Origin: Phoronis australis
Taxonomy: Eukaryota > Animalia > Phoronida
Assembly: GCA_002633005.1 (NCBI GenBank)
Contig: NMRA01000400.1
Coordinates: 62,001 to 126,000 of the forward strand
DNA: 64,000 nt
Direction: 5' to 3'
Part shown: piece after piece, positions 1-64,000 of the stretch
Layout of the letters: each line of letters opens with the position of its first letter
How positions within the stretch are numbered: position 1 is the first letter of the stretch
The notes under the pieces: generated by a model
Databases searched by the model: none
Told to the model about the DNA's origin: nothing
The model's input: the letters and a program-made list of their open reading frames with translations, nothing else
Position numbers and translations under genes: made by a program

Positions 1-3000
1 AGGCACGAATGTTATAGATGTGGCCCCTTCTTCTGACAGCTTTTCTACGCCAGGAGGTGGCGTTATACGGAAGCGATGGATGATACTTGTGAAAAAGAGA
101 AACAGCTCCTGTTTTGCCAACTGTTGGCCGAGACAAACCCGAGGCCCTGAAAGGGAAGAAAGATGCCACCTTAAACAGGCTACTTTGTTTGATCATTTTT
201 ATCACGATAAAAGATTAGTTAATATATGAACATGTCAACAATTTTTATCATCAGTATGACAGTTTTACACCATATTGAAAACAAATGCACCAACAACGAC
301 ATTTCAATATTAGGCAAAATATCATCTTCAGACACAATAATCACACAGAATGGAGCACAATATGGTGCTCATTCCATCAACACTGGCAACACAGCATGGT
401 TTACTGAGGTCAAACTTCTTGATTGTGGCAATTACGATGTCCAACAACTGGTGACGCAGCTAACATATACGCACTCCCTGCTGAGCATACAGGCTGGAGT
501 TGTGATAGACAGTTGTTACTTGACAGATACTAGGTGCACCATGTTGTAAAGTGAGCAATCTGTTTATGGTATTCTGTGAAGTGGCAGTGTTGCCTGGTGT
601 GAGGCCATGAGTTCGAGTCCTACTGGGTCACACTGCTAAACCCTTGAGTCAGGTTTCTAGCTCCTCAGCTTGGTTTTAACTGTATGTCAATCAAACATAA
701 ATGGTTCCAGCTTATCAGCACAATGGGCCCACATGCCCGGCCTGTGCACGTCTGGTACAACATAGTATTCAGTTCTACTCAGTTTGACTATTGTATCTGA
801 GGATGATGCACGCCTAACACCGAAACTAATCTGGTGGCGAATTTGGCTTCTGCCCAGCCGTCATACGGGCAATTCCATGTCATTTTATAACCTGGTGAAT
901 ACTTTTGGCTTGCACTGTATGCGTCATTAAAACACAGCAACTGCATTACCTAAACCAAACAGTATCAGGCGATCTGACTCTGCTCGGAGGAGAGTGCCAT
1001 CTTCTCCTAAAAATCTCTCGGGTCGAAGCATCTCAGGTTCAGGAAACGTGGCAGCATTGTGATTTACCGAATACAGGTTACAAGAAATCTGAAAAGAGCA
1101 ATTTATTATCTGAAAGTTTCATGTAAATCAGAACAGTCATTTCTGAGATATGATGTTCCAAAATTACCCAAATTTGGACAATTTATAGTATGATCCTACA
1201 TGTTGCCAATCTGTTATTGATTGGGTTTCTTGACCACGATTGTGTTTAAAAAGTCCAGTTTAGAAAAAACGTACAGTTAATAGTAAACATATCTATTCAA
1301 GGCCTGGTTAAAACTTTTGAGTCTTACCAAGGCCGCAAATTTGACATATTAAGTGACCACGCCTCGGTAAATTGCACACATCCTGTTTTAAAAACTGGAT
1401 ATCAATTAACATATACCGTAGTCACAATTCCTAATGCAGTCAAAACCATGAGACCTACTACTTGTCCCTTGGTGACAGGCAACCCCATGACTTCTGTGTC
1501 TTCTAACACCAAGTGCATGGGAGTCAAGGGCACGACACTGGAGAGGCGCTGGATCTCAAGAAGTACAGCCTCTGTGTATGGCAGGCGATGCCTCTCTGTA
1601 AGCAGATAACGTCAGCTTTAGGTTGACAAGGGTGTGATTTAAACCTGTACTAGACATGCTAAAGATGACATCAAGCCACCTGCAGTCTTTTTATTTGCTA
1701 AAGGTGGAACATTTTTGGTAATAAATTTGGTAATTTCAGTAATGTTTTGAAAGGCTTTTCGATTCTGTTTAAATTAGCTGGATAAACATTCAAAATAACA
1801 AATCTTCAAGTGTGACACTGTGAGAAAGTTGCACAATGCAAACACAAGGAGAATCACTGTAAATATTAGTTTAATTACGAGTTTTGTCATCATAGCTCAT
1901 GTCAAAAGTTCCAAGTGATCAGTGAAATGGGCCCACATGCACGGCCTGCACACATCTGGTACAACGTGTACCAGACCGCCTGCAATTATCTTTTATATTG
2001 TGTCAATTGTTATGTATTGGGCAATATGTTACCTTGAAGAGATGGCAGTTGACTGTCACTGAAAACTGTGTCCAATTCCTTCTTGACCTTTGCCTGAACC
2101 TCTTGATGATTAGCCATATACACCATTGCCCATTGAAGTGTTGTAGCAGTTGTCTCAGATCCTGCAAAGAACAACTCAAAAAGCACGTGTCTGAGTTGTT
2201 CCATGCAATAGCCAGAATTGTCCGGATTAGACTCCATGCCATCAAAATAACCGTCGATGAAGTCACGTAAGTTGTCTGGATCGTACGAAATTTTATGCTC
2301 GTTTATCTCTTGTTGACAAAAAGTAAATAATTTTTCGCAAAGCGAATTCATTGTCTTCTTCCACCACTGTACTTTGGGCAGCCATTGCAGATACCACTGG
2401 AAGGCACCAAAGGGAAGTTTGGGTTGGGTCTCGCAGAATTCACGTATGGTGTCGAGCAAAGATCTGTCATTAAAATGGATATACGTAAAGCTACAGCAAT
2501 GAAATATAGGCCGCACAATTGGTCTCAAATAGTTCTTTTGTCAAAATGGATATGATTGCTGATCTCGGAAGGAACTGACCATTTGTTAGTGATTGAGACA
2601 AGGGTCTACAAGTAGTGTTGCCATGACGTGTCGATTTGATACCAAACATGATCTTGAGAAATAATAAACTGTCGGTTCCTTGAAAAATTAGCGAGAGCAA
2701 CGTGAGCACGTTAATATGCATCCAATATGTGAATCGAATAGTGGAGGCCAAAAACGCTGACTAAAAACAGTTGACAAGAGCAACGCAGAGCGCTGAAATG
2801 CGCCCACGAATGCACTGCAAATGGTGTGCTTCTAGAGTTGTTTATTATCTATCATAAAAATGACCACTAGATGGTGCAAAATGTCCAATCCATCTGCAAT
2901 TAATGGAACATGCCATCGCTTCTTCAATAAAAAGCTATTAAATAAATTTCATAAAAATCTGACAAAGAACTTCAGAGAAACAAAAGAAAACAGAAAAAAA

Positions 3001-6000
3001 TGAAACTGCCACTAGGGGGCACAGCGACAGCCTGAAAGTCGTCATCTATTGTTATCTTCCTATAAATACAGTACTAATTAAAATTAAATAAAGATTCAGC
3101 TGTGAGTTTAGGAGATACACCTATGAGCGCAAAACAAAACCACCACTAGGAGGCGCCACAGAAGTCAACATCATCCTCGACTGTCCCCTTCACACTGAGA
3201 ACATATACGCAAATTTTCAAAATCATCCTTAGAATGGTTGATAGACGGGTGGGTGCCAAAAACAGACTGGAAAACTGCAAAAATAGCCATTAGGTGGCGC
3301 AAAATACCTCAAATCCATCTGAAAAAATCCGTTACTTCTCTAATAGATGCCATTCCAAATTTATGAAACTCCAATGAGAACCTTTGAATATACAGAGATA
3401 AATGTAAAAAACTAAAATTGCCACTAGGGGGTACACTGGTGAAAAAATCTGTGTGAAAGTCATCGTCGTCGTCCATTGCCAACATCATATAAATGCACTT
3501 GCTAAATTTAGTAAAGATCCTGCAAATGGTTTAGGAGATACAGCCATGGGCACAAAAAAAACAACAAAACTGCCACTGTCAAAGGCATCGGAAAATCATC
3601 GTCAGCCATCCTCTTCATAGAAAGAACATACATGCTACAGCACACATCACTAATTTTTGTCAAACCGGTCGGAAATTGGCCGACGACCAGCCATCTAGCC
3701 GACCAGCAGCCAACCAACAACGGTTAGCTAGAAGCCGTCTGCTGAGTCGCCTGTGCAGTCGGCACTTGGGTCGGCAAAGCGGTTGCCTAGCACAGACAAC
3801 CAATTTGGAAAATGCGTGTCCTTGGTCGGCAATTACCATTTTATGACTTAGCGGGTGAACTTTGGCCAAACAAACATTTAACTGCTCGCTGTTCATTCAC
3901 CAGTGGCCACTCCGCGGGTCTTGACGTCGGTTTATCAACGTTTGTTTAACTATTGAAAGGTGGTAAAATTGAATCAACCTACAAATACTAATTGCCTGAA
4001 ATTAAACCAGCGTAAACGTTATGTTGAAATGCTGACGGTGTGATAAAATCAAAGTAATGTAAAATGATATCGCGGAAACATAATTTTGAACTCTAGATAT
4101 GAGACTAATTCTTATACAATATGCATAAAAAATATCAACAACCAAGAAATTTGAAAAGTTACAGTAAATTTGCATAAAAATCAGAATACAACGCAGGATG
4201 TTTTACGACCTTAAGTGTTTTTATGCCCGGGAATGCTCATCAGTATCCCGCATTGGCCGCCATCCATTATTGCACTTGATCATCACTTTATCACACTGTA
4301 TATTGCGCTTTCCCTTTGATAATTATTGTGTATTTTTGTACAATTTCTTAATAGGTTGGTACAGCAATAGACCAAAAGTTTATTTTTGGAGCAACATAAA
4401 CAATGGTTTGAACATAGCGCAGATATTAAGATCATAGGCGTATAAAAACGGAAGAATGTGATAGGTTTATAGTATCAGCCATGATCTGAATGTTGTCATT
4501 TTTAGAGTAAAAAAACATTTCGAAGTTAAAGCATTCCTATCTAGCCAGCTAGCTGTATGAAGACTATCGTCAAAATACAGAAAGGTGGCACTGCGTTTTG
4601 AGCTCCCGGACAAACCTCGAAATTGCACACAGCCCGGATAGTTACGCAAGTCACCTCGTCATGAGCTCAAGACAGGCGGGTGTGCATGCAAAATCTGGGA
4701 GTCAATTGACACTCACCTTGTCCGTTACAGCCGTTTAAGCGAAAAATATCCAACGTCATTTTCTAGCATAATTATCTGCCTTTCGTAACATAGAAAGGTA
4801 CATGTATGTCGCAGTATTGAAAGGAGTACATTTGTGACACGCGCCACTTCCAGATTTTTTCAATATCTTCCATGAGATGATGACAAAATAGCCGCAAAAT
4901 TTGTTCTAAAATTCGATTTACTGGTATCAAAATTCTAAAAACTTATAATGAAGAATCTGGGAAAAAGAAACTGGCTAATAGGTGACGCAATATTTCATTG
5001 CGCCGAAAGCCAAAGCAAAAGATCACACCACAATGTTAGCAGCAGAATAACGGTTGAAAACCAGTTCTTGCGACACCGGTAAAAAATTTAGATTACTCAA
5101 GGAAGAATTTATTTGGTCAGTTTTTACCCACATCGGCACAAAGTTGTATATTTAATTTAGTAAACAGCTTCGCACCAAGGCTAGAGCCTTCCGAGCCCGT
5201 TGGAATAAGAACACAAAACTTCGCGTTTTGCGTCTACTCCAAGGGGTAAAACTCTGAAAATAAAATCTTCAAAGTAACTCGGTACATGTAATCCTAAAGA
5301 AAAGTTCCCAGGTAGTCTGCGTTTTCATATAAAGCGTAAAAATGATTAACCCAGTGATTCGAAAAGAACACTCTCGCAAACGAACACACATACAATTTTC
5401 AGTTCTATGACACAGTTAAACAACTTGTATAAGTTTATTGCATCGATTCTAGTGGTCACCAGTGCAAGTCAAAAGTCTTAAGGGGGCGTGATTTCAAACC
5501 TTTGGCATGAATCAATGTTTTAAAAATTGATTTCGGCCGACGTTTGTTCATCAACAATATAGACAGAACAGTTACAGACACTGACCGCTTTTGTTAACTT
5601 CTTGTGGCAATGATACAAATATTTTTTTGACCATCATTGATAACATGTTTTACTGAGATGAGGTATGATTTAATATGTATGCCTAATACTGTATGCGCAG
5701 ACCCGAAGCTTGAAACGTTCTCTTATCATCCCTTGTAATTCTGTGGCAGTTGTTTCTTTTATCTGTTGGTTGATGAACGCACGTGCGGTCTTCAAATGTA
5801 CAGTGTAGAATCTGGACTATCATAATTATGTTTTATTTCATGTTCTTTCCAAATTTTAATGTCACCGATGCATGGAAACGGAATGTGCAAAGCTAGAATT
5901 GGTTGTAGCCTCAACAGTGGTAATTCCGTGTTTGATGTCAGAGTGTAAGTTCCTGGAAATTAAAACCATATGATTTCGAAGATAGAGCCTTCCAACTGAG

Positions 6001-9000
6001 AAGTCCGAGGGTTTAGGGCATACAGGACCGTGTATTTTGCGTCTTTACTGCAAGGGTTAATACTATGAAAATAAAATCCCACAGTAAGAGCTCTTCGGTG
6101 CAACAACCCACTCACTATCCCATCATCATAGAAGACCCGTGAAGAACATTAAAAACGCAAAATATGCAGTTTAGCGTAACACAAACAAAAAACAAGAGTG
6201 GGCAAAGACTATCAAAAATAGCTGTGTTTACAAAATGACTACGACGTTGGATTGACCGGGAAGCAGCCAATCTAATGCAACTTGTTAATGTCACGAGTTA
6301 AAAGATCAAATGTAAAGAATACTTTCACGTTTTGTTTTCCAGAACTTGGTGCCTTGTCCACAATCCAATGTTCAATATTACCGCTTGCCTTCAACCAACA
6401 AATTAGTGGTGAGCTCATGTAAGGCAGACACAGTAAAACTAGGTTAATTTATTTGACCCTGTGCATAGACGAATATGCATCTGCATACAAAGCAGTATCA
6501 GCCTGACGACCTATTACGCAACTGCTACTCAAGCCTAAGATAGCAGCCCACCAGTGGGTCGGCTGATGGCCGGTCGGCAATTAAGGTCAGCTGGGAGGTC
6601 GCCTTATGAGTTGGTACTGCGGGCGGCTGCTGCTCGGTTAAAAATTAGCCGTCGACTCTTAGCCGACTAGTCGAACAAAAATTTGTGATGTGTGCTGTAA
6701 TTTTCACAATCATCCTTAGAGCGGTTTGATTGATAGAGAGGTGGACGCCAAAAAGCAGACTTTAAAACAGTAAAATTGGCCACTAGGTGGTGCAAAATAC
6801 CTCAAATCCATCCGAAAACAGGAGGATAGCGTCATCTCACTAATAGACGCCTATATCCCAAATTTTGTGAAAATGTATTAAGGACCTTTAAAGATACAGA
6901 GGTAAACGTAAAAAATGAAATTGCCACTAGGGGGCGCACCAGTAGTCCCATTCCTGTGCAAGTTGTCGTCCTCCGTTGTCAACATCATATAAATACACTT
7001 GCTACATTTAATAAAGATCCTGCAAACGGTTTAAGAGATACAGCTATGGGCCCAAAAAAAACAAAACTGTCACTAGGAGGCACCACAGTAGTCAAAATCG
7101 TCGGAAAATCATCGTCAGCCATACTTTTCAGAGTAAGAACATACATGTCAATTTTCACAATCATCCTTAGAGCAGTTTGGTTACTACAGGGGTGGACGTC
7201 AAAAAACAGACTCGAAAACAGAAAAAAATGGCCACTAGGTGGCACAAACTTCGTCAAATCCATCCACAAAGGGAAACGTAAAAAACTAAAATTGCCACTA
7301 GTGAGCTTACCAGTAGTCGGATTCACCCAAAAATTTACTAATGCTTAAAAACATAATCTGTGTGTAACTTCATGATCGTATATTCGTGGATTTGGAGATA
7401 CAGCATCAGACGCTGAACACCGGACGCCGAATGGATGGACGGACAAGGATAACGGCATAATGTGCCCACAGTAAATACGTGAGCGCCTAGAAATCACTGA
7501 CTTGCCTGAGTAAGAAACAAGTGCAGACCAGTAAATGGTTCAAAACAAAACTTAATTCCTTAGACAGAATGTCGCTTTTAACAGTATTCGTGAAAAGTTT
7601 AGGTGACAAAAAACAAACAAGGAATCCATCCAAAATATCATTAACTAGAAATGTTTCAACTTCCATCTTTGATACTACACTGTAGGCATTCAGTTTCAAA
7701 GGATGGCCCATGTCAGACACAAGTTCACACCTGCCTCACAATTTGAGCCAGACATAAGTGCAACATAGACTTAAAGTGGCACTTCAAACTGCCATTCCTG
7801 GGAGAAATGAAAAAAAATGACTGCAACCAGACACTCCTCATAACAAAGTGAAATTGCCACAAACTTTTAAAAAGGTCGTGTTAAAACAAATCAACTTCAT
7901 CTCCATCATGGAGTAATTCATTAGAAAACAAAAGCTCAGCATAATCATAGACTGATGCACTTACCTGAATTTTTCATCATCATAGTCGAATCTCTTGCCA
8001 AACACCAAGCTGCATATAACATTGGCTACACTGTTAGCAAAATAATGACGGACATCAAAAGGATTCTCACTGTGCCGTTCAAACTCCTTCAAAAGACATT
8101 CGATCTCATCCTGAATGTTGGTTTCAAATCTTCTCTTTCCGAATCCAAATGTTCTGAGATTCTGTATTGAAAAACGGCGTTGTTCTTTCCATGTATCACA
8201 GTAATTACCATCCAGTATTCCTACAAACCATGCAACGGTGTTTATAAAGTCCATAATAAGGCATACAAAGTGAACACAAATTGTTACACCTGAGTGTTTA
8301 CTCAACATGTTTAATAAAAAGTTTCAAAACACCCCTTATTCAAGTGACTGTTAGGTAATTATGAAGCAAACGAACTTAGTAATCAATTTGTAATTTTTAC
8401 AGAAACCTCCTAAACACTGCTGAAATGTGCCAACTAACCATCAACCACAATTCATTTCTTACGAATTTGGTTCTTTTCTGATTGACAGTATTCCTTTTTT
8501 CATATTTGACTACAATTTAATGGACTTGCAAGGCTAGTTTTTACAATTTTGACACTTTGCGAGATTTGTTAAGAATTTGCTGGAATTGAAACAAATTTAG
8601 CGTCGAAAGTCAAAAAGAAATGTTTTTTTATTCATCATGGTTTAGCGCATCGAAATTTGACAAATTTCGATGCTACCATGAAAACTACTGAATGAATACT
8701 GTCATCTTACAGTACATGAGAAAAGAATACAAAACAGTTAATGAGGCAAGCTGACAATAAGTAAAAACTGAACTGTGGTTGATATGATAAGTACGCTCTA
8801 ATGGAAACACCCTCACTTCACTGAAGGACTCCACATCCATTAAGACGCCGGTGCACGCTTTGCTCATTAAATGATGCCACTATTTAATCGGTCAGACTTT
8901 GAAAATTGATTAAAAAACAAACATGATGATGGCATGCCGTTCAGTAAGATAAAAAGTTACATAATAAATCATGATCCATATGGTTTACTTTTGCGAAAGC

Positions 9001-10452
9001 TTTTCATGAAATTTGATGATGCCGAATTTGATATAGCGATGACACTAACGTTAAAATGATGGCTACCGCAAATTATCAATCTTGAAACGAGGGCAGAGAT
9101 GTATTCTATGGAGCGATTTTTAGTGAGTTCCGAAAGGCGCGTTTCACAAGTATGCCCAAGACCGTACAAGAGCATGCTAGAAAAATTGCTGCACTGCGAA
9201 GCTGGTATACTATGTTGAATTATGGTAGATAAGTCAATATTTCAATTTTACAGGACAACATTTTTCTCCGCAAGTGTCTCGCAAAAAGTGAACCAGTAAC
9301 GGAATGTGCCCATGTGGTTTTTTAAAGAAAATAATTTAAAATCAAAACAATATACCATGCCCAGTCTTGTTTCCAATCACTACTTTGTATTTCTCGTGTC
9401 TTCCAGCTATCTCGGTTCCTTTTGTAACAAGAACCTCCTTTATAGCTTCGTATCCATTAGCAACAATCATTTTCAGACTAAAACAGACAATAAATGAGTC
9501 AAATGATACTCTCAGAGCTGACTTTCAATTTCAACATTTTAAGCAAATTTAACTCGCGTAAAGTCGCTGGCCTTGATTTCAGCTAATGCCAAGCAGACAA
9601 CGGTGAGAATTAGACATTTTTGTAATAAAGTCACAAAAACACACAAAAAACTGTTTTGTACCTTTGGTCAAAGCTCATAACTTGAACAGGTCACATGTCC
9701 ATAAACCGAAAATTTCCCCGGAATCACTGCAGTGACGGCAAATTAACTAAATTTTCATTGCATTAATCTCCATATTGGGCACTAACATGATACCGTGTCA
9801 GTAATGGAGGCCGAAAACGACACTGCTTGTTGTCTAATCTTGGTGGTACAAGCCTTGGTTTCATTTCTTCATTGACTGAATGCTTCTGTAAAATGTCACT
9901 TAGTACGACTACTCACAGAGATTAAGCAATTTCTCTGCCCTGGAATGACTACAGCAGCAAATTTTTGCTGATTCATATGTGGCAGACAAAAGAAATTTTA
10001 TTTTCTCAGATGTCTCAACACAGTTAGATATCAAGAAAATCAAATTAGGCTATCGCTGGCTTGGTTTGGTATTTATAACAAACAGCCTTGGACTATTGCA
10101 GTGACATTATCTATTCTGCAAAGTAAATGAATAGTTTGAAGAGTTACCGTCTTGGTACAGATCAAGACGAAGTCATTATCACTAACCCAAATAAGTCTAG
10201 CATATACACAGAACCGCGATCCTTCGACAATGCATTCATGGCCTTCCCTGGGTGTTTCATCCAAATCTCGTTACCATAACCTGAGAAGAAATATGACAGC
10301 AGGATGCCACCGACATTCACGACAGGCATTTGTTTGCGTCCATCAGGCGTAGATTCCCGTCGCTTATAAAACATCCATACAATGACTGCAGTGATGGTAG
10401 TAACCAAACAAAGTGTCGTCCAGCTAAATCCGCTGGTAGCGTCCTCCATCAT
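1..10452 (-). CDS. Cytochrome P450, CYP2 clan; 7 coding exons, 3' end truncated by the window edge
   Basis: Exons (minus strand): 10452-10187, 9477-9356, 8220-7965, 2463-2033, 1595-1459, 1088-950, 146-<1. All introns are GT-AG with consistent phases; 499 codons are visible. Motifs: N-terminal TM anchor, VANGYEAIKEVLV, C-helix WKEQRRF, I-helix ELFFAGSETT, K-helix EIQR, RPERF, heme signature FGLGPRVCLG. Subfamily cannot be assigned by eye. Confidence 0.95.
580..770 (+). mobile_element. tRNA-derived SINE-like repeat (family A)
   Basis: B-box-like GTTCGAGTCC followed by a body (CACACTG..AGTCAGG..AGCTCCTCA..GGCCTGTGCACGTCTG) that recurs at 21661-21855; a 3' fragment lies at about 1910-1972. Confidence 0.6.
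2774..7490 (+). mobile_element. Non-autonomous Helentron/HINE (pearl/DINE-1-like) element carrying an ~140-bp degenerate satellite; interrupted by a nested insertion
   Basis: Begins ACAAGAGC with subterminal ATGCGCCCACG. Internal tandem ~140-bp units at ~2830-3635 resume at 6700-7330. GGATGGACGGAC microsatellite near 7433, then an imperfect 3' stem-loop GTGCCCAC..GTGAGCGC related to the 5' subterminal motif. Classification is by architecture only. Confidence 0.6.
3638..6697. mobile_element. ~3.06-kb non-autonomous TIR DNA transposon with TA target-site duplication
   Basis: Left end CAGCACACATCACTAATTTTTGTCAAACCGGTCGG matches the reverse complement of the right end, CAGCACACATCACAAATTTTTGTTCGACTAGTCGG. 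TA flanks both ends (3636-37, 6698-99). Removing it restores the satellite unit seen intact near 7141 (ATACATGTCAATTTTCACAATCATCCTTAG). No transposase ORF seen. Confidence 0.85.
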
Positions 10453-12631
10453 CTTTGTTAAAGTAATAACAAACTGAAATGAAATGAAATAAAATAACCC
10501 CACCTCAAAATATGGATGGGTGTCAAAATTTTATATGAACCAAACCGACATCCTCAGCGAAACTGCTGGACGTAGTGAAATACATTGTATAGCATAACCT
10601 AGTGCATTTAGTTCACAGTTTTCTGAAGAGCACTGAAGTATGTTTTGACAGGTGATGCACCTGGAAAATTGGATATCCACCCCTTCAGAGATTGGACTCT
10701 AAAAAAGAGACCCATTGGAAGGCACCTTCCATAAAAATGTCACCCTCTCAAAGGGTTTTGCTCAAAAAACACAAACCCATCAAGTGTTGCAGTTGAAGAT
10801 AAATTGGAGATGCAAATTACTCCCAGATTGACCACATGCGCCTTTAATCACCTACTCATCATGGCATTGTAACAAATAAAAGCTATACAGTACAGTGTAG
10901 CTGCGAGCCGCTAATGACAGTGCAGATTAACTAGACAGTACCATCATCTTAATTGGCCACAGTGGATGGTGGCCAATCCATAAGTCCTCCATACGCCAGA
11001 AGCGCCAGGGGATATGACATACCAAGGGATATGATGTTAAATCCCCTGGCATGAGCAGTGTAAAAATGGCCAGTTGCCAAATTGGGAAACTTAACGTAGG
11101 ACTGTTTGAAAAGAGTTTGATTGCAGTATTCATTCGAACTGAGAAAAGTTAATAACTTCAACAGCCTCCTAACCCCCTCTGTGCACAAAAGGTTGGGATG
11201 GTTCAGGAAAACTCGGATGGTGGTAAAAGTCAGACGAGTCTAGATATAATTATAATAACCTTGAATAATAGTAGGAATTTATTTGTCACCTCACTTGAAT
11301 TACAACAGAGTGTCTGGACATATCATATGACGCATATTCAGCACCCTATGTTGTTGTGTTGTCTGCTTTGTGTGTTGATTTTGAAAGTCTGCTGTAGTAC
11401 ACTCTCTTTTCCAAGTTATATTTAGGTGATTTTGTCCCATGTCATGTAATGCTCTTGAATTTACTTGACGCTTAATACATCAATATGCTGTTTTAAGTAT
11501 TACTTGCAATACAAAAACATACACAAAGCTTGATTTGATAAAATGGGTGTCCAAATTTCCCCTCTAACTTTTAGTATATTACGGAGAAATTCAAAAGCTT
11601 TTCTTGGTGCTTATTTGAGAGATTTTCAACCGTATTCATGTGATGACCTTCTGTGTTAAGAGGTCAATTCACAACTTAAATTTTCAGCAACAGCGATGCT
11701 GCTTACCATGCGTGCTGTACACAGATTGGTAATGGAGGACATACTTTTACGTCACTTATGTAGCCTGGACATGATGACTTCTCAAATTTTATTACTCGCG
11801 AAAGATGACACAGATAACTAATACCTTAAATATTTTTGAAATCATAAAGAACTATTATATATTTTGTCTGAGTTTTACCTATTCAGAATTTGCCGGTTTG
11901 AATTTCCTCAAGATGCTCTGTCCGACTTTCACCACCTGCGACCGAATTTTCCCCATTTTGAACATTGTTTCTTCAAAAGTCGAAGGCGTTAAAGCTGAAC
12001 TAGTAAAGAGTCTTGTTGGTTAATTTCTCAAAAGATTTGCAAATATGCCATGACATATCAAATGTTATTAACTGACACATTAACCTTCAGTAGCAGATAG
12101 GTTGAGCTAAGTGGTGTTGTAGAATATGCTTTCGGTGAATCACATGAGCCCCTGTTAGCCAGTCGCTAACAGGAAATTGCCTATTAGCTGAATGGTTAGC
12201 ACACTTGCCGGTTTTGTGAGGGTCGCTAGTTCGATTACTGGGTCGAGTAATCTTGGCTAGTATGTAGTGAAAAATCACCTAGTCCAAGCTTGTAACCCAG
12301 CATCTCAGGTGTCCTAACCAGTCGACCAAAGAGCAATTGCCCATAGGCGAGTGGTTAAGACAGGCCTTTACATAAGCACACTCACTGCAGATTGACCACA
12401 GCTATTATTACACTCTACAGTGGTTTCATCAGGATTATCCTCAATTTGCCCTTCTTAGAAATACGAGTCATGACACTGATGCCATCATCATAGACATAGT
12501 TTGACAATTTAATCAGTAAGAATTCGCTTTCGGGGATGGCCACCATCTCTACCTTGGCCACTTGAGATGGTAGTACTGTCTATTGATTGAATTGCCTTTA
12601 TTGTTCCAGAACTCAGAACTACAGAAGTGCT

Positions 12632-13233
12632 AGAGAGTGAGCACCGTCCTACTGGCACATAGGACAGAGCTCCTATAGGTGCTTCATACGTTGGATTAGC
12701 TTTATGGCAATCACTTATGCCTTTTGCACTGACTAAAACATCAGTCACACAGTTATAAATACCTTTTGCTCACAAAGGAACACCTCAGGAGGCCATTGAT
12801 GTATATAATTCCTTCCAACTCAAACAAATACTCCCGTTATCAAACTTTTTCTTCGAGCAGTCCATCGTTCAGTTCCCAAAATTGGTAACTCACCATTTTT
12901 AACACTGCGCGCCAGGTCGCATTACGTCACATCCCCTGGCACACGCAGTGTTGAAAATGGTGAGTTACCGATTTTGGGAACTGAACGAGAAGCTAGTCGA
13001 AAAAAAATTTTAATAACGGGAGTATTTGTTCAAGTTGGAAGGAATTAAATACATCGACGGCCTCCAAAGGTGCATGTCCCTCGTGGCTATGCGCAAAACT
13101 GGGTATTCATAAATACGTAGCATTGATGTCTTACTGTGAGGCATAATTCGCCGAAAATCTTACGGCATATGAAGTGCCTACAGGAGCTTCGCAGTCTCTA
13201 CTGCGGAGCCAGTAGAGACTGTGGTCACTGTCT
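12632..13233. repeat. ~600-bp fold-back (long inverted repeat) element
   Basis: Arms of ~290 bp are reverse complements. They match closely near the centre (CGTTCAGTTCCCAAAATTGGTAACTCACCATTTT / AAAATGGTGAGTTACCGATTTTGGGAACTGAACG) and decay outward. The loop is 18 nt (12917-12934). Confidence 0.85.
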
Positions 13234-15462
13234 TTAATTATGTCAACAGTCCTACACTCCTACAGATGCCTGGGCGACCATTTCAATTGCGGCATTTGCC
13301 TTTGGAAATAATTTGGATAGCAGTTGTATACCTTTCTCTACGTAATAATATAACGTCGAACGTTCGATGAGACTTTACGGAGTTCAGTGTTGACTGATTG
13401 CCTCAACGAGAAGAGTTGCTGCCGCTAACTTAATTTAGTTCCGTAAAGAAGCCTCTCTTCTGCACAGTCTCACATTCACTACTGTAGGACACTCCCATTA
13501 CGCCATCTGTTGACAATTTCACCTTTAATAGATTGCTTGTAGAAAAAAAAGACAGCGAACGGACTGAAAAACGATTCTTTACATTAGTTATAGTTAATTA
13601 GTTTATGACAAATTTCAAAATCTTAAAATCAGGACTGGTTCATAGTACACCGTTTAGTAGCCAAATGTAAAATATTTTGTTTTATAGAACGCAGCTTATA
13701 CAATTACAAAACAAGTTCACGTGTGTGTTGCTTGGCTCACGGTCAGGTAATTGTCTAAAATTTACTGGTCAGTGGTTGAACGATCATTGAGCATTGCCAA
13801 GATTCCTATTGTTTATCGTGACTGTTATTGGTTAAGCGTGTTTGGCTTCCCAGTTTTCTCTAGTACATCCCTGTTTTGATAGGTAGACATCTTGGACAAA
13901 ATGTTGTCAGTTTCTTTACCCATGCCATGGGCCATGTCATGGGCCATGGCATGAGGCGTCTGATGGTCCCAATCAGTGCTGTAGTGGGGCGTAGGCACAC
14001 GTGGGCTCAGCCAACCACCTTTTGGCATTTGAATGTAGCGCCTACGCACCGTTGCGTTCATTGCTCAAGGTGATACCATGGACTTTGCTATGGCACTGGC
14101 AGATCTAGGATATCACAAGTCAAGGGGGCCCAACTTGTCTAAACATTTGCGCAAAGCACGATGCGCATACACTGTAGCACCAAATGGGGGAAGGCCCAGG
14201 AAATTTTTCTGTTTTTTCCTCTAAAAATCAAGCATTTTACTTGGTTCCTGAAATATTATCCAAGATAAAAATGAAGTATTATCCAAAAAAAACATGGAGA
14301 ACGTGTCAAACAGGAAAAACTGTAATTACCACATACTAGAACTCTCGACCCGGCGGATAGAGCACGCGTGCTTTACCACTGCACCACCACAATTTAACAC
14401 CTAATTTGTTACTAAGAGACCTACTTGTTTATGGTCCTCATCGTTTGCGCGCGAAACCTACTTCTTTTTGTAATGCTTATTACACGTTTTATATTTTGTG
14501 CAATAAGTTTGTAACAAACAGGATGTAAGCAGAGAAAAGTCGCCTGCGTTTTTCGTTAGGAGGAGGAATGACAAAGATTGAGTGTTGTTTATTTTTAACG
14601 GGGAGAAATTGAAGACTGTATTTATAATACTTTCAGAACAAAGTTGCCCCCCCTTTTTAGTCCACAATTTTTCATGTCAGTTTTGGGGATCGCTGATTCT
14701 CAGATCTTGTTAGGCCACCTGGGATTTTCGCAAAGTCTCATTTGGTGACTTGGTGTCAAGCTAAGTGTGGGGCTCCAAGTCTGAGTAGTAATATGTTCAA
14801 CCTTTTTTTATATCAAGTGTGCATGTACTTTATTTTTTACTATAAGACAAATATAATATGTAATGTGATGTTATTCCCACAAACTGAGTTTAAAGAAGTA
14901 TTTGTATGCTCCTAACTATACTAATGTATAGCGGGAACTAAACGACAATGCTGTTTTAGCATAGTCTCCGCTAAACATAGTGCAGTCGTATGCATTGACA
15001 ACTTGTAAGCGTGAAAACAAAAAATCTGCAAATAGGTGACCTTCGCAATTCTGACATACCTTGGGGGCTCACATACTCCTTATTCCCCAACACCATGTCA
15101 TGTACTTACTAGACACGGTCAAGTGATTTATGGTGGATCATTTTCGACACAAAACTCTTTCTTAAAAACATTTGGAAATTTTCAACCTACTTCATATTCA
15201 CATCGCCGCTATAGGTTGTGTTTCTTACTAATTTGAAGCAATCACAGAGATAAGGAATTGGCGTGCAAGTTCCACTTTAATGAGGTGAAAATAAGAAGTC
15301 CAACCATAGCACACTCTGTGAAATATATTTTTAATGCAATTGTTGATCATGATTAACTTCAGCTATTGCAATTCAATGGAAAGCTTTACAATTTTAAGCT
15401 ATAACCTATGGTTACTGTAGTAAACTTGGAAATGACCCATTGTTCTTTGTTTTAGGGTGACC

Positions 15463-18400
15463 ATGTCTTCCAGAGCAAAGTCCAGAAAATCGAGAGTCAA
15501 TAACTTGTCTAAATCTGGCGCACTACATTCCACGGAGGATGAAGACAGCCGTGATCAGTTTCGGTCTTTGTCTCCACGCCCCTGTAAGAATTCTACTAGA
15601 AATTTGGCTGCGGAAGCTTCGAGAAAAACCCGAGCAAGACAAAAAAATTTCGGTTCACATGAAAACGGTGACAAAAATGCTTCCAAAGGAGAAGTGAAAG
15701 ATATGAGTGTCCCAACGCGTCTGGCAGAGAAACTGAAAAATTTGGCTTCTGGAAACTCTGTCACTAAGCCGCCCATGAAACAGAGAAGACTAGCCAAGGA
15801 AGCTGTAACTCCTGAGAGGGCGGGATCTTCTAAGAAAGTGACATCTCCTTATTTCAAGGATAGTTCTAAGACTGCTGGCAAGACTAGACGGCGAAAGACC
15901 AACAAAGATGATGCAGGCTGTAAGGATAGTTCTGGGACTGTTCGCAAGCCAAGAAAAAGAAAAATGGACGACAATGATGACAACAGGAAGAAAATAAAAG
16001 ATAAAGTATGTCAGGAAATTCTTTCAGACGCAAAAACAAATGGTTTTACTGTGGATCAAAAGGTAGTTGGAGATCCAGATCCTGTTGCCATGGAAGTTGA
16101 TTACCCTACTTTGTCTAATGCTGCAGAGATTAAGACTCATGACAGTGACAGTGACAGTAGTGACTCCTGCTGGGAAGAAGTGGAAGGTTTGACATAGTGT
16201 ATTCATTTGAAGTCATTCAATGCTGAATTTGAACTTAAGTTAATACTTAACATCGTGAAATTGACCAATTTAAAGATATTGAAATGGAACAAAACTGCGG
16301 GGCCAAAAATTTACGTATTAGTTGATTTATTGATGACTTTGGTTGTTTTTTAACAAAAGTGTAGATATTTTTGAGGAGGGTGCTTAGATTTGTCAAATTA
16401 TTTGATAAATTTTGTACTACGTTTTGTAATTATCCGTAAATCAAAACTTTCTATCTTGTGTCAAAGTTGAACTAAGCATCAATTAAGAAGCACAAACATA
16501 CTGAACTGTTCAATAAATGAGGTCAAGCCTGAATTGATCAAAGAAGTTAAATGACAATTCTCTGTCTATTCAGCACACGATAAGGTGGACAAGTGGAGTT
16601 CTATTTTGTCAAAAGTCCTCTCAAGTTGTGTTGTTCAGTTGTTAACATTTGGTAAAAATAACTTGGTACAGTATGCAGCTGTGGAACAGTTCATTAATTA
16701 TTTATTACTGTTTCGTTACCTGTAAAGTTTATCTTGATTTGTTGCTTTCTTTTCACAGATATACCTACACCATCTAGTTCACACAAGGATGTGGTTCCAC
16801 AAGCAATTCAAGTCACAGTTGCCGATACTGAAGTGTCCAAAGGGTATAGTCTTTGTTAATAAACATGTTAAAAGCATTGATGTCAAGTTAAACAGGAGGT
16901 GCAGTGGGCTGTGTGCTTTTCACCAACTGTGCTAAATGGAATAAATGTTCATAGCTGGTGCCGTTACATAGTAATGAAATAAAGATTGCTATCTATGGAC
17001 GGCCTGGTTTATTTGAGAACCTAGCTTTCGGTCCCATCTTGGGATCATTGTTGGGGCCCCTGTGGATATCCCATGTCACGTGGCTGCCTGTGGGCAGTGC
17101 TGGCAGTTATCAAACACCACCTGGTGGCTGTCACTTGAGAGGAGGCGCTCCTAAATGGAAGGTAATTGGAAACCACCGTGTCAGTGCCCCAACAAAGAGC
17201 CCAAGATAGGCTCGAAAGCTAGGTTCTCAAATATAACCAGGCCGCTGATAGATAGCAATATTTCATATGTGAGAAGAGTTAACTTTATAATTTAAGCTGA
17301 ACCTGTGATGTCATCAGAAGTTTCGTATTTCTCTATACACATTGAATACAACATGTGACTATAACCTTAAAGGAAAGTCATGATTGTATATCCTTGGCTC
17401 ACAACTAGTGTGTCTATTATGTTGGAACACTTGTTCTTCCATATGAAGTCTTTTGAATTTTATTCTGTTTTGTTTCTCTGTTTTGCCTCAGGAAATGAAG
17501 TTCTGAAATGAGGTGAATTCACTTTGCTAATTTTTTTGGTTTCCCTGTACTAAGTCATGCCGATGCTCATATTATATGTTCATGGTATATTAAACTGTGT
17601 CGAATACCTACATTTGAAGAGTCATTTTTAAATATAAGTGACAAATGAACATAGAATAGTGATATGAACAAAGAATTGCGATTTAGTGACCTGCGGAGAA
17701 TTTATTAACCATTGTGTATAATTACATTTCAGGAAAAAGAAAACAAGAGCAGAAAAAATTCAGGAGTATTTCCGGAGAATGTTCAACCGTTACAAAAAGG
17801 AAACTTTGGAGAATATGCACAGGGTACAGTGTATTTATTCTGTCAGACCATATTTGTTTGTTAATTTCCATTGTACTACTCTGTCTGGTGTGCGGGATCT
17901 GAACTAGCATGTTTTCTCACAGGGCGCAAATGAAGTAATTAGTGCGAATCAGTTGCTGGTTGCTCAGGCACTCATTCATTTCCAGTGAATTTAGGAAGAG
18001 ACCAATCAAACAGTATGATGTGTCAACAGTAGGTGGAGTCTTGAGCATATGATTTTTTAATTCTTCCAACCTCAGAAATCAATTCTTTGTCGTGATAAAA
18101 GTTAGGTGTTGAGATGATTGCTGAAGGGGTCTTAAACACAGTGTTTTTGCTTTGAAATAAGCCAATGTCAGTGCAAGTGTTCTCAATTGTTGTTTTGTTT
18201 GTCAATGACCATAAGATCATAAGACGCATTTCAGGTTCTCATTGAAGTCCATTTAAACTTGGAATGACATGGTTGTTAATAATTCGCACCCTCTGACCTT
18301 TGAACTTTACTGGCTGTTATGTTGCAGGTTCATCTACTTTGCCTTCTTGCTCATGGCCGCCACCTCCAAACCCTTAGCATGAATCAGCTGCTTATTGCTC

Positions 18401-21400
18401 AAGCACTGTCAATCATTCCCAATGAATTTGTGAAAAGACCAATCAAACGCTACGATGTGTCAACAATAGGCGCAGTCTTGAGCTGGTTTACAAACACTGT
18501 AGTGCTGGATACTATGGAGAGTGCCGATAAGGAGAAGCTTGTAGTAAGTATTTGTTCATGAGGGTTTAACGATATTGCCTGGTTTTTAACTCTGAATAGT
18601 TTGTATAATACAATTGTAATGTTTTGTTTGTAGGCAGTCCTTTTAGATTGTTTCAGTTGTACGTTTTTAACTTTGACAATTAAGCAGTAACTAAAGGGTC
18701 TCTGTATTTTGTATTTTCAGTGCTTGCAGAGTATCTCTACATGTTTTGAAAGTGGGAAGACTTCTAGTCAGAAAGAATATGTTTGTGTAAGTCACTTTTA
18801 ACGTTGGCAATCTGCATGATTTTGTGATTACTTTTAGAAATTTAAGCATGTATCAAAATGACATGGGATTTGAGAATCTAAACTGATATCAATTGAAAAA
18901 TGAGTGACATTATGGCATTTCCTTTCTCCATGTACGTCCTTCTTTCAGATGTTCTTCGTTGTTATGGTTACGCTTGGTGTTGACGTCAGACTCGTGATGT
19001 CCCTCCAACCCGTTCCTTTCAAAGCACCCAGCAAAAAGAACAGCACAGTATCAAAAAGACCTTCCGCTGCTAAAACTTCTAAAAAGTCCATCAAATTGTC
19101 GGACAAAGTAAAGAATGAAGGAAAGTTCCAACAATCTCAGATGGAGAATACCAAGAAGTCTTCACAGAAACGGACTCAGGGCAAGGTTAAGAATAGATTG
19201 CCCCGGCAATGTTCGTCTAAAGCGAAGGCAATTGTGGATACCAGTAGTGATGACGAAGACTATGGTGATGACATTGTTCGTGGTGAGGGAGAGACATCTG
19301 TAGGTCGTAATAGAAAGGAGAATACTAAACAAGGGAAGAATGCGAAAAACGATAAGAAGAAGAAGAAGACACGGCAGTTGGAAACACCTTCCGAAATGAG
19401 GTATTTGAGTTTATGGTGCTCTTAACGTGTCAGATTTGACTTGGAAACAGTATGAAACTAATTCCATAATTGTGGTAAGCAGTCAATTTAGAAGACAGTT
19501 TTTCAATGAACGGCACATTTGAAGCTGCTTTAATAAGTGAATTATAAGTGGTAAAAACAGGGATTCAGCAAATCTAAGACAACGATGATGTCTGGATCCA
19601 GTCTTAAGCAAAATTTATCTTTTGTCTTCTTTGGGGAAAAATCGTCCAAAATTATATCCTAAAGATAAAATTAGTGCAATATGAATGGAAGCCTTGTATT
19701 GACATCTTAATTGTTGTTTCCATCATTATGTTGTCACCATTAGAGTCTTAATTACTAGAATCTAAATTATGCATAGATTGCAGCACTAGAATTTTTATCG
19801 CATGTAGATTGCCGCTGTCATCACTGATTTCACTTATATATTTTTGCATTTTTATCACTGCTTTTGATTATTTCTAGCTCTGACTCTGATTTCGAACCAG
19901 AAATGTTGTCACCAAGATCTTCGCATTCAAAAACAACGACCATATCTGCAACAGAATCTCGTGACGTCTTACCGGTAAATGTCGAGGGAGGTAAGGATAT
20001 AACTGCATATACATGTAAAATGGCGAAATATGTAAAATACGGTAAAGTATTTTCAAACAAAGCCCGTGCAATGCCTGTTTTGGGGTTGAATCCTTTGTTT
20101 TGATTTTTTGACTAGTGGAGTTAGCGTGCCTTATCTCACTTAATTAAAGAATGAACTGATGGAGTTCATTGATTCTTTCAATGGGAAATTTGCCACTGCT
20201 AATTTGGTTTGTTCAAATTTGAGGATTGTAATTTCAAGCTGTCTGGTCTAATTAAGGCTGTGATGTAGTCTTTAAGACTTTTGAGGTCAGTGTAATTTGA
20301 GCAAGATATCAACAGACAGTGTTAATGTCTGGTAAGTTTTGCCCTTCTTTAGTGTGCACTTGAAAGTTAAAAGACAGTGATTAACTCATTTATAGAGAAA
20401 TGAAAGTAAAAAAATATCAGAAGAAGTATGCCTGATTTGTTGAAGAGGGTCTGCCTGAAATAACATGTTTTGTACACTTCAGAAAGTGCCGTGAATAATG
20501 GATGGACCGTCGCTTATTTAAACAAAAAATGAAGAATTGGCAGTTTTAACCTTTTAGTTTTTGTGTTGCTTATGAACACATTTTTTCACAAATGCGTTAT
20601 TTTAGTGCCCGTTCTCATGTGACTGCGTAGTAATTCATGTATTTCAGATGTTAATGAGTGGATTGAAGTTTATTTGCCATCTGAAAAGAGGTGGACTTGT
20701 AAGTATAATATTGGCACATCTTAGCCTCAAATGTATGTCTCACAGTAACAGAAGGTGCTTTTTGTGTCATTTTTACAACTGCACGTGATGTTATTTCCTT
20801 CCCACGGCTTGTTTCATGCATTACCTAAAAGTACTCTGTGGAAAAACATTTATTTTGGAAGCGGTAAGAGGTTCAAACTCTCGCTTTGCTTAGAGATTTT
20901 TGTTAATTCCCATGATTTGGGCATTCCTGAAAGCCTTAGGTTATTTAAAGGTAAACCTTGTTATTTTATTGCAGGTTTGGACTGTGTCTCTGGGACAACA
21001 GACAGCAGCAGTGCTATGGAGAGGTTGGCCACACAACCTGTCTCCTATATACTAGCATTTGATAACGGTAATTTTTACGCAGTTTTACTCCACTTACTAG
21101 TAAGTGCTTTTAGTTATACCCCATTCTAGGTTCACGGCTATGATACTGTATCTGTTGAAGATTTGGAGGAAGTGTCCCTTGCAACTTTCAGTCATCAAAA
21201 CATCACATTGAGACTTGCATTTTAGGAATTACACTCCCCCATTTGTAACATATTATTCTAATGATTTTAATAGTTGAAGTTTTTAAAAAATTCACCTTTT
21301 GATTAAACCCAATTTTTATTATGAAATTGGACTCCGATTGATCCTCAGTCAAACTGAATATCATTTCTCATGTGCTTAGAAAGAACTGCAAGTTTCAGTA

Positions 21401-24400
21401 ACGAACTGTTATGTCCTAGTCCAGAAGTCAGCTCCAACACATATTTGAACCAAACCTTAAGCTGGAACATTCCGATGATTGGCTAGTAGACGTGGAAGCC
21501 AAATGTGACAAGTCGCTTAGTATTTAAACATATTTAACTGATAAGGTCACCACCAGTCTAGATTTCAGTTCAAGAACGACAATGTCGGAAATGTGTGGTT
21601 TCTAAGAAACATTGGCATCTGTAATTTTGGTCATCGACATAATAAACTTTCAGAAAGAGACAGCGAGGCCCAGTGGGATGAGTGTCCCTCACTCAAGGCT
21701 GTGGGTTCGAGTCAATCTGGGCCACACTGATACACCATTAAGTCAGGTCTTTAGCTCCTCACCTTGTTTTTAACTATATATTGATAAAGCTTATAATTGA
21801 TTCAGTTGATAAGTGCATTATGACCATTGGAATGGCCTGTGCACGTCTGATACTGAGCGTACCAGATAACCTGCAACAGACGCACATTTGCGGAATATTC
21901 CGCACTCAGTGCGGAATATTATGCAGATTTTGCGGAATATTACGCAGATTTGCATGGCAAAAATTGAACTTCTAATTAAGAAAATGCTAATTTAGGAAAT
22001 AAAAATGTAACATTGTAAGCATGTTTAGGGTAAGGTATAGATTTGTTTCATACCATTTTTTATGGCCCTAAGTGGATATAAAAAAGTGCGGAACCGTTCC
22101 GCACACTTTGAGACTAAAAAATCGCCTTACTTAAATTATTATTTCAGAAGTTTATCTTACGCAAAAATGCTTTTTGCGTCCCTAAAGTACTGGTAAGGTA
22201 GTTATTGGTGCGCCAACACGAAGAAAATCAGAATGTTTTTAAAACTGTAAAGGTATTATAGTTCTTACTTGTTTTGTCCCTTTAGATGGCTGTGTGAAAG
22301 ATGTGACCGCACGTTATGCGTCTCGGTGGATGTCTCAAACACGCAAGATCCGTCTGGACCCTGATTGGTGGACAGAGACATTGGCTGTGTATAAAACGAA
22401 GAAAAGGAAAAGAGACAAAGAGGAGGATGATGTCATCAAATGTACGGGAAAGTTGTGAGAACCGTGTTCATATGAGTTAGATTACTCTGACTGGCATCCA
22501 TATCATGAGAAGTGACTTAAGACGTTAGTCAGAAATTTGGTTTTGCGCTCTACACAGCTATTTCTAAGATTGAAGTAAGTAAATATCACTTGTAAACTCA
22601 CTGAGAATATACTCATATTGTTTGTAGACTGTGATGTGCTCAGTCATGATTACTTGGATAAACTTTTTTCAGCACTTGCAAATTGAGAGCGTAAGACCAA
22701 ATTTCTGCCTTAAGTCCGTTTCATGAGAAGCAGAACCCACCAGGTAGGATATTTATTTTTGGTCCAAACTTGCAACAACTTAACTATGCTTCTAGGCTGA
22801 GGTAAAAAAACATATCTGACAAAAGTAAGCATCCATGGCCCATGCTGACGTGAGGTGAAAAGTGCATGTCCTGTCTGAGAGGGGAATTCTGGGGTTGAGG
22901 GAAAATCCCCCAATGCCAAGTCAATACTGATTCCACCCTCTGTTCGCTACTCATCATTGGCAATGCCTCGTGTAGACAAAACTATGTTCTGCAAAAGTGA
23001 TTCCAACTTTGAGGGTAATTTTTTTGTCACCAGAAGGCAACTTCTGGATTTGATGAAGGAAATTACCTGTGTTGTTTAAATATTTTTATGGAGGAATGGG
23101 ACTGAAAATTGAGGAATCGAAGACCCAAGTATTAAGTGTCACTTTAGGAGATGTCAACTTGTAGCTGACGTCCATTTGCAGAAACGTGATCTTAGAGAAC
23201 ATAGGCCATGTAGCGCTATTTGCAAGACGTTGTCAGCTGTATATATTGCCCTTAACTATAAAGCTCAGACGACTGATGGTGGATGAGTTTGTTCATCTGA
23301 TGTCTTGTGTGCATGGCACTCACAGCTTCTTACTGTCCATGAGTTCTTGACACTAGTCTGGCACTAGTCTGGCACTAGTCTGGCACTTTTCACCTAGGTA
23401 CTTGACTTGTGACAAAATTTAATGGAACAGCAGTCAACATTTGAATCGTGCATGTGTTATCTTGAGAAAATAAAACAAAAATCCTCTAAATCCCTACATA
23501 GTTGAAACTGACTTACCTGTATTCAGCTCTAATTAATAAAGTGCAGTTTAAAGCTGCATATAAAGCCGATATTAAAAAGCTTTTATTTAGTTTATGTTTT
23601 GGGTTGGAACTCTGTTTTAGAGGGCCTTGATTTATACTATTTACCAAATGGGGTTTGTTAGCTGTTTATAGGGCTTAATAAATCACCTCGCAGTAATTGC
23701 TGTTTTGAGATCTGCACTTTCGAAATAGCCTATTGTAATTAATTAGCACAGCATGGGGCGTTGTACTGGCAGCACATGCTGGAGTTAATCTTGTCATTCA
23801 ATTTAAGTTGTATTTCTATTGAACACTGTTCAACTCTGTTTTACAGCCAAGTTACTGAGTCAGCCTTTCCCCACCAGCATATCAGATTTCAAAGATCATC
23901 CTTTGTAAGTTGATTAGCGAGTAAGCTCTGTAGATGGCGCTACGCATTGTTACTACTACGCCATATTCTTTATTTACAAATTTCAAGTTTACTTCCTCTG
24001 CGACCAAGTGCCGACGGCGATCATAGAATTTCATTGTCTCAACAGGATATGATAAAATCGACAATTTAGGCCACAACATGGTGGACGAGTGAAATTAGAT
24101 TTTCTAATTGACTTTCCTTAAAAGAATTTCTATATACAAGTTCTGTACCATATCTAACACCAGACAATAGTTTGAAAGCTGTGACCATTTACAGCAGTTT
24201 GATAAGACCGTGTTAACTGTAACCACCGCAGTTTTGGCAATTATTTTTTCCGAAATTGATGAGATTTTATCTAAGTCATTTTCCTGCCTCACTAACAGCA
24301 TTCTCGAACACTGCATGTTACTAAGAGGAGGATTGGAGTGCAATGCAGAAAGGAATTATTAATCGTGTGAACTAAATTGTTTGTGGTCATTGTGGTTCAT

Positions 24401-27400
24401 TGTTCGATGAAATTATTTTGTCAATTCTTTTAAGAAATTATTGCCAGGTAACTGCAGCTTTCAAGATGTGGGTTGCCTATTTCCTTAGTAATTTTGTACT
24501 ACTGAAGAAACTGGCAAGTAGTAAAATTTTAAGGTTAATTGTAGGTTCTCAAGCAAGCTATCTTCAATTGGTACACATTTTAGTGCAACTATTATAAAAA
24601 TAAGAAACTGTGTTGGAGCAAGTTCCAGTACATTACTTTCATTTTCAATTGTTATTTAAAAATATGTAATCTGTCTAAACTTTTTCATTGATGTCTCATT
24701 AAATTGCTATTGTTTTTTTTTAAATTTTTGTTCATTAATGTTAGACTGCAGTTAATAGTTGCTTTGATAAACTTGAAATTAGAAATTAAATTAATTTGAG
24801 TGTGTCTTCAATATCTCAAATGTTTGCCCTGCTGTTTCAGGTATGCACTAAAGCGCCATCTGCTGAAGTTTGAAGCGATCTACCCAGACACGGCGGTGCC
24901 ACTGGGATATATCAGAGGTGAGGCCATCTACGCCAGAGAGTGCGTCCATGGTCTACATTCTAGGGAGACATGGCTGAAGGAGGCAAGGACTGTTAGGGTG
25001 GGTAGGCTGGCATCTCGGCCATTTTTCTTATATGTTGCAATGTTCTAGTATTTTGAATGGGATAATTCCTCTGTAAGAAACATTCGACATGCAACTGTTT
25101 AGTCTTGTGAAAGAGCGAGTTATAGCATTCTATTTGACTTAGATGGAAAATTCTAGTTGTCAAGACGGGCGAAGTTGACGAAGATGAAATGCTAACAGCA
25201 CACAATATGGTGGACTGATGAAATTTCGTTTTGTAAGATTTTTCCACAAAAGTTAAGATTTTAGTCTCATTTGCACTATGTTAATGACATAAAGCAATGT
25301 TTGGTAAAGCTCCCATTGTGTGGAGTAAGGTAAACAACCTTTGAAAAGTTGAAAAGTGGCAATTTTTGTATTAAATTATTTTTGTACAAAAGTAGTGGAG
25401 AAGTACTGTTGTAGTTGACATTGTATATTGTTTTTAAGGTGGGTGAGAGCGCATACAAGATGGTGAAGCCTCGTATCAACCCTCGTAAGCCGCACCTTAA
25501 AACCGGTGAAGCGACGCTGGAAGTGTTTGGTCGGTGGCAGACTGAAGACTACATTCCACCTATTGCAGTCGATGTAAACATTTTAGCAACATTTATCGGA
25601 TTCATATTTCATTTAAGCCTACATGCCCTAACAAGTGCACAAGGGAGATAATTTTCATGTACATCCACTCTAAGGACTGTTTGGTATCCTGACTTGTGTC
25701 ATGTATGGCAGTGTTGTTTGCACCATAAGGTCTGTTTACCCTTAGTGATTTGTCTGGAGTGTGTTGGCGACTGTCTGCAACAGTTTGTTGCTGTGACGAG
25801 TAGTTGCTGGCATAGCACGTCCAGCATAGCAGAATCTGGATGAGCAAGCTGTACATAGCTTTTCAGGATTGAGCAATCAGACTCCAGGATTTACTGAATG
25901 AAACATGCGAGTGATTAGGCTGGTTCAACAATTTTTTGTGACCTGTAGTGTACTTAAACGTTGTCTGCACAGAAGGTAGTTTCGATATGCTACTGGAGCG
26001 GTAAAATATTACTGAATGATTTGATTTGATTTTTGTTTGTGTGCCTCAAACAATTAATTGAGTCTATCGGAATGCTTATCACATTGTTTAACCATTGTTG
26101 TGCTATGCCCCAAGTCTAAAATGGTATGATTTTTCACTGTTGCCATTGAAAATTCATGTCAAAAATCTTAGTCTCAGTGGTGTTTCATGGGGAAAAGCTC
26201 ACTACAGGTGCAAAGTTCAGCGTAGTTAGTGGGGACTTGAGGTGAAAGTATGCACTAGACTGGTAGTGTGTAGCTGTGTGGAATTTGTTATCGTTAAAGT
26301 TCACTACGTTGACTTTTTTAATTACTCTCATGATGAGTGAAAAGGGTTTGATATTTACTATGTCTTCAGGGCAAGGTGCCACGTAACGAGTACGGTAATG
26401 TGGAAATGTTCAAACCTTGTATGTTACCAGGAGGGACAGTTCACTTAAAGAGTAAGTACATTAAAATCTCGCCAATGCAGGTCACAATATGGCCGACTGG
26501 CGACATTTTATTTCTTGATTTTCTCGGAAATGATATACTCCGGAATCATGATATTTTGCCATGTCCAAGTTCCAGAACATGACTACCAACAAACAGACAA
26601 TATTTTGAAAAACTGTGGGTATTAAAACCCCTTGGGAAATGGTAAAAATACAATTCCGGCAATTATGTAGAGGACCATTAACAATTATTACCATTTCATG
26701 AGTTTTCACAACGCTTCTCACTCTCTGTGATTGATTAGGCCTCGTTTCGACAAGTGCATTGAGTATGCCTGTTGGTACGTCAGTCTCTGCCCCCCGACAT
26801 AAATTATGAATGATGATTAGAAGTTATTGTTTAAAATTCTGCAATTAACTGGTAAAATATCATGTCGCCTGTTGCTGTCAAAAATATCTCCATTTACACT
26901 TTACTGGTATGAAACTCGTTTTAACCACTGCAGCACTGCAGCTTCAGTGAGGCTGGTTTCGTAACTGAACACTAGATGGTACTACTAATTGCTACCTTGT
27001 GATTCTAGAAGTTTTGATAACTTTCAGTTACTGGCCTGAATAAAGTAGCACGGAAAATTGGCATCGACTGCGTTCCAGCCATGGTGGGATGGGACTTCCA
27101 TGGAGGCTATGCGCACGCTATGTGAGTGGGGGAATTTTAGGAAATCTGAGTTTTCATAAATGGGTCCTCCAAAATACTGGCTTTGAGAGCCGATTGTTTT
27201 TGGTACCATGTACCGTACAAGGGTTGTTCGTTCATCTAGTGAGATTGTGCAATTTTTTGCAAGTGGAAAATTCAGGATGACCTTATCAGTCGTATTTTGT
27301 AGTTGTTATTTTAATAGTACAGTACTTGCCAGACATCTTCCAGGGGAGTTAATACTGTCTTCTTAAAAGTTCAGCTCTTTTAAGTTGGTTTATTTAGTGT

Positions 27401-30400
27401 TCATGTTGCTACGAGTTAATTTAAAAATATTTCACCGTATTATTCCAAACAAGCTTAGCTTTTGAAAATGTGGAATTTATAGCAAAGGTTTATTGTTATT
27501 ATGCACTGCTCTCTAAAATGATGTTGGGAGTTATTATGGAAATGTTCCACTTTTACATGATTGGCTATCAAAGTAGAATTTTAATTTTTTATGAAAAAAA
27601 TACTAGTAAAATCTGCTTTTGAGATGTCATCATGAAAATTTATGAGATTTAATTCCTGGATACTGTTATTTTGTTAATATTGTACTGTAATGTCTTTTTT
27701 TTTTAAATTTTACTATAATATAAAAGGCATGGCCACGTGACCCAAATACCGATCAAGTGCATTCTTGGTATTAAATAGAATATCAAAGGTTTCATGTACT
27801 TTAAGAAAATGTTTTACTTTCACTAACAGAGTTGAGTTCTACAGTGTTGTGGATGTATGACTAAATGCACAGACGTGCGGTTAAGTCTTTAAAAACACGA
27901 CTTATTTTTAGAATTGATGGTTACATTGTGTGTGAAGAGATGAAGGACACCCTGCTGGCTGCATGGAACCAGGAACAGGAGATAATCCAGGAAAAGGAGA
28001 CTCAGGTAAGTTTGTGGATAGAGCTAGTCACGAGTGCTTGTTACATTAAACCATGTACCCTTATTGTGAACTGCTTGGGATCTACCGTGGGCCACTGCAT
28101 TGCTGTCTTTACTCTGCAGTTTTTTGTTTAATACAGCCATGTCATTTCTGAGGTTCATAGGATGCTGTATTTGCCAAAAATATTCGGACAACCCTTTTTT
28201 CCCACCATGATGGGCAAGGGTAATGACCTGTCCTCACTGTCTTGTTCTTGCTTCCGTGATCATAAATTTCACTTGCACCCAACCATCACTGAATGATCAC
28301 GGGTACTCTTGTTTATTTTAAGGTATTTTTTGCATGGACTGTAAGCATCTGCATTTACATAAAGTAAGATTTTTTCAATTTGAATTGTAAAAGGTTTTCA
28401 TATTAAAGAACTTCAAATTCTTTTTCGGTCAGAAAAGAGAAGCATTATTTTTGCAATTCGCCATGACTGCAAGTGCCAAGTACTAAAGTCTTCTTCAGCC
28501 TCATACAGAAAGCATGCTGGGTTTGAATTAAACAAAAACTTGAAGGTGATAAGTTGGGCAAAATTAGTGTTGAGAATGTACTGAAACTGTCCATTAGTAT
28601 TTTCAAACACAATTGCTCCTTTGTTGCTATTTTCAAACATGAATGCTCCTTTGTTACTATTTTCAAACATCATTGCTCCTTTGTTGCTATTTTCAACCAT
28701 GATTGTTCCTTTGTTGCTATTTTCAAACATGAATGCTCCTTTGTTACTATTTTCAAACATCATTGGTCCTTTGTTGCTATTTTCAAACATGACTGTTCCT
28801 ATGATTTAAGAAAAGGGAGAAGCGAGTGATAGAGCACTGGACAACATTAACACGTGGACTGTTGATTAGAGAGAGGCTGGAGAAAAAGTATAACCTGCAG
28901 GTATGTGCAACAGTGTGCTTAACGATTTGTTTCATGGAAGGAGAATGAGGCTCAACTCAGAAGTTTCATATTGTGTTGATACACCTGTGCTGCAATTATG
29001 GAATGAAATTTTTGCTCAAGAATTGTTAGACCATCACATTTAATATACATCTTTTAACTTTGGTCCAGCCATGAGAATATATTTTGTGAGACTTGAGATT
29101 TTTTTTCAAAAATGTTGTAAAGCCTTGTTGTACCCATGAGGTTTGTTAAGTTGTTGAGAATTAGTCCGATTTGGTAATCATCAGGTTTCACAATAACACC
29201 TCAACTTATTGCAGCCGTCGGATTTGCTAAGTAGTATTATACCACAATATAGGCGTCAAATGACAGATACAACCGTGTAATAACCCATAAAGTTATCTCA
29301 CTAGTGAGATAACCATTTGGCGGGAAACCGAGGACGGAGTCGAACCCGGAACCTTGAGTTTGCTGGTCGCCGACCTTAACCACTACACCACGCAGCAGCA
29401 GACGTCATGAAGAGTGAAAATATAATACTTAAATGAGCACGCGCAATAATGGCACGTTCAACAAATCGCATTGTATTGAACGTATACGCTACGAGAAATA
29501 AGACACATAATTTCCATAAAAATGATATCTTAATTCAATGAAATATTTCTCTCATGTCCTCTTACTTGTAAATCACCGATCTCCAGTTTGAATGCGGGTA
29601 TCGTGTCGTCAGGATCTTTGGCTTGAGAATTATATTCAGTTACCAGTGGTAACCTACTTTAGCAGACGATAATTTCCNTGGTTACATTGTGTGTGAAGAG
29701 ATGAAGGACACCCTGCTGGCTGCATGGAACCAGGAACAGGAGATAATCCAGGAAAAGGAGACTCAGGTAAGTTTGTGGATAGAACTAGTCACGAGTGCTT
29801 GTTACATTAAACCATGTACCCTTATTGTGAACAGCTTGGGATCTACTGTGGGTCACTGCATTGCTGTCTTTACTCTGCAGTTTTTTGTTTAATACAGCCA
29901 TGTCATTTTTGAGGTTCATAGGATGCTGTATTTGCCAAAAATATTCGGACAACCCTTTTTTCCCACCATGATGGGCAAGGGTAATGACCTGTCCTTACTG
30001 TCTTGTTCTTGCTTCAGTGATCATAAATTTCACTTGCACTCAACCATCACTGAATGATCATGGGTACTCTTGTTTATTTTAAGGTATTTTTTGCATGGAC
30101 TGTAAGCATCTGCATTTACATAAAGTAAGATTTTTTCAATTTGAATTGTAAAAGGTTTTCATATTAAAAAACTTAGTCAAATTCTTTTTCGGTCAGAAAA
30201 GAGAAGCATTATTTTTGCAATTCGCCATGACTGCAAGTGCCAAGTACTAAAGTCTCCTTCAGCCTCATACAGAAAGCATGCTGGGTTTGAATTAAACAAA
30301 AACTTGAAGGTGATAAGTTGGGCGAAATTAGTGTTGAGAATGTACTGAAACTGTCCATTAGTATTTTCAAACACAATTGCTCCTTTGTTGCTATTTTCAA

Positions 30401-31182
30401 CCATGATTGTTCCTTTGTTGCTATTTTCAAACATGAATGCTCCTTTGTTACTATTTTCAAACATCATTGCTCCTTTGTTGCTATTTTCAACCATGATTGT
30501 TCCTTTGTTACTATTTTCAAACATGACTGTTCCTATGATTTAAGAAAAGGGAGAAGCGAGTGATAGAGCACTGGACAACATTAACACGTGGACTGTTGAT
30601 TAGAGAGAGGCTGGAGAAAAAGTATAACCTGCAGGTATGTACAACAGTGTGCTTAACGATCTGTTTCATGGAAAGAGAATGAGGCTCAACTCAGAAGTTT
30701 CATATTGTGCTGATACACTTGTGCTGCAATTATGGTATGAAATTTTTGCTCAAGAATTGTTAGACCATCACATTTAATATACATCTTTTAACTTCGGTCC
30801 AGCCATGAGAATATATTTTGTGAGACTTGAGATTTTTTTTCAAAAATGTTGTAAAGCCTTGTTGTACCCATGAGGTTTGTTAAGTTGTTGAGAATTAGTC
30901 CGATTTGGTAATCATCAGGTTTCACAATAAAACCTCAACTTATTGCTGCCGTCGGATTTGCTAAGTAGTAATATCCTTTGCCCTCATCCAGTAGTTTATG
31001 TTACTTTGTATTGATTTGCTTGTTGGTGTTGTTAGAAAAAGCCAGAATCATTGACCACAGACAAGACTGAAAAGGCTACTGACGTTGAGGCATCTTGGCC
31101 AAGAAACCGAGAGACAAAGAAACCAGCAGGCAAGAAGAGTAAGAAAGAGCAAGCGCATCTGTTTCCATTTGAAAAGATGTGA
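15463..31182 (+). CDS. XPC: DNA damage recognition factor XPC (Rad4 family), ~967 aa, 18 coding exons
   Basis: Exons: 15463-16186, 16759-16843, 17733-17823, 18328-18543, 18721-18786, 18949-19400, 19878-19990, 20648-20698, 20975-21067, 22286-22441, 23847-23904, 24841-24997, 25439-25573, 26370-26451, 27028-27121, 27912-28005, 28811-28900, 31036-31182; phases are consistent (2904 nt). Motifs: [92 protein letters not shown]-terminal HLFPFEKM*. The start codon is tentative because an acceptor lies just upstream (15455). Confidence 0.95.
16975..17266. mobile_element. MITE-like element with ~70-bp terminal inverted repeats (XPC intron)
   Basis: ATTGCTATCTATGGACGGCCTGGTTTATTTGAGAACCTAGCTTTCG... is mirrored by ...CGAAAGCTAGGTTCTCAAATATAACCAGGCCGCTGATAGATAGCAAT. 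Confidence 0.8.
17923..18046 (+). pseudogene. Decayed partial duplicate of XPC coding exon 4 (pseudo-exon)
   Basis: 17938-18046 aligns codon by codon to 18373-18483 ([36 protein letters not shown] vs [37 protein letters not shown]) with a 2-nt deletion. Confidence 0.85.
21661..21855 (+). mobile_element. tRNA-derived SINE-like repeat (family A)
   Basis: A-box-like GGCCCAGTGG, B-box GGTTCGAGTC, and a body similar to 580-770. Confidence 0.6.
23351..23387. repeat. 11-bp tandem repeat (CACTAGTCTGG) x ~3.3
   Basis: Read directly from the sequence. Confidence 0.9.
28597..28805. repeat. 30-bp minisatellite, ~7 units
   Basis: Unit CTATTTTCAAMCATSAWTGYTCCTTTGTTR; it ends just before the acceptor of XPC exon 28811. 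Confidence 0.95.
29326..29400 (-). mobile_element. tRNA-like SINE head inside a copy-specific insertion (~29237-29677)
   Basis: TGGTGTAGTGGTTAAGG (A box) and GGGTTCGACTCC (B box). The acceptor and T stems do not pair properly, so this is not a functional tRNA. A perfect 22-bp palindrome lies next to it at 29292-29313. Confidence 0.55.
29679..30970 (+). repeat. Near-identical duplicate of 27918-29236 (XPC exons 16-17), starting right after a single N; probable haplotig overlap
   Basis: N at 29678. The copy starts 6 nt inside exon 16 and so lacks its acceptor. It differs by scattered SNPs, a 3-nt indel and one minisatellite unit (1319 vs 1292 bp). Duplicate exons are at 29679-29766 and 30545-30634. 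Confidence 0.9.
30361..30540. repeat. 30-bp minisatellite, 6 units (second copy)
   Basis: Same unit as 28597-28805, with a different unit number and order. Confidence 0.95.
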
Positions 31183-33987
31183 GATTGATGGCTTATTTCA
31201 GTTCACTTAGTCATGTGCTTTACCTCAGCTGATAGTTATGTACAAAAGTTCAACTTTTAGATTTAAAAATAATCATTTCACTTTGCTTGATTGTTTACCT
31301 ATGAAGACTTTCATTTGTTTTTTCAAATAATTTAGGAGGTGCGAAATTAGGCGAGTGTGCGAAATCAGTAGGGAATTACTGTATGTATTGAAATTCTGTT
31401 GTAGGTTATCAAACTAGTCAAGGACATATGGTGCAGTGTTTCTGTTTCGAATTGTTGAATATCATTGAAAGATGTTTTGTTTGCACTCTATTATTCACCC
31501 GTAGAGGAATGGGACTCAAAACTTCTATTAAAAGGAATCTCTCTGACATTAATGCCAACAGTAAAAGACAATTTAAAGTGGAATTAAGCATGTGATTACT
31601 GTGAAAAAAAGAGCTCTGAAAGACCTAATTATTTTTTTCTCTGACCAAGCTTTAAAAAATACAAACTTGTCAGTTCCTTGCAAATTCAGAAATCTTACAA
31701 ATTGAGACCCATTGCATAGGGCTTACCGTTAAGTGGCCTAAAATCAAGATGATTTTTTTTAGACTAGAATTACTGGTTTAATGCCACATTGGGTTGAAGT
31801 TGGTATTATATTACTGTATTTTCCAGACATTGTCAAGTATTTCTTTGTAATTGTGTCCATCCTTTCTTTCCAGTAAGTTTTAGATACATGTTCTGAAGTA
31901 ATGGCTGTAAATACTGCATCTTTTTGTCTCAAGTTTGTGGAACTTCAAAGCAAACTAATCTGCTAATGATTAACACTGTTCTTCAAGATTGAGTCATTAA
32001 AGATAGCTTGAAAATAGAAATGTAGAGTATTAGGTACGGTAAAATTTCACCAATTTCGTTGTTATGAATGCCTGCAATTTCTCAGCATCATTGTCTGCTG
32101 GTAGCTATAACATATCTAGTAGTACTTTTAAGATATTAAAATATCTTTTATAAAAGACAAAACAAAATTTTATCTTGTCATACACATTGTGTCCTTTACC
32201 GTAGTTCATAAACTCGTCAGTTATTACTAAATGTAGTTTCACAGTGTTACAAGTCATTGTAGTATCATCCACAATGGTCTCTGAACCAGCATATCTAGCT
32301 CTTCGTATTACCACAAAAGTCGTTTATTCTTTAAAACTACAAATTACTTTTTACCACCATGTTTGTGCTCATTAAGGCTCATTTGCCTTATAGTAAATAC
32401 AAGTAATTCACATTGCAACAAAATTCGGTCAAGTGTTTTGCACACAGAAGTTTCACTTTAAGGCATATGTCTTCAATGAGTTTTTTTGGTATCTGTTAAT
32501 TTGTAATATTGTAGGAAAACTTGAAAGAGTATGGGTAAAAAGCGACACAAGAAACACCCAGCGTGAGACTAGTACATTATAAATAGAAGAGACAATGCCT
32601 TGCACCTATAAGTGAAGATTGGGCGCATGTCCCTGTGTACAAAACATTGAGTAAAAAGTTTTTAAAAAATGCATAGGTGTGCAGGCATACGAGCACATAA
32701 TATATGTTATGCAAATCAAGATAATTAGTTGGTCTCTCAGGTAATTAAAAGATATTTTCTAAATAAACGTATTTTTGTATGACTTGTCATATATGTTGTG
32801 TACTTTTATACCTACCTTAAAAATTGTGATCTCATTGCCATAAAACACCAAAAATTAAACAATCTGGGGATTTCTGCGGAGACCCTCAAATTTAGGCCAT
32901 TATGTGGAAAATTTTCCTAAAAATTCATCACATTTTGGGCTACAAAGCAATTGTTTTATTACACCCTTTGAATTTTGAATAGCCCAACTTGGAATGGTTG
33001 TTAATGAGTGCTATTTTTGAAACTATGTCCAGGCTTATAACTGGGGTACATGTACTACACGTAGAAAGGTAATTATATGCAAATTTTTAATTAACACCTT
33101 GGGGCTTCCCATCAGAAATTCTTGGTAGTATATAAAACCAAAGCTATCAACTTGATATTTCATGTTGCTTAGGCAATCTAATAAATGATTCCTATATTTC
33201 TGGGCTTGGGAGGGATGGACAATTCTCGTCACTTAAACTGATGCGCCGTGACCGGCCAAGTTGACGAGTGTGGCATCGAGCAACATAGAACTGATCTTAC
33301 CAAGCGAAGAAATCACCACCTTGGATGTGGGAATAATTTGGGACCAATTAAAAGTGGGTGAGTGGGTGGGTTTACTTAACCCCCCCGTATTTCCAGTGGT
33401 GACAGACAAGTTTTTGACACATACTTTGACAGAAGCCAAGAATAGTACAGATGTGATTTCACATCTAATCTAATTTATCGCACCTAGACAAAAGTCTGGA
33501 TTGGGGCTAGCCCTGATCTAACCGCACATCAAAACCCATATCCAGACGCAGTTTAATCATGTTCGATAGGAACAGATTTTTGATCAGCACCGCAGTTTTT
33601 AATTTTTCTTGAATGACAAGATACAAATAAGCTAAAATCAGCAGCTATCAAGTATGTCCTAGCTTGATACCAATAGGAATAAAAAGAGAAATAGAATGCG
33701 TTGCTGATTTGCTATGACAGTATAAGCAAACCATGAGTGCACTAATTCTTTTTAAAAAACGATATTAATTAACTTCTCATTCTGTTCCCATTTTCTCATG
33801 ACATCAACAACTAATGACACAATTTTGTCAAATGTTTTTAAAAAAACTCATTTATTAGGAAACACTTGACTTGAGAATCATGGGTAGCTGTTGTATTTTA
33901 ATAATAGTGCAAGTCTAGATCAGTTCAAAATATCAATTGTTGAGGTCACATTTCTGCATTAAGACGAGTCTTTAGCATGTCTATATG

Positions 33988-36116
33988 TCAGGTTTTGTCT
34001 TGTCCTGTATCAGAAACATTGGTGACATTCTCACATTCTTTCGTATTTGTCTTTTTCTTTTCCTCGTTTGCATTTTTATCCAAAACCAATTCAGTCACAT
34101 TGATCTTGCTAGATTCATCAAGGCTAGAGTTATCTCCTCCACTGTTCTTTGTCTCGAAGTTATCTCCTCCAAGCTCACTCCCATTAGAGATCTCTCTCCT
34201 GTTCTCTTGCAAATTTGCTTGGTTCAGCTTCTGCGCTTCTTTTCGCATCTTTTCTTTTTCTTCCTCCACCAACTGGTCGAAATTCTGTAAGAAATGTGTA
34301 GCTGAATGGAGTGTTCATTACAAAACAAGATTCCGGGAAGTAGGGGGTTGAGGCTTGGTGTTGGCATAATGTAACAGACCCTTTAGAAATAAACTGGACA
34401 GACTTCAACAGAATTCTGTCAGAGTGCTAAAATTGGACAAACTTCTTGCTAGGAATTATTTGGTAATTTAGACAAACATCTGTCAAAATAAAATGACATT
34501 TTTCATGAACTTTAGTGCGACCTTTATGTGCCTAGCCGCTAAATGTTTAATTTGTAAAGGGACTCGCAAAGGAAGTTGTCGCGATTTCGATTAAGGTCAC
34601 AGAGCCACACCTGTTGAGATTTTGTCGAGAATTTTTAGGAAATGAAATGTAGATCTTTACATAGGTGCATCAAAACTTTGACGACTTTCAGAAGCCAAAT
34701 TCAATCATTGTGAAGGTCGTCTTACCTCATGACTGAGAATACAGAGGGAATTAAAAAAAAGTTAGTAAGGTGTATAAACCATTTTGTACAATTTAGGCAC
34801 TCTAATAGTTTTTATTACTAGTTATTTTCCTGTTTATAAAATGAGCCATCATGATGGAGCAACGGAATTTTTGCATTTCTTTTGACTCGTACTTTATTCC
34901 AGTCGAGTGCACTACGGCCATGTGACATTATTTTCCGTATTCACCTCCCGCACTACTTCAACAGTGACCTCTAACATGAAAAGTTCAAAAGGTAGGTCAA
35001 TGCTGACTAGATGTCATTAGCCGGTTTGATTATAAAACTTTCGAAAATATTTTAAAGTGATACAATAACAGCAGTATAAATAACACTCAACATGCAATCA
35101 GGTACCAAATGATACAACTGGTACAAAACACAATTAGGTGACATTTCTGTCTCAGTTTTCAATTGCTAAATATAATATAGTCTGCAACTCAGGCGCCGAT
35201 TCCTCGGTAACTGCAAAATCAAATTGTGTAGTTATTTAACTGTTTTCAGGAAATGTTACAAGTTCAATGCACAATTACCGTGTTTTCATCATCTCTTTTC
35301 AAGTGTCGGCAATAAATCGTTACATTTCTGTTTCTATTACTGGAGAAAACCTAATACGCAAGTACATACATATGGGATGTGATCCGCCACGTGAACAGTT
35401 TGGGTGAAGTATTTAAAAAATCTGCAGGAAAAATGAAAGAAAGTATAAGGAATTCGAAGCGCATGGGATAAACACATTATTTCGTGACCTCGATTGATAT
35501 GCGGAGTAACGTCTCGTGGCATGTTACTTCATCTACGCCACTCTCGGTACATTTTGTGTATGTATAAACATTCCTTCCATCACAAAAAACGTTTGGTTTA
35601 CAGTTGTCACTGCTTATCACTTCTTATCTATGTTAGGAACAAGTTGAGACCAGTTTTATAGCAATACGTGGTCTCAATTAAAAGTTCCAATCTTGGACAG
35701 AACGCTGGGATTCATAACCGCTATAAAGACAAAGTGGTGAGAATGTCAACAAACACTCAACCAGCAAGTTCACTACTCATCGACAAAGTTTTTGAGAACC
35801 TGCAGTGTTTTTCACTGACGAAGCAGGATACTTGTATCTTGTTTCACAAAAAATTTGCCATCTTTCCAAGGATCCGCCACGACAGGTAGTTTTTCTTTGA
35901 TTACCACCACAATTTTCACCATAACTTCAGAACAGAGCAAGAAAACTTAGGTTATAAGAATTCGTCAACTTGCTGAAAACTACAACCGCAACATTACGTA
36001 AGAAGTACCTTCATTGGCCTGTAGATGGAGTGCACAGTCTGCGAGCCAAGCATCATGGAGAACAGTGCCGCTGAGGAAGCTGCAATATAACGTGGCCACG
36101 AGACTCCAGCAGGCAT
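33988..36116 (-). CDS. UQCC6: Complex III assembly factor UQCC6 / Brawnin (C12orf73, Drosophila sloth2), 2 coding exons, ~134 aa
   Basis: Exon 36116-36009 encodes MPAGVSWPRYIAASSAALFSMMLGSQTVHSIYRPMK, with the family signature MPAGVS.....G...VH..Y(R/K)P. A phase-0 GT donor joins the TTTCTTACAG acceptor of exon 34284-33988 (NFDQLVEEEKEK...QDKT*). AATAAA on the minus strand at 33856-33851. The first exon is secure; the second-exon join is inferred. Confidence 0.88.
34931..35555. repeat. Dispersed repeat (family B) in the UQCC6 intron
   Basis: Colinear similarity over ~600 bp to 52768-53490 (TTTTCCGTATTCACCTCCCG..ACTTCAACAGTGACCTCT..; CCACTCTCGGTAC). Confidence 0.85.
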
Positions 36117-36208
36117 TGTAAATATCTGTACTTTCGGCAGAACCTCCTATTAGGAAGACACCAAATTTCCACAATACCAGCTTGGAGTTAGTTCAAGCAA
36201 TCTGTAAG

Positions 36209-37868
36209 TTAGCTAACCGACGCCACCTTTTGGGCATCCAGCTCCAGTTGCAACTGCCTGGCTGCTTCTTGTCGTACTTGCTTCTTGAGGAAAACTGAGT
36301 CTGGAAAAATCGAGGGTTTCTTAGTGGCAAAGACAAGGAACATAACAGGCTGAACTAACTATAATGGTGATTTTATTTCACAGCAAGTTTAAAAAGCCTG
36401 AGGGGCCTTTAGTCCTCATTTTTCATCTCACTAGTCGATATTTGAATTATAAAGTTGGCAAGTAGCCCAGTGCATACTGTAAGTTAAACACTGTTAACAA
36501 AAGGGCCTATAATGCAAAGATTCCAAATCCAGAATAAAACGTTCTTCAAGGAAGTTTGTAATCGTTTGCAACATCACAGTAGAACAGTTCAATGGTCAAT
36601 GTTTATTTAATGATAGTGACCTTTGAACTATTAATAGTCCTCTCATACCTCTATCTATACGCCAGTGAATGGTCAATTGTTGATATAATGGCGGCTATGA
36701 ATATGCATGTCACTAGATGGCGATTGAGTAGTTGCTGGACAGCATTCAGCATTTTTAAATGGGGATAAGATGCAGTGTGATTAATCCTAGCAATTTATGC
36801 AAATTCTTTGCCACCATTCTACCCGCAAATTACCGGTGTTGTGCAGCAATGCATTCAAAGAATTCACACAAAAATGTCTAACATCACAAAACTGATCAAA
36901 GTAACAAAATGTCCACGAAGAAAAAAATTTCAATTTGTCCCAGCCAACTCAGTCAGTCTTCCATGAACGGGGATTGGATACTGCAGCGAGCGACAGTCCT
37001 AAAACAATAGCTAGATTTGCATGTCAAATATTTGGAATTTAGAAGTCATTCTGACTGACAGGCAAAGAAACCAGTGCAAAATAAATCTTTCAGTCCCAAT
37101 GTCTACAGACAACAATAATTGGCCAAAACTTTTCTCATAGATAATTAGAATGCAGGATTGTCCCTGAGAACAACAGCAAGCAAGGTGTAAATTACGCATA
37201 GCGTTTTTGCATCCAAATTTCCTTTCTGTTAAATTCAGAAAAACAGCAGTTATGATTACATATTAATTTCACTTGCTGGGCATGTCACTATCAATTTCAC
37301 GGCAAAATAATAAAACTAAGTAACACTAAGTAACACCATTAAAATCATTTCTCCTGCAACTGTCAAACATGGTACACACCACGTTTGACTCCATTGTAGG
37401 GAGAACACTGGTATGTTACAAATCTTAGTGTGAAAATTCTTCAATTTGGGACAAAACAGTTATTGCTAAAATTGTCGTATTTCTATTTTTCAGAGGCTTA
37501 CCATATTGTTACTAATGCTCAAAATTTTACAATACTTTGTTTGTAATGGCTACACCATACAAACTACTCTAAGAGCAAACAGTAAATTTTCCCGAAAGCT
37601 TTTTTATTTTTAATGAGAAATTTGAATATAAAAATGAAATTACGCCTGTCCACCATAAAGCGCCCCAAACTGAAGAATTTTTATCATGACATAAATACGT
37701 ACAAAAATTGACTTCTCCAACTTTCCAGTTGATCATAGAAAACTCCAGTGCTGCTCCCAAAGTGAAAAACAGAGGCATGAAACGATAAATGCCAAATCTT
37801 TTCTTCCCCGGCCACTTATCCACTAGTGTCTTAAATCGCAGACTCAACAAACCTTTATCAAACTTCAT
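36209..37868 (-). CDS. UQCC5: Complex III assembly factor UQCC5 / SMIM4 (Drosophila sloth1), 2 coding exons, 85 aa
   Basis: Exon 37868-37703 encodes MKFDKG...WPGKKRFGIYRFMPLFFTLGAALEFSMINWKVGEVNF, with the family signature PGK.RFG.YRF.P.FF.LG..E..MI...VG...F. A phase-1 intron leads to exon 36300-36209 (YSVFLKKQVRQEAARQLQLELDAQKVASVS*). An acceptor at 37890 implies a 5' non-coding exon. Confidence 0.93.
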
Positions 37869-38248
37869 AATATTGAGACGTCCTACAACCTGAAAATATA
37901 AAACAAAATATTTTAAAATGACCTACAACGAACAAATTTTCCCAGCAGGATCACAGACTTACATAAAATTTTCCCCATCCCTATCTTGAACGAGCAACCT
38001 ACAGCAATGGTGTAGAAATTCAAAGTAGCAACTTAACATGACAAAACCACCAAGACTGAATGCTCAAGTAAGGAGCACTGACCACTAATGAAACAGCTTT
38101 AGATTAAAATGACAAGAGCATGTGGGGCCACAAAATCAAAATTTCTCATTATAAAAATGTCCACAATTCAACAATGCAATCCATACAATTCTCTCCCCAT
38201 GCTCCACTACTCCGTTTTCGACAGAGTATTTCAATTTGATGTTTTATT

Positions 38249-38316
38249 CATGGGTGGCGCACCGTAGGAGGCTGATGGGGCTATAGCCCCATTTTTTCAA
38301 TGCTGCGCCACCCATG
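38249..38316. repeat. Miniature hairpin element, 13-bp inverted ends
   Basis: CATGGGTGGCGCA ... TGCGCCACCCATG, with an internal palindrome TGGGGCTATAGCCCCA. Confidence 0.6.
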
Positions 38317-39482
38317 TTGTACTGACATTAAGATCTATGTTCAATAACATGTATTGCAGTGTTTCAAACCGATTTGCATTTTATGCTCACCAAAGATTGT
38401 TTATTTAGTATCTGTCATATATACGAGGTTTGAAATTGTCACTCATGAGAGTAATGATATTTATAATTGCCAAACTTGTACAATATACAATTTCTTGTCT
38501 ATTTGATGGAAAAGGTATTCTGATTCGGATGATTTTGTCTTTTATGGTGTACTATGTCTGTCACGTCTTGCTTTTCTAACTACCATCAACACTTGGACTC
38601 ATTCATGTGTTCTACAAGTTCAAGGATCACCTGGACAAACTTTCACCAGTCAAACGAGCTGTCTTGTCGCTAGCAAAACTTACCGGTAAGTATTTTGATC
38701 TATTTTCTCATACAATAGTTGAAACCCTTTCAAAGCTCAAGAAAATATGCTTAATCATTGAGTATACTTTAACAGAAACCACCATGATACCATGATACAA
38801 ATTACATGCGATTCAAATGCAAAAGTACAAAATATTTAATCAGCCAGCTGAGGGGCAACAACACTCTCAATTGGTACCTGTTTTAATTTCATCCTGTATA
38901 TTTTAAACAGGCGGAGGCTAAATCCGCTAACCAAATAAGAGGTTTTCACCTTGTCAAAATACAATTTACAATCAAAATTGACACTTAAAACGTGCTCAAG
39001 ATGATTTTAATGAAGAATGTCAACCCTACTTTTTTGTCACCGTTAACTTTTTCACCGCAGGCAAAATAACCACAAAGTATTTCAATTGATGTCACAAGAG
39101 TTAGGGCCATAACAAGGCATAAAAAAGACAAGACTGAGTGAAGTGTTCAACCTGATGGCCGACACTTGCAAACCAATAACACATCGTAAAGATATCCGGA
39201 GGAATTTGCATCTCTTCGAGTTGTTCATAAACGAGCGTAATTTCAAGTTACTTTTTCAAAATGGCACCTGGCGATGGACGCTTGACTGAAACTCGACACA
39301 TTTTCATGGATGTGTTCAAATTATGTTGACTAAATCATAGTATGTGTAATTTATAACTTATTTCACAAAAATGGAATCGTTTCATTCGATGTTATTCCCT
39401 GCATTTTGAAATGAGAAGCTTTATATGGCCATGGGGATATACCATTGGTACACGGTACACAGCTACACAGCCTACCCTAATT

Positions 39483-39665
39483 CACAGGCGTCCTCAGCTT
39501 CTGATCGCCGACAATATACTTTATAATACTAATAGTGTATTGTGGATGATCAGAAGCTGAGAACGCCTGTGGCACAGGCGTCCTCAGCTTCTAATCGTCC
39601 CCAATACACTACAGTAGTATTATATGTAGTGTATTGGGGACGATCAGAAGCTGAGGACGCCTGTG
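39483..39665. repeat. Two tandem ~90-bp palindromic MITE-like units
   Basis: Units at 39483-39571 and 39573-39665, each CACAGGCGTCCTCAGCTTCT(G/A)ATCG...GATCAGAAGCTGAG(A/G)ACGCCTGTG. A half copy lies at ~40445-40485. Confidence 0.9.
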
Positions 39666-39869
39666 GCCTGTGGCGCCCCAATTACGAATTAGCCTTACAA
39701 AATATGATGTCAAACATGGACCAATATTACTTAACATGTGCAGCAATGTCTCAGTGTAAAACAATGTTTTCACATGCACTGTCATTCAAAACTGTCTTCT
39801 ATAGGACATCGAGTGGCAGCACGTTCTAACTACACTAACGTAAAGTAAAATATCTAACCACTGAAGAAA

Positions 39870-39990
39870 CTCCGGTTTCGTCAGCTGGGAGCCGCCATAT
39901 TGTTTTCATATTGAGGCTGTTGTGGCATTCAAATAACTGTTCTGATTGGCCGGTCACATATTTCTCGGAGACTCAGAGCCAATCAAATTA
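39870..39990. promoter_or_regulatory. Candidate bidirectional promoter between UQCC5/UQCC6 (-) and TDG (+)
   Basis: YY1-type GCCGCCATAT (~39891-39900) and two oppositely oriented CCAAT boxes (ATTGG 39945-49, CCAAT 39979-83) lie between divergent genes. Motif evidence only; no TSS data. Confidence 0.45.
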
Positions 39991-40887
39991 CATTATACAG
40001 GGAATTAATGTTTATCTGCACCGGAGAAATTTAAAGGGACAAAGGTGTTTTTAAGGTACTTCAAAGTAATAGGAATATTTTTCGTAATTCAGTTGATCGA
40101 TCGAGAATTTACTTCTTAAATATGTTAACGAGAATCTATCTGACTTAAATCGCTCCTGTTTGCTTGACAGTCTGCCTTGCTTAAGTCAAATTGCTGACTG
40201 CATTTTTCCCTTCGCCCAATGTGGCAATGACTAGCAAAGCTACATTGACATTCCCCCATACTGGCTGCAGAGGTCAGGTGAACGCAATGAACTGAGCTGC
40301 CGTGCGCTATTGGTTTGCTGCACAGGCGTCTGAATTTTTCATTGATAATCTGGTAATTCTTTATAAATATGTAAGGTATGTCACATTTGTCCTAAATTCG
40401 TGAGAGTCCCAACTCCAGCCATATGTTAATTGTCTAGTTGTGATCACAGACGTCCTCAACATCTGATCGTCCCCAATACACTATATAGAACTACAAGGTA
40501 TGACACTCCGGACTAGAAATTCCACGGGTGCTTCACTTCAGCCGTCCATAGTAAACATAAAACTCAATAAATTTACACAAAACTGAGGTTCAACAAACAA
40601 TGAAGAATTGTTCTTTCTCCCAATACCATTAACGGTGCCCTGCTCCACCGAGTTTGCAAGAAATTCGCGGTCAAAGCACAAAAATCTTCCCAAAAAGCCC
40701 ATCTGGAGCAACTCCTTGGTCCCACATGCAGGGTACGGAATTATCTGTTGAGTTACGGATGTACGGCAATTGCCGATTCACGGCATCGATAACTCTGCAA
40801 CTGTACCCATGCTTGTCGGTCTTTTCAGTTTCCCGGGTGCATATTGGTGTGACAACTTTGAGGATTGTATTGGAAGACTTCACAGCA

Positions 40888-43800
40888 ATGGAAGCCAATG
40901 GTCTCAACTTGTAAGTACTCGCACTATATATATAACAGTAAGAAACATTCTACACTGTTCATCTCTCTCGCAGAGCATGTGTCTTTGGAGTCACCCAATA
41001 TCTGATTCTGGGATGCAAGACGGGCGGAATTGATAGCTTTTTGCGATTTCTTTCAGTCACAGACTTTGGAGAAGTTGGATATTTTTGTGTGTGTATAATT
41101 GACAACATGATAGTTGGAAATACCCCACTGCAATATATCCACTCAAGAATTCTAATGCTGGCCAACAACTACACTGTCACCACCTGGTATCTAGACATAT
41201 TTCATAGTGTTCTCCTCAGAAAGTTCAACATGTTTGGATGTCTGTGTCTATACTAAGGGGCATTTTTAGTTTTATGTTTTTAGTTTTGGAATGAATTATT
41301 GTTCTGGTGCCAAAAGTGTAAAATTTCCTAATTTGGTTAAGGAAAGAAATAATTGCATAGGTTTTCAAACTTTACTCAAGCAAGCCAAATGTGTCATGTT
41401 GAAATTAAGACTCGTTACTGCGATAAGTCAAAACAGTTGTCTACAACATTGTTTGATAATGTCACTGCTGTATTATCAGTTAGGAGAATAGCTGTCACAA
41501 AATCTCTGGTCACACAGGAGAAGGGCACTTTGTCTTGAAAGACTTTCAAAATTTTATTCACCATTTTAGTAACCTAAATTTTCTAATTTGTATATGTATG
41601 TATTAGTAAAACAACAATTGTGGATCAACTGAAATTTTCGGATATAATCACATCCTTTGTCAGGAGAAACAAAAATAAAGTAAAAATCTAACTCAGTACA
41701 TGAAAACTAGGCATTTTAAAGCGAAATCCTTATAGCGTAATGTTTTTTTTTATACAAACAAAGGTGTTCCTGATTTTCATGTTCTTTTTATCAATTCATT
41801 TTCTTAATTTATTTCAGCCCAGTGAAACAAGAGCAAGCAGCTTGCAATATCGGTTTTCCTCAGCCTCAGGTGCAAAACGATGTCGTGCCATCTTTTACCG
41901 TCAACCCTCCTTGGACCCAAAATGCAGCATATCAAGATGGTGGAGCTCTGATGCATGACCCCCTGGGTGGTGGTGCCCCTTTCCACCAGGTGTCCATGGG
42001 CAACAGTGGTGGGAAAAAACCCAGGAAGCGACCTGTCAAGGAAGAAATGAAGACAGAGTTCGAACCTGGGTATGTTGGTGATGGTGGAAAATGTATATCA
42101 TGTTTAATAGCTGAAGCTAGTGCTCATGAGAGCATTTTGAGAACCAGTTTGATGTCCATTGCTCAGTGAAGATGACTGGTTCTGGAAATGCAGAATCCCT
42201 ATAATTCACTCTTTCCCTCATCAGTAATTCAGGTAATGAAACTTAAAAGGATACAGACCCTGCTTTCATATATTTAATAGAATGGTGAACAATGACTTTA
42301 ATGTCCAATCATCTTGAACATAATGCTCTGTAACCCTGCTTAACCCTCAAAAGTTTGGGTCAAATGTGAAAGGTTGTTGAACAGGCAAGCGTGACCTACA
42401 CTTGAGGTGAATTACCGTGCAGAAAGACCACCCATCAAGAACCATAATATTCATTCTGTGACGCAGTCATTAAGTGTGTTAGTTGAATACTGTTTTTATT
42501 ACTAAACTGAGACACCAACTATGCATTAGCAGGGGAAAGAACAAGGATTGGTTGAAATCACCAAAACATGGTGTTGTATCCCTTAAGTAACTTTAGTAAT
42601 AATTTTCGTGTGTAGACAGTCTCTAAAATCTGGGAGACCGAAATTCAAGCAGAAGTAGATTTTTTAATCAATTCTGAAAATTGGGACGTAGGTGATTTTG
42701 GCTGTCATCAAAGTTTTCAATTATCAGACATTGTATTTTGTATCAACAGAGTCTGAAAATAGACTTAGCAGGTGATAAATTTATTTAAAATGGCAACGTT
42801 TTCATGCATCCACATACCACTCGGAGGTGGTGGCGTGTTAGAACTATTTACATTGTCACTTTCTGCCATGTAAGTAGACCAAGAGATTTTAATAATAGTT
42901 CTCATAGTTTGTAACATCAAGATGAATGATCGTTTGTTGTTGATTGTAACTCATGCATTTGGGACGAACAATATTGCTAGCTTAAAAATTTGGTACAATC
43001 CTCGACCTTAACAAACTAAGTGATATTTCACTGTAAAATAGTTCCAAATTTTTACTGCACAGTCAATAACTAGTATTTAAAATAGTATGACCAGTACATT
43101 CAAATGCATATTGTCAACTCAAAGTTTTTTATGGAACTACGTTACAGTTTATCTTTTGTGTGCCTTGTCACAACAAGGTAATTATAAGAATGATTTAAAA
43201 GGTAATAGAGACACTAAGCAGGAACTGATTAAGCATTTCTTTTATACTAGAACCTGATTCAATTCTGGCTAAACCTAGACAAAATCTTGACAGATGTTGC
43301 TTCATGCATTTTGTTGAAATCAATGCAAGTTACCTTGCACTTCACAAATGAAAATTATTGGCTCATACGCAGTTGCATTTCAGTAAACTCTGACACAACT
43401 TTGGCCAAAAAATGCTGCCGAGAAGTTCATTCAAGTTTGCCAATTAAAGATGAACAGAGTTGTGCTAAAGACTGAAGAACCCAAGAATGTTCTCTTGCAT
43501 TACAGTGTGTCGTATCCAAATGGTGTGTTGTCAGGGACCAACATGGCCATCAAGCAAGAGAAGATCACAGATCACGTTAAGGTGAAAAAGAAGCGAGACC
43601 GCTTCAAGGGGATGTCAGAGGAAGAAGTCCTGAAGAGGGTGCTGCCTGATCACTTGACCCATGACCTCGATATTATCATAGTCAGTAAATGTTCTTATTT
43701 GTATTGGCGGCGTATATAACCTCTAAGTGTTTGCGTCATAGAATTTTTTTAAGTCTGTTATTATGGACATCTTACAATAGCCTGCTCTGGCGATTTGTAA

Positions 43801-46800
43801 GAATCTTGTCGGTTACTTTGCATCCTACCACTGTGCAAAGTGTCAATGAGCAAAATGTAGATTTTAAAGGTAGATTTTATCATTTGAAGTGCCAGTATTT
43901 AGGTTCAGGAGAACCAATAGTTCAGTGCATAGCAGGGCATAGTATGGTGATATTCTAATTAAAATTGTCTTTGTAGGAATAACTGTTGAGATTCCTGGAA
44001 CAAAAGAATCAATTTGCCTTGAAGTCTTATGGTGGCAAGTGCTCAGAATTATTCCCAATGTTTGGTTACTGCAGCTTCATAATATTCCAATGCAATAAAA
44101 CTCTCAGGATTTTTGCTGAGAAATTTGACAGAACAGTAGATGTCACTCCATTTGTGTTGCATCAGCAGTGACCCTGGTGTTGGTTTATTGAACTAGTTGG
44201 TGACCCTCAATGTTCAATCTGTGTCCTCATAGTCCCGAGGTACAAACATTCCACCCATTAACACCCATACTGTGTATTTGAGCTTGTCACTTTAATCTTC
44301 CGTAACATTTAGCTGGAGGCTTCAAAAAATTTACATTACACTTTTTTAATCAAGTTTTTTAATCAAACTGTGGCATCTCTCCACAGGTTGGAATCAACCC
44401 TGGCTTGACTGCTGCGTTTGTCGGCCATCACTATGCTGGCCCTGGCAACCATTTCTGTAAGTGGCTTATGTAGAGAACTACAAGGTTTTTATAATCTTTT
44501 GCTAACATCAACTTCCTGAATGTAAATGGATGTAAACCTTTTAAACTGAAGTATGGTGGTTCACTATCTGCATTCGTTAGATGATCTTATTTTGTTTCGT
44601 GCTATATTTAATAATAAGTTTCTTTTTCAAAATCCATCTTATCTGTATGTGCTTGTGTGGTGTGGGACATTATGAAAGTCAGGTGTGTTTGTTTGATATG
44701 TGCAATATTAATGATTATACATGTGACTATGTCTGACAAGAAATCCTACTATCATTGTAGTTGAATTTCTTGCCGCAAAAAGTCACTCAGCTTTTAAATA
44801 AAAATAAAAGTGAAGATGTTAAACATGTATGTGTAAATACAGTTGTGTCTTTTTTCAGGGAAGTGTCTCTTCCTGTCTGGTCTCATCCCAGAACAGATGA
44901 ATGCTTATCAAGACTATAAACTGCTAGAACATGGTATTGGATTCACCAACATCGTGGAGCGGACTACTCGAGGTAGTGCTGACCTCACTAGGTAAGAGTT
45001 AACAATAAACTCATTTTTTCTGACTGGCAGATATCACCGGGTCATCCGCTGTCCTTGTGCACATTGTAATTGGCCAAAAACTCATATTTGGTTCTGGTCT
45101 GCTTCCTCATTCATTTTGAAACCTGTGCCTCAGCGCTTAAAATATAAAAATAAGCACCCACCTGTATTGTTTTGGAAGTTCTCAATCGTTTTTACTCACA
45201 AGTCACATATTAAGCATGTACTTTCTGGTTTTTAAATGAATCAACTCGTCAACTTGGCCACAGTCACTCGCTTATTTGTCTTAATCAATTGAATATAACA
45301 TATTTTCAATGAATAGATTGTATTAATTGATTGAAGACATGTCATAATCACTGCAGCCTTTCGGCATCAATAGATCAGAAACAACTAAACGTATTTTTGA
45401 CCTTATCTGAAATCATCGCTCCACGTCATAAGGTCACAAAACTATTTAGTTTTAGAATCTGTGATTATAGTGACTAATCTAATCACCGTTTAAGTCATGT
45501 TAGTTTGATTAATTCCAGTAAGTTTCAGCCTGTGGTAATACCACCATATCTAAAAGAGAAACTCAAAGTAACTACGTCACCTTCTTAGGAAGTCCAGACA
45601 GTTTGTAGCATTTTGTTGAATGTGTTATGTTTTCCCAGGAAAGAGATTAAGGAGGGAGGGGAGATCCTGAAGAAGAAAATTCAAAAGTTCAAACCCAAAA
45701 TTGCAGTTTTCAATGGCAAAGGTAAGATTAGATGGTGGGGCATACTAAGATGCGATTTGAGTTCTTGTCATAACCACACTTGACCTTGGCTAAACAACTG
45801 AAGTCACATTGTTATAAGCACCTTTCAATCATAAAGGGATGCAGTATATGTCTTAAAATTCTTCCAACTCTAACAACTGTTTCCAGAATCAAGATTTTCT
45901 TTGATATGTCCCTTCGTTTGCGAACAGAATTAAGAATTGACCTCCATGGCTTCCAATAAAGTCAAGGTCAAACTTAAATGTACAGGGAGTTGTGGGGAGG
46001 TTGTCTGTCTGCTAGTCATACCAAGAAGATTTTTCTTTGATATGTCCCTTCGTTTGCGAACAGAATAGTCCTTTTGCGAGTTTATAACAATAACGCGAGA
46101 TTACGTGAGACTTAACTGTGACGTCACGGGAAGTGGGGCAAAAGCTTGGCGTTTGGCTCATTTGCCCAATACGTTAGCAGAGTGTATTCTGTTATTTTCT
46201 TCCACTTTTTGGCCGTTTAGTTCGAAAAATGACAAACAAGCATAGCTGCTTTGGCAGATGAAATTCAGATTCGCACTACAATACGTTCTATCGCGTTTTG
46301 TACTAATTTGGTTTCGTGTATTTTAAACGGGCGATAGGCGAAATCCGTTCACTGATTAAGTTTTCACCACGTCAAAAATACATTCTACATCTAAAATTTT
46401 CACCTAAAAAGGCGCTTACTTTCTCCAGTGGTACTCTCTGCTTCTAAACAGATCTTCGATGAAGCATAGCTACGGTAATTTAGGTGACTTTGGCGAAGAA
46501 TTCCAACTCCACATTGTCGTTACTGTTAACTTAAACCGCGCGCGCGATAACCACAAAGTAGTTCAACTGGTCAGGTGAGTATGAGGCAAAGGCTAGCGCG
46601 ATACTGAGTGAACCGCGAGACCTGGCGCGTGACACTTGCAAAATAACATGAGAACATATCAAGTGAATTTGTAAGATTTGTGTTCCTTGGACTTATTGTT
46701 CGTGATTTCACGTAACTTCCTCAAAATGGCGCCCTGTGAGAGAAACTTGAGCGAAACGCGAGGTTTTCATGGATAGATTCAAGTTATTTGTAGACTAAAT

Positions 46801-49139
46801 TGTATCCAGAGTCAGGGTATGTGTTAATTAATTATAACTCCATGTGCGCATATGCATATTTCATTTGATTTTATTTGCTGCATTTTGAAGTGAGTAACTT
46901 TTTATGGGGAGAAACTATCGCCCCTGTGTGCCTGCATTCAGGCCTAGACCGGGTTTCAGCCCGTTCACAGCTTCGCACAACATAACAAGTTCACATTTTC
47001 TTCGTCCATTCACAGTTATTCCACGATCCATCTACCATCTTTTAAGTTGTGTTAACGTTTTAAGCGTAAAATTCACCATAAGAACTCCAGTAAAATTTAG
47101 CATGTGTAGCAAAGACTCGGGGCCAAACAAGAGCAATATGGCGGGTTTTGCCCCTTTTCCGGTGACGTCACATCGACTAACGAGAAACTCGCAAGTGAGC
47201 TATTAAGAATTGACCTCCATGGCTTCCAATAAAGTCAAGGTCAAACTTAAATGTACAGGGAGTTGTGGGGAGGTTGTCTGTCTCCTAGTCATACCAAGAA
47301 GTGGCAGCAAACACTGGGTACCTGTCTAAAGTAAGGTAAACTCAACGTATGAAGTGTCAAGAAAACTTCAAAACAGCTGATAGGAGAATGAACACCTCTG
47401 CTAGGGTGTAATGACAAGAATATTTAATGGTTGGATTTTGACTGCAATGAGCATTATATTTGAAAATTTTGACTTTTATCATTGTCCGACCTATTTGTTG
47501 TCATTATGTAAGCACGACAATCAAAATTTCAGTCTGGGGGATCATAATTTGAGCACAGCGGGCAAAACTTATGCTTGGAAGGTCAAAATTTGAGTTCGAT
47601 AGCCTGTTACGATAGGGCACGCTTGTGGGAACTCAATGTAAATGTGATGACACGCAAGTAAGTTTGTGTTTCATACACTGTACTTGTCTGTATGCCTAAA
47701 GACAGATTTTGTGGGCAGTGCACCAGGCCCTGAATCCCCTCTTGGAGCATCCTAGATCTTCAAGCAGTGTACTTTCTATCTTTAAGTTACTTCTTTCCGT
47801 TGCATTTTCAATTGTTATCGTCTGCTGTATGAAAGTTAAGTTTGTCTGGCTTATCTATATGGTTCCAGGTATTTATGAAGTGTTCTGTGGACACAAGAAG
47901 TTCAGCTTTGGAAAACAGCCAGACCCTTTTCCAGATACAGACACAGTGAGTGTTGATGTTTGACCTATTTGCAAAACCTGTTATAGAATCTTAATTTGTT
48001 TTTGACAATTATTCTACTGTTAGGATCAGTTATTTTATTAAAGTTCGTTAATCGTAGCACAGAGAAAAAGTGTGATCTGAAAGATATTGGGCACGAATCC
48101 CTGAAGTTTTGAGATTGCATTCGTTAAACGGGTGTAATGGGAAAACTTCACTCCCTTTTGGTTTGCTCTGTAGGTGATCTATGTCATGCCCTCATCCAGC
48201 GCCAGGTGCACCCAACTTCCAAGAGCCATAGACAAAGTTCCCTTCTACAATGCACTGAGGAAACTACGCGATCACTTACGTGGGCGTCTGACTCAGCTCG
48301 ATGATTCAGAAATTGTGTTTCCTGACGTCTTCCTCAAGACTGCTGTTAAGGTCAAGCCAGAGGTCAAAGAGGGACCTGCAGACGTGTCTGGTGCCATTAC
48401 TAGTGAGCAAGAATCTCAACCAGTGAAGAAAAAAAGAGGTCGGAAACCTGGGTCAAAGGTTAAAACAGAGGCCACTGGTGGCGATTACAGCGAAAATGGC
48501 AGTTGTGGACGGCATAGGTTCACTCAGGGTCATGACCCATCTGAAATGTTTGGTTCTTTAAACCAAGGTGGGGCATGGCTGCAGCCAGTTCGCGATGTGG
48601 GGGACATGAATCCAAATTCAGCTCAGAATGTCGGCATTCCTTCTAGTCAACATTTAGAATTGTTTCAACCTCAATTTGACATTGCCAATTATTCTCAGGG
48701 TTATGGAGGAGATTTTACCTCCACTCACAACCAACAGGTGTCCTCAAGTGGCAGCATTCAGAATGAAAACGCACAAAACCTGCATTTGAACTACTCTTCT
48801 GCCTCTGCTATGACTCAGCAATATTGGCATGACAGTGTACAGAATGGATTTTACCCCCAGCATGCCTGTGGCCAGTCACAGACAGGTCAACCATGGCAAC
48901 TACCCTTAAGCCAGTCAGAGTCCACATCATTTAGTCAATCGCAGATGGCCTCGAGTTCTCAGCATGCAACAAGTTCTGAGATGAGTCAAAGTCGGCAAGG
49001 GTTTGCCCAATACCTGTCTCAGTTCAAGCATGAGAGTGGTGTTGGGTCTTCGCAATCGTTTGACTTAAGCCAGTCCAGTAGTGGCTATCAATCTGATATA
49101 GGGCAAAATTGTGGGGGCCAACACAATCAATTAACATGA
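40888..49139 (+). CDS. TDG: G/T mismatch-specific thymine DNA glycosylase (TDG/MUG family), ~592 aa, 8 coding exons
   Basis: Exons: 40888-40910, 41818-42069, 43506-43680, 44387-44456, 44859-44991, 45639-45721, 47869-47945, 48174-49139; phases are consistent (1779 nt). Catalytic motifs: [55 protein letters not shown]. The first exon (MEANGLN) is less certain. Confidence 0.95.
45891..46066. repeat. 135-bp tandem duplication; the second copy is split by the adjacent insertion and resumes at 47202-47301
   Basis: AAGATTTTCTTTGATATGTCCCTTCGTTTGCGAACAGAAT occurs at 45891 and 46026; TAAGAATTGACCTCC...CATACCAAGAAG occurs at 45931 and 47204. Confidence 0.9.
46067..47201. mobile_element. ~1.13-kb non-autonomous TIR element with AT target-site duplication (ISL2EU/Harbinger-like, tentative)
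   Basis: Left end AGTCCTTTTGCGAGTTT; reverse complement of the right end AGCTCACTTGCGAGTTT. Subterminal inverted GTGACGTCAC..GGAA..GGGGCAAAA at both ends. AT is duplicated relative to the empty site at 45925-45935. Confidence 0.8.
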
Positions 49140-51699
49140 CTCTAGTGTTCCTGTAGTGAACCTTAATTAATGGGCGGATAGAGTAATGAATTTTGTTACA
49201 CACCTTTGGCCAAAAAGTAGCGTAATTGGTTTAGGTCTGCTCCCTACTCATTTTGAAACCTGCACCTCAAAGCTGACAGGTGGTGCTCCCTACCTAATTC
49301 AGATGGCGTTGAGTGGTGGTGAGGGTAAGAAAAAAGAGTGAGGATTTTGTCACATTTTAGCAGGCAAGGTAGGATGCTGTCAAGAATTAGGAATCTGTGC
49401 CATCGATTTTCAAAAACAGTCAAGAACCAGTTATTTTGGCCTTGACTAAAAATTGCATTTCCATTTTGGAGACGATGCAGTGAATTACCTGATGAAGACT
49501 TCTTCTTAACTGTTGGTTCGCGGTATGTGGCTATGGTATTGTAACTATTAAGGGTTCTAATATGTTCCCAATAACCTGAAGAGTTGGTTTTTATGTCCAT
49601 TTTAGTCCTACACATTTTCATGTTGTGGGGTTAAGGTTATGCGTTGCTAAAATCAAACATGGATAAAAGACGCTTGTGAGGAGATACGGAATGGAACTAG
49701 AATATAATAGGTTCGTTTTCCTGTGTAGAACCAGGCAGCCATAAAATACTTGTATCACTCTAGACATTTTATTTACTATACAGAACAAAAAGAGCTTTCA
49801 ATTTTCAAACTGGAATGTATTTGCAACAAAATCAGCAAATACCAAGAATCAAAGAGCATTCTTATGAGCAAATAACAAAATAAACAAAATAACTTCACAA
49901 AAATTTTGTGTTTTCTCCAGCTTTTTACCATACAACATTCAGTTACGTTTGTAAACATTTTGACCATTTCCAGCAATGCAGTGGGCTTCAAATAAAGAAA
50001 TATCAATCTTGGCCATGGTTCGAAATACAAGAATGTTATCAATAGATATCTTACATAGTGACCTGCATGTCTCAGAGATGTGGGGTTTTAGGTACAGACA
50101 TCGGTGTAGAAGCAATAGGTGTGCTAACCTGCAGTAAGGACTGAGGAGTTAATTTTGAGATATGGCTATTATCTGATGTGAAATTTAGACAAGGCCAGTA
50201 GTTTCAGATGCTAGATTTCTGAATGCAAGTGCTGTACTTTGTTTAGAAGCATAGACACATTTTTACTTGCAGGCCGAAACATATCTTTCAAGTTTGTAAC
50301 TAACAAAGCAAAGGATCTGAAATAGTAACACAACTAACGAATGCGAAATAACTTATAAAATTGTATCATCAATGGCATTGCTTCCTTACAAATGTGCCAT
50401 TCTTTTTGCTAAACTGTTCTAAAAACGTGATCACATCGATGGGACATTCATAATGTCAAAAGTCAAATTATTCGTGTTTCTTCTTTGCAAAATACACACG
50501 TTTATTGAATCATCGTTTGATATTTGGCCGACTTATGCAATGGCCAAGGTATACTTTAATTAGTCCGCTGAGACTTTCGTTACTATGATTTGTTCCATGC
50601 CCTTTATGGTTATGTATCCGACGACCTACAGTGTGTGTAACACCAGATATTGTTATAGATTTTTACTCAAATCAATTCTGTTTGATTCGTGGTTATTTCT
50701 AGACACCGCTGCCTCAACAGTGTTTTGACGGAGTTTTTTCTTCAGCTTATAAAAGTTTTATTTCAGTATGGTACATGTACTTTAGTTGGGAATTTTAGAT
50801 CATGTTGTAGTTAAACATAGGATTGTTTTGAAATTAGGGCGTTTTATTTGTGTAGCTTGCAATACAGGTATTTGTTGTCGTTTTTCATAATGATCTTGAA
50901 TGTATTGGTGTCATCATTTACACTACGAGATGCCAAATCTTTTGTTGGCATATTTTTGCTGTTGGATGTTTAGGAAAAAGAATACATAAAGTCTTAACGT
51001 CACTTGTTGTCTCGTGTATTTTCTAATTACGTCGCTATTCACTAGCAAAGTTTAAATCAGTTGTAAAACCTGCCCGTTCTGTTAAAGTAAGTGTAATTTT
51101 TAATTTAGACGACTTGATAAACTGATTTCAACTTGTTACCAAATGAGAAGTGGTTTGGGTCTAGAAAAATGGCGGGTCATATACCCTTGGCGTAGGAAGC
51201 AGAGCGGAGGGCGAGCACCCCACTAATGAAGTCGGGGACAGCACCCCTTACCTTCCCACTAAACAGCGCCGCAATGAGAGACTGGAAACACGTGTCCCAC
51301 AAAAATTGTTTGCAGGCCTGACGGCGAAGTCTTCGTGCTATCTAGAACAGCAAAACAGGACGAAGAGAGAAACTGTGTCACCTACGGCAGCGTTGGATTT
51401 ATTCTTTGGGGACATTTTTGTTAGGGGACCCCAGTTTTAAAATTGGCTGTGTCGAAACGTGTTCATTCTTTGGGTCTTACTCCTCAACCTGCAGTGTCCC
51501 CATGAGGAGCGGATACCACAGGCGACAACCATGGAGGCAATGGTGGTGGCGGTAAGGCGGGGAATCTGTGTCGACAAGAGTGCAGGGGATGTAAAGCGGG
51601 TCTCCACTGGACGGAGATGAAACGGCGTAAACTGGTTATGACCTCGGGACGAAACTGTTTTACGGGGGACTATGAGACAATCTGGAGCGAGCTGGGTAC

Positions 51700-51762
51700 G
51701 GCCCGATGCCACGTGAAGCGCTTTGAATCAGAAGCAATTTCAAAATTATTATTATTACTACC
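51700..51762 (+). mobile_element. Possible L2/SINE-type 3' tail
   Basis: GTGAAGCGCTTTGA followed by an (ATT)n tail, after a GC-rich stretch at ~51430-51700. Resemblance only. Confidence 0.3.
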
Positions 51763-52146
51763 GTAACTTAGTTGTCATTGTAGTTAGTAGTACCAGTAGC
51801 TGCAACAATTTTGTTGTTGTTGTCCATTTATATCATATATTTAACGAATATGCTGGGGCTGGACCTTTTCAGCGATCGAACCCCCCGAACCCCTGGCTGT
51901 GACTATAAATAATAAAAGTAAAATTAATAATAAAAGTCAGAGAAAGGTGAAACATAAAGTAGAATCTTTATTTCATTCAAATGCAAACCAGTCACGATTT
52001 TCAAAAAGATTACACACGGTGATTTGATACCCCTCCCTCAATGCGGATGCTCGGGGTCGTCGCCACGATGACTGAGCACCATATACAACATCTATGAATA
52101 ATTAATTTGAACCTGTCTGATACCAGGACCTGCTGATACATTGTTC

Positions 52147-52340
52147 CCATCTGGCGTAGTTTGGACACTTCAGGGCAAAGAATATAGCTACTGACGCCAT
52201 TGGTTTTCATCGACGCATCTCTCGAGTTCTCTGTGGGCTCGGTTTATGAGAAAGGTGTAGGTTGCCCAAAACTGAACAGTTTTCCCAAATTTGCCATTAA
52301 TCCCTGTGTCAAATGAAGGAAGTTGGCTGGCATACATAAC
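52147..52340 (-). pseudogene. Frameshifted DNA-transposase fragment (Academ-like, tentative)
   Basis: Joining three frames gives GKTVQFWATYTFLINRAHRELERCV / KTNGVSSYI / FFALKCPNYARW. This resembles the FW..Y...R and FFA...NYAR blocks that I recall from large invertebrate transposases. Confidence 0.5.
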
Positions 52341-52767
52341 GCAGATGACAGCAAAAGAAAGTATTTCGATTATTCCATGTTTTAGCAGTGGCATCAAGTG
52401 ACTCGTCCGAAGACAGAGGGACGCTGTTTAGACTGGTAAAATAGGACATTGTTTATAACCGTGTGGCTGATAGGCCTACTCCCCGGCCACCACTGAAATT
52501 GTCTGGCATGACCAATTTTGATACAGTGGATTACGTAGTAGGTATCGAAGGCAGTTTGAAGTGGTTACTAAAAAAAGTTGATCTAGCTCAATTTTTAGTG
52601 TCATTCTTTGGGTCCCCTGACCACACCCACCAGAGCGAACCTGCCGCGTAGAGGGCCATTTCCAAACATGATCGAGGATACCCATAGACCACTGTGGTAC
52701 CAAAGAAAATTGGTTACCTTTTCATGCCCAAAAAAGCTCTGAGATCCCGGTCTATTTAATAATATGT

Positions 52768-53231
52768 TTTCCGTATTCACCTCCCGTACTACTTCAACAG
52801 TGACCTCTGACATGAAAAGTTCAAGAGGTAGGTCAATGTCGACTCGACGTCGTTAGCCGGTTCTATTACTTTCCGAAATAGTTTAAAGTAATGCAATTGC
52901 AGCAGTATAAATAATACTCAACATGCAATCAGGTCCCAACCGTAACATCTGGAACAGGACTACTAATTATATGACAGTTGCAGATCTGACCTTTACAGTT
53001 TCAATTGCAACAACGCAGGCGCCGATTCCTTGGTAACTAAAGTATCAAATATTGTTGTTATTCAACTATTTTCAGGAAATGTTACAAGTTCAATGAACAA
53101 TTACCGTTGTTTTCATCTTTTGTTATCTCTTTTCAAGTAATAAATCGTTACAATTAAAACTGTTTCTTTTACTAGAGAAAACTTGAAACCTAACGCGCAA
53201 GTACATACATATATAGGATGTGATCCGCCAC

Positions 53232-53294
<63 letters not shown>

Positions 53295-53490
53295 CGTAGT
53301 GAACAGTGTGAATGAAGTATTACAAAAATCTGCCGAAAAAATGAAAGAAAATTGGGAATTCGAAGCGTATGGGATAAATACAAAACGTACCTCGATTGGC
53401 GTAGATGAAGTAATATCCCTGACTCGACAGTATTCCCGGCCGATAATGTCTCGTGGGATATTACTTCATCTACGACGCCACTCTCGGTAC
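52768..53490. repeat. Dispersed repeat (family B), second copy
   Basis: Colinear with 34931-35555; carries an extra (GTA)n tract. Confidence 0.85.
53232..53294. repeat. (GTA)21 microsatellite
   Basis: Perfect trinucleotide run of 63 nt. Confidence 0.98.
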
Positions 53491-54224
53491 GTTTGCAGTG
53501 ACGTACTTGCCAGCCATGCCGAGAGGCAGCAGCACTCACAGACAAGGATCCGTCTAGTGATGTGCTTGCCATCAGAGACGATCTCACTACTGTACATAGT
53601 CGTACAATCTGCATAATTACACAAGTATACAAATGCATAAATTACAAACTGTAATACCATGTGGTTTGCATTTTTCCTTGCAGTTCGTTCCTTTGGTTTC
53701 GCTCTGAAATTCCGATAAATGCATTTTTACACAAAATGTGGTTCTACTTGTATACATGTAAACTTCTCTTGGTTGCTCAACATCAACTGATCGCACATAG
53801 ACAACTCTCCGTTCCCAACACACACCCTCGACACTTGCAGCACTTCCTCAACTAGATACTGTTGTGAGTGTTGTGCCCAATGACGGCCATGACCGCTAGA
53901 GGGCGAAACAGTATAGTTACTAATGAGTACAAAAGAAATTCGATATGCCAATCCAGCTGAAGTGTGGCTTTTATGAGTTTTATAAAAGAAAAACAGAAGT
54001 AACATTAGAGTTAATGTAGATTATTTATGTGAATATTTATGTCAATTAAAATTTGGTCATGTCATATTGACATGCGTTGTTATTTTTTTACTTGTTTAAT
54101 GTGAGCACTGCCCAGAAATCGCTATCGTATTATATCCAGGCTCTCATTCACTCCCATGCACACACTCACTAGTAAAACTGAGATTAGAGGAGCAGACGAC
54201 ACATTTGTGCTATGCTCGATTGTC

Positions 54225-54298
54225 TGCCAGTAAAGCCAGGATTCGAACCCGGGTCTTCGAAACACGAGCCTGGACCTCAAACCACTGAGCCGCACTGA
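54225..54298 (-). mobile_element. tRNA-like SINE head or tRNA pseudogene
   Basis: GGCTCAGTGGTTGAGG (A box) and CCGGGTTCGAATCCTGG (T arm/B box); the acceptor stem does not pair. Confidence 0.55.
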
Positions 54299-57200
54299 AT
54301 TCTTATTGTTAGTCGGAATGCTGTTTAGCGCCGAGTTCTTATTGCCAACAGGAGCCACCTAGAGATACGTGGCGTGGCTGCTGCAAGATAGTGTTAATGA
54401 ATCTCAATCCCTGAATCGTGGGCGGCTTTGTTTGAAGCTGCTTAAGTTAGCGTTTAATCAACGTTCTCTGGGAAAAGACAGGTACCTCGAGTAATTTTTC
54501 CGATGCATCTTTTAATGAATCCGTGGACATTTTGACGCTTCAATCTAATTATGCTCACTGTACGTCCAATCAAAAAGTAATCAAGTTATTCACTCGGAAT
54601 GATCACAGTTCATTTGCCATTATTACCTGCGACAGCTAAAGCACTGAAACGCGCACGGTTTCCTGCATGCAGAGACCATAGTGTGTCAAATTAAACGCCG
54701 TTGATTAATGAAAACGATTCTATGCCAATTCCTTCTAAAATGTTTTGCGAAATTGCAAAATGTCGTGTGTTTGCCTAAATGGGAATTAGTCTTGGAAAAA
54801 CTTATGTCTCAATTCAATGCACATGAAATTACAAATCTTCATTGAGTCAAACGTGTACATAACTATAGAATTTAGTTCAGCAAGTGTTTATATTTCCTCA
54901 AAGTAGAAATTTCGTAGAATTTGATTTTTGACTTTATACCATTCTGCTACCAATTAAGTCAAGTAATCGTGTATTTTAGGAAAATTTAGCGTAAAGGAGA
55001 CGTATATTCAATTTCTTACGATACATGTATAAGAAGTGTTCAAGATAAAATCTCAAAAAACTTCGTTACACTGTTTTCTAAATTATTATTTCGTTTTCGT
55101 TTTACGCAACTTTAAAGTCTTTCATAAAAATCATATATGCCATATTTGCATAGGCCCTCATGCAAAAGTGGAACATTTTAAAAACAATTCCTGAATCATG
55201 AGTTTTAGAGAATAGTGTATAAACCATAGTGTCGGCACATATCATGAGAATTCAATCAGCTATTTCTGAGATGACTGTTCCGAAGATGGCCAAAATTAGA
55301 TATTTTTCTAGCAAGGTAACTACATTCACGTATTAGCCTTACCAGAAGTTTCATTTTAAAAATTAGTGCATACTTTCCTTTCCAAGGATCACATGCTTCG
55401 ATATTTTTTCAATCACTGTACTGCTTGACCTTACGTTCGCAAACGAGACTTCAGGTTGTATGGGAAAATTCCAGTCACGTGACTTGGGTATTCGCCCTAA
55501 ATGTGTGAGCCATTGTCTACATAAATACCATGCAAGCGATGAAACACACGCGAATGTAGTACGCCAATCTAGTGGTACACGTACGACGACGACAAAAAGG
55601 CATGCAAATGAAGAAGCTCTTCGCCCACCTCATTGAGCACGTGAAGGCTGTCGCGTACACTAAGAAAAAGGCAGTGACAGTGTGTTCTATTTAGTTTTTG
55701 AAGCGTGGCAATTGTGGTCGTCGGCGAAATTCAGTTATGAAGTAACGCTAAGTGTGAAATGGCTTCCTTAACGCTAACCGTGAAGCCTTTTCGTACTGAA
55801 ATATTTTGTTGTTTTTACAAAATTTAACAAATCTCTTTGAAAATATATAAATCACCTGTCGCCTCAGTTTTTGTGCATTTTGATTGAATTTTCAATTTCT
55901 CTTCCTATTTTCCAATAAGCAATTAGTAAATAGCTCTTTCTGATAAGAATCGCTCGGGAATACATCCCGTGTGAAATGCGTTTATAATGGTCGATGCGAC
56001 GACAGCAACAATTTTATGTCCATTTTTACGCTTTAAATAAATTATTACTGCATTAAACAAAGAACTAATCATTTTAAAACAGCAACCAAGTGGCTTTATG
56101 GATGGTTAAACAGAAAAATGGCTTAATATAATACGATGATTATGCGACCAGAAATCACGACGCGCACGCTATTGATTTTGGAATATGAAAGAATCAAGCA
56201 TAGTGTGAGATTAACCAACGTATTTTTTCAAAACAACCCGTCAAACGAAACTTTGCTAGTTTCCAAAAGTTTTAATACTTACATAAATGACTAGACAAAA
56301 ATTACAACCAAAAATGAATAGTCTTTTCTCTTCTAAAGTGTACGTACAGTCTTAATTACCTACGTGTATGATCTATACGATAAAGGCTTTCTAGTATTTT
56401 TCAAAAAAAGAATTGCTGTGTGATTTGTATTTTTCTAGAAATAAAAGTGATCAAATCGTGTATGAAATTAATCTACACTTTGTTCACCAACAAGCGGCTG
56501 GCCAGACATCGTCACATGTAAATTATGATGCACCTGATTGATTCATCAATATATCCATTTGTCTACCATCTACATGTAGTGTACTGCATCTGATCTTTAA
56601 CTTCATGAATAAAATTTAATGTAGTCTGAACTAATGACTACTCGCCGTTTGCCTAGGAGCGATACTTTTTGTTAAAATATTCGGTGGATCACTATTCGCA
56701 TTCAAATCACATTTCAGAGGATGTATTTGCAAACAGTTCGCCATTGCTTCGTACAATTCGCTATGTTGTAAGAGTGCATTTCAACTAAGCGAGTCGTTAT
56801 GAAATTATCACTTCTTAAGAGGACCATCATTTGGTATGCGTAGAAGATAGCATATTTCCCATATCATTTATTCGTGTGATTTTTAAATTGAAATTTGCGC
56901 AACATTTAGGAATCGATTAGACATTGCACTAAGCAATTTAACAGTCCTCTAAGTCATTCCTTGAAAAAGCTTTCTATAGGCCATTGATCCCCGTGCTTTC
57001 AATCAATTACAGAAATTTCCCAGACAGGGAAGCTAAATGAAAAGGCTTTCGTCTTGTGATGAAATTATCCTTCATAGGAAATCCCTGACAATGTTAGAAA
57101 AGGCGTGCTTGAAATATATCACTTACGTCACACTCATGGAATTGCACGGTGGAATTCTGATTTTATACTTTGATTTGCCTATTAGCAGCGTCTTGGACAA

Positions 57201-60200
57201 TTTTGTTTCCGATTGACTATTCGCAGCGACGGCTCATTCATTTACGTAAATATGGTAATTAAAGGAACGTGGCCCCTTTTTATCAAACTTGAGAACGTTA
57301 GTTTAACGAGTTTCTTATCGCTCGCTGGGAAATTGTAATAAATTAACGTAAAATCACTTGACGAGGAAATATTAAAAATACAAGTAAATGTTGTTAGTAT
57401 TTGATTTATTTGCTCATCTTTTAAATTCAATTTTGATTATCTAGTAAATACGCATTTTGAAGCTTGAAGTCGTCGTTTTGTAGCAAGTGCGTGCCTGGGT
57501 GTATTCTGAATGCTTATATTTTTATGTACATTGAGGATAATTTTAATTTTAATTGTGCCTATTTGAAGTTATTACTGTGAGTTAAATGCAGTCACAAAGG
57601 AAATTGAAATTTAAATTGTTTTACACTTCAAGCATGAACAGGAATCTTGTAAGTGATGGACTGATACGGGGCGACACTTGAACATTATCGCCTTGTCGCT
57701 TCGCAACCTTAAAATGAGGGGTACCGTATGTTTCTGAAAACGTGCCAAACATAATAATAATTCCTGATGTAGTTTTAGTCTACGTTGGATTTTATTGTTG
57801 TTACTTCGGGTAAGTTTGAACTTTCACTTGAACATTACTTCGCTAAAATCAACGCTGGTAATGTACAGCGGAATAAAAGATAAAAGATTCTTGTGAGAAG
57901 TTGAATAAACATTTGGATTTTCTTTTAAAAGGCTTGAACTAATCACATAATTTCAAATGGTAACATTTCTGCATTCTTAACATAAACTTTTCGTTACATG
58001 TCCTAAATCTTGTGAAGTAAACACCATCATGAACTTACGAAGTCTCATATTTCTTCATTCTTTTTAATGCGCTTTGTTGTGAAACACAGCTCACTGGACC
58101 GTTTCTGTGATGCTGGCGATGTATTATTTTTTCAATAGGAGTCGCTGCAATGGCGACGAATCCTTTCCTGAACATCTCGTACGCTGACAACCGCGATTGG
58201 CGTTGTTTCTGTAGATTATTTCATCTATCATACATAGGCGAATACCAGGGGGGTGGTTAAGGAGGCCCAGACCTCCCCCCTTTTCTCTTGATTTTAGTGA
58301 ATTCTAGAATTTTTCAAATTGTTGACTTGTACTTCCCTCAGTTTTAAAAAATCAACGATCCGCTTCCCCCTTTTAAAAGTATCCAGGATATGACTCTGTC
58401 ATTACATCGTTTTTGTGTCGCATTATGCGGATTTTTTCAAAAAGCTCTACTTCTGGTGTTTTCATGTGGACATGAAATTATTATCATTGCTTCATGCATA
58501 CACAAGTGACTTGATGAAAAGCGTGTTCACGGAATCTCCAGTGCACTTTCGACCATTGAACATGAACAGGGAGATCTTGAAATGAGCTGTTACATTTTGA
58601 GTGGCCACAAAACTTCCCCTTGTCACGATAACAATCGGGTCCGACTGTCGGGAGAACGCCAGCGAAAGGAACCGAGCAGTCCAATATTGAAAGGTTTGTT
58701 CAATCGGCTACAAACTCGTGTTCCACCAAAGAAATTAATTTTCAATTTGGCCTCATAAAAGTGTGCTCAACGATTTCCTTACTTTTTAGTTGACGAGAAG
58801 TGATGTTTAATCTTGCAAAGTACTTGGCTGTTCGTTATTGCCCGAAATTTTGCTCGATGAACAAAGTGATACCTCGTGGTAAGTCAGTTTATTAAGCCTC
58901 TTAAGCAATGACGAATCATCTTTAAAAGTCCAGAAATAACAATTACTTTGGCTAAAAAACAATTGAGACCAATTTTGTAACGGAAGGCGGGCTTATAGAG
59001 GACAGAAGCCCCTCCAAAAATGTGGCGTTTTTTTTCTTGTCAATTCTCTGAATAGTCTGTTTAAAAGAGGTGAATCCTTTGCCGTAAAGGTATGCAAAGG
59101 TTTGATGCACTTAAGGTCAATGAGTAGTTCATTGGTTTATAATTTGCTTCTAAGAGTAACGCGGAAATGTGTCTTTAAAGCTTACTGGGTACATTTAACT
59201 GCGCATGTGTGTAGAAATGGTTGAATTGAGGAGTAAATGATTCGTGGTGAACTCTGGGGTGTGTTCCGTAAACACACTGTTACATTACCTTGCGCTTGTG
59301 GCGAAAAATCTAGTTCGTTTGTCGAACGGAAACAGGAAATTATATCCCATGATTACAAATACAAACCAGTCACTTCAGTGGCCGGAATTTTACTAGGACA
59401 TAGGCTACTAAGCACCTGCAAGTATACTTGCGAAGCACTTGACTTTCACGCGCGTTATTTTACGACACCTTGCTTTTCTCGCAAGATATACATATATGGA
59501 TATTCTCAACTTTACACCAAGTTTAATTATTAAGAAATTTAAAAGTCTTCCTGCAGACGTGCTGTATATCTATAATGAAAAGTGAGTGCAAATTTCATAC
59601 GGGCCTGTGCCTTTTACAAATCATGGAAAATTAAACTTTTGTGCATATGATTCGTGTATTTACATACCTACATACTTTCTTTGCAAATCCTTGACCAAAC
59701 GATACAAACGATAATACGGTAACAGCCAGCTCCCAGCCCCCGTTGTCCCACCACAAATTCCAAAGGTCGTGTTCCTCTTCCGTCGACTTGAAGCGGCATT
59801 ACGCCCTGTTTAATCGGCTAAAACGAAAATCGAGTTAGACCTTCTGTTCTCATAGCATCAGTGACGCGATTTTAGAATTGGGTAACCCCAATAAAGTCTG
59901 AAGCAGTTTCTTGAGTCGCTGATTAGATGGTTTCCACATTTTGTTGTTGGTGACGGAAGTAGAATCATACCATGGTAAGGGATATCATGAGAACGAGAGT
60001 AAAAACGGCAGAATGCAGCTTTGATATTTTGCGATGATTTATGAGCAATAATTATTGGTCTTCATACAAGCTCTATTTTGGTCACATCCCGTATCCTGGA
60101 CGGCTATCGGAAAGTTCCGGGCTCGAGCCGGAACCCGGGTCGGGACAGAGATATTTTCAGATTTAACTATAGGTGACGTGACGTGACGAACAAACGGCAT

Positions 60201-63200
60201 GCATGAAAGACTATTAATTTTTACTTATACCATGTCAACGCGTTGTTGATAACAGCACTCCCGGCATATTTTGCGATGAATGTCGATGCACGATTTTACA
60301 CTATTAAAATGGTGTACAGTTGAGTTGATTTCTGATATAAAAATCTTCGGAGTCACTATTATTCTACTGTGCCTGAGGAGTGCATAAGACTACCATCACG
60401 TATCTGTCTAAATCGCTCACGTAATAACTCGAAACTTTGGTGTGATTCCAAAGAATTTCGGTAGCTCGTTTGATGCGAATTACCTAGACTAAGATGGACA
60501 CTTTAATTTGAAACACAATCACGTTACTGTCAGGTACACGGCTGTCAACGATCAAGTACTGGTGAGGAGTGCGCTCGGTAGAAGGCTTGAGCATTGTTAT
60601 TAAGATGTAGAATAGCTACTTGTATGAGTGGATTCTGTGCACTGGTTAAGAGCTCCCGAGTTGTCATTCATCCCTTAAGCTATTCAGAGCCGTGAATTGT
60701 TGTTTTAAACAGCCTCTCCGCATTTGTGGCATCGTTGTTCAGCGCATTCGATTACGTCCGCTTGACATCCTGAGCCGAAGAGAGTTCTTAATGTCTGCTA
60801 CGTGCAGTTGATGCTAGGGATACGGAACGGTTTTCCAGAGGTTCAGAACAACTGCATGTCTGACATCAACTCAAACATTAATTTTCATGGAGCATAAAAG
60901 TAGTATGATCGACGAGTGTCGTTATAAAATGTATAAAAAATGCTGTTTCCTTTAATTTCACCATTTTAGAACACAGGATGGGTTTCGTCAGTCGAAAGAT
61001 TTTAATAACATATAGACATTTTGCAACTTTCAGCCTTGTTTGTGCTTGCCTTATTTCACCATTAGTTTTTTTAAAGCGGGCGTGATTTCCACTGAGACCT
61101 CATTACACATGGCAATAATTGAGTGAGTACCCATAATGCATCAGTTACCTGTCACTCAATACGGCGGCCATTTTAGGTGGTGGAGTGCACCACCAAAAAA
61201 ATGAACCGAAAAATTCATATTAAATTCAGTTAAGTTAGAAAACATTTGAAGTTGTGTTGAATTTGCATTACTTGGTCTTAAGTTTCGACTAAAATAGTTT
61301 GCCTTTAAATTGTGTTTCATAAAGGTTTTAACGTATGGGTATCTTTAAAAGCATAGCATTTTGAGCACTACTCTTTTTCCATTTTTCAGTTTTACTAGGT
61401 TGCAATCTTCGGAAACTCCTTATAACATCTTTTACTCAATTGCATGGATTTTTAATGTGGGAAAAGGGAATTACAAAAAATGTTTTGGGATACTTCAAAC
61501 ACGTCATGTAGTATTCAAGACAAACAGAAATGAAAATAAAAGGGGAATTTTGAACTGTGAATTTGGAATACTGAAAAAACTAATCAATATGCAACTGCAT
61601 ATACTCTGGGCGGAAAATAGGAAATAAGCATATGTGTCAAAATTGTGCTGGATTTTAATATTAAAAGGACATTGTCGGTTTCACGACTGAACACGCACTT
61701 GGGAACAGTTGTTGAATGTGATAGACTTATGGAAGTTATTAGCTTTGACCAGAGCTGTAGAAAAACAAAATCTGTAAAGTTTTTGTGATTATATTACATA
61801 CAACTCGCAACTTTTCGCCGTTTTTTTGCCAGGCTTTAGTTGAAATCAAGACCGATGGATTTACTATTTAAATCCGCAATCGCCCTGCTATTTTACGAGT
61901 GGAATTTGGTGCTCCACAGCGTTCACCAGTCTTTCTGCTGCAGAGTTTTTGTGCTTGATTCCGCGCTATTACTTTTTCTTTAAGAAATCACTCTTCAGTA
62001 AATTATGTTTTAAACAAATTCATTACGAAAAAGGTAATGTACAAAAATTGGAGTAAAGGGATTGAATGTCAGCATATAATTACGTGTCTTCTATAGAGAA
62101 AATGAAGAACTTGTTTTAATTTTGGAAAAAATCAATTCGAGATCAAAAATTTGTAGTTTTGATTTTGATAAAGTCTGCTCAAAAGAAAAGGGATACCATG
62201 TACCCGAGCGCAGATTTCAGTTCATTTTAGAATTTAAAATAAATCAAAATTTCATGAGTCTCAATTAGGATTTATTTTCCACCGTGAACCCAGTTAATAG
62301 TTTTGCGCAGAATTCGGCAGCCGTTTTACTACAGTTTTACGCGAAATGACCTTGATAATCCGTCTCTCGGTTGCAGTCTGACTTGGGTTTGTATTCTTGA
62401 TTAAGTTCTCCGTTTCAGTCTCAGTGGATGCCACTCGTCAGCCGACATGAATCTCAGGTGTTTGTAGCTGCGGGGAAGGCAACGGGACAATGCTCCTTCC
62501 TTCTAGTTCATGCTCACTCGACTGAAAGCGAGTGCGTCAACATGCCACTTGGTGATTTTTTAAACACGGGTTACGCACAAAGTAAACACCGAAACGTTTC
62601 ACGAAACGACCCGGGGTAGCATTTCGAAGCCTTTTGTCAAGGGTCGCTACAGGCGACGGGTAATCCTGAACCATAATCAGACGTGCCAACTTGCTATACC
62701 TTTTAATAAACACGGGGTACTTGAAAATAAGAAGCACCTTTTGTCAGCGAGAGGGATTAGACTTTGACAGAAATTTGAGTTTGTATTTTCCGTTCCCGCG
62801 CAAGGAGAGTGTTTGATCAAATAATTGAGAGTGTCGTTTTCGTTGTCAGCAGCCCGTTGTTCACACTGGTAGACATTACTTGACATTTTTAAAATATTTG
62901 TTTGTAGTCTTATGGCGAAATATGGGTTGACATATGTGTAACGCATCCGGCCTGAAGGTAACAAAAAACTACGGGACATCGCTCTTCAAATACAAAGTTG
63001 GTGACAATGACGTTTTAAGATTTAATGAAATTACAAAAATATGCTCAACGAAAATACATCTAAAAGAGACATTTGAAGTTTCTGGAAACTAAACTTTTCT
63101 GATGTTTGATTCTTCATCGACGTCAAAATATAGCATCACCGATATTCACATTTTACTGAATTTCTCAGCTGGAAAGATTGACATTTTGATGACCGAGTCT

Positions 63201-64000
63201 TAGAAATAATAAGAAGGGTACACGAATCAACATGTCACTTTTATTCGATGACGAGAGTTCACGATCTAAAAAATGACAATGATTACTGTGACGACGAAAA
63301 AACATTATCGGTCAGAACAATCTTTTGTCTGAGACCGCCTCACTAAACTATCACGTCACAGTCAAGCGCTCTAGCGACTGGAATAAATCCAACTGGTACA
63401 GGACAGAATATTTCAAGCGTACATGAAACAAATAACTTGCCTTGATCTCAACAAATGTCTCGCAGACAACGACGAGAATTGTAGATTTTCAACAGCGTCA
63501 CAAAACCACAGCGATTTTAATTTTGTAGCCATGGTCAAAGCGAAAAAATTCAAAAGTCTATCCCATTCAAAAATAATTCCAAAATTACGTTTTTCGGCAG
63601 CAAAAACGATAAGGCTCCTACAACATTTCTGAACTGTATTGTGTGTAAGAATGGAGAAAATAAGTGTCTCTCGAACTTTCTAACGGGTTTCTTTATTACT
63701 CACCTTTCCAGAGGTTGTAAATATTTTTAATTTTCATATTGTTTCTACTTATCGTCATCAGTTTGCATTGAAATTTTCCCCATTCCTGTAGTAATAAGTG
63801 ATCTGTTTTCGCCCACTCCTTTCCAACTCTGGAAGCAGACGCTTGGAGCGCTCTCATTCGCAACACTCGGAACTTTTTCCGAGCATAAAGATGATCATAC
63901 ACATAGTTAATGCTGATTCAAAAGACAAGTGAGATAGATAATGCATCCAATGTAACCTCTCCTTCTATTTGACACTCGAAACAAAATAAGTTGGATATGA

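What the first reader, a model, noticed from the sequence alone, without database searches (positions are those of the whole stretch)
33988..37889. Probable bicistronic mRNA: UQCC5/SMIM4 and UQCC6/Brawnin appear to share one exon, 92 nt apart
Seen: the UQCC5 stop (TAA, 36211-36209) is followed after a 92-nt spacer by the UQCC6 ATG (36116). They are on the same strand but in different frames. The spacer has no ATG and no AATAAA and leaves little room for a promoter. One exon (36300-36009) would therefore carry the end of ORF1 and the start of ORF2, and an AATAAA follows ORF2. The conserved Brawnin exon has 36 codons and is absent from the ORF track, so a one-ORF-per-gene pipeline could drop or fuse it. 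Known: both microproteins help assemble mitochondrial complex III; they are bicistronic in Drosophila (sloth1/sloth2) and unlinked in human. Inference: this is an operon-like eukaryotic transcript kept in another lineage. ORF1 has A at -3, two internal in-frame ATGs and one out-of-frame ATG, so simple leaky scanning looks inefficient and re-initiation or internal entry is more likely. The ORF1 stop lies ~200 nt upstream of a further intron, so the mRNA must also escape NMD.
Basis: partly seen in the sequence, partly recalled or inferred. Interest (0 to 1): 0.88.

Follow-up and report, generated by a model that had tools for sequence, protein, structure and literature searches.

The report
Two-protein mitochondrial mRNA with leader uORF
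One spliced messenger RNA here carries two small genes of known mitochondrial complex III assembly families, a layout already published for flies, sea squirts, lampreys and choanoflagellates; a tiny upstream reading frame likely helps ribosomes skip the first gene to reach the second.

Summary
ORF1 (85 aa) is SMIM4/UQCC5 (PF15114, E 3e-25) and ORF2 (134 aa) is Brawnin/UQCC6 (PF14990, E 3e-15). Stranded RNA-seq shows one four-exon transcript with even depth across the 92-nt spacer and no listed joint or start inside it. Both ORFs therefore very likely share an mRNA, although no single molecule spans both junctions.

The layout is known: eLife 82709 reports it in fly, choanoflagellate, sea squirt and lamprey, 42 of 50 related loci show it, and this scan met the pair before in another genome.

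New: an unnoticed first exon (39899-39859) holds a strong-context 5-codon uORF ending 43 nt before ORF1, but it lies at the very 5' end of the reads. In 8 of 8 non-redundant spliced-leader (copepod) contigs, a short uORF overlaps or abuts the ORF1 start. This resembles the uORF bypass of KSHV ORF35-36. It is untested, and the 8 form one clade.

The parts
39945..39983 (.). Two CCAAT-box-like words (ATTGG 39983-39979, CCAAT 39949-39945 on the - strand) just upstream of the mapped 5' end; likely promoter
   Evidence: Sequence; function inferred
39859..39899 (-). First exon, about 41 nt as far as reads reach; true cap probably a few bases further, below about 39912
   Evidence: Junction 39859/37889 in 9, 3, 8 reads; longest sides reach about 39896-39899; no depth of this strand in bin 39905-40044
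39881..39898 (-). 5-codon uORF, A at -3 and G at +4, in a YY1/TISU-like word (consensus recalled); ends 43 nt before the ORF1 AUG; at the extreme 5' end, so its use is uncertain
   Evidence: sequence; read ends
37703..37889 (-). Second exon: 21 nt of leader, ORF1 start (37868) and 55 codons of SMIM4/UQCC5 including the hydrophobic segment
   Evidence: PF15114 E 3e-25; 45 of 45 homologues carry PF15114; junction reads
37703..37852 (-). 150 nt skipped by a minor donor at 37853; leaves a 35-codon ORF1 without the hydrophobic core and without both in-frame internal AUGs
   Evidence: 4, 1, 0 reads from about 3 start sites, against 17, 17, 10 for the main junction; translation
36009..36300 (-). Shared exon (292 nt): end of ORF1, spacer, first 36 codons of ORF2
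   Evidence: Both flanking junctions read-supported; even depth
36117..36208 (-). 92-nt spacer; no ATG or poly(A) signal; no significant structure (z -1.67); 2 nt shorter in the contigs of run X1
36009..36116 (-). ORF2 conserved part, Brawnin/UQCC6, AUG with A at -3
   Evidence: PF14990 E 2.7e-15
33851..34284 (-). Last exon: 98-codon charged, low-complexity ORF2 tail (stop ends 33988), 3' UTR, AATAAA at 33856-33851
   Evidence: depth falls to near 0 below 33868 and an X1 contig ends at 33850; no Pfam hit for the tail

Best explanation
This is a four-exon transcript whose shared exon carries the end of a SMIM4/UQCC5 reading frame and the start of a Brawnin/UQCC6 reading frame; both proteins are likely made from the same mRNA, the second likely by scanning ribosomes that skip the first start codon. 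Shown: both families, the exon structure, the strand, and even depth through the spacer. Inferred steps: (1) Ribosomes load at the cap. (2) Some start on the strong-context 5-codon uORF, stop 43 nt before ORF1, resume scanning and pass the ORF1 AUG before they can initiate again; others simply leak past it. (3) They pass three weak internal AUGs and an AUG-free spacer and start ORF2. (4) Translation of ORF2 crosses the last exon junction, which would clear it and spare the mRNA from NMD. (5) The split would balance two proteins whose ratio matters in flies. Odds: one mRNA about 0.92; scanning bypass about 0.7; a real contribution of the uORF in this species about 0.4.
For: Pfam. Junctions, strand and depth in 3 raw RNA runs of one study, plus spliced contigs of a second study. 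Internal AUG contexts T/C, T/A, T/C at -3/+4. 42 of 50 related loci have ORF2 downstream on the same strand. Spacers are 1-223 nt in all three frames across 24 non-redundant models, so no fixed stop-start geometry is needed, and spacer ATGs number 7 against 26 expected. In 13 of 13 contigs with the CopepodSL leader (8 non-redundant, 51-80% ORF1 identity) an upstream AUG lies in the 10-49 nt leader. In the 8, the first uAUG has a purine at -3 and the uORFs end 0 to +34 nt from the ORF1 AUG; 11 uAUG in 193 nt against 0.012-0.015 per nt. Fly reporters support scanning bypass. The KSHV uORF2 bypass is a tested precedent. Reinitiation after long ORFs usually needs extra elements, and downstream translation displaces NMD triggers (review passages).
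Against: No single read, pair or long read is shown to span both junctions; the 3 raw runs come from one study. Reads end at about 39896-39899, so the uORF AUG (39898) may lie too close to the cap or outside some mRNAs, and the word may be only a DNA element. The window's uORF does not overlap the ORF1 start, unlike the copepod and KSHV cases. The 8 leader-bearing contigs fall in one clade (support 89/82), so they are not independent, and no control set of other copepod leaders was available. Out-of-frame ATGs inside ORF1 are not depleted (21 observed, 19.1 expected). The ORF1 AUG has A at -3. A CAG/TAG lies within 15 nt before ORF2 in 13 of 21 spacers against a 32% background, which fits a splice acceptor in relatives. 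A first-exon YY1-like word was not found consistently in 19 genomic relatives. No translation data.
Confidence: 0.65

Rival explanations
1. Plain leaky scanning only, as in the published fly model: the uORF AUG is too near the cap to be used, or the word is only a promoter (YY1-type) site. This is a sub-case of scanning bypass.
For: Reads reach only about 39896-39899. Fly Kozak mutants fit leaky scanning. The printed choanoflagellate leader has no uAUG and a weak ORF1 context (by eye).
Against: The ORF1 AUG here has A at -3, and 17 of 24 models have a purine at -3 of ORF1, so a weak ORF1 context is not general. uAUGs are kept in 8 of 8 divergent copepod leaders.
Confidence: 0.3
2. One reading: ribosomes finish the 85-codon ORF1 and re-initiate across the 92-nt spacer, or enter internally in the spacer.
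For: The spacer is AUG-free, and 92 nt lies within the 79-140 nt range quoted for preproinsulin reinitiation. The minor isoform shortens ORF1 to 35 codons.
Against: The spacer has no significant fold (z -1.67, 16 of 200 shuffles as good). Spacer length and frame vary freely, 1-223 nt (2-nt deletion in X1). In flies, impairing ORF1 raised ORF2 output. Reinitiation after long ORFs usually needs special elements.
Confidence: 0.15
3. ORF2 is mostly made from separate or ORF1-less mRNAs: splicing or trans-splicing onto the spacer AG at 36126, an internal start, or the short-ORF1 isoform.
For: CAG 9 nt before the ORF2 AUG here, and CAG/TAG in 13 of 21 spacers. Depth rises from 55 to 74 by 36087. The minor donor gives 5 of 49 junction reads.
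Against: Depth is the same on both sides of 36126 (55 and 55), the rise lies inside ORF2, no joint into the spacer reaches the listing threshold (3 reads from 2 starts), and no start pile-up is listed. 254 and 42 loose ends were not shown, so a minor form is not excluded.
Confidence: 0.12
4. ORF2 is an untranslated relic in the 3' UTR of a normal SMIM4 mRNA.
For: No peptide evidence. The tail is long and variable: 3 of 3 listed tail differences in X1 change the residue.
Against: The reading frame is intact across an intron, the core passes the Pfam cut-off, and the one X1 difference listed in the conserved part is silent.
Confidence: 0.04

Closest known systems
Drosophila sloth1-sloth2 bicistronic gene, with its choanoflagellate, sea squirt and lamprey counterparts (PMC9681215; section 5, passages, and Supplementary file 1 cut at about 400 letters per record)
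   Same: Same two families, same order and strand, different frames, one transcript; unlinked only in jawed vertebrates.
   Different: Spacer 92 nt against 5 nt in fly; ORF1 AUG with A at -3 against a weak context; ORF2 134 aa against 61; an intron inside ORF2. The paper does not discuss leader uORFs: 'uORF' occurs once, as an analogy for sloth1 itself.
KSHV ORF35-37 polycistronic mRNA (PMC3561293; abstract and section 8)
   Same: Works like it, if the model holds: a short strong-context uORF takes ribosomes past the first gene's AUG and lets them reinitiate at the second. The copepod relatives have the same overlapping geometry.
   Different: Cellular gene, no homology. In this window the uORF ends 43 nt before ORF1 instead of overlapping it. 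Dependence on the uORF is untested.
Green algal bicistronic mRNAs (PMC11892635; abstract and outline)
   Same: Two ORFs on one mRNA, scanning past ORF1, AUG-poor stretch before ORF2.
   Different: Those have weak ORF1 contexts and AUG depletion before ORF2; here depletion was found only in the spacer, not inside ORF1.
TISU / YY1-type start element (consensus recalled; PMC13334024 passages say TISU lowers leaky scanning from very short leaders)
   Same: The word around the uORF AUG matches 11 of 12 letters of the recalled consensus and lies at the 5' end.
   Different: TISU normally starts the main ORF; here it would start a 5-codon uORF. Characterised in mammals (recalled); not tested in this animal.

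Membership tests
sloth1/sloth2 (UQCC5-UQCC6) bicistronic gene | Upstream ORF is SMIM4/UPF0640 | tested here: met
   PF15114, 88.3 bits, cut-off 27
sloth1/sloth2 (UQCC5-UQCC6) bicistronic gene | Downstream ORF is Brawnin/DUF4516, same strand, separate stop and start | tested here: met
   PF14990, 56.2 bits
sloth1/sloth2 (UQCC5-UQCC6) bicistronic gene | Both ORFs on one mature mRNA | tested here: met
   Shared exon with both junctions and even depth; short reads only, no single-molecule proof
sloth1/sloth2 (UQCC5-UQCC6) bicistronic gene | Both peptides are translated and act in complex III assembly | not testable with these tools
   Transferred from fly, human and zebrafish work as cited in PMC9681215
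Fly-type leaky scanning by weak ORF1 context | Pyrimidine at -3 of the ORF1 AUG | tested here: not met
   A at -3, A at +4: intermediate, not weak
KSHV ORF35-36-type uORF bypass (mechanism only) | Short uORF in a strong context inside the mRNA leader | tested here: inconclusive
   A at -3, G at +4, 5 codons, but reads end at about the AUG itself
KSHV ORF35-36-type uORF bypass (mechanism only) | uORF overlaps the first gene's start codon | tested here: not met
   Ends 43 nt upstream in the window; overlaps or abuts in 8 of 8 spliced-leader relatives
KSHV ORF35-36-type uORF bypass (mechanism only) | ORF2 output depends on the uORF AUG | not testable with these tools
   Needs a reporter or ribosome profiling
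Trans-spliced operon (resolved to single-gene mRNAs) | Leader added, or transcript cut, in the spacer | tested here: not met
   No depth step at 36126, no listed joint or start; minor forms not excluded because not all loose ends were shown

The most novel reading that the evidence does not exclude
Animal UQCC5-UQCC6 mRNAs are functionally tricistronic. A short leader uORF, kept or re-invented across copepods, lamprey, sea squirt, fly and this animal, acts as a ribosome splitter that sets the ratio of the two complex III assembly factors and could make it respond to eIF2 stress. This would be a cellular counterpart of the KSHV ORF35-36 switch and would revise the published weak-Kozak model.
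Probability: 0.35. Interest if true: 0.68.

Novelty: new member of a known kind. Interest (0 to 1): 0.42.

Why it matters
The two-gene mRNA itself confirms a published ancestral arrangement in one more animal and flags a gene that one-ORF pipelines would drop. The added value is the mechanism. If a short uORF divides ribosomes between the two genes, it would explain how ORF2 is reached where ORF1 has a good start context (17 of 24 models have a purine at -3). It would tie the ratio of two dosage-sensitive assembly factors to translational control. It can be tested at once in the existing fly reporter, whose retained 5' UTR holds two unremarked short uORFs (by eye).

Tried and rejected
No whole genome is held, so a second copy of either gene and genome-wide start contexts could not be checked.

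No homologue search for ORF2 was possible: its conserved exon is under the tool's minimum length. A local tblastn against the fetched loci was used instead.

Lineage is not fixed. A P450 search found nothing at E 1e-20 and the protein atlas did not answer. Named hits of a glycosylase exon were octopus, bivalves, moths and one fish. The tree is largely unresolved (1 of 21 branches starred).

Negative or irrelevant tests:
- Out-of-frame ATG depletion in ORF1: none (21 against 19.1). The codon pool came from the same sequences, which lowers power.
- Structured or IRES-like spacer: not significant.
- Conserved YY1-like first exon in 19 genomic relatives: no consistent hit.
- In-frame ATG at 39909 that would add 24 residues to ORF1: rejected, because no read of that strand reaches 39905.
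- Bacterial promoter scan of the spacer: not applicable to an animal.
- No listed run was on record as an RNA holder; that blank is no evidence, and the lays were used instead.
- No complex prediction was sent: binding is published for the fly pair and is not claimed here.

Literature: searches for sloth1 + uORF (2 of 3 listed), bicistronic/SMIM4/Brawnin (20 of 22 listed), UQCC5/UQCC6 (14 of 14 listed) and sloth1/bicistronic (top 10 listed) showed no paper on leader uORFs of this gene. Two hits were read for the term. Subscription journals are not covered, and eLife supplement 4 (zip) could not be read.
Full report
1. Observation. On the minus strand, ORF1 starts at 37868, splices from 37703 to 36300 and stops at 36211-36209 (85 aa). 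A 92-nt spacer without ATG, AATAAA or ATTAAA follows. ORF2 starts at 36116 in another frame, has 36 codons before a donor at 36009, and ends at 33988 in the next exon (134 aa); AATAAA lies at 33856 (one search used an acceptor one base off, corrected). The ORF1 exon matches PF15114 (E 3e-25) and the ORF2 exon PF14990 (E 2.7e-15), both far above the curated cut-off; the 98-codon tail matches nothing. All 45 homologues of the ORF1 exon carry PF15114, and some are named SMIM4, UQCC5 or sloth 1.

2. Transcript. Four runs under one species label were laid: three raw stranded RNA-seq runs of one study, about 18-19% of each read, and older contigs of a second study. Exonic reads come from one strand only. 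Junction reads were 39859/37889: 9, 3, 8; 37703/36300: 17, 17, 10; 36009/34284: 31, 19, 15; and a minor 37853/36300: 4, 1, 0. Summed depth was 55 at 36153, 55 at 36125, 55 at 36118 and 74 at 36087. No joint into the spacer and no start or end pile-up was listed; 254 and 42 loose ends were not shown. One X1 contig runs from 36245 across the stop and spacer to the ORF2 donor. This makes one bicistronic mRNA of about 970 nt very likely, but it is not single-molecule proof.

3. A first exon outside the finding. The transcript begins about 2 kb upstream. Reads reach about 39896-39899 and none of this strand lies at 39905-40044; two CCAAT-like words lie 45-85 nt further up. At 39898 an AUG with A at -3 and G at +4 opens a 5-codon uORF that ends 43 nt before the ORF1 AUG in the spliced leader. 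The word around it resembles the YY1/TISU element (consensus recalled). Because reads end at the AUG itself, I cannot say that the uORF is used. RNA-seq usually loses a few 5' bases (general knowledge), so a leader of 2-14 nt is plausible.

4. Relatives. A scan of metagenome contigs gave 50 loci. In 42 of 50, a Brawnin ORF lies downstream on the same strand. Of the other 8, seven enter an intron and end 624-1990 nt later, while this intron is 2.2-2.9 kb in close relatives; one (L008) looks spliced and shows no Brawnin in 1251 nt. I modelled 35 loci plus the window and dropped 15 (8 without ORF2, 5 without an ORF1 start, 2 without an acceptor), leaving 24 non-redundant models. The ORF1 start of L031 was moved by hand to match L036. 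Spacers are 1-223 nt in all frames, and long genomic ones may hold introns. Spacer ATGs were 7 against 26 expected; out-of-frame ATGs inside ORF1 were not depleted (21 against 19.1). Five of 14 genomic loci have a GT after ORF2 codon 36, as here. The search patterns favour protostome-type SMIM4, so this is no unbiased survey.

5. A repeated uORF. Thirteen contigs begin with a word that matches CopepodSL (Table 1 of PMC4664967, passages), which marks their 5' end and puts both ORFs behind one leader. All 13 have an AUG in the 10-49 nt between leader and ORF1. In the 8 non-redundant ones (ORF1 identity 51-80%), the first uAUG has a purine at -3 and the uORFs, 2-14 codons, end 0 to +34 nt from the ORF1 AUG. 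There are 11 uAUGs in 193 nt against 0.012-0.015 per nt; about 2 of 8 leaders would have one by chance (Poisson p 2e-4). They form one clade (89/82), so this shows conservation within one group, not eight events, and I had no control set of other copepod leaders. Reading the eLife supplement by eye (records cut at about 400 letters): lamprey has an out-of-frame AUG 7 nt before ORF1 (15 codons, overlapping); sea squirt has a 4-codon uORF ending 1 nt before ORF1 (it could be lost if an AG there is a splice acceptor); fly has a 5-codon uORF and an AUG-stop; the choanoflagellate has none and a weak ORF1 context. uORFs are common in animal leaders (about half of human mRNAs; PMC13762970, abstract start), so the distant ones in fly and in this window are weak evidence alone. 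Against the model, a CAG/TAG lies within 15 nt before ORF2 in 13 of 21 spacers against 32% background, so in trans-splicing relatives ORF2 could also get its own mRNA.

6. Mechanism. Shown: families, exons, shared exon, contexts. Inferred: ribosomes reach ORF2 by scanning past the ORF1 AUG, partly after translating the uORF and partly by leak, then pass three AUGs that all have U at -3 and no G at +4. The conserved Ser-Met AUG is also in fly, where impairing ORF1 raised ORF2 output; this argues against re-initiation after ORF1. The spacer has no significant fold and no fixed length. The minor isoform, 5 of 49 reads from about 3 start sites, would leave a 35-codon ORF1 and could add ORF2 output. 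ORF2 translation crosses the last junction, which offers an NMD escape (review passages); NMD was not tested. X1 differences: silent at 36087, residue-changing at 3 of 3 listed tail sites; one silent site in ORF1 in X2 and X3. Only the 40 best-supported differences were shown, so these counts are partial.

7. Known systems. It is a member of the sloth1-sloth2 gene kind. PMC9681215 (section 5, passages, supplement 1) already reports the layout in fly, choanoflagellate, sea squirt and lamprey and its loss in jawed vertebrates. If the uORF model holds, it works like KSHV ORF35-37 (PMC3561293, abstract and section 8), but the window fails the overlap feature. The host is an intron-rich animal, probably a protostome from named hits; the phylum is not fixed.

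8. Verdict. The uORF splitter is the part worth pursuing (probability 0.35, interest 0.68 if true). No paper on it turned up.

Noticed in passing
window 34767-34720 (-): Perfect TACTAAC branch word, pyrimidine tract, CAG, 7 nt and a GTAAG donor inside the ORF2 intron: a candidate microexon (34732-34726) that would stop ORF2 at 37 codons. No joint or inserted letters for it were listed.
   Followed up: partly
L019, L020, L021, L024, L025, L028, L029, L032, L033, L034, L036, L037, L039 (5' ends): CopepodSL-capped contigs holding both ORFs, each with an upstream AUG next to the SMIM4 start: evidence that the pair stays on one mRNA in a trans-splicing lineage.
   Followed up: yes
L008 1-1446: Spliced-looking SMIM4 contig with no Brawnin in 1251 nt downstream, but with upstream AUGs in its short 5' part; possible unlinked case or misassembly.
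   Followed up: partly
L031 and L036, last 20 nt of the spacer: A conserved acceptor-like word ends 5 nt before the ORF2 AUG; it may be a trans-splice site giving ORF2-only mRNA.
   Followed up: no
window 41774-49139 (+): Thymine DNA glycosylase-like gene divergent from this locus; one exon hits proteins named G/T mismatch-specific TDG or carrying PF03167.
   Followed up: partly
window 2010-10530 (-): Cytochrome P450 exons (PF00067 at 2010-2540 and 7961-8320).
   Followed up: no
window 15436-21129 (+): Long lysine- and serine-rich exons of a large gene, XPC-like by recalled motifs only; no Pfam hit below E 0.05.
   Followed up: no
window 27918-29240 and 29679-30974: 1.3-kb tandem duplication at 95% identity holding a 30-nt minisatellite; the window's only N (29678) lies between the copies, so it may be an assembly artefact.
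   Followed up: no
window 34931-35565, 37430-37543, 39483-39667: Intronic repeats read on both strands by diverged reads; the first has a copy at 52767-53299.
   Followed up: no
run X1 on window 33850-36245: Contigs differ from the window by about 3% and lack 2 nt of the spacer, while X2-X4 match almost exactly: a distinct population or cryptic species under one label.
   Followed up: partly

What the first reader, a model, noticed from the sequence alone, without database searches (positions are those of the whole stretch)
36009..41000. The UQCC6-containing unit is head-to-head with TDG, as I recall for human C12orf73-TDG
Seen: the UQCC5/UQCC6 unit (-) and TDG (+) diverge, with first codons ~3 kb apart and YY1/CCAAT motifs between them. 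Known (from memory, to verify): human UQCC6/C12orf73 is divergently adjacent to TDG on 12q23, while SMIM4 is on 3p21. Inference: the ancestral bilaterian locus may have been TDG back-to-back with a [SMIM4-Brawnin] bicistron. The human locus would then have kept the promoter and the second ORF and lost the first ORF. This would give a direction to the bicistron split and mark a very old bidirectional pair.
Basis: partly seen in the sequence, partly recalled or inferred. Interest (0 to 1): 0.72.

Follow-up and report, generated by a model that had tools for sequence, protein, structure and literature searches.

The report
Ancient TDG and UQCC5-UQCC6 promoter trio
In this invertebrate, one messenger RNA carrying two small mitochondrial genes (UQCC5, UQCC6) starts about 130 bases from the DNA-repair gene TDG on the other strand; the same neighbourhood recurs in molluscs and partly in vertebrates, where whole-genome duplication likely split the two-gene message by keeping one gene on each copy.

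Summary
Observation confirmed and sharpened. RNA reads show a four-exon minus-strand transcript holding UQCC5 then UQCC6, and a plus-strand TDG with an extra 5' exon. Read 5' ends lie 126 bp apart, not 3 kb, around two inverted CCAAT boxes and a YY1-type motif. The adjacency is old: UQCC5 and TDG carry consecutive locus tags in a bivalve and a limpet (2 of 2 molluscs testable), TDG is head-to-head with the pair in contigs of two unnamed spiralians, and papers list TDG beside C12orf73 in human, cattle and chicken. It is absent in 6 of 6 pancrustaceans testable. The bicistron and its split in jawed vertebrates are already published (PMC9681215). New here: human SMIM4 lies among STAB1, NT5DC2 and GLT8D1, while UQCC6 and TDG lie among STAB2, NT5DC3 and GLT8D2, so the split is most likely reciprocal loss after whole-genome duplication. 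Lamprey, amphioxus and echinoderms could not be tested. A neat, unreported case of known processes; interest 0.5.

The parts
39859..39899 (-). Exon 1 of the UQCC5-UQCC6 transcript (non-coding; upper end = furthest read end; holds a 5-codon upstream ORF from ATG 39898)
   Evidence: joint 39859/37889 in 20 reads of X1-X3, longest side 41-44 nt
37703..37889 (-). Exon 2: UQCC5/SMIM4 start (ATG 37868) and N-terminal 55 codons
   Evidence: PF15114 E 3e-25; joints
36009..36300 (-). Exon 3: end of UQCC5 (stop ends 36209), 92-nt spacer without ATG, start of UQCC6 (ATG 36116)
   Evidence: PF14990 E 2.7e-15; joints of 44 and 65 reads and an X4 contig across 36009-36245
33850..34284 (-). Exon 4: rest of UQCC6 (134 aa in all, stop ends 33988) and 3' UTR (lower end approximate)
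   Evidence: joint 34284/36009 and X4 contig 33850-34133
39892..40024 (.). Shared (bidirectional) promoter: YY1-type motif 39892-39901, CCAAT boxes 39943-39951 (-) and 39977-39985 (+)
   Evidence: no read depth in 39923-40003; factor binding is inferred from consensus only
40025..40055 (+). TDG non-coding exon 1 (lower end = furthest read end)
   Evidence: joint 40055/40830, GT-AG, 4 reads with 4 starts in run X2 only
40830..40910 (+). TDG exon 2 with ATG 40888
   Evidence: joint 40910/41818 in 14 reads of X1-X3
41818..49139 (+). TDG coding exons 41818-42069, 43506-43680, 44387-44456, 44859-44991, 45639-45721, 47869-47945, 48174-49139 (stop)
   Evidence: open 592-codon frame and 68% identity to P0056; four of these six internal joints displayed
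15436..27300 (+). XPC, tail-to-tail neighbour of the bicistron (ends approximate)
   Evidence: Rad4 BHD_1 and BHD_3 domains; human XPC chains E 2e-24

Best explanation
This is one short two-way promoter region that gives TDG on one strand and a two-gene UQCC5-UQCC6 messenger on the other; the layout likely dates to the protostome-deuterostome ancestor, and vertebrate genome duplication likely split it by reciprocal loss. How it works: NF-Y (two inverted CCAAT boxes, each about 45 and 80 bp from either 5' end) and YY1 would drive both directions as a housekeeping promoter (inferred from motifs). UQCC5 is read first and UQCC6 by leaky scanning or re-initiation (leaky scanning shown in fly only). 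The shared promoter would lock the neighbours together without any functional link between base excision repair and complex III. After duplication, one copy (human 12q23: STAB2, NT5DC3, UQCC6, TDG, GLT8D2) kept TDG and the second ORF; the other (3p21: STAB1, NT5DC2, SMIM4, GLT8D1) kept the first ORF and lost UQCC6 and TDG. Pancrustaceans kept the bicistron and lost the link to TDG.
For: Shown: gene structures, strands and 126-bp gap. Consecutive locus tags on equally long contigs in Solemya velum (ScPMuIL_007861/007862) and Patella caerulea (SNE40_015424/015423), 2 of 2 molluscs where both genes were named. TDG divergent from UQCC5, start codons 1.2-1.4 kb apart, in L038 and L041/L042 (two organisms), which fall among spiralians in a TDG tree. 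Cattle order STAB2, NT5DC3, HSP90B1, C5H12orf73, TDG, GLT8D2 (PMC10818672 table); chicken list GLT8D2, TDG, C12orf73, HSP90B1 (PMC12937304); human 'neighboring TDG and C12orf73' (PMC11714271); human chr3:52.54-52.90 Mb holds STAB1, NT5DC2, SMIM4, GLT8D1 (PMC5545733). Blocks on human 3 and 12 belong to one 2R paralogon (PMC3826523). Loss of ancestral bidirectional promoters in stem vertebrates is the common fate (54.5% of 372; PMC6292497). Chance of independent adjacency plus divergence about 1e-3 to 2.5e-5 depending on the pool mixed.
Against: No lamprey, amphioxus, tunicate, echinoderm or cnidarian locus could be read, so the deuterostome side rests on jawed vertebrates alone. Strands in the two molluscs and in vertebrates are not given by any search (human divergence is recalled). 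A human head-to-head list lacks TDG, and I recall the main human UQCC6 start lying several kb from TDG, so the promoter itself may not have survived. PMC3826523 does not name STAB, NT5DC or GLT8D; their ohnolog status was not tested by a tree here. 6 of 6 pancrustacean pairs lie on different contigs and 4 of 7 contigs with at least 2.4 kb upstream (all termite-like) lack TDG. TDG exon 1 rests on 4 junction reads in one run.
Confidence: 0.75

Rival explanations
1. The trio is ancestral, but SMIM4 left the TDG locus by a single-gene move (transposition or retroposition) in the jawed-vertebrate stem, with no role for genome duplication.
For: Lamprey is bicistronic although it shares at least the first duplication (shared duplication is recalled).
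Against: It needs SMIM4 to land by luck among paralogues of three genes that flank UQCC6-TDG (STAB, NT5DC, GLT8D). A vertebrate-type unnamed UQCC5 prediction reads into an intron at the same place as invertebrates (P0347), which argues weakly against retroposition.
Confidence: 0.12
2. The spiralian trio and the vertebrate UQCC6-TDG pair arose independently by gene mixing on one ancestral chromosome.
For: Partners do change: TSR2 is divergent in L024, a methyltransferase is upstream in L023; pancrustaceans lack the link; no intermediate deuterostome was seen.
Against: Chance about 1 in 1000 even for mixing among only 500 genes; the link has lasted across bivalve, gastropod and other spiralian lineages.
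Confidence: 0.07
3. The linkage is kept by selection for co-expression of TDG with complex III assembly factors (repair of oxidised or deaminated bases matched to respiratory output), not just by promoter sharing.
For: Long conservation; XPC, which I recall stimulates TDG, is the other neighbour here.
Against: Lost in pancrustaceans with the bicistron intact; XPC exons were not found beside the bicistron in any of 48 loci (mostly short contigs); a quarter of amphioxus neighbours share housekeeping promoters regardless of function.
Confidence: 0.06

Closest known systems
Drosophila sloth1-sloth2 bicistronic gene (SMIM4/UQCC5 and C12orf73/UQCC6 orthologues; Bosch et al. 2022, PMC9681215)
   Same: Same two ORFs, same order, one transcript, no ATG in the spacer; linked in choanoflagellate, sea squirt and lamprey and unlinked in jawed vertebrates according to the paper.
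   Different: Spacer 92 nt versus 5 nt; UQCC6 has a long acidic tail (134 aa); the paper has 0 occurrences of 'TDG' or 'synteny' in its main text and offers no mechanism for the unlinking.
Ancestral bidirectional promoters disentangled by vertebrate genome duplication (Marletaz et al. 2018, PMC6292497)
   Same: Housekeeping genes head-to-head in an invertebrate, YY1-type ubiquitous promoter, partners redistributed among duplicated copies.
   Different: One partner is a bicistronic mRNA, so the duplication split ORFs of one transcript; evidence reaches to protostomes; TDG, SMIM4 and C12orf73 were not found by name in the four supplementary files held, one of them cut.
Dismantling of ancient gene pairs after 2R by differential exon loss (Touceda-Suarez et al. 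2020, PMC7530604; abstract and opening text only)
   Same: Duplicate copies of an ancient microsyntenic unit lose different coding exons.
   Different: That work concerns developmental regulators with bystander genes and enhancers; here all three genes are housekeeping and the tie is a core promoter plus a shared transcript.
Human/cattle/chicken C12orf73-TDG neighbourhood at 12q23.3
   Same: UQCC6 directly beside TDG.
   Different: No UQCC5 listed between them; whether one promoter still serves both is not shown.

Membership tests
sloth1-sloth2 (UQCC5-UQCC6) bicistronic gene | First ORF is UPF0640/SMIM4, second is DUF4516/Brawnin, same strand and order | tested here: met
sloth1-sloth2 (UQCC5-UQCC6) bicistronic gene | Both ORFs on one spliced transcript | tested here: met
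   UQCC5 stop and UQCC6 start share exon 3, both flanking joints read, a contig bridges the spacer; short reads only, so a minor shorter transcript is not excluded
sloth1-sloth2 (UQCC5-UQCC6) bicistronic gene | Both ORFs translated, second by leaky scanning | not testable with these tools
   no ribosome or protein data; spacer has no ATG but UQCC5 holds three internal ATGs
TDG (G/T mismatch thymine DNA glycosylase) | Intact UDG-superfamily catalytic domain grouping with animal TDG | tested here: met
   68% over 264 aa to P0056; nests among animal TDGs, 80% to Lingula over 218 columns
Bidirectional (head-to-head) promoter pair | Divergent transcripts with 5' ends within 1 kb | tested here: met
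   stranded reads, 5' read ends 126 bp apart; exact start sites need CAGE
Bidirectional (head-to-head) promoter pair | Shared cis elements drive both directions | not testable with these tools
   motifs present; no reporter or binding data
Ancient conserved microsyntenic pair (protostome plus deuterostome) | Adjacent in several distant phyla | tested here: met
   two mollusc classes, two unnamed spiralians, this window, three jawed vertebrates; absent in 6 of 6 pancrustaceans
Ancient conserved microsyntenic pair (protostome plus deuterostome) | Present in intermediate deuterostomes (ambulacrarians, amphioxus, tunicate, lamprey) | not testable with these tools
   no such genome is held; accession search found only Bosch et al.
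2R reciprocal loss (ohnologous loci) | The separated genes lie in blocks flanked by paralogue pairs | tested here: met
   STAB1/2, NT5DC2/3, GLT8D1/2 from published gene lists; the 3p list is alphabetical, so order there is recalled
2R reciprocal loss (ohnologous loci) | Flanking paralogues date to 1R/2R by phylogeny | not tested
   PMC3826523 dates 23 of 34 other families of the chromosome 1/3/7/12/X paralogon to 2R but does not name these three
Human head-to-head pair UQCC6-TDG (starts within 1 kb) | Listed start sites within 1 kb on opposite strands | tested here: inconclusive
   TDG absent from the list in PMC4089025 supplement 2, but C12orf73 may not have been annotated then; other supplements gave no rows

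The most novel reading that the evidence does not exclude
The last common ancestor of protostomes and deuterostomes had one short promoter making three proteins (TDG one way, UQCC5 and UQCC6 the other), and vertebrate genome duplication converted the bicistronic mRNA into two single-gene loci by reciprocal ORF loss on paralogous chromosomes: a general route by which vertebrates shed polycistronic transcripts, with the region between human TDG and UQCC6 being the scar of the lost UQCC5 exons.
Probability: 0.65. Interest if true: 0.62.

Novelty: new variant of a known kind. Interest (0 to 1): 0.5.

Why it matters
It supplies a concrete, checkable mechanism for a published but unexplained event, the unlinking of UQCC5 and UQCC6 in jawed vertebrates, and extends the known idea that genome duplication untangled shared promoters to shared transcripts. 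It predicts that other invertebrate bicistrons split in vertebrates will map to paralogous blocks. It also gives a positional marker (look 5' of TDG) for finding these often unannotated microprotein genes in spiralian genomes, and raises the question of how the two complex III factors kept their balance once they no longer shared an mRNA.

Tried and rejected
Read pile-ups at 39480-39670, 40440-40780 and 41600-41700 are repeat-derived (both strands, loose ends, opposite-strand joints) and were not counted as transcription. A UQCC5-like hit in a bacterial contig (L049) is chance: 18 bits against a cut-off of 27, inside long bacterial ORFs. Viral contigs: none. ORFs of 52 aa or more right of TDG: 84 of 87 scanned, no Pfam match above cut-off, so no GLT8D or NT5DC neighbour was seen there. 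ESM Atlas gave nothing for the XPC N-terminal exon. The bacterial promoter scan is irrelevant here. Literature searches for the ancient link or the duplication mechanism found no such paper: sloth1+sloth2+bicistronic, C12orf73+TDG, the six STAB/NT5DC/GLT8D names, paralogon+STAB, brawnin/SMIM4/synteny/duplication/bidirectional, TDG/UQCC6/head-to-head, lamprey accession neighbours; the library lacks most subscription journals. Supplements of PMC7817982, PMC4094773 and PMC11676430 gave no rows for these names, which may reflect other identifiers. Of 10 UQCC5 representatives looked up, 3 were named and only Patella had a TDG tag to compare. No complex or structure prediction was run; it would not bear on the claim.
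Full report
What is in the window. The minus strand between about 33.85 and 39.9 kb carries a four-exon unit. Exon 2 (37889-37703) starts an 85-codon ORF matching UPF0640/SMIM4/UQCC5; exon 3 (36300-36009) ends it and, 92 nt later with no ATG between, starts a 134-codon ORF matching DUF4516/Brawnin/UQCC6. The plus strand carries TDG: a 592-codon frame from ATG 40888 across eight coding exons, all introns GT-AG, 68% identical over 264 residues to a full-length TDG. XPC lies tail-to-tail on the left.

RNA evidence. Three raw-read RNA runs with the same species label, of which 18-19% was read, and one contig set were laid on the region. Depth is stranded as the models require. The three introns of the minus unit are read 65, 44 and 20 times; a contig crosses the spacer, so the two ORFs share a transcript, although short reads cannot exclude a minor shorter form. 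Junction reads reach 39899 on the minus strand and 40025 on the plus strand (TDG exon 1: 4 reads, one run), 126 bp apart, and no run has depth in 39923-40003. In this gap lie two CCAAT boxes in opposite orientation, about 45 and 80 bp from each end, and at the minus 5' end a YY1-type motif. The inverted pair occurs once in the window (19 of 100 shuffles give one somewhere), so its value is positional. The motif names are recalled consensus, not binding data. This is a textbook short bidirectional promoter.

Which animal. Among 47 TDG rows the window is sister to the brachiopod Lingula (93/80, not starred; 80% identity) inside a spiralian group. The tree had no invertebrate deuterostome. The UQCC5 helix has the form shared by all named protostomes, unlike the lamprey and choanoflagellate sequences seen in the Bosch supplement (read by eye). 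I take the window to be a spiralian, likely a lophophorate; this is inference.

How old is the link. Locus tags give neighbours where both genes were returned by name. Solemya velum: UQCC5 ScPMuIL_007861 (KAL5013591.1), TDG ScPMuIL_007862 (KAL5013592.1), both on a 185-Mb contig. Patella caerulea: TDG SNE40_015423, UQCC5 SNE40_015424, both on a 78-Mb contig. That is 2 of 2 molluscs; tags give adjacency, not strand. A metagenome scan gave 48 UQCC5 loci; 40 of 48 have UQCC6 downstream on the same strand, most of the other 8 being cut short. Seven have at least 2.4 kb upstream. Three of these (L038, L041, L042; the last two 99.8% identical, so two organisms) have TDG on the opposite strand with start codons 1.2-1.4 kb apart and fall among spiralians (L038 fills only 30% of columns). 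The other four are termite-like and show no TDG within 3-7 kb. In pancrustaceans 6 of 6 same-species pairs are on contigs of different length (Hypothenemus, Anabrus, Hetaerina, Homarus, Ceutorhynchus, Daphnia pulex), and L024 has TSR2 as divergent partner. An earlier unchecked note of this scan reports COX7A2L in that position in another arthropod. For vertebrates I relied on passages: human 'neighboring TDG and C12orf73' at 12q23.3 (PMC11714271, abstract); cattle STAB2, NT5DC3, HSP90B1, C5H12orf73, TDG, GLT8D2 (PMC10818672, table); chicken GLT8D2, TDG, C12orf73, HSP90B1 (PMC12937304, table); human region list (PMC11061283, table). Independent origin of the same divergent neighbour has odds of about 1e-3 even if only 500 genes were mixed. 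Simplest reading: present in the protostome-deuterostome ancestor, lost in pancrustaceans. No non-gnathostome deuterostome or cnidarian could be read.

How the vertebrate split happened. Bosch et al. (PMC9681215; passages and part of supplementary file 1) already report the bicistron in choanoflagellate, fly, sea squirt and lamprey and its unlinking on the way to jawed vertebrates, so the direction is not new; they do not mention TDG or synteny. Human chr3:52.54-52.90 Mb contains STAB1, NT5DC2, SMIM4 and GLT8D1 (PMC5545733, table, alphabetical), the paralogues of STAB2, NT5DC3 and GLT8D2 that flank UQCC6-TDG. Blocks on human chromosomes 3 and 12 belong to one paralogon formed in the two vertebrate duplications (PMC3826523, passages and part 3 of section 3; it does not name these families). 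XPC, the left neighbour here, is on human chromosome 3 as well, and GMPPB, next to TDG in L042, is at 3p21 by my recall. So the most likely history is duplication of the whole unit and reciprocal loss: one copy kept UQCC6 and TDG, the other kept UQCC5. This matches the general finding that most ancestral bidirectional promoters were lost or disentangled in stem vertebrates (PMC6292497, passages) and the exon-loss route in PMC7530604 (abstract and opening text). The dating of the flanking paralogues was not tested here.

What is not supported. No call gave human strands or start sites. A published human head-to-head table (PMC4089025 supplement 2) has rows for LSM3-XPC, GNL3-PBRM1 and SPCS1-GLT8D1 but none for TDG; it is old and may predate C12orf73. 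From memory, the main human UQCC6 start is several kb from TDG and only a longer isoform begins near it. In mouse, Tdg and Glt8d2 are 4 Mb from Hsp90b1, Nt5dc3 and Stab2 (PMC9388341, table), so the block is not frozen. SMIM4 remnants in vertebrate DNA could not be sought. One passage of PMC11090417 added only a methylation coordinate. Supplements of bioRxiv preprints were closed and one file of PMC6292497 was cut, so a prior listing of this pair there cannot be excluded.

Mechanism, shown versus inferred. Shown: gene models, splicing, strands, close 5' ends, shared exon, adjacency in other spiralians, published vertebrate neighbourhoods. Inferred: NF-Y and YY1 use; translation of both ORFs (in 23 intronless loci the spacer is 1-72 nt and holds an ATG in only 2, as scanning would favour); ancestral age; duplication with reciprocal loss; that the tie is promoter sharing rather than functional coupling.

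Verdict. A real feature. The parts are known kinds: a published bicistron and an ordinary housekeeping bidirectional promoter. The combination, its spread across spiralians and vertebrates, and the duplication route for splitting a bicistron were not found in the searches named under Tried and rejected. New variant of a known kind; interest 0.5.

Noticed in passing
window 39881-39909 (-): Exon 1 has an ATG at 39898 inside the YY1-type motif (resembling the recalled TISU element) that opens a 5-codon upstream ORF; an ATG at 39909 would be in frame with UQCC5 and add 24 residues, but lies beyond the furthest read end (39899). Start-site choice could therefore change translation of the bicistron.
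   Followed up: partly
window 33988-34284 (-): UQCC6 is 134 aa here, with a long acidic, Asn-rich tail, against 61 aa in fly.
   Followed up: no
window 15436-27300 (+): XPC sits tail-to-tail with the bicistron, two repair genes flanking it; human XPC is on chromosome 3, head-to-head with LSM3. Not found beside the bicistron in the 48 loci.
   Followed up: partly
window 27918-29240 and 29679-30974: 1.3-kb direct duplication at 95% identity starting right after the window's only N, likely two haplotypes joined at an assembly gap.
   Followed up: partly
window 39483-39667, pieces at 40445-40501: Palindromic, MITE-like repeat in intron 1 of the bicistron, with fragments in TDG intron 1; attracts reads from elsewhere.
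   Followed up: partly
window 2013-10530 (-): Cytochrome P450 gene.
   Followed up: no
L024:514-1068 (-); L023:219-929 (+); L042:381-638 (+): Other neighbours of the bicistron or of TDG: TSR2 divergent from UQCC5, a small methyltransferase directly upstream on the same contig and strand, and GMPPB convergent with TDG.
   Followed up: partly
P0358: An unnamed 155-aa prediction holds both a UQCC5 and a UQCC6 segment in one chain; probably a gene-model fusion of the bicistron, possibly a real fusion.
   Followed up: no
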